Positions 1-41,785 are shown, numbered from the stretch's first letter. The stretch is 41,785 nucleotides of DNA from an uncultured bacterium (GCA_964458995.1 CAYWKW010000003.1:1-41785); one strand, 5' to 3'. Notes: generated by a model from the letters alone, not told the origin. Translations and numbers: made by a program.

Positions 1-1
1 G

Positions 2-376
2 GTCGCATTCTTAGATATTATGACTCAGGGAAAAACAAAAAAACAGGCCCTCCAAATGATCGAGGATGCCGTATTGGAACTTCTTTTGGATTCATATGAA
101 GAAATAAATAAAAAGTTCAATTTAAGTGTGAGTGAATATGAAAATGGAGTTATCGGTCTTGGAGCATCGGATGATAAATATCTTTTAGCATTAGGTTTAA
201 AAAGACAAAGAGAAAGGGCGGGTACAACGATTCGTGAAGCTTCTAAGAGATTAAAATCAAAATCGCCAAATGCTTATGCAAGATATGAAAGAGCTAGGGC
301 GAAGCCCTCTATTGAAAAATATAGCCAACTACTTCATGCAGCCAGCCCTAAAAGGCGTCCTCTATTGTTAAGTTAA
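2..376 (+). CDS. HicB-like antitoxin with C-terminal XRE-type HTH, 5'-truncated by the window edge
   Basis: The frame is open from base 2 (VAFLDIMTQGKTKKQALQMIEDAV), which fits the HicB 'TQG.T.EEA..M..DA' pattern. The C-terminal LKRQRERAGTTIREASKRL..KSPNAYARYE is HTH-like. Confidence 0.7.
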   Translation, partial: VAFLDIMTQGKTKKQALQMIEDAVLELLLDSYEEINKKFNLSVSEYENGVIGLGASDDKYLLALGLKRQRERAGTTIREASKRLKSKSPNAYARYERARAKPSIEKYSQLLHAASPKRRPLLLS

Positions 377-444
377 TCTAGGCAACTCAGCTTGAAACAT
401 AAGGAATACACAGGTAAATATCCGGCCAAAGAAAAGCATTATAA

Positions 445-678
445 TTAACCCTTTTTTCGGCGAGAAGCTTGCGATCGAGTTGAACTCACCTTTGCTGAAG
501 ATTTGACATCTACCCGAACATATTTATACTTAGGCTTTACCTGCTTTACTTTTCCACCTTCATATACGACCAAGTATGTATTACTTCTAGCAGATACATC
601 GATGGCTTTTTTCACGCCAAGCTTATGAGCTTTAAGCAGCATCTGATTGATATCGATTTTCTTACTCGACTTACACAT
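445..678 (-). CDS. Small basic hypothetical protein, probable partner of the upstream zeta-toxin-like ATPase
   Basis: 77-aa ORF overlapping the stop of the P-loop gene by 8 bp, a toxin-antitoxin-like arrangement. Confidence 0.55.
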   Translation of the reverse strand: MCKSSKKIDINQMLLKAHKLGVKKAIDVSARSNTYLVVYEGGKVKQVKPKYKYVRVDVKSSAKVSSTRSQASRRKKG

Positions 679-1006
679 TAGCTAGCACCTCTATTTTCCC
701 CCAAATTTCCATATCATCGATTTGAAGTTGGGTATCAATACTTTTTTTGGCGATTATTTTTTTCGCACCTGATTCAGCAGCTGAATTGTCAATGACTATA
801 GCAGTATTTGCAATTGGTAGATAGAGACTTATAAGATGTTTTAATCCTCGATGATATCTCCTAGGGTTAAGAGGAGACAGTCCCTGGGCAATCTGGTCTG
901 CATTTAAAAACTCCTCATAAACATTCTTTTGCTGAGAAATAAGAGCAGATGCAATAGTCGTCTTTCCAGCCCCATTTGGCCCGGCAATCATCATGAGTCT
1001 TTTCAC
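671..1006 (-). pseudogene. Zeta-toxin/AAA_33-like P-loop protein with an in-frame internal deletion
   Basis: Probable GTG start at 1006. Walker A IAGPNGAGKTT and FLNADQIAQGLSPLNP join directly to RRYHRGL; the central segment usual in this family (ETTLS...RV..GGH) is absent. Confidence 0.7.
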
Positions 1007-1083
1007 ACCTAACCACGCATTGAAATTGTTAGAAAATGCCCTACCTGCATGTATTTTCGATGGTAGATTACTTCGATTGAGTG

Positions 1084-1127
1084 GTGCCAGTCTACAAAAG
1101 CTTTTCCAAAAGATCAAGGAACTAGAA
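1084..1127 (+). pseudogene. Degenerate relic of the recombinase HTH tail
   Basis: gtgccagtctac-aaaagcttttccaaaagatcaaggaactagaa aligns with 1607-1651 (gtgccagtctaccaacagctttcccaaaagatcaaagagctaaaa) with a 1-bp gap and a few substitutions. Confidence 0.65.
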
Positions 1128-1132
1128 ACATT

Positions 1133-1296
1133 TTATACCGAAACTACTTGAAGAATCGGGAATATGGCAAGGAGGCGCCCTGAATTTGAGTCAGCGAAGC
1201 GGCGCCGAAGGCTCATCAAGGGGTCCCCAGAAATCGCCTCGATAATTGGGGAAGGGGCGGAGCCAGAAACCGATTGTTCAGGTTGTTTCGGTATAA
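1133..1296. mobile_element. MITE-like/palindromic element, 164 bp, with 27-bp imperfect terminal inverted repeats
   Basis: 1133-1159 (ttataccgaaactacttgaagaatcgg) matches the reverse complement of 1270-1296 (ttataccgaaacaacctgaacaatcgg) with 3 mismatches. No credible coding capacity. Confidence 0.7.
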
Positions 1297-1354
1297 TCAC
1301 AAAACAGTGCGAGTCGAAAAGATGTCTGGGCGCTCACATCGATTTATTCCGCAC

Positions 1355-1421
1355 GATTTTCGTCGAAAATCGGCGGCACGGGCGGAGGGAAGCCCTCCGC
1401 ACCTCCCAGCCCGAAACGGGC
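1355..1421. repeat. Three stacked short hairpins
   Basis: cgattttc-gtc-gaaaatcg, gcggaggg-aag-ccctccgc and gcccg-aaa-cgggc lie in series immediately left of repeat unit B. Confidence 0.55.
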
Positions 1422-1427
1422 AAAAGA

Positions 1428-1534
1428 CGGAAGAGGTAGGATGCCCTCTCGCACGAGCTTCGCTCGTTGCTACCGGGCCGGCGAAGAATCCTACCACGAA
1501 ACGCACGCAGGTGCGTTTCTTCTTCCGATAAAAT
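1428..1534. repeat. tRNA-Ser 3'-end-regenerating palindromic repeat, unit B (107 bp)
   Basis: Identical to 11709-11843 except for a 29-nt hairpin replaced by one base. Begins with cggaagaggtaggat, the reverse complement of the last 15 nt of tRNA-Ser. Confidence 0.9.
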
Positions 1535-1561
1535 CGGACGCGGTGTGGACCAATTCGTACC
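1515..1561. other. Left attachment junction (attL-like) of the integrative element
   Basis: Host arm ...cttccgataaaat, core CGGA at 1535-1538, then element arm containing gaccaattcgtacc (1548-1561), the exact inverted repeat of 11688-11701. Confidence 0.85.
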
Positions 1562-1735
1562 GCCGCCTCCCTCCCCTTCCAGATCAAAATCACTTTCAAT
1601 CAGGACGTGCCAGTCTACCAACAGCTTTCCCAAAAGATCAAAGAGCTAAAATCTCTTGGGATGACGAATGAGGAAATTGCTGGATGTCTGAAAGTCACAA
1701 GAAAAACCATTGGAAAGGGGCTACGATACACTTAA
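1535..1735 (+). CDS. Detached C-terminal HTH segment of the serine recombinase, in frame only after excision
   Basis: Open frame RTRCGPIRTAASLPFQIKITFNQDVPVYQQLSQKIKELKSLGMTNEEIAGCLKVTRKTIGKGLRYT*. It is preceded by an in-frame TAA (1529-1531) in the integrated state and has the same codon phase at CGG as recombinase codon 11709-11711. Confidence 0.75.
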   Translation, partial: RTRCGPIRTAASLPFQIKITFNQDVPVYQQLSQKIKELKSLGMTNEEIAGCLKVTRKTIGKGLRYT

Positions 1736-1790
1736 TTTATGAGAGAAATAGAATCTTCTCCCTTGCAGTGAGTGGTTACCTCACAAACTT

Positions 1791-2399
1791 TCAATTGGGC
1801 AAAGTCGCTTGAATCCAACCTCTCAATTCTTCAACTATCGCATCGAGGTCATCTGATGAAAGTTCAATACGCTGGTCTTTAGAAAATGACGGCAGGGTAT
1901 ATTGTAAATATTTTAAATTGTAAGAGTATACAAATTTCCCTTCTTGTGGGATGTCTTTATGATGTGTCAACCTATCTCGAACTGCCTTCAGGTAATCCAT
2001 AATAGGCATGATTTGCTTATCGGCCATGCCTTTCTTTTGCAAAACATGTACTTTAAATTCATCCCATTTATTAAAAATTGCACACAAACAATCTTCAAGG
2101 GCAATCCGATGGTTTAATCCACCTCTTTCATTATTTCTTTTATATGCTCCCTGCGTCATGCGATGCTTTTCTCTTCGCGCACACTCTTGTAAATCTGGCG
2201 ATGGTGGATGATTACTTCGAATGATGTACGCCTGGTCTAGTTGCTCTATAGAGATTCCTAATCGCTGTTGACTCCACTGCTGATTCTGCAATAAGTCCTT
2301 ATGATTTAAAAGAAAGCCATGGGTAGAATCCAGAAATACACCAAATCTTTCATTCAAAAAATCGAGGAATTCTGAGATTTTTTCTGAATATTTCACCAT
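1791..2399 (-). CDS. Hypothetical helical protein with RxxxxH (HEPN-like) motif
   Basis: 202-aa ORF 3 bp downstream of the protease. YLKAVRDRLTHH matches the R-x4-H HEPN pattern, but the motif is short, so the family call is tentative. Confidence 0.55.
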   Translation of the reverse strand: MVKYSEKISEFLDFLNERFGVFLDSTHGFLLNHKDLLQNQQWSQQRLGISIEQLDQAYIIRSNHPPSPDLQECARREKHRMTQGAYKRNNERGGLNHRIALEDCLCAIFNKWDEFKVHVLQKKGMADKQIMPIMDYLKAVRDRLTHHKDIPQEGKFVYSYNLKYLQYTLPSFSKDQRIELSSDDLDAIVEELRGWIQATLPN

Positions 2400-2402
2400 A
2401 AT

Positions 2403-3158
2403 CTATCGACCAGCATGTTTTAAAATTTGTTCAAAGACGAGTGGCTTCCAAACGCGGCAAATGTCAGAATCATCACAAATTCTGCCAGAATAAATCCCCA
2501 TAAACTTTGTTTGAAATCCCCCACTCAAAACGAAATGACCTTCACTCGTATGATAACCGCCATTCATCCTAAGTACCACAGGTGACCCCGACAAACCTGA
2601 TCGACCAGAAGCATTAACGTAAAACAAAGGCATTTCATCAATATCTATATATGGCTCCGAAGCAATGGATCCGGTAACCCAGATAGGTAATATGCCACCT
2701 GCCGCCTTTCCGAATGGAAAGCCAATTATGGAGACCGGCATAGCGGGAACAGGAATCATATCTGTATTAGCTAAACTCAAACTAAGCTTATTTATTTGAA
2801 TTGTCTCAATGACCTTGAATGGCAATAAAATAACATCAATTTTGCAACCTGTCGGATGTTCGAGCCATCTTTTTTCTTCACCTCCATCTTCATAAAGGTG
2901 AACTTTTACTGCGACCCATTCTAATTTATTTGTCGCAGGAGATTTCTTATAGTGCCATATCACAAAAACATTTGGCAATCCACCGGACTTGCTTAGAGTT
3001 TGTCCCGTATCTGCATTTTTCCCAGTCACTACATGCCAATTTGTCGCGAGATATAATATGTCATTTTTTTCGATAACAAATCCAGTTGCTACTCCTAGCT
3101 TTGTCTCGTTGAAATATTGTTCAATCAAAAGGCTTGTTGTGCTTAAAAAATCAATCAT
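2403..3158 (-). CDS. Trypsin-like serine protease
   Basis: ATGF, LATNWHVV (His), IDVILL (Asp) and GLSGSPV (Ser) motifs. No signal peptide or PDZ domain. Confidence 0.85.
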   Translation of the reverse strand: MIDFLSTTSLLIEQYFNETKLGVATGFVIEKNDILYLATNWHVVTGKNADTGQTLSKSGGLPNVFVIWHYKKSPATNKLEWVAVKVHLYEDGGEEKRWLEHPTGCKIDVILLPFKVIETIQINKLSLSLANTDMIPVPAMPVSIIGFPFGKAAGGILPIWVTGSIASEPYIDIDEMPLFYVNASGRSGLSGSPVVLRMNGGYHTSEGHFVLSGGFQTKFMGIYSGRICDDSDICRVWKPLVFEQILKHAGR

Positions 3159-3270
3159 TATTATGAAATCTCATTATATTTAATAAAGAAGAACAATCGC
3201 TATATTATTCGAACTTCATTCTTGTGGGTTGTATTTTAATATGAATGCCTATTTTTTATAAATTAGCATC

Positions 3271-4344
3271 TTAATCCCGTTGAAAAGATTCAAACTCACG
3301 ATAACGATTCATGTCTGACTCACTTAGAGGAGGTTTGAATCTTGCAGCTTCTGCTTCCAATAAGCTCATGGATATCAATTCATTATCTTGCATAGCTTTC
3401 AGAGCTGCGTTATTGACTATCAGTTGTACATCAGAGGAAATCAAACCTTCTGTAATCCGTCCGAGGGTCTCGCAATCAATATCATTTTTTACTGGCCTAT
3501 TCTCTAAAAACAGCTTAAATAGTTCGGTTCTAGCATCGAGATCTGGAGGTGGGATGAAGATCCTCTTATCCATTCTCCCTGAACGCAGGATTGCCGAATC
3601 GATTCGTTCAGGAAAATTAGTCGCTCCTACCACTAGAATTTTCTTTTTTACACAACCTTCCATCAGCATTAAAAACTCGCTGATTTCAGCCTCCCTGTAT
3701 TGATCAGTGGAAGAGAGGCCATCTCTTCTTGGCATCAAACCTGAGATTTCATCTACAAAGAGAACGCATGGAGCAATCTGCTCAGCCTTTTGAAAGGCTT
3801 CCGCAATGTTTTTTGATGTAGCATGAATATAGGGACTGCCAACGGTTCCTTCACTTAACTCAATAATTTCAGCTCTGAGGGCTTCTGCTAACTTGTTGGC
3901 TATAAAAGTCTTGCCGCAACCAGGCGGACCGAAAAAAAGAATGCCATTAGAAGGAGTAACTCCGTATTTTTCGTATTCTTCCCAGTTCAAGAATGGCTGA
4001 ATTACATCTCTAATCAGGGTATTCTTAAGTGTGGCCATTCCAGCTATGGCATCCAATCCCCTTCTTTTAAGAAGATTTTTCAGCCTTTCAGGAATATCTC
4101 CATCTTTGTGATCAGGGTATCTTTTCCCGATAACCTCTGCCCCGCTTATAAAGAAGGTTTCATGAGAAAGCTCGCGATTTTTAAGTTTTTTTGCAATTTC
4201 CTCTTCATGAAATAGATAAAGATATTCCCCTGTATCCAGATTGAATACTTCAACGAATTGCTGCTTATCAATTCTTTTGAAAATCTTGGCTCCACTAGGC
4301 AAAACCCACCCAGGAGGAAATGATGGTTTAGCAAGCGTTGTCAT
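3271..4344 (-). CDS. Classical-clade AAA+ ATPase (single CDC48/FtsH-type module)
   Basis: Walker A GPPGCGKT, Walker B VLFVDE and SRH ATNFPERIDSAILRSGRMDK. ATGA overlap with the upstream gene. Confidence 0.92.
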   Translation of the reverse strand: MTTLAKPSFPPGWVLPSGAKIFKRIDKQQFVEVFNLDTGEYLYLFHEEEIAKKLKNRELSHETFFISGAEVIGKRYPDHKDGDIPERLKNLLKRRGLDAIAGMATLKNTLIRDVIQPFLNWEEYEKYGVTPSNGILFFGPPGCGKTFIANKLAEALRAEIIELSEGTVGSPYIHATSKNIAEAFQKAEQIAPCVLFVDEISGLMPRRDGLSSTDQYREAEISEFLMLMEGCVKKKILVVGATNFPERIDSAILRSGRMDKRIFIPPPDLDARTELFKLFLENRPVKNDIDCETLGRITEGLISSDVQLIVNNAALKAMQDNELISMSLLEAEAARFKPPLSESDMNRYREFESFQRD

Positions 4345-6203
4345 TCTTCCTCCTCAGCAAGTTTTAAAACGTATTGGGCTATTTCTTTATCAGAATACCC
4401 CTCCTTTCTAACAGTCTTAAGAAGATCAGGTTCATTTTTCTGCATATATTGAATGAGTTGATTTTCTTCATAAGTTAAAATCTGTGATGGAGAAGTTGGG
4501 GGCGAGGAGCTAGCTCGATAAGTAGGCTTATGAGACGATTTTGGTGTAGGTATATCGTTATCCATTACTACTAGGAAATAGAAGGCGATTGCAGCCCCCC
4601 ACCCTATCCATTTCCACATCTTTTTTTGCTTAAGACCGCGAATCCGACGATAGACAATACTATAGCATACAGCACCACCAAGCAGTCTTATTGCAATTTG
4701 CGTATTTTCATTCTCTTGTCCATTGGCAAGTACATCTATTAATTTTAAGCAAGATTCATGCTCATATATTAAGTTTGGAAGTTCACAGCTTTTTAATGAA
4801 GCTAACATGTTGTCTATTACTTTCAAGGGATCGGATCTGTCGCTGGTGAGCTCTACAAAACTCAATAGAGAAATACGATTCTCCAATACCTCTACTACGT
4901 ATTCGAAAGCAAGTATCGCATCCCTATGATTCCGCCCGTTTAAGAGTCCATCGATTGCAAGAATCTCGATGCCAAACTTTTTCTGCTCGAAAAGCTCATG
5001 GCCTTTCTCTACTAATTGGGAACAAAAGCTGATAAGCAAAGTTACTCTGATACCGATGACCGATTCATCGTCCTTCTTTGCCAACTCATCGTCCAATTTA
5101 AGGTAGCTGCTCTTAGCTTCTTCAATCTTTCGTTCTGCGATAAATTCTTTAACACTGTCGAATTGGGGGGAAATAGTTTTCCACAATATGTTTTCTTTAA
5201 GTTGTTTTTTATCAGCCTCAATCTTGTTTGCAATTACATCTGATATTGCAAACTTAGCTCCTAGATCAAGGAATATTAAAGCCAACTCTATATTGTCATC
5301 CTTATTATAGATGTCAATTGAGATGGATCTTAGTTTTTCAGCAGAGTCATTCCTAAGAACAGTCAGAGGCGAATATTCAGAAAGCGCAAACTTATCAAGC
5401 TCCAGAAATTGATTATGGATTTTCTTAAGTACGCGCTTGACTAAACTTGCATTATCAATTGATTCGGAAGCAATTTTCTCCAGCTCTTCTATTTCTTTTT
5501 TAATCTTAAGAACGATTGGCTGGAGTACTTCGACATCTGTAGATTTTCCAATCTGACCAAATGTATGGTAATAAATGCCAACAACTTCAGGATTTTGAGT
5601 TTGGTGATAGAAAGAAACTGTCTGGGCTGATAAAGACTCATAAATGGAGGCTCTGAATTCTTGAAATAGGGACGAAGACGTTCCTAATTCATCATGAAGC
5701 AAATAGTACTTTTCATAGAAATTCCAAAACTCATCAGACTCCACAATGCTCTTCCATGACTCTAAAGAGCGGCGAAAAACTTTAATATCAAAGGAATCAA
5801 AGGCTTGGAAAAACAGAGCCAAAGCTAAATTCTTATACTTCAGCCATTCCACACTTGCTTTATCTGTTTTCTCTAGGATATCGATAGATTTTGAATAATT
5901 TCCCTTAGAGATCAGAGTAATGGCTTTCTGATTTTCTACATTGTGGTCATCAAACCAGAAAAAGACTTCCCTTAGTCGATCCTTAATGCCTGAGAGCCTC
6001 TCTAAAGCTACCCGTACTTCGTTTTCATTCCGAAATTCACAGACATGCCCGATATCTATATCAAATTCTTGTACTTCTTCAATTTTAGCGAACTGCAATA
6101 AATGCTGGGCTCTCTTTTTGATTTCCTTTAATGTAGCTGAAGAAGAAAGTCCTAAGATGTTGAATGAATTTCTGATCAAAACTTGAGGTAGTTGTACGGT
6201 CAT
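4341..6203 (-). CDS. J-domain-like (no HPD) helical/TPR-like protein with C-terminal transmembrane segment
   Basis: N-terminal NSFNILGLSSSATLKEIKKRAQHL resembles J-domain helices I-II. Long helical body and TM WIGWGAAIAFYFLVVM. ATGA overlaps on both sides. Confidence 0.7.
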   Translation of the reverse strand: MTVQLPQVLIRNSFNILGLSSSATLKEIKKRAQHLLQFAKIEEVQEFDIDIGHVCEFRNENEVRVALERLSGIKDRLREVFFWFDDHNVENQKAITLISKGNYSKSIDILEKTDKASVEWLKYKNLALALFFQAFDSFDIKVFRRSLESWKSIVESDEFWNFYEKYYLLHDELGTSSSLFQEFRASIYESLSAQTVSFYHQTQNPEVVGIYYHTFGQIGKSTDVEVLQPIVLKIKKEIEELEKIASESIDNASLVKRVLKKIHNQFLELDKFALSEYSPLTVLRNDSAEKLRSISIDIYNKDDNIELALIFLDLGAKFAISDVIANKIEADKKQLKENILWKTISPQFDSVKEFIAERKIEEAKSSYLKLDDELAKKDDESVIGIRVTLLISFCSQLVEKGHELFEQKKFGIEILAIDGLLNGRNHRDAILAFEYVVEVLENRISLLSFVELTSDRSDPLKVIDNMLASLKSCELPNLIYEHESCLKLIDVLANGQENENTQIAIRLLGGAVCYSIVYRRIRGLKQKKMWKWIGWGAAIAFYFLVVMDNDIPTPKSSHKPTYRASSSPPTSPSQILTYEENQLIQYMQKNEPDLLKTVRKEGYSDKEIAQYVLKLAEEEE

Positions 6204-8683
6204 AGTGTAATCCCAGATTTCACAAATCGGACCTGAGGCTTACAATCAGCTTCTGCAAATGCAGCAAGAGCATAATATGCTTCTTGCATTTCTCTTATAT
6301 CTGACTTGGCAACGGAATCTTGAGCTCTCTTGATCAGATCTGGAAGAGAAGAATGGAGATGAGCTTTTTTTTGTGCTTGCTCTATTGAGTCTCGTATCCA
6401 CTGAGTTACAATACGTTTGTCATAATACATACATTTGAAATATAGCTGATCCAGCTTCTGGACAATGTGCGCTATCCATACTGCATCTTGCTTAGATACG
6501 GCAGCCGACCCCTCATCTCGAAGAGATTTATAAGCTGTTTCATATTCGAGACGTTTTTCTTGCGGATTACAGTCCTTGAGATAATCAGTCAGGTCTTGGC
6601 ATACCTGCCCAAAAGCAGCAACATTGCTAGTAAATTTGGTTTCTGCTTCTAGTTGGTCCAAGGCCATCATCAGATCCTTTACCAGCTTCTCTGCCTTTCT
6701 AAGCTGATCTAAATCCGATCCTGAGCCATCGATAGTGGACTTGATGTCTTTAATCATTTCTTCTATGACTTTAGTCGCATTTGCGATCTCTTCAGAGGTC
6801 GTCATAGATTCAAAACGCGATACCTGCTCTGTAAAATCCTTCTTTACCTGTTCGATTTTGGCAGCATCAAAGTACAAGGTCTCTCTTGCGTTGAGAGTAA
6901 TATCAATGTCTGGGAGATTGGCCACCACAGTCAACTCTCTAGATTCATTAATCTCTATGGTGATATCAACAGGCGCCCCTCTTTTTAGGTCTTTAGAAAT
7001 TGCCTTACCGGTGATTGCTAAGTGGCAGACCAGGGTATTTCGATTTGTGATCAGAGATTCTCCTTCATAGATGCAAATCGGTAGAGCGTTCTCAGAAGAC
7101 CCTGCTTTTAAATCTACTAAGGTATGAAAACGTTTTTTCGATTTAAGAGGTAAAATGCTGTTTTTGGAGAAAAAGAATTCCATTGTCTCCGTAGGCTCTG
7201 CATATCCCTTCTGGGAGGAAACAGAAATCACAGATACGCCGATAGAATAAGGAAGAGGAGCCCCCATGATAGAAACGCCACGGTTGATGTGAATGCTTTC
7301 GGGAGAGCAGGTAATCAGTTGTCCGCTAGTGTTTTTGACATATATCCAGTAATGAGTGCCCTTTTTACCTGTAGGAAGTGTTAGTATGAACTTGCCATTT
7401 CGGATCAGGACCTCTTCAGATGTAAAGGAGTCATCTGAGCTTGCAAACTGAACATAATGCGGCTGAGAGGATTCTACTGAGCGCAAAATCTTGCCGGTGA
7501 CAGTTTGCTCGTCATCCGATGTTACTGGATTGTAATTTACTTCGAGCTGACAAGAGATACTGGCTGAATCGATGTTTCCTTGTTGTTCAACAACTGAGAT
7601 TGCCGTTTGATTACCAAACATAGCAGCACCTTTTGCAACGACTGTGAGAGGGTCGAGGGATCCATCTACCTTTTTTAGCAGTGTATCTTTCAAGAATGAC
7701 TGCAAAATAGGCATCTGAGTCGGTCCTCCGACTAGAACGATCTTTTGGACTGTTGCCGGGTCAACCTTTGCGTCATTTATTGTTTTTTTGCAAAGATCGA
7801 CCGTTTTATTAAGCAGGTGTTTACAGCTTTCTAGAAGGTCTGTTCTAGAGACTTCAATGGAATGCTGAATCTGTATTTGATTTATTTGGGTATCGATGTC
7901 GATAGTAGTTTTATCACTGACAGTAAGTTCAATTTTTGCAGATTCAGCTAACTCTTTCAAATAGCTAAAGATTTGAGAATGAATTGTTGGATCAAGAACG
8001 ATGCCCTTCGAAGAAAGGAAAGGGAGGATCAGACTTTGTATAATCGCTGCATCGATGTCCTTCCCACCGAGAAAGTTATCTCCTGCATGGGCAAGGACAG
8101 TGAGAGATCCGTCACGGGATGCTACAAGAGCAACGTCAAAAGTACCTCCGCCTAGATCGTATACAAGCCAGTTTTCATTTTTCTGATTGAGAAAGCCGTA
8201 TGCGATTGCTGCTGCAATAGGCTCTTGAAGAAGAACTATTTGCTTAAAACCCGCCAAGATTCCGGCTCTTTTAGTTGCCTCAGACTGAACAGTAGAGAAG
8301 TAAGCAGGGACAGTAATTACTGCAGCATCTAAAAACGTATCTGGATATTTCCTTTTAGCATCCCCTCGAAGGGTTTTTAAAATTTCAGCAGAGATTTCCT
8401 CTGGTAGCATTCTTTTATTTAAATTCGGGAATGTAATACTCTCAGCAGTTCCCATAAGGCGTTTGATCTCGGCCTTGCTATTCTGTAGATTTTCTTTCGA
8501 ACTATTCATGACGCGTTTTGCTTTAGAACCAATGATGATGTTTCCATTCCTATCGGCGTAAATCACTGAAGGCGTGCTTTCATCTCCCAAAGCATTTTTA
8601 ATAATCTGAACCTCGGCTTCTTTAACAACGGCAATTGAAGAATTAGTAGTACCAAGATCTATACCTATTTGAATTGTTGACAA
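6200..8683 (-). CDS. Atypical Hsp70-family protein (827 aa)
   Basis: IGIDLGTTNS, TPSVI, AVITVPAYF, EPIAAA, YDLGGGTFDVAL, LGGKDID and VLVGG motifs. TTG start with GGAGG RBS. Confidence 0.92.
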   Translation of the reverse strand: MSTIQIGIDLGTTNSSIAVVKEAEVQIIKNALGDESTPSVIYADRNGNIIIGSKAKRVMNSSKENLQNSKAEIKRLMGTAESITFPNLNKRMLPEEISAEILKTLRGDAKRKYPDTFLDAAVITVPAYFSTVQSEATKRAGILAGFKQIVLLQEPIAAAIAYGFLNQKNENWLVYDLGGGTFDVALVASRDGSLTVLAHAGDNFLGGKDIDAAIIQSLILPFLSSKGIVLDPTIHSQIFSYLKELAESAKIELTVSDKTTIDIDTQINQIQIQHSIEVSRTDLLESCKHLLNKTVDLCKKTINDAKVDPATVQKIVLVGGPTQMPILQSFLKDTLLKKVDGSLDPLTVVAKGAAMFGNQTAISVVEQQGNIDSASISCQLEVNYNPVTSDDEQTVTGKILRSVESSQPHYVQFASSDDSFTSEEVLIRNGKFILTLPTGKKGTHYWIYVKNTSGQLITCSPESIHINRGVSIMGAPLPYSIGVSVISVSSQKGYAEPTETMEFFFSKNSILPLKSKKRFHTLVDLKAGSSENALPICIYEGESLITNRNTLVCHLAITGKAISKDLKRGAPVDITIEINESRELTVVANLPDIDITLNARETLYFDAAKIEQVKKDFTEQVSRFESMTTSEEIANATKVIEEMIKDIKSTIDGSGSDLDQLRKAEKLVKDLMMALDQLEAETKFTSNVAAFGQVCQDLTDYLKDCNPQEKRLEYETAYKSLRDEGSAAVSKQDAVWIAHIVQKLDQLYFKCMYYDKRIVTQWIRDSIEQAQKKAHLHSSLPDLIKRAQDSVAKSDIREMQEAYYALAAFAEADCKPQVRFVKSGITL

Positions 8684-8977
8684 AATGCCTCCATATGGAC
8701 TTTAAATTCTACAGAATTATACAGATAACCTATTGATAAATAAACTGAAAATAAATATAATAAATAAAATAAAAATTGATGCTATCAAATTTATTCAATT
8801 ATGAAATGAGAAGTAAATAATGAATCGTGGTGGCTTTTCTTGGGGCGATTGTTAGGAATTTCTGCATTTAAGGCTAGAATCTCAAGAGCAATAGGTATCC
8901 CATTGACTAGATCAGAAAGGCAGAGGAAATTAGGGGCTTTTGTTGAAAAAATTTATCAAGTATTTCATATTCAATTA

Positions 8978-9553
8978 TTAAACGACTAATTCGTGCGCAC
9001 TCAAGCCAAACAACTTGAGAACTTCGTGCCTCTTTAGCAGCTTTCTATGGGGCGGGAGGAGGTGCGCCTGTGTTCTTCGAAAATAAATCCTTTTTAGATG
9101 GTTCTCAAGAGTCCCTATCAGATTATGGATATCATTAAGAGTACTACAGCTTTTTTTATATTCTTGGGCTGCTAATCTGGAATTAGAAATATGGCCTACA
9201 GGATGTAGCCCAAAAAGATTTCTTCCACCGGCCTCATTCACTGCCTTAGCAACCCTGTGATCTCTGGCTAAGGTTGCCAATTCTACATCAACAGATTTTT
9301 GAAATTCTGCATCTTTAGCAACTAAACCTGGCACATAGTGTCGTTTGAACAGAAGGTGCTCGATTTTCTCTCCCAGCCGCTCCGCATAAGCATAGAATCT
9401 TTGATAGCATTCCTTATAAATAATCACATGCTTTTGAGGTTCATTTGTTGTTTGTGAAATTATAGTTTCTAATCCGTCCAAATAATCAACAATCTCATCA
9501 ATTTCTCTGTTTAGCGGAAGTAGGAATTTTTCATATTCATGTTCATCCATCAT
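8978..9553 (-). CDS. Hypothetical protein
   Basis: 191-aa ORF downstream of the XRE gene, with GAGGA RBS. The C-terminus RKLLKRHEVLKLFGLS weakly resembles the start of an AlpA-type HTH. Confidence 0.6.
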   Translation of the reverse strand: MMDEHEYEKFLLPLNREIDEIVDYLDGLETIISQTTNEPQKHVIIYKECYQRFYAYAERLGEKIEHLLFKRHYVPGLVAKDAEFQKSVDVELATLARDHRVAKAVNEAGGRNLFGLHPVGHISNSRLAAQEYKKSCSTLNDIHNLIGTLENHLKRIYFRRTQAHLLPPHRKLLKRHEVLKLFGLSAHELVV

Positions 9554-9580
9554 AACTATTTTTGATCCTCATATTAATTA

Positions 9581-9805
9581 TCATTCATCCAAAAAATATC
9601 CGAAAGGCTTCTCTAACGTCTTTGCGATTTTTTCTAAACTTTCGAGTGAAGGGATCGATATTCCCGTCTCATAGCGAGAAATGCTCTTTTGCTTAGCTTT
9701 GATCAGCTCGGCGAGCTGATCCTGACTTAGATCCTTCTCGATTCGAGCAAGCTTGATTTTTTTTCCTAATTTTTTTTTGTCCATATTCAAACTTTTCTTT
9801 GTCAA
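9581..9805 (-). CDS. XRE-family HTH transcriptional regulator (start may be the ATG at 9784)
   Basis: LGKKIKLARIEKDLSQDQLAELI...SISRYETG..IPSLESLEKIAKTL is a typical HTH_3 sequence. Confidence 0.9.
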   Translation of the reverse strand: MTKKSLNMDKKKLGKKIKLARIEKDLSQDQLAELIKAKQKSISRYETGISIPSLESLEKIAKTLEKPFGYFLDE

Positions 9806-9829
9806 AATATACCTTTAGTGGTATATTTT
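9804..9829. promoter_or_regulatory. Candidate operator palindrome between the XRE gene and the recombinase operon
   Basis: aaaatatacc-tttagt-ggtatatttt is a perfect 10-bp inverted repeat with a 6-bp spacer in the divergent promoter region. Confidence 0.55.
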
Positions 9830-9874
9830 AGTCTTTAAAGGAATAAAATTCCGTTTCGAAGGCAAGAAGATCCA

Positions 9875-10039
9875 ATGGCCATACTGGCAAAAGACGAACA
9901 GCCTCTAACCGAAGAAAGCATAAGCTTGAATTATTCGGACAACGCTGCCGTCAAACGGCTTCTCGATGTTATCGTTTCCATTCTTGCTGAAGACTATATC
10001 CAAACCGCTAAAGAAAATCCTGAAATTTTTTCAAAATAA
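9875..10039 (+). CDS. Small protein (54 aa) upstream of the recombinase, candidate directionality/accessory factor
   Basis: MAILAKDEQPLTEESISLNYSDNAAVKRLLDVIVSILAEDYIQTAKENPEIFSK*. Its stop abuts the GGAGG RBS of the recombinase. Below the ORF-track cutoff. Confidence 0.6.
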   Translation: MAILAKDEQPLTEESISLNYSDNAAVKRLLDVIVSILAEDYIQTAKENPEIFSK

Positions 10040-10049
10040 GGAGGCCTCC

Positions 10050-11720
10050 ATGAGAGTTGCCATTTACGCTCGATACTCATCAGAGAATCAGAGCGAAAAG
10101 AGTATCGACGACCAAGTTCGCGTTTGCCGTAAGCACATCCAAGAAAACGGCTTCTTCTTTGATGAGAAGCACGTGTATGCAGATGAGGCCATTTCAGGAT
10201 CAGTTATTCAGAGGCCTGGATTACAGGCTTTAGAAAAAGCTATGGAGAACAAAGAGTTTGATGCTGTTGCTGTCGACGATCTGTCCCGACTTTCCCGAAG
10301 CAATCATCAAATGCTGACATTGGTCAATAAATTCGCTTTTTACCAAGTGAAGATCATCTCAGGCTCAGATGGCATTGTTACCGATGACGACAACTCTAAG
10401 CTGGGAGTTCATATTCGCGGACTGATTAATGAATTGTATCTGGATGACTTGAGAAAAAAGACCATGCGTGGACTAGAGGGCCAAAGATTGAGAGGATACA
10501 ACACTGGAGAGAGCGTTTATGGCTATAAGTCTTGCCCTGTTGGAGAACTAAAGCTTAATAAAAAAGGCCAGCCCAAATACGAAGGCATGGTTTTGAAAAT
10601 TAATGAGGAAGAAGCCTCTATTGTTAGACGCATTTTCAAAGAGTTCAACGAGGGCAAAAGCACCCATGCAATTGTACGGGATTTGAATATCGATAAAATG
10701 CCCACAAAGAAAAACAAGTCTGGCGGCTGGGCAACTTCTACTGTCTGTAGAATCCTAAAGAATGAGAAATACGCAGGCCACTGGATTTGGCGAAAATATA
10801 AAAACGTAAGAGATCCAATGACAGGTAAATCTAAGAAAGTTCATCGATCAGACAAAGACCGGATCATCTCTTTTAAAAAGGAGCTTTGCATTATCGATGA
10901 GGATACTTGGGAAAAGGCAAAAAAGAGGTGGTTAGAATTGGAGGGAGCTTGGCCAATGAATAAACAGTCCAAGAGAACCTCTGGAAAGGCCATCAGCTAC
11001 GTCCATTCTAACCCCACTCACCTCTTCGCTGGTCAGATGCAGTGCAAGGCATGCGGAGGGGCAATTGTCCAGGTTTGCGGCAAAGCCGGTGGGTATTACG
11101 GCTGCTACAACGCAAGAAGGAAAACCTGCACCAACAAGTTGACGATCCGGAGAAGCCGTGTAGAGGATATCCTGCTAAGTTCTCTAAAGGAGAGAATTCT
11201 AACTGCTGAGAATCTGAAGTACATCTATGACAATGTAGAGAAGATTGTTGCAAAGAGCTTGAACGAAGTTCCTGAAGAATTGAAGCTAAAGAGAGCTCAG
11301 CATGAAAAAGTACAAACTGAACTGCAGAATTTGTTGAACTTCATAAAGTCTGGGAATTTTTCCAAGCTGGTATCAGAAGCAATTACAGATGCTAAAGGTC
11401 GCAGTGAAAGATTGAAACATGAAATGCAGTCTATGGAATTTCAGACGAAGAATGCTTTCAAAGCTCCACCTAAGGAATGGATTCAGCATCGGCTGGATAA
11501 ATTGATCGAAACATTAAAAATGAACACCCAAGCTTCTGCTTTAGCTCTGAAGGATTTATTGGGAACTATTGAGATGGAAGGTGTACCTGGAGAATGTATG
11601 GTTGAGTCTGGAAATCTTCTCCAGACTAAACCTTACTATGTGGCCTATTCCAGTATCGATACCCTTGCGCTCATGGATGAACCCAAGGGTACGAATTGGT
11701 CTCTACTACGGAAGAGGTAG
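10050..11720 (+). CDS. Large serine recombinase (resolvase, recombinase and zinc-ribbon domains), 556 aa in the integrated state
   Basis: MRVAIYARYSS (catalytic Ser), SIDDQ, DEAISG..RPGL, DDLSRLSR, YGY, ILKNEKYAG and C-KAC...YYGC...C zinc ribbon. GGAGG at 10040-10044 supports the ATG at 10050. Confidence 0.95.
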   Translation: MRVAIYARYSSENQSEKSIDDQVRVCRKHIQENGFFFDEKHVYADEAISGSVIQRPGLQALEKAMENKEFDAVAVDDLSRLSRSNHQMLTLVNKFAFYQVKIISGSDGIVTDDDNSKLGVHIRGLINELYLDDLRKKTMRGLEGQRLRGYNTGESVYGYKSCPVGELKLNKKGQPKYEGMVLKINEEEASIVRRIFKEFNEGKSTHAIVRDLNIDKMPTKKNKSGGWATSTVCRILKNEKYAGHWIWRKYKNVRDPMTGKSKKVHRSDKDRIISFKKELCIIDEDTWEKAKKRWLELEGAWPMNKQSKRTSGKAISYVHSNPTHLFAGQMQCKACGGAIVQVCGKAGGYYGCYNARRKTCTNKLTIRRSRVEDILLSSLKERILTAENLKYIYDNVEKIVAKSLNEVPEELKLKRAQHEKVQTELQNLLNFIKSGNFSKLVSEAITDAKGRSERLKHEMQSMEFQTKNAFKAPPKEWIQHRLDKLIETLKMNTQASALALKDLLGTIEMEGVPGECMVESGNLLQTKPYYVAYSSIDTLALMDEPKGTNWSLLRKR

Positions 11721-11735
11721 GATGCCCTCTCGCAC
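11688..11735. other. Right attachment junction (attR-like), inside the 3' end of the recombinase gene
   Basis: ggtacgaattggtc (11688-11701), core CGGA at 11709-11712, then host arm agaggtaggat, which supplies the TAG stop. Confidence 0.85.
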
Positions 11736-11843
11736 GAGCTTCGCTCGTTGCTACCGGGCCGGCGATTTTTTTCGGGTTCAACCGAAAAAAATTCGAATCC
11801 TACCACGAAACGCACGCAGGTGCGTTTCTTCTTCCGATAAAAT
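11709..11843. repeat. tRNA-Ser 3'-end-regenerating palindromic repeat, unit A (135 bp)
   Basis: Direct repeat of 1428-1534 with an extra hairpin tttttttcgggttcaaccgaaaaaaa. Directly abuts the tRNA 3' end. Confidence 0.9.
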
Positions 11844-11930
11844 CGGAAGAGGTAGGATTCGAACCCACGGACCCCTCGCGAGGCCTCCTGTTTTCAAGAC
11901 AGGTGCAATCGGCCGCTCTGCCACTCTTCC
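11844..11930 (-). tRNA. tRNA-Ser (anticodon UGA), CCA not encoded
   Basis: Minus strand GGAAGAGTGGCAGAGCGG...CCTGT-CT-TGA-AA-ACAGG, long variable arm, GGTTCGAATCC...CTCTTCCG. Confidence 0.97.
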
Positions 11931-12127
11931 AAAATAAGGTACAATTCTACAATGTTTAAGTAGTTAACTTCAAGGAAATTTGGCGAAGTTCCACTTAACC
12001 TTTTTCTCGAAGAGCAGATGAGCAAAGCGAATCCGCCTAATGGACGAGCGAAGCTCGCCTGAGGGCTTCTCCCCCGCTTAACGCTAATTTTCAAAGAAAA
12101 TAGCGGAACTCAACCTGAGGTAAGCCC

Positions 12128-13159
12128 TTAAGGAAATTGTTCGAGAAAACGGAGATCGTTTTCGGTAAAGAGCCGAATGTCCCGTATGTCATTGAGAAGC
12201 ATCGTAAGCCGCTCTATACCCATCCCCCATGCATAACCAGTGTAACGCTCAGGATCAATGTTGCCTTTGCGGAGAACGGCAGGGTGCACCATGCCCGCTC
12301 CAAGAATCTCTAGCCAGCCCGTGTGCTTGCAAATGCGACAGCCAGCGCCTTTGCAGGAAATACAACGGACGTCCACTTCAAGGCCAGGCTCAACAAAGGG
12401 AAAATAGGAGGGCCGGTAACGGGTCTCAACCTTCTGGCCAAGAAGCTTGGAAAGAAATTCATCCATGGTGGAAAAGAGATCGGCAAAGGTAACGCTATGG
12501 TCAATGTAAAAGCCTTCAACTTGGTGGAAAAAGACGTGAGAGCGGGCCGAGATGTCCTCGTTGCGGAAACAACGGCCGGGAGCAATGATTCGAATGGGGG
12601 GCGTGAGACTCTCCATGGCGTGAACTTGCACGTTGCTGGTGTGGGTGCGGAGAAGGAGGTCGGGCGTGATGTAGAAGGTGTCTTGCATGTCGCGGGCCGG
12701 ATGGTCGGGGGCAAAGTTGAGCCCCTCAAAGTTGTAGTAGTCTGTGTCGACGTCAGGTCCAAGACGGACGGAGAAGCCCATGCCAATGAGGATGTCCACT
12801 ATGCGGTTGAGGGCCGTGGTAATGGGATGGAGGTGGCCTTGCAGACGGCGGCGGCCCGGGAGTGTGGCATCGAGCCATTCGTGCTTGAGCCGCTCGTTTA
12901 GCTCGGCTTGCTTGACGCGGGCTAGGCTGTGGTCGCAATGGAGGGTAAGCTCCTCCTTGAGGTCGTTGATGGCTTTGCCAAAATGGGGGCGCTCTTCGGG
13001 AGGACAGCTCTTAAGGGAGAGCATGAGGGCCTGAATGGGACCCTTCTTGCCAAGATATTTGATTTTGAGATTCTCAAGATCCTTGGAGTGGTTGGCCTCC
13101 TTCAATTCGCTCATAAAGGTAGAGCGAAGTTCGCTGATTTGATCAGATAAGGAGGCCAT
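12128..13159 (-). CDS. pheS: Phenylalanine-tRNA ligase alpha subunit
   Basis: HPARDMQDTFY, LLRTHTS, FHQVEG, RPSYFPFVEP and GMGIERL motifs; follows rplT. Confidence 0.98.
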   Translation of the reverse strand: MASLSDQISELRSTFMSELKEANHSKDLENLKIKYLGKKGPIQALMLSLKSCPPEERPHFGKAINDLKEELTLHCDHSLARVKQAELNERLKHEWLDATLPGRRRLQGHLHPITTALNRIVDILIGMGFSVRLGPDVDTDYYNFEGLNFAPDHPARDMQDTFYITPDLLLRTHTSNVQVHAMESLTPPIRIIAPGRCFRNEDISARSHVFFHQVEGFYIDHSVTFADLFSTMDEFLSKLLGQKVETRYRPSYFPFVEPGLEVDVRCISCKGAGCRICKHTGWLEILGAGMVHPAVLRKGNIDPERYTGYAWGMGIERLTMLLNDIRDIRLFTENDLRFLEQFP

Positions 13160-13171
13160 GGTGACCTTGGT

Positions 13172-13531
13172 TTAAGTTACGAGGCCTTTTTTGGCAGATC
13201 CAGCGATGGCGGTGAAGGCACCTGGGTCGCGGATGGCAAGGTCGGCAAGCACTTTGCGGTTAATGCCGCAACCAATGCGCTTCAGTCCGTCAATCAGCCT
13301 AGAATAGGAAAGGCCGTTGATCTTAGCTGCTACGCCAATTCGCGTAATCCACAGACTGCGAAAATCACGCTTGCGGAGCTTGCGGTGCTTGTAGTTAAAG
13401 GCCAGCGCAGACATCAACGCGTCTTTGCTGAGTTTCAAGTGGTTTTTACGGTCTCCATAAAAGCCAGCACAGCGCTTCAGGAGCTTCTTGCTTCTACGGC
13501 GAGCTGCAACCGAATTGGTAATTCTAACCAT
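13172..13531 (-). CDS. rplT: 50S ribosomal protein L20
   Basis: RKRDFRSLWITRI, YSRLIDGLK and INRKVLADLA motifs. Confidence 0.97.
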   Translation of the reverse strand: MVRITNSVAARRRSKKLLKRCAGFYGDRKNHLKLSKDALMSALAFNYKHRKLRKRDFRSLWITRIGVAAKINGLSYSRLIDGLKRIGCGINRKVLADLAIRDPGAFTAIAGSAKKGLVT

Positions 13532-13535
13532 TGTC

Positions 13536-13730
13536 TTAAGCTCCTATCATTCTTTTGTACATTTTTAATTGTCCATCATCGACAAGACGGGGCTTGGCCA
13601 AACTGCGTTTGCGCTTGGAGCTCTTTTTCGTCAGGATGTGGCGACGTCCCGGACGGGTTCTCTTGAGCTTACCTCGTCCTGTTACTTTAAAGCGGGCTTT
13701 CATCGCCTTACGGGTTTTCATTTTAGGCAC
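13536..13730 (-). CDS. rpmI: 50S ribosomal protein L35
   Basis: GTG start at 13730 gives MPKMKTRKAMKARFKVTGRGK...HILTKKSSKRKR. Confidence 0.95.
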   Translation of the reverse strand: MPKMKTRKAMKARFKVTGRGKLKRTRPGRRHILTKKSSKRKRSLAKPRLVDDGQLKMYKRMIGA

Positions 13731-14289
13731 GGTTGGGTTCTCCCATTTTCTTATTACTGCCCTCAGGGGCACTGGTTGTTGTTTTAGGCCGCTTGCCGCT
13801 CGGTGATAAAACGGTCGTCATTGTACGGCCCAGTAATTTTGGCGGCGCTTCAACAATCGCAATCTCAGCAAGTTCCTCACAAAACTGCTTAACGACTCTT
13901 TGCCCGAGGTCAATGTGGAGCATTTCTCGGCCACGGAACATAATGCTGATGCGCACCTTATTGCCTTTGAGTAAAAACTCTCGGGCGTGTTTCACTTTCG
14001 TTTGGAAATCATGCGTGTCAATATTCGGCTTGAGCTTGATTTCCTTAACTTTGATCACAACTTGAGCTTTCTTGCTCTCTTTTTCCTTCTTCGCTTGATG
14101 GTAGCGAAGTTTGCCGTAATCAATGATTTTCGCAACAGGCGGCTTCGCCGTGGGCGCTATCTCTACGAGATCCAGTCCCATCTCTTCGGCTTTCGCCAAC
14201 GCATCTCGGAGTGTCATGATTCCAAGCTGCTGTCCATCTTCCGTTATGACTCTAAGCCGGTCTGCACGAATTTCTCTATTTATTCTCAA
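13723..14289 (-). CDS. infC: Translation initiation factor IF-3
   Basis: INREIR, LDLVEIAP..KPPVAKIIDYGK, KEIKL and FRGRE motifs; TTG start. Confidence 0.97.
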   Translation of the reverse strand: MRINREIRADRLRVITEDGQQLGIMTLRDALAKAEEMGLDLVEIAPTAKPPVAKIIDYGKLRYHQAKKEKESKKAQVVIKVKEIKLKPNIDTHDFQTKVKHAREFLLKGNKVRISIMFRGREMLHIDLGQRVVKQFCEELAEIAIVEAPPKLLGRTMTTVLSPSGKRPKTTTSAPEGSNKKMGEPNRA

Positions 14290-15220
14290 CGTTCACCAAC
14301 AGGTTCTTTTCTACTAAATGAGCCAACATCTGGTCCATGCGGATCGAGATTGCGGCCTCCTTTTTAGAATTCCTTTTTACCTGAACAACAGGATGACTTC
14401 TGCCAATCCCATCTTCTATCCAATAATCAACCTCCGACCCATTGGGCACGGTAAAGTGATTAAAGCCTAAGATAGTAAGTGTTTTTCCAATCAATTGCAA
14501 GTAAGAAATCATTTCCCCTTTCGATGGGCCAAAAAAACTTATTTGAATCTCCTTGTCCCCGATGACTTCGGCCACTTTAGAATGTCCCAACAAACTTCGA
14601 TCGGCTTCCAGCGGAGCCGCTATTTCCAAGATGCCGTTAAACCACTCTTTTTTCAAAAATTGAATGAGCTGATTTCTCATCTGAATGCCGGGCGGAAGCC
14701 AAATAGGGCCTTTCCAATAGCCCATTTTTTCGCCGATTATGGCGGGCTCAGTGTACTCGTCGAGTTTTTTCAAGAATTGTTTTAATTCTTCTTTCGAGGC
14801 GGCGCACCAACCAGTAATGCGCATCCCTTTTTCAGGCAATTCTTCTACTGAAATTTTAAATGCAGCTAATTCTGCAGTATTCTTCAGGTGGGGGCCTGGA
14901 GAGAGATCATGAAAAGATCCGATTTGAATGATTTCTACAAGGCCGTCTTCAAGCTCTTCAAGGCGGGCCAGATGCCCCTCTTTTTTGAGCAGCTCAGAGG
15001 CGCTAAAGGCGACCATTTCCAGCGTGCGGATGGGGCGCCGTTCGCGGACGATTTGGCGCATCCTCTCTTCAATGAGATGAGCGTGAATGGGATGGGGAAA
15101 ATATAACTCGTAAAAAAACCCTGTGTCGGTCTCTCCTCCTCCGAGGAGTTGGATGTCTGGGTAGATCTCATGGACGGCTGCTGCCGCAATTTCAGCCGCT
15201 GTGCGGCGCAAAGTATTCAA
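14276..15220 (-). CDS. Degenerate threonyl-tRNA synthetase-like protein (editing-domain region plus eroded remainder)
   Basis: TLRRTAAEIAAAAVHEIYP..GFFYE, IEERMRQIV and FHDLSPGPHLKNT resemble the ThrRS N2 domain. Only 314 aa, in the canonical thrS position before infC. Confidence 0.75.
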   Translation of the reverse strand: MNTLRRTAAEIAAAAVHEIYPDIQLLGGGETDTGFFYELYFPHPIHAHLIEERMRQIVRERRPIRTLEMVAFSASELLKKEGHLARLEELEDGLVEIIQIGSFHDLSPGPHLKNTAELAAFKISVEELPEKGMRITGWCAASKEELKQFLKKLDEYTEPAIIGEKMGYWKGPIWLPPGIQMRNQLIQFLKKEWFNGILEIAAPLEADRSLLGHSKVAEVIGDKEIQISFFGPSKGEMISYLQLIGKTLTILGFNHFTVPNGSEVDYWIEDGIGRSHPVVQVKRNSKKEAAISIRMDQMLAHLVEKNLLVNVENK

Positions 15221-15234
15221 ATCTTTATCATGGT

Positions 15235-15308
15235 TGGGATGTAGCTGACTCGAACAGCTGACCTCTACGATGTCAACGTAGCGCTCTAACCAACTGAGCT
15301 AACACCCC
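15235..15308 (-). tRNA. tRNA-Val (anticodon GAC)
   Basis: Minus strand GGGGTGTTAGCTCAGTTGGTTAGAGCG-CTACG-TT-GAC-AT-CGTAG...TTCGAGT...ACATCCCA. Confidence 0.96.
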
Positions 15309-15350
15309 AAGTTAAAACGGAAAAGATCATACTAGATCAGAGATTACCGA

Positions 15351-16814
15351 TCAAGAAATCCGATAATGGCAGCCTAAAGAATGTTTATTGCGAGAGGCGC
15401 CTTGCGTGATGAGGAGGGCTGTTAGGATGCCGTTACGAAGGCCGATCAGTTCGTTGGTGAGGGCCCCCCGTTCATAAAAAGAGTCGATTTCCCATTGGAG
15501 CTGCCGAAGCATTTTGAGGGCGCGGCGGAGGCGATGATGGTCGCGAACCAGGCCGACGTAATTCCACATGGTTTGTTTGATGGTCGTCCAATCTTGCCGA
15601 ATGAGGGCTGAATCGACTTTTTCTGGGCCCATTTGCCACTCTTCGACGGGAGGGAAATAGTCGGAGCGTTGCGGCCAATTTTTGAGGATGTCTTGCGCGG
15701 CTGTATAGCCCCAAACGAGCCCTTCGAGTAGCGAGGTGGAGGCGAGGCGGTTGGCGCCGTGAAGGCCGGTGCAGGAGACTTCGCCGATGGCGCGCAGGCG
15801 CTGAATAGTGGTGCGGCCGACGAGGTCAACGGCAATGCCTCCGCAGCTGTAGTGGGCTGCGGGGACGATGGGGACCGGTTCTGCGGCGAGATCGAACCCT
15901 TTTTGCAGACAATGGGCCGTGATGGCGGGAAAGCGGTCGAGAAGCCAGGGTTTGGGGCGAAATGTGATGTCGAGCCAAACGTGATCGGTGGAAGATTGGA
16001 GCATTTCGGAGAAAAGGGCGCGCGAGACGACGTCGCGCGGCGCGAGTTCGTCTGTGAAAGGCTGAAAACGGGCATTGAGGAGGCGGGCGCCCTCCCCGCG
16101 CAGCGCTTCAGAGAGTAAAAAGCGCCTCTCTCCGGGAATATAGAGCGATGTGGGATGGAATTGGACGTATTCCATATTCATGATGCGGGCGCCGGCGCGG
16201 TAGGCCATCGCAATTCCATCGCCGCGCGCTTCGGGTGGATTGGTGGAGTGGAGAAAGACTTCGCCGAGGCCGCCTGTGGCGAGGATCGTCTCTTTGGCAA
16301 AAACGAGTTCGACCTCTTTTCCGTCGAAAACATAGGCGCCGACGCATGTGGAAGGGAGGTAGATGTCGGTCCTTTTTTGGGAGTGGTGGGAGAGGGTGAT
16401 TAGGTCGACGGCGGTCTTTTTTTCGATGGGGACTTGAAGCGATTGCATGATCGCTTTGCCGGTTTGATCTTTGTGATGGAGAATGCGCCTGTTTGAATGG
16501 CCCCCTTCTTGCGTAAAGGAGAGAGCGCCGCCGGGTTTGCGATCGAAAGGGACCTGGTCTAAAAGCTCTTGTATGAGTTTGGGCCCCAAGCGAGTGAGTT
16601 GATCGACTGCTTCGGGGTTGCAAAAGCCAGCCCCCGCTTTGTGGATATCTTCGGCAAGCAGTTCGGGAGAGCCCACAATGCCGCCCTGCGCCCAGGCCGA
16701 ATTCGACTCGCCTGCAGAGAGCACGATCACATCGAGGCCCTGTCTGATCAGTTCGCGCGCGGCGGTTGCTCCTGCAATCCCAGCGCCTATAATTAAGATA
16801 TCGCATTTTCTCAT
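15351..16814 (-). CDS. nadB: L-aspartate oxidase
   Basis: IIGAGIAG, SAWAQGGI, EGGHS.RRILH, QFHPT, SEALRGEG, ELAPRDVV and GLHGANRLASTSLLEG motifs. Confidence 0.93.
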   Translation of the reverse strand: MRKCDILIIGAGIAGATAARELIRQGLDVIVLSAGESNSAWAQGGIVGSPELLAEDIHKAGAGFCNPEAVDQLTRLGPKLIQELLDQVPFDRKPGGALSFTQEGGHSNRRILHHKDQTGKAIMQSLQVPIEKKTAVDLITLSHHSQKRTDIYLPSTCVGAYVFDGKEVELVFAKETILATGGLGEVFLHSTNPPEARGDGIAMAYRAGARIMNMEYVQFHPTSLYIPGERRFLLSEALRGEGARLLNARFQPFTDELAPRDVVSRALFSEMLQSSTDHVWLDITFRPKPWLLDRFPAITAHCLQKGFDLAAEPVPIVPAAHYSCGGIAVDLVGRTTIQRLRAIGEVSCTGLHGANRLASTSLLEGLVWGYTAAQDILKNWPQRSDYFPPVEEWQMGPEKVDSALIRQDWTTIKQTMWNYVGLVRDHHRLRRALKMLRQLQWEIDSFYERGALTNELIGLRNGILTALLITQGASRNKHSLGCHYRIS

Positions 16815-16834
16815 CGACCTAGTATAATAGCACT

Positions 16835-17383
16835 ATGGAAAAGATATTTTCACCACATTTGACAGTGGCCCAAAACTATTGGAAGGAACGCCTCAAACCC
16901 AGCGATCTGGCGATTGATGCGACTTGCGGCAACGGGCACGATACGCTGTTTTTATCGGAGCTTTGCCAGGTGATTGGCATCGACATTCAGAATGAGGCGA
17001 TCGCTTCGACGGAGAGCCTATTGGCGAGACATCAGAAAAAGGCGATTTTGCACCGCCTTTGCCATAGTCAAATTGATACGCTTCCCCTCCCCCATCCCCC
17101 GCATCTCATCGTCTACAATTTGGGCTATCTGCCTGGAGGCAATAAAGCGCTCACAACAAAAGCCGAGCTCACCTTAACGAGCATCAAAAAGAGCTTGGAA
17201 ATGTTGGCGCCCGGCGGGGCTCTCTCGATCACTTGCTATCCCGGACATGATGAAGGGATGCGAGAAGAGACAGCTCTTTTAGAGTGGGCGTCGACATTGC
17301 CGAGTACTCGCTCTGTCCTCTATCACAAATGGCTGAACCGGCATCGATCGCCGACTCTCCTCTGGGTTCAAAATATTTCTTGA
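16835..17383 (+). CDS. Class I SAM-dependent methyltransferase (YtqB/MnmM-like RNA methylase)
   Basis: IDATCGNGHDTLFL, DIQ, YNLGYLPGGNK and YPGH.EG..E motifs. Confidence 0.88.
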   Translation: MEKIFSPHLTVAQNYWKERLKPSDLAIDATCGNGHDTLFLSELCQVIGIDIQNEAIASTESLLARHQKKAILHRLCHSQIDTLPLPHPPHLIVYNLGYLPGGNKALTTKAELTLTSIKKSLEMLAPGGALSITCYPGHDEGMREETALLEWASTLPSTRSVLYHKWLNRHRSPTLLWVQNIS

Positions 17384-17439
17384 TCTTGTATCATATTTAT
17401 GATACATTGTTCTCTTGATTTTTTTGGGGTTAATGAGCT

Positions 17440-17619
17440 ATGAAAGAGTTCATCGCTTATGAGGGAAACGAGTTTGTTATAGAGTGGTACTATGATCGTG
17501 CTGGGAAAAGTTCTTCTCTCGAATATTTCCTCGAGTTGGACCCAATGAGACAAGATAGAGCTTTATTGAAAAGGTTAGACTATGAGAAACGGGTCTATGA
17601 GGGTTCGTACTATGAATGA
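17440..17619 (+). pseudogene. RelE/ParE (Gp49-like) toxin with an in-frame internal deletion (59 aa)
   Basis: MKEFIAYEGNEFVIEWYYDRAGKSSSLEYFLELDPMRQ|DRALLKRLDYEKRVYEGSYYE*. The N- and C-termini fit this toxin family but the central core is absent. It overlaps the start of the HTH gene. Confidence 0.6.
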
Positions 17620-17962
17620 AAAACCTATTTCCACATTTGACCGCATTATGAAGGATCAGAAGCGCCGTTTTAAATTTGAACAAGAATATCGAAAGTTTAT
17701 TCTCGTTGATATCTTAATCCCACTTTTAGAAAAATCCAAAATTTCAGTTAGGGCCCTAGCTCACGCGGCTGGCGTCTCTCCCACCATTATTCAGGATATT
17801 AAATCAGGGAAAAAAGAAGGAATTTCTTTTCCTACATTTATGTCAATCCTTGAAGCTTTAGGGTATTCTGCTACCATTCGCGTCGACAAAGAAAGAAGAT
17901 CTACAAGGAAAAGATCACAAACGCGAAGCCACATCCAAAGAAGAAAAAAGACTACAGTTTGA
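17612..17962 (+). CDS. HTH XRE-family antitoxin
   Basis: STFDRIMKD...FEQEY, ISVRALAHAAGVSPTIIQDIKSG. ATG at 17612 overlaps the end of the toxin remnant. Confidence 0.8.
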   Translation: MNEKPISTFDRIMKDQKRRFKFEQEYRKFILVDILIPLLEKSKISVRALAHAAGVSPTIIQDIKSGKKEGISFPTFMSILEALGYSATIRVDKERRSTRKRSQTRSHIQRRKKTTV

Positions 17963-18964
17963 AAATTGCTCTAAAATATAAAAGCTGCCGGCGATGATCC
18001 CCTCTTCGATCTGTTCGGGAGCAATCATGGGGAATCCGGGATACTCTTGACGAAGGCGCGGATTGCTGGATCGAATAAAGGCGATTTGCGTTGCGTGAGG
18101 CGCGATGATCTCAACGCACTTTTCCCAATCTTTGTCTTTTGAAAAGGCAAGGTAGAAGGGAAATTTGCGCGAGGGATAATGAAATTGGAGCGACTCGATG
18201 AGGCGCTCGAAGGCGGGAGGATTGTGGGCGACGTCAAAGAGGAGGGGGCCGATTTGCTGAAAACGGCAGGGAGGAGTGACCTCGAGTCCTCGGGTGGAAT
18301 GGATGCCGAGCTCTTGGAGCGCACGGAGGGCGATGGCCCGGTTTTCGAGTTCGTAGGTGGGCTGGGGCGGCACTTGGATGGCGGTGGGGAAAAAGGGCAT
18401 GGTTCCGGTGATGAGCGGAACGTTGGGTTTGATAATGCCCCCCTTTTCGCGGGCGATGGCTTCGAGCGTGTTGCCAAGAAGGGCGGTGTGATCGAAGCCA
18501 ATAGAGGTGATGATGGAGAGAATGGGCGTGATGATGTTGGTAGCGTCGAGTCTGCCGCCAAGCCCCACTTCAATGACAGCATAATCGACCTTTTCTTGAG
18601 CAAAATAGACAAAGGCCATGGCCGTAAGCACATCAAAAAATGAGAGGGAGCGGTCGAAAACGCGGGAGAGGATTTGTGCGGCGGTGGATTCGGGGATCAT
18701 CTCGTTGTTAATGCGGATGCGCTCCCGGTAGTTCCAAATGTGCGGCGAGGTATAGAGTCCCACTTTGCAGCCGAGATTTTGAAGGACGGCGGCTATTTTG
18801 GTGCAGACAGAGCCTTTGCCGTTGGTTCCAGCAACATGAATCGATTTAAACTGTTTGTGGGGATGGCCAAGGAGAGCGTCAAGATGTTGCATTTGAGAGA
18901 AGGTTTGGATGCCGCGGCCCGGGAGGGAAAAGAGTTTTTCGGACTCGGACTCGGACACGGTCAC
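17915..18964 (-). CDS. folC: Folylpolyglutamate synthase/dihydrofolate synthase
   Basis: IHVAGTNGKGS, YTSPH, ERIRIN, EVGLGGRLDATN, DHT..LG.T...IA.EK.GI and DVAHN motifs. Confidence 0.93.
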   Translation of the reverse strand: MTVSESESEKLFSLPGRGIQTFSQMQHLDALLGHPHKQFKSIHVAGTNGKGSVCTKIAAVLQNLGCKVGLYTSPHIWNYRERIRINNEMIPESTAAQILSRVFDRSLSFFDVLTAMAFVYFAQEKVDYAVIEVGLGGRLDATNIITPILSIITSIGFDHTALLGNTLEAIAREKGGIIKPNVPLITGTMPFFPTAIQVPPQPTYELENRAIALRALQELGIHSTRGLEVTPPCRFQQIGPLLFDVAHNPPAFERLIESLQFHYPSRKFPFYLAFSKDKDWEKCVEIIAPHATQIAFIRSSNPRLRQEYPGFPMIAPEQIEEGIIAGSFYILEQFSNCSLFSSLDVASRL

Positions 18965-19791
18965 GGACTCGGGGGTTGAAGGAGAGTTTCGAAGGTATGG
19001 AGGTTGACCCAGGAGCAGCCGAGAGGAAGGTGAGGTTTAAGGGCGCCGTGATAGTCGGAGCCGCCAGTGACGATGAGATTGCGTTCTTTGGCGATTTTAA
19101 TCCAGGGAAGTTCGAGCTCTTTGGCTAGAAGCGCGTAGTAACACTCGAGGCCGTCAAAGGGAAGATCGAGAAGTTTACGAAGGAAGGCCCCCTTTTTGTA
19201 GAAGTGGGGGTGGGCAAGAACGGCTTTTCCTTTGGCTTTGTGGATCTGATCGATCACTTCCCGGGGCTGGTATTTAATGCCGGGGGCGTAACAGAGCCCC
19301 CTTTCGCGCAAGAAACGCTCAAAGGCTTCGCGCGTGGTTTGCACGTAGCCTTTTTTCACCATGAGCTGGGCTATGTGGGGCCGGCCAATCGTTCTCTCTG
19401 TGGCAAAGGCTTTGAGCTCCTCTTCGGAAATGGGCATTTTCCTCTGAGCCAATTTGTGCAAAATAGCCCGATTGCGCTCGGTGCGCCGGTGCTGCATCTG
19501 GACGAGAAAATCCTTGAAGTCGGTATCTGCGAGATCGTAGCCATAGCCGAGAATGTGGACGGCGATGTCGTCAAGTTCTGAGGAGACTTCAATGCCGGTT
19601 AAGAGGCGCACATTGAGGTTTTCTGCGTCGGCTATCAGTTCGGGGGTGTAGGCGTCCATGGTGTCGTGGTCGGTGATGGAGAGGCCTTGAAGACCCATCT
19701 GTTTGGCGAGGCGCAATAGAACTTGCGGATGGTCGGAACCATCAGAGCAGATGGTGTGGCAATGGAGATCAGCGCGGAACTCAAGTTGCAT
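18961..19791 (-). CDS. PHP-domain phosphoesterase (TrpH/YciV-like)
   Basis: DLHCHT..SDG, ITDHD, GIEVS, GRPHIA, LAHP and GGSDYHG motifs. Confidence 0.92.
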   Translation of the reverse strand: MQLEFRADLHCHTICSDGSDHPQVLLRLAKQMGLQGLSITDHDTMDAYTPELIADAENLNVRLLTGIEVSSELDDIAVHILGYGYDLADTDFKDFLVQMQHRRTERNRAILHKLAQRKMPISEEELKAFATERTIGRPHIAQLMVKKGYVQTTREAFERFLRERGLCYAPGIKYQPREVIDQIHKAKGKAVLAHPHFYKKGAFLRKLLDLPFDGLECYYALLAKELELPWIKIAKERNLIVTGGSDYHGALKPHLPLGCSWVNLHTFETLLQPPSP

Positions 19792-20629
19792 TAATACTAT
19801 TGATTATGCGGATTTCAGGTTCGAGTTTGATTCCAGTTTGCTCGAAAACCTTTTCCTGCACAAGTTCAATTAGTTTCAACACGTCTTGGGAGGTTGCCGA
19901 TCCTTTGTTGACAATGAAGTTCGCATGGAGTTCTGAAACTTGGGCGCCGCCAATGGTTGTCCCTTTGAGGCCGGCTCGATCGATGAGGGCTCCGGCAGAT
20001 TTTCCGGGAGGATTGCGGAAGACACAGCCAGCGCTCTTGTCTTTGAGGGGCTGGGTTTTCATTCGGGTTTCAATGATTTGGAGCTGATTCTTGCGGGCTT
20101 CGGGAAGGGGCGTGAGGGAAAAAGTGGCCGATAGAATGGCCCCCTTCATTTTTTGGAAAGGAGAAGTGCGGTATCCAAATGCGAGCTCTTGCCGGGTGAA
20201 ATTGCGTTGAGTTCCATCAAAATAGAGGACCGACTTCAGGCTGTCGCAGGTTTCACGGCCGTTGGCGCCTGCATTCATAAAGACAGCGCCCCCAACGGTG
20301 GCCGGAATTCCCGAGGCAAACTCGAGGCCCGAGAGGCCTTTGCGGGCCGATTGAATGCCAAGGAGCGAAAAGGGGTAGCCGGAACCGGCGGTCACTTCAT
20401 GCTCTTGCCAGTGGCAAAAATCGATTTTGTTGAGAATCACAAGGCCATCGAATCCTCTCGTATCGAACAGGCAATTGGAGCCTTTGCCAATGATGAAGTA
20501 GGGAAGGCCTAAAGAGAGAGCTTCGATCATCTCCTCGACTGTATGCACTTCGACAAAGGTTCGGATGGGACCGCCGATGCCAAAGGTTGAAAATTCAGAC
20601 AGGGATCGGTTGTTCTGTAGCTGGAGCAT
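19781..20629 (-). CDS. murB: UDP-N-acetylenolpyruvoylglucosamine reductase
   Basis: [48 protein letters not shown] and LEPE motifs. Confidence 0.96.
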
Positions 20630-21023
20630 TTTTTTTATAGACTCCGTCCAATATGGCGTTCACAAATTGAGAGCTTTCGGGGGTCCCAAACTTCCGGCAG
20701 AGGCGGATGGCTTCAGCGATGGCTACTTTAGGCGGGATCGAGGGGTCGAATGAGAGTTCAAAAAGCCCTAAGCGGAGGATGGCCTTCTCCACTTTGGAGA
20801 TGCGCTCGAAGGAGTACTCCGTGGAGGCTGCGGTAATTTGGGGGTCGATTTCGGGCAGTTTGGCGAGGATCTGGCGAACCCGTTCCTGGGCGTCGAGCAT
20901 GGCACGGCGGGTTGTTTTGAGCTCATGCATCATTAACGGGATAATCTCCTCATCATAGCCGAAATCATGGCTATAGAGAATCTGCAAAACGGCTTCTCGA
21001 AACTTCTGCGGAGGCAGTGCCAT
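20595..21023 (-). CDS. nusB: Transcription antitermination factor NusB
   Basis: REAVLQILY, VEKAILRL, VAIAEAIRL.RKFG and FVNAILD motifs. Confidence 0.95.
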   Translation of the reverse strand: MALPPQKFREAVLQILYSHDFGYDEEIIPLMMHELKTTRRAMLDAQERVRQILAKLPEIDPQITAASTEYSFERISKVEKAILRLGLFELSFDPSIPPKVAIAEAIRLCRKFGTPESSQFVNAILDGVYKKNAPATEQPIPV

Positions 21024-21079
21024 AGACCATCTTCTTGTTAATCCCGGGGACTATAGCAGAAGGGGCCCTTTCTCGCATA

Positions 21080-23575
21080 TCAAAAAATTATTTGATAAAT
21101 ACGGTTAAATATATTTTGAGGGACGTGGCTGGATAATTCTCTATCGAACTCTTGCCAGAAAGCACGATCAATGGCGTCTTCAATCCGATCATTATGGTGC
21201 TGATAATAATTGAGAAGGGTCGGTCGGGCTTCGGCGGGAGCTTCCCTTCCACCTTCATGCCAAATGGACCAACGGAGGGATTGAGCGTAATTGTATAGAT
21301 CCCGATCTTCCTTAGGGAGGGCGTCCAGCGCACGTTCTCTGCATTTCCACAGCATTTCCTGAAGCGGTGAAGGGGTGTCTGGCACTGTATTAGAGACAAA
21401 TTGATGCATATCGGCGACTGTGCGGCCGGTCTGCTCGAACCGTTTTACCATGATCGCAAGGGCTTTGGCATTGATGGCGGATTGCCCCGAAAGACCCAAT
21501 CTTTGAGCCTGACTTCTCACTTCGTCTGGGTTCAAATTTTGAATGAATTTGCGGCTTGCCTCGCTGAGGGGTTCTTTGGCCCTTCTATGGGAGGAAAATC
21601 CTCTAAAATCGCTGAGTTTCCAAGGAAGGGTAGTATCCATATCAATTTGAACGAGGTGAGGATCCCCTCTCTCATCTTTCCTAATGAGATAATTATCTGC
21701 ATGTCCATCTTGGTTGTAGACAAGAAAATTCGTGATGCAGGCCAATTGGAATTCACCTAGTGGAATGCGATCTAACACGGGATTTGTATCAAAGTCGCTT
21801 GCTGCTGCAGGAAAATGTGCATCAGGTTGCTTTGGCTCTATTACAGTGAAAAATTCTTCAGCTGCTGGATGGCTGTGCGCCAAAGGCTCAGAAAACTCAA
21901 CCCATTCTTGTATCAAGCCGCTGACTTTCTGCCCCGATATTTCGAGCTCAGCGATCGCCGAGGCGGGGAGTCGCGGGTTTAATATTTTTGCAAAGACTTC
22001 TCTCTGGTTTTTTTTACCTTGTTTAAATCCGCTTAGACGATTGAAATGGATGTCATCTTCACTGGGCTGAATTGCAGTTTCGGGTTTAAAGATGGCAACC
22101 GTTCGGCCATCGATATCTTTAACAAGGTGGGTACGCCCTCCGGGATTAAGCTCAACTCTTCCCCCCTCCTTCAAAACCTGGTTCACTCTTTGAATCAAGT
22201 TCACACTTTCTTCATATACGCTTTGAAATGCAACTCTTTGATTTTCAACTTCTGGCTTAAATGGAGCTCGGGTCCGTTTGCCAATGACTTTCCAGTTCTC
22301 ATTCGGGTCGATCATCGCAGGATGTACGCAGGGTTGGTCTTGGGAAAACCATTGTTCACACACATCGTAGGCGTGCCAATCTCCAGGCATAATCACTCTT
22401 TTGCTGGGATCTTGTCCAAGGAAAGCAGCCATGTAACTAAATGAACTATTTGGAATGATATAGTTTTTGCACATCCACATTAGGTAAAAATCTTCATAGC
22501 TTTTTTGACCGTCAATAAAAGTAATATTTTTTAAACCTCTAAAGGCCGGCATGTTTCTAGCAAATGGGATATCATTGCTAAAAATGACAAAGTGATGTTT
22601 TTCGGGATCGAATTCTTTTACTGCTTTCTCATAATAATCTGAATTATCAGCCAAGTTGTTATAAACGAGATGCCCATCTGAAGTCTTAAAGTCGAGATAA
22701 TCTCCCCTGCGAACATGAATAGCAACCGTATTTCTATCGATAAAGGAAGAGTGCCGCGCTCTTAAAGAAGCAACCATTTCGGGAGTTGGAGCGAAAATCT
22801 CAGCGAGTTCTTTTTGCCGGTGTCTAAATTTATCTGGCAATAGAAAAGCTCCCACAAAACTGACAGATTTCGGATTTTCTTTAGAAAGAAAGCTACCATC
22901 GAAAGTTTCGTGAAAGACGGGTAAATTGGGGGGCATAGGACCGTTAAAACGCTGGAGATTCCTGAGAATTGGGCTACGATCATTTGTGTGATCCACGATC
23001 GCATCTGGGAAAACCGCTTCTGCACCCGTATCCATAGCGTAGGCAAGAATAGTGGAAGTTTTGGCTAGTTGATTACCGACTCCAGCACCCAAAGGTCCAG
23101 TGACAAGCACCCCGCTGCGCGGATTCAAGCCAAATGCGAAACTAAAATATAAAGGCAAAAGGAAAAGACCCGCCCCTTTCATTCTATATGAAGGTAGAGA
23201 AACAGGGTGGTCCGATGGGGGTTTCATCATAGAGCGCAAAGGATCGTGAGATAGAGCCGTCTGCATCGCTCTTTGCGCTTTTTCAATTAAAACTCGAGGT
23301 TCAGATTTGAATATCCAACTTTTTGGAATCCGCCTGGAAATCAGATCGATCCGTTGGCTTGCCCTTTCGAGCCATCTTCTGTCTACTAAGACATTCTGTT
23401 GAATCCCCTTTTGCAACGCCTCGACTTTGAAGCACAGCCGTTTCAATTGTCCAAGCCATTGCTCCCCTTTTTTAGGAGACAGCGGCTGCTCTTTTCGCAG
23501 CAATTTGAATTGATTGGTGGAATCTGCGATCTCCTGCGCAAGCCTGGAGGGGCATTTAAAATTAATTGTTGTCAT
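21080..23575 (-). CDS. GT11 (alpha-1,2-fucosyltransferase-like) plus PI3/PI4-kinase-like fusion protein
   Basis: GT11 motifs GVGNQL, AIHVRRGDY, FVIFSND and IIPNSSFS are followed by kinase motifs VAIFKP, REV, GLIQEWV, NQDGHADNYL and QID. One hydrophobic segment near aa 135-150. Confidence 0.8.
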   Translation of the reverse strand: MTTINFKCPSRLAQEIADSTNQFKLLRKEQPLSPKKGEQWLGQLKRLCFKVEALQKGIQQNVLVDRRWLERASQRIDLISRRIPKSWIFKSEPRVLIEKAQRAMQTALSHDPLRSMMKPPSDHPVSLPSYRMKGAGLFLLPLYFSFAFGLNPRSGVLVTGPLGAGVGNQLAKTSTILAYAMDTGAEAVFPDAIVDHTNDRSPILRNLQRFNGPMPPNLPVFHETFDGSFLSKENPKSVSFVGAFLLPDKFRHRQKELAEIFAPTPEMVASLRARHSSFIDRNTVAIHVRRGDYLDFKTSDGHLVYNNLADNSDYYEKAVKEFDPEKHHFVIFSNDIPFARNMPAFRGLKNITFIDGQKSYEDFYLMWMCKNYIIPNSSFSYMAAFLGQDPSKRVIMPGDWHAYDVCEQWFSQDQPCVHPAMIDPNENWKVIGKRTRAPFKPEVENQRVAFQSVYEESVNLIQRVNQVLKEGGRVELNPGGRTHLVKDIDGRTVAIFKPETAIQPSEDDIHFNRLSGFKQGKKNQREVFAKILNPRLPASAIAELEISGQKVSGLIQEWVEFSEPLAHSHPAAEEFFTVIEPKQPDAHFPAAASDFDTNPVLDRIPLGEFQLACITNFLVYNQDGHADNYLIRKDERGDPHLVQIDMDTTLPWKLSDFRGFSSHRRAKEPLSEASRKFIQNLNPDEVRSQAQRLGLSGQSAINAKALAIMVKRFEQTGRTVADMHQFVSNTVPDTPSPLQEMLWKCRERALDALPKEDRDLYNYAQSLRWSIWHEGGREAPAEARPTLLNYYQHHNDRIEDAIDRAFWQEFDRELSSHVPQNIFNRIYQIIF

Positions 23576-23676
23576 ATTAGCATCTATTGTTTTATTTCTA
23601 TAGTATACAAATTTATTTAGTTTAAAGCAATCATAAAATACACTATAATATTATAATTAATTAAATATTACAACTT

Positions 23677-25392
23677 ATGACAACTTTAGTTACCGAATAC
23701 CTTTCGAATTCTGAATTAGGTCCCGTAGTCTTTGGCATGGGAATGACGGCAACGGGAGCCCTAGACATGGTGGAAGGAAATCTTTCCAGTGGGTCTGTAA
23801 AAACCCTTTTAGGGATGACGGCTACCAATATCGGGACAATGGGTCATTCGGAACCCATGCGCGATGATATTATCAAGGCAAATATTGTAGCTGGAACTGG
23901 CACCGCTGCCGTGTTTGGAATCACAAACTTTTGCTCCGGACTCTACAATCGCCGGCTTAAACAGGCTGGGAAGGGGCTCCTTCAAGCCGCTGTAGGATTC
24001 GCAGGCAGTTATCTAGCTTGTTGCGTCTCCTCTCGATCTTTGGCCCTTCTAGGTCAAACGTTTTCTGTGGGTTGTTACTCAGCTTGTATTGCAACAAGTG
24101 GATTGCGCGATCTCGCTAGAGGTAATTTCAAGAAAGGGCTTGCGAAAACAGCCTTCGGTCTTAGTGGAGTCGCTATAGCTGGCTTTGCGGCTTATCGCGA
24201 ATTAAATCCTTCAGAACCTAAAATTCACCCTATAGTTGATGGCTATTCTGATCTAGATGAACGATTTTGCTTTAATCCCGACTTCGAGGCCAACCCCCAT
24301 TGTGAAGAGATCCCTTTTCAAAAAGATCGAGAGATCCTCATTGGATCCACGTATGTTCCTAGTGCAGATCCTGCACGAGGCGAATATGCAAGGCTTGTAG
24401 ACAGCAATCACGCTGAATATGCGAGAAAATGGAATCTCACGCATGTGGTTGGAAACGATCCCCGTTTGCTCGACAGGACCTGTTTTGCTGCAAATGGCAC
24501 TGTTGCCAACGGACGAATCGTTGATGGAGAACTTGTGAGGTGTTCTGACTACTGGCAAAAAGTTCCCGAAATGCTTAGATGGTTAAAAGACCCCAATGTT
24601 CCTATGGGGGCAGAAAGATGGCTTATCGATGATGATATGCCTATTACAAACATGGCGATCAATCCATACAAAGTTTTTGATCAATTAGCAGGTGGGACTA
24701 AACCTTCCCTTATTCTCTCTCAAGATTCTGCCAACTGGCTTGATAATAATTTCCCGACAACTAGCGGGACAGGAAAGAACGACCCCCGATTTGCATTGAA
24801 TGGAGGATTATGGTTCCTTCGCAAATCTGAAGAAGCGACCCGATATCTGGAAGAAGTATGGGAAACGCGCAATATCGTGCATAATTTGTACGACTCAAAA
24901 TGCCCCACAAAAGGTCTCTGCATCAATCAGAATTGCCTCCATGAACAGGAAGGGGCGGCTCGAGTTTTAATCCATCAACCAAACTGGTTTGGACGCCATG
25001 TATTAGTCGTTCCTCAACGAGATGGCTCTTCTAAATCCAGAGGCCACCTTGCGATCAATACTTCCTATCGAAGTGGCTGCTTTGTCAAAGCTAATGAGCG
25101 AGGAAGCGTTCCTTTTGGATACCTCGGCGACCCGGAAGAGACTTTTTGGAGACCCGGAGATTTCATGGGACAGCCGAATGGAGTCCCCACTAAGGGCGTT
25201 GAGCTTCCTCCTCCACCTCATAGGCAATTTTGTTGGCACTTGAGAGATAATTTAAGTCTTCCTGAACGGCCGATTCGAAAAGATCGAATCCAGAGAATGA
25301 TCGATTTAACTTATAGCGTCAAAGGATGTGTCGCCGCCTGTATTAGAAAGATCTTTGAAATTAAAACAAACAGAGAATTTTCTTATGGTTAA
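23677..25392 (+). CDS. Hydrophobic N-terminal module plus GT34 (MNN10/GMA12-like) glycosyltransferase, paralogue 1
   Basis: NH..YARKW, YWQKV, WLIDDDMPITN (DxD), LNGGLWFLRKS and HEQ motifs; Gly/Ala-rich hydrophobic first ~175 aa. Confidence 0.75.
   Translation: MTTLVTEYLSNSELGPVVFGMGMTATGALDMVEGNLSSGSVKTLLGMTATNIGTMGHSEPMRDDIIKANIVAGTGTAAVFGITNFCSGLYNRRLKQAGKGLLQAAVGFAGSYLACCVSSRSLALLGQTFSVGCYSACIATSGLRDLARGNFKKGLAKTAFGLSGVAIAGFAAYRELNPSEPKIHPIVDGYSDLDERFCFNPDFEANPHCEEIPFQKDREILIGSTYVPSADPARGEYARLVDSNHAEYARKWNLTHVVGNDPRLLDRTCFAANGTVANGRIVDGELVRCSDYWQKVPEMLRWLKDPNVPMGAERWLIDDDMPITNMAINPYKVFDQLAGGTKPSLILSQDSANWLDNNFPTTSGTGKNDPRFALNGGLWFLRKSEEATRYLEEVWETRNIVHNLYDSKCPTKGLCINQNCLHEQEGAARVLIHQPNWFGRHVLVVPQRDGSSKSRGHLAINTSYRSGCFVKANERGSVPFGYLGDPEETFWRPGDFMGQPNGVPTKGVELPPPPHRQFCWHLRDNLSLPERPIRKDRIQRMIDLTYSVKGCVAACIRKIFEIKTNREFSYG

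Positions 25393-41785: not shown

Follow-up and report, generated by a model that had tools for sequence, protein, structure and literature searches.

The locus raises the question of whether five neighboring genes, encoding a non-canonical Hsp70 (Hsp70L), a J-like co-chaperone, an AAA ATPase, a trypsin-type protease, and a 202-aa protein (p202), belong to a single defense system. The initial annotation of this DNA (a stretch of 41,785 nt from an uncultured bacterium, hereafter the window) had grouped them as one candidate system. ORF calls returned all five genes on the minus strand at the coordinates first assigned (Table 1), and both ATGA overlaps that tie together the Hsp70L, J-like, and AAA genes (hereafter the trio) were read directly in the sequence. 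The AT-rich 112-bp spacer between the AAA and protease genes was likewise read as described, and the coordinates give the expected 3-bp gap between the protease and p202 genes.

Table 1. Annotated features of the island and its boundary in the window.
Feature	Coordinates	Strand	Product and family assignment
p202, 202-aa protein (candidate HEPN)	1791..2399	(-)	Rx4H motif; no Pfam family
Serine protease, stand-alone	2403..3158	(-)	251 aa; Trypsin_2 2e-07
AAA ATPase	3271..4344	(-)	357 aa; single-ring classical AAA; PF00004 AAA 8.1e-33
J-like co-chaperone	4341..6203	(-)	620 aa; no Pfam family
Hsp70L	6200..8683	(-)	827 aa; non-canonical Hsp70; Pfam HSP70 5.8e-84, residues 6-358
191-aa protein, GrpE position of large operon	8978..9553	(-)	no family assigned
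XRE-type HTH protein	9581..9805	(-)	74 aa; HTH_3 1.3e-14
Large serine recombinase	9966..11720	(+)	584 aa; Resolvase 6.3e-28, Recombinase 3.6e-22, Zn_ribbon_recom 4.8e-06
tRNA-Ser (TGA)	11843..11931	(-)	ARAGORN; GC boundary of island (GC profile)

The setting agrees with the mobile island at a tRNA gene that had been proposed, with low GC content and with the large serine recombinase and tRNA-Ser genes alongside. The GC content is 0.37-0.42 over 1-11 kb, compared with 0.43-0.55 beyond, and the left border of the island is not visible because the window begins at a contig end. The serine recombinase is likely the mobility gene of this island. As the initial annotation stated, the window lacks grpE and a canonical dnaJ; when the entire genome was searched in six frames, this contig gave no GrpE or DnaJ Pfam match. 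The sole Pfam matches lie on other contigs, with the genome's own grpE and dnaK on C46 and its dnaJ on C87. Two co-oriented genes upstream of the trio had been overlooked. The HTH gene lies two genes upstream of Hsp70L and is a homologue of the gene that opens a larger operon described below (BLAST against nine small ORFs upstream of that operon in metagenome loci), and an HTH_3 gene is likewise first in one such locus (L081). The 191-aa protein between them has no match in Pfam, NCBIfam, or PADLOC, and an Atlas lead to RiboL-PSP HEPN scored only 0.83-0.84. Its identity as a GrpE-like protein was rejected (hhalign against GrpE-like proteins, probability 0.7%).

The trio was borne out as a linked set that is transferred together, as it has an identical order in 12 related genome loci, and the AAA gene was found in 11 of the 11 loci that extend far enough. 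The carriers are Chlamydiota, 'Verrucomicrobiae'-labelled, and Babeliaceae MAGs. Two of the 13 other members of the genus have the trio, and 27 further relatives lack it; within the phylum, it is present in 10 of 401 genomes (the window's own counted). A second trio is located on contig C53 of the same 1.9-Mb genome, with 75, 51, and 79% identity to the window's Hsp70L, J-like, and AAA proteins, respectively. These patterns indicate that the trio is a conserved, horizontally mobile chaperone-plus-unfoldase cassette. The true unit is the translationally coupled Hsp70L/J-like/AAA set, possibly including the HTH gene upstream. The earlier statement that no named system is matched also held, since no PADLOC model matches the trio as a system, and no published description of it was found in the literature.

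The protease and p202 have a different distribution. All 12 related loci lack both genes, as does the neighborhood of the C53 copy, and the proposal that they serve as effectors of the system did not survive this comparison. Among about 400 genomes of the phylum, protease homologues occur in seven other genomes with no conserved neighbor and no trio. Those of p202 occur in three other genomes, beside GNAT, S41 peptidase, and F-box genes and no trypsin. The two families never adjoin each other or the trio; the trio, the protease, and p202 are each rare and independently distributed, and two of the three modules occur together in one genome only, on separate contigs. The residues H42 (TNWHV), D108 (DVILL), and S190 (GLSGSP) of the protease may be read as a catalytic triad, and its residues 3-225 match the PADLOC candidate PDC-S45 (7.3e-14), in which 'S' presumably denotes a single-gene candidate. 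For p202, the label "HEPN-like" was partly upheld: R141-x4-H146 is invariant in the 12 aligned sequences and fits the Rx4-6H pattern. However, p202 has no match in Pfam, NCBIfam, or PADLOC, its profile has no PDB match, and its named Atlas neighbors are HEPN families at a score of only 0.79, a weak lead, so that the label is weaker than stated.

A five-gene defense system, in which a chaperone/AAA sensor controls a trypsin protease and an RxxxxH (HEPN) RNase as effectors, would fit the co-orientation of the genes, the short distances between the last three, the PDC-S45 match, the invariant motif of the p202 family, and the non-orthologous Trypsin_2 gene that immediately follows the operon in L081. 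The 112-bp spacer holds one promoter-like site, which speaks against such a system, although the promoter scan overall gave no excess over shuffled sequences. With the protease and p202 missing from all related loci, and with their homologues elsewhere alone or beside unrelated genes, this model is already contradicted by the comparative data, and we give it very little credence. The distributions instead indicate that the protease and p202 are unrelated neighbors of the trio on the same island. We regard the region as a single island with a serine recombinase, holding three modules that are unrelated to one another, and reject one five-gene system.

The initial annotation was right about the linkage of the trio but overlooked a larger operon behind it. 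The trio is a cut-down form of this widespread, uncharacterized bacterial operon, in which the gene order is HTH, GrpE-like, an Hsp70 of about 835 aa, J-like, membrane protein(s), Cdc48-like AAA, and DUF6804. Among 55 metagenome loci, Hsp70L lies directly upstream in 49 of the 49 loci with room, and the AAA gene follows within three ORFs in all 30 with room. The protein of about 175 aa upstream of Hsp70 matched Pfam GrpE in five of five sampled loci (three above the cut-off), whereas the window trio lacks a GrpE-like gene. The membrane proteins RDD, Yip1, and DUF6804 are located inside the operon. Searches with the C-terminal half of the Hsp70 retrieved relatives of about 825-840 aa from sources whose names include Levybacteria and Bacteroidales, and distant relatives are found on plasmids of the free-living Haliscomenobacter and Pseudomonas. 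Only one of the viral contigs scanned has the operon, and its appearance is that of cellular or island DNA. The broad J-like protein has no match among 50,697 phage records.

Hsp70L has the domains of canonical DnaK, namely a nucleotide-binding domain (NBD), a beta-rich substrate-binding domain (SBD-beta), and a long helical lid, followed by a C-terminal SGIT tail. Its AF2 model (mean pLDDT 84) matches full-length DnaK/BiP in Foldseek (E 7e-42, TM 0.70-0.81 of target), and the ATP-site motifs DLGTTNS and DLGGGTFD are retained. Two other features depart from DnaK. DVLLLD is the conserved hydrophobic interdomain linker of DnaK-type Hsp70 (PMC13580251); all 27 aligned Hsp70L sequences have a beta-rich insertion of about 100 residues at this VLLLD site, unlike the genome's own DnaK, which has VLLLDV. 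In addition, R167 of DnaK binds the Asp of the J-domain HPD motif (PMC8215388). The equivalent position, mapped to E. coli numbering by inference from the conserved EPT motif, is V in 19, E in five, I in two, and A in one of the 27 Hsp70L sequences, whereas the DnaK of this genome has R there. Of the 27 aligned Hsp70L, 22 have the SGIT-type tail, as do all 38 metagenome copies longer than 800 aa. Hsp70L does not reach the NCBIfam Hsp70 equivalogs (best PRK00290, 287 bits against a cut-off of 648; HscA, 251 against 708), and no PADLOC model matches it.

The J-like protein begins with an HPD-less segment resembling a J-domain and continues with a helical body of the TPR-like kind, a hydrophobic helix, a Ser/Pro linker, and, at the C terminus, a small conserved domain. 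The term "J-like" stood insofar as the N-terminus aligns in register with J-domains, but the missing HPD had been overlooked. The corresponding site reads KIEEVQEFD, and HPD occurs in only two of 145 listed representatives of the family. None of 15 members matched PF00226 DnaJ, even at E<=1, and hhalign comparisons with 13 true J-domains gave E 0.0039 (probability 8.7%) and E 0.03 (probability 1.7%), so homology to J-domains appears marginal. In the AF2 model, the N-terminal 71 residues have pLDDT <50, and the structure matches are generic TPR folds only. The description as a membrane protein also proved weaker than stated: a hydrophobic C-terminal segment is present (529-547, within a long predicted helix at 499-548), but its mean Kyte-Doolittle value of 1.44 is below the threshold of 1.6 that was applied. 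The family comprises 436 clusters (profile search, E<=1e-3), and the J-like protein diverges faster than its partners (45-63% identity, versus 69-83% for Hsp70L and 70-79% for AAA). Because both proteins have lost their side of the canonical J-Hsp70 contact, we infer a contact between these two proteins from gene order.

The translated AAA ATPase carries GPPGCGKT, VLFVDEI, GATNFPERID..RSGRMD, and a Tyr residue, which we take to be the Walker A and Walker B motifs, the SRH arginines, and the pore loop, respectively. These motifs, together with the PF00004 match, place it among the classical AAA proteins (Cdc48/FtsH/PAN clade). Its closest solved relative is the Cdc48/VCP D2 ring (9.7e-83), and its N-domain of about 95 aa is family-specific.

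The genomic surroundings bear on what the trio does. Flanks were sampled as 148 ORFs around the trio and 146 around the large operon, with raw counts. The former include five tyrosine integrases, primases, three AbiEi/AbiEii pairs, and NotI. The latter include 8-10 large serine recombinases of the same three-domain type as the island's, as well as 3-4 methylases, AbiEii, SoFic, Schlafen-AlbA2, and AIPR. A Gabija-like OLD-TOPRIM plus UvrD lies upstream of the operon in L081, and BREX adjoins a distant relative of the operon on pHALHY02. Housekeeping genes (RecA, enolase, catalase, tRNA synthetases, RNase PH) are also present in the flanks. The neighborhood comparison that had been called for at the outset bore out a conserved trio in variable, mobile-element-rich flanks, but found no conservation of the protease or p202.

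Considering these features, we tentatively read the trio as a membrane-tethered Hsp70/AAA protein-remodeling machine carried as mobile-element cargo, with a probable role in conflict or defense. The C-terminal helix of the J-like protein would anchor it at the inner membrane, and the protein would engage Hsp70L either through its HPD-less N-domain or by clamping the SGIT tail with its TPR-like body. Hsp70L, with its ATPase site and DnaK-type substrate-binding domain kept, would capture exposed polypeptide segments and pass them to a Cdc48-like AAA hexamer for threading and unfolding. Client proteins from an infecting phage or a rival element may in this way be seized and dismantled at the membrane, or may trigger a response; the trio might then serve as a sensor of foreign protein. 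Synteny, architecture, motif losses, and context were observed directly, and the contacts, client, and defense role are proposed on that basis. Given that the trio is sporadic, sometimes duplicated, equipped with a fast-diverging J-like component, and carried by mobile elements among defense genes, conflict appears to be its most likely use. The operon contains no recognizable toxic effector (nuclease, NADase, or pore former), and its parts are all of the proteostasis type.

The main rival is a mobile proteostasis or stress-tolerance module, in which a self-contained Hsp70/NEF/J-like system, coupled with an unfoldase and membrane proteins, would extract, disaggregate, or quality-control host proteins, in all likelihood those of membranes, with a fitness benefit under stress for the host of the mobile element. 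All components are of the chaperone or unfoldase type (GrpE-like, DnaK-like architecture with SBD, Cdc48-like AAA), and membrane proteins are found inside the operon. S49 peptidase (4), NfeD (3), and Trypsin_2 (2) occur among the 146 neighbors of the large operon, with Trypsin_2 directly downstream in both L081 and the window. Transmissible heat-resistance or protein-quality-control islands that carry ClpK/ClpG, sHsps, FtsH, and DegP provide a precedent, although no sHsp or ClpB-type gene is among the scanned island ORFs. HscC with DjlB/DjlC is a further precedent for a specialized, membrane-directed Hsp70, and a review puts forward membrane proteins as the clients that HscC chaperones (PMC8215388). 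However, the very sporadic distribution across the phylum, the two divergent copies in one small genome, and the fast divergence of the J-like component argue against such a module, and the recombinase, AbiE, Gabija-like, BREX, and methylase neighbors suit conflict cargo at least equally well. We consider this explanation rather unlikely.

Alternatively, the operon may encode a membrane translocation or extraction motor, with the J-like protein and RDD/Yip1/DUF6804 as a station, Hsp70L and GrpE as a ratchet, and the AAA ATPase as the unfoldase, acting in host-dependent bacteria to import or export proteins or to turn over surface structures. The mitochondrial Hsp70 ratchet likewise works with the J and J-like proteins Pam18/Pam16 and with Mge1. 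The HPD-less J-like, GrpE-like, and membrane proteins share one operon; a hydrophobic helix, with a small conserved domain beyond, is part of the chlamydial J-like protein itself; and the named carriers include Chlamydiota, Babeliaceae, and Levybacteria, which we take to be host-associated lineages. However, secretion or pilus genes are not conserved beside the operon, it is much too patchily distributed to serve a lifestyle function, distant relatives also reside on the plasmids of free-living bacteria mentioned above, and the J-like topology is a prediction. This reading seems quite improbable. Least favored apart from the five-gene model is cargo that serves the mobile element itself, either by folding its replication, assembly, or transfer proteins or by countering host defenses. 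The linkage to recombinases, integrases, and primases is constant, an XRE-type regulator is the first gene, and DnaK, DnaJ, and GrpE are classical requirements for the replication of phages and plasmids. A review describes how the lambda O-P-DnaB complex and RepE dimers are disassembled (PMC8215388). Nevertheless, the cassette is flanked by several kinds of element (tyrosine integrase with primase, serine recombinase, plasmids), and therefore it is not needed by any single element type; the lack of matches in phage records also weighs against this explanation, which we judge very unlikely.

Returning to the conflict reading, a broader version, which we put forward as speculative and rather doubtful, is that the operon and its chlamydial three-gene reduction represent a chaperone-based class of immune system, previously unrecognized and broad in its phylogenetic range. 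Proteins of phages or plasmids would be recognized at the membrane as clients of a dedicated Hsp70 machine, and either the AAA unfoldase would destroy them or the client load would be turned into an abortive response at the level of the membrane. If true, immunity would be read from the folding state of proteins rather than from nucleic acids or small-molecule signals.

Comparison with known systems places the trio beside several without merging it into any. It resembles IetAS in the match of its AAA ATPase to PADLOC IetA (6e-32) and in the protease gene downstream. IetS is a subtilisin-type protease, whereas the window protease is a Trypsin_2 protein not conserved with the AAA gene. The AAA ATPase scores 101.5 bits against NCBIfam IteA (NF042959; cut-off 510), so the pair has neither an IetA/IteA equivalog nor an S8 protease partner, and the IetA match reflects general AAA similarity. 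The combination of an Hsp70 system with an AAA+ threading motor recalls the Hsp70-ClpB/Hsp104 bi-chaperone; however, the window AAA is single-ring and Cdc48-D2-like with a novel N-domain rather than a two-ring ClpB with an M-domain, shares an operon with its Hsp70, and is membrane-linked. The J-domains of DjlB and DjlC carry HPD, unlike the partner of Hsp70L. HscC (550-580 aa, with deletions and no need for GrpE) and these E. coli J-domain proteins share with the trio a specialized, sporadic Hsp70 and a dedicated membrane-anchored co-chaperone (PMC8215388). However, Hsp70L has 827 aa with insertions, in place of the short, NEF-independent HscC type with NBD deletions; an AAA protein is always present; and GrpE occurs in the wider family.

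Hsp70-like proteins are also known from predicted conflict operons. CoCoNuT CnuD is Hsp70-like with degenerate Walker motifs (PMC11090510), and GAP1-N2 GTPase systems include, besides Hsp70, GrpE and a DnaJ fusion, DnaJ-FNIII (PMC7159879). McrB-like or GAP1-N2 GTPases form the core of these systems, whereas a GTPase and McrC are missing beside the trio; unlike CnuD, Hsp70L keeps its ATP-site motifs and is partnered by a J-like/TPR protein and a Cdc48-like AAA. Chaperone-mediated detection of phage proteins is reported for bNACHT25 with DnaJ (PMC12169576) and for toxin-antitoxin-chaperone systems (bioRxiv 10.1101/2024.02.24.581848). Those systems pair a defined toxin or NLR effector with the host's DnaJ or with a SecB-like chaperone, whereas the chaperones of the trio are dedicated and no toxin is recognizable. 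Finally, the operon resembles DnaK-DnaJ-GrpE in the NBD/SBD-beta/helical-lid organization and ATP-site motifs of Hsp70L, in the GrpE homologue of the wider operon, and in the in-register J-domain-like N-terminus of the partner. It differs in the length of Hsp70L (about 830 aa), the beta insertion of about 100 aa at the linker, the replacement of the R167 equivalent in 27 of 27 sequences, the HPD-less partner, and the linked AAA ATPase and membrane proteins. Moreover, the Hsp70L system is accessory and mobile, in a genome that has separate dnaK, grpE, and dnaJ genes of its own elsewhere.

The initial annotation had placed five co-oriented genes in the window, and ORF calls and translation bore out their positions on the minus strand. 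The first three, which encode an Hsp70-like protein (Hsp70L), a J-like protein, and an AAA ATPase (hereafter the trio), are joined by two ATGA overlaps, both confirmed by direct sequence reading. The spacer between the AAA and protease genes is 112 bp long and AT-rich. A scan for promoters and terminators, which bears on whether the genes for the protease and the 202-aa protein (p202) form a separate transcript, found site counts equal to those of shuffled sequences. The GC content of the island is 0.37–0.42, compared to 0.43–0.55 beyond it, and the other border lies outside the view because the window starts at the contig end. The source genome is a MAG of 1.9 Mb (86% complete), in which the housekeeping grpE and dnaK are on one contig (C46) and dnaJ is on another (C87).

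Coordinates of the five minus-strand genes, the recombinase gene, and the tRNA gene in the window
Feature	Coordinates	Strand	Remarks
Hsp70-like (Hsp70L)	8683..6200	-	827 aa; Pfam HSP70 5.8e-84, nucleotide-binding domain only
620-aa protein (J-like)	6203..4341	-	no family
AAA ATPase	4344..3271	-	357 aa; PF00004 8.1e-33
Trypsin_2 protease	3158..2403	-	251 aa; Trypsin_2 2e-07
202-aa protein (p202)	2399..1791	-	no family
Large serine recombinase	9966..11720
tRNA-Ser	11843..11931

For known defence systems, PADLOC returned no match for the window Hsp70, whereas the AAA ATPase matched IetA (6e-32) and the protease matched the candidate PDC-S45 (7.3e-14). The IetA match reflects general AAA similarity, since the AAA ATPase scores 101.5 bits against the NCBIfam IteA equivalog (cut-off 510) and the CDC48, PAN, and FtsH models score above it. 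At the contig end, a 118-aa HTH_3 ORF (20–376, plus strand) is followed by three short minus-strand ORFs (445–678, 671–1117, and 1297–1599), the second of which has weak P-loop matches only (ABC_tran, AAA_23, and nSTAND3). This region (1–1700) looks like the remnant of a broken ATPase gene.

A word search with the J-like protein recovered 48 homologous clusters, which led to 12 genome loci from Parachlamydiales, Chlamydiae, 'Verrucomicrobiae'-labelled, and Babeliaceae MAGs. Conservation of the trio across homologue neighbourhoods, which the initial annotation had named as a check, was found throughout: the Hsp70 gene is directly upstream of the J-like gene in all 12 loci, and the AAA gene is directly downstream in all 11 that are long enough. 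Identity to the window proteins is 69–83% for Hsp70, 70–79% for AAA, and 45–63% for the J-like protein. The flanks of the trio vary among the loci, and neither the protease nor p202 has a match in any of the 12. A second trio is present in the source genome (contig C53, about 5732–11393, minus strand; 75, 51, and 79% identity for Hsp70L, J-like, and AAA, respectively), with ATGA-type overlaps and with no protease or p202; weak matches to the 74-aa HTH gene of the window flank it on both sides. In one 'Verrucomicrobiae'-labelled MAG (L001, 7522–10004), the J-like and AAA genes are intact and Hsp70L matches as three pieces; because these match in different frames, this copy is considered frameshifted or mis-assembled. 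At another locus (L008, 1062–1571), the region roughly 1.5 kb upstream of the trio encodes a protein of 169 aa whose J-domain is canonical and includes HPD; DnaJ-domain neighbours number two among the 148 ORFs of the bulk Pfam scan.

Within the phylum, these genes have a patchy distribution. The J-like protein was found in two of 13 other genomes of the genus, in none of 27 further relatives, and in 10 of 401 phylum genomes including the source genome (two of the 10 being fragments). Homologues of p202 are present in three other genomes (of 400), where they adjoin GNAT, S41 peptidase, and F-box genes, with no trypsin gene within 1.5 kb. The F-box protein, which has a eukaryote-type domain and belongs to another chlamydial genome (L023, 2220–2831; F-box-like 3.6e-12), is encoded directly upstream of the p202 homologue. 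Trypsin homologues occur in seven other genomes (of 401) and have no conserved neighbour. Two of the three modules (trio, trypsin, and p202) are found together in just one other genome (G011), on separate contigs. The proposal that all five genes form one system is rejected, because the 12 trio loci and the C53 copy lack the protease and p202 and the modules are distributed separately and are nowhere else side by side in the phylum genomes scanned; it ranks last among the readings considered here and is highly improbable. Gene distribution instead indicates a mosaic island, made up of modules that are independent of one another, rather than one five-gene system, which corrects the first reading, so experiments belong on the trio and not on the five genes.

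The trio belongs to a wider family. A J-like profile searched against 1.84 billion representatives matched 436 clusters at E<=1e-3 (223 at E<=1e-10), with conservation confined to the first ~340 residues. With residues 380–827 of the Hsp70 (its C-terminal half) as the query, 109 clusters were matched, mostly of 823–845 aa, with source names that include Levybacteria and Bacteroidales; the taxonomic range of the broad family is read from a few such names and two plasmids. When metagenomes were scanned with a sub-alignment of this broad J-like family, 55 loci were recovered. Wherever the contig leaves room, an Hsp70 of ~835 aa is directly upstream of the J-like gene (49/49) and an AAA gene is within three ORFs downstream (30/30). 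The usual order is a small HTH, a ~175-aa protein, Hsp70, J-like (~545 aa), one or two ~205-aa proteins, AAA (~359 aa), and a ~102-aa protein. Among these, the ~175-aa protein matched Pfam GrpE in all five cases sampled (three over the gathering score), the inserted proteins include members of the RDD and Yip1 families or a single-pass protein, and the last is DUF6804, with two to three hydrophobic segments. In six loci (L070–L072, L074, L076, and L079), AAA directly follows J-like, as in the window. The possibility that the chlamydial J-like C-terminus represents a fused ~205-aa single-pass protein was rejected, as no HMM match was found and only the layout (TM, Ser-rich linker, and small domain) is alike.

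Upstream of Hsp70L, the window contains an XRE-type HTH gene (74 aa) and, 27 bp further on, a gene for a 191-aa protein of no family (p191), together spanning 8978–9805 on the minus strand. The HTH_3 gene (9581..9805) has homologues in nine metagenome ORFs, each the small first gene of the large operon, and p191 occupies the GrpE position. This protein does not resemble GrpE: an hhalign comparison of p191 with the GrpE-like proteins gave a probability of 0.7%, and an HMM of 37 upstream metagenome proteins found no GrpE-like ORF at E<=1 in the window or at any of the 12 loci. The Atlas neighbours of p191 are RiboL-PSP HEPN clusters (0.83–0.84, a lead only), and the protein contains an Rx5H string (RNLFGLH). 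HTH and p191 may be a separate HTH/HEPN-like pair instead of part of the chaperone operon.

For Hsp70L, the AF2 model (mean pLDDT 84) consists of a nucleotide-binding domain (1–360), a beta-rich insert (~378–470), a second beta domain (~480–600), and a helical lid (610–807). A substrate-binding domain is present, since Foldseek matched the model to full-length DnaK and BiP (E 7e-42, TM 0.70–0.81 of the target). The ATP site retains the conserved motifs DLGTTNS and DLGGGTFD. The beta insert stands in place of the VLLLD linker, which the DnaK of the source genome keeps. According to one review, R167 of DnaK contacts the Asp of the J-domain HPD (PMC8215388). The equivalent residue is V, I, A, or E in all 27 aligned Hsp70L sequences, whereas it is R in the DnaK of the source genome. 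In addition, an SGIT-type C-terminal tail past a disordered stretch is found in 22 of the 27 and in all 38 metagenome copies longer than 800 aa. The tail occurs as SGIT or SGIM, reading KSGITL in the window (6203–6230) and usually LSGITR in the metagenome copies, and is absent from the most distant (Bacteroidales-type) relatives. By analogy, it is reminiscent of the EEVD tail with which eukaryotic Hsp70s dock on TPR co-chaperones.

The N-terminus of the J-like protein is J-domain-like (NAYxxLGL..SA.QKEI.KR.KEI...LKIDD.PEY..D...RTE.SVK.A...L.SPKKR). HPD is present in only two of the 145 members listed, with KIEEVQEFD at that position in the window, and Pfam DnaJ matched none of 15 members. Against 13 true J-domains, hhalign aligned residues ~7–78 with J-domain residues 2–61 in register, although weakly (E 0.0039, probability 8.7%; E 0.03, probability 1.7%). 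Searched against PDB, the profile gave only matches of E 0.18 and 0.59, the latter being a J-domain (helices I–II). The name 'J-like' is reasonable as a description but does not denote established homology. Beyond the N-terminus, the body is confidently modelled as helical repeats, for which a fold search found generic TPR/solenoid proteins only (TM <0.25, including P58IPK at 0.12–0.15) and no specific relative. The chlamydial C-terminus has a hydrophobic helix (529–547), a Ser/Pro-rich linker, and a small conserved domain. HPD is missing from the J-like side, and R167 and the linker are missing from the Hsp70L side; this pattern suggests that the two proteins have co-evolved an interface of their own, insulated from the housekeeping chaperones. 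The window AAA has the full classical AAA motifs and the pore-loop Tyr, and is closest to the Cdc48/VCP D2 ring (9.7e-83).

For genomic context, 148 of 159 neighbour ORFs within 7 kb were scanned at the 12 chlamydial-type loci, the 11 window ORFs being scanned separately. At 32 metagenome loci, 167 ORFs reach 100 aa or more, and 146 of these were scanned; the 21 shortest were left out, as were L053 and L065 (duplicates of L052 and L064). The families reported are among the 25 commonest listed in each scan, such that rarer defence families may exist. Around the chlamydial-type trios, these include five tyrosine integrases, three AbiEi/AbiEii pairs, and one NotI endonuclease, as well as primase zinc ribbons, DUF5906, DUF927, and IstB; RecA, enolase, and catalase are housekeeping neighbours. 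Around the metagenome operons are 8–10 large serine recombinases of the same kind as that in the window, three to four DNA methylases, two AbiEii, two Fic/SoFic, two Schlafen-AlbA2, one AIPR, two HerA-type, four S49 peptidases, three NfeD, and two Trypsin_2 genes, together with tRNA synthetases and other housekeeping genes. By these raw neighbour counts, the surroundings are those of accessory and defence genes carried as mobile cargo. A function that serves the mobile element itself is very unlikely, and ranks fourth.

Distant relatives are present on two plasmids. In Haliscomenobacter hydrossis pHALHY02 (L024, 5187–12712), the gene order differs from that of the window, and the products are a CFI-box-CTERM protein with a J-like N-terminus, a coiled-coil membrane protein, an Hsp70 of 841 aa, an AAA of 604 aa, and TerB; this cluster directly adjoins the BREX genes brxL and pglZ. 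Pseudomonas pSDM007 has genes for a 706-aa protein (unannotated, which reads as TPR-like), a 117-aa protein, and an 833-aa Hsp70. The chlamydial J-like profile had no match in viral contigs. The broad profile had one viral-contig match (IMG/VR, L081) with island-like content, and the broad J-like protein had no match in the phage or plasmid records searched; a viral origin was rejected. On that contig, an OLD-TOPRIM ATPase and UvrD helicase (Gabija-like) and a Cas4/DUF2779 nuclease (8–5325) lie upstream of a full operon, and a 428-aa Trypsin_2 (14379–15665), non-orthologous to that of the window, is directly downstream. No phage structural gene was found among the ten flanking ORFs scanned, although the contig is filed as viral.

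Taken together, the trio and operon couple a specialised Hsp70 system with an AAA unfoldase. The trio is translationally coupled and co-inherited, and comprises an Hsp70 with ATP-site motifs and a substrate-binding domain, a dedicated partner of co-chaperone-like type, and a threading-type AAA; the full form additionally encodes a nucleotide-exchange factor of its own, along with membrane proteins and an XRE regulator. Its distribution is sporadic, mobile, and at times duplicated, and the J-like partner diverges faster than the enzymes. In the proposed mechanism, the J-like partner would be located at the membrane and would recruit Hsp70L, either with its J-like segment or with a TPR-like clamp that holds the SGIT tail in the manner of EEVD–TPR docking. 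Clients captured by Hsp70L would then be handed to the AAA ring and unfolded. The function may lie in conflict with phage or rival elements or in defence against them, and this reading from gene context is ranked first, at somewhat less than even probability; its main weakness is that no toxic effector is recognisable. A transferable proteostasis or membrane quality-control module ranks second and is less probable, and a membrane translocation motor, ranked third, is unlikely. That the operon represents a new class of chaperone-based immunity is about as probable as the proteostasis module. Under any of these functions (immunity, transferable proteostasis, or membrane motor), the system is compact and testable.

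No description of the operon was found in the open full-text literature searched, and DUF6804 is named in no paper of that literature; subscription papers and supplements were outside this scope, such that a prior mention is possible. The bacterial Hsp70s recognised in reviews are DnaK, HscA, and HscC (PMC8215388; PMC13580251), and one of these reviews refers to the remaining bacterial DnaK derivatives as unexplored 'dark matter' (PMC13580251). One such derivative is now defined by motif changes that would uncouple it from the housekeeping system (absence of HPD, R167, and the canonical linker, and a conserved SGIT tail), by a mobile, defence-island-like setting, and by fixed partners. These are a J-like family, with 436 clusters or more, together with a Cdc48-like AAA, a GrpE of its own, and membrane proteins. 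The system thereby ties an Hsp70 to a Cdc48-type unfoldase in bacteria. In contrast, CnuD of the CoCoNuT systems (PMC11090510) and GAP1-N2 (PMC7159879) are predicted Hsp70 conflict systems built on GTPases, in which every partner differs from those found here.
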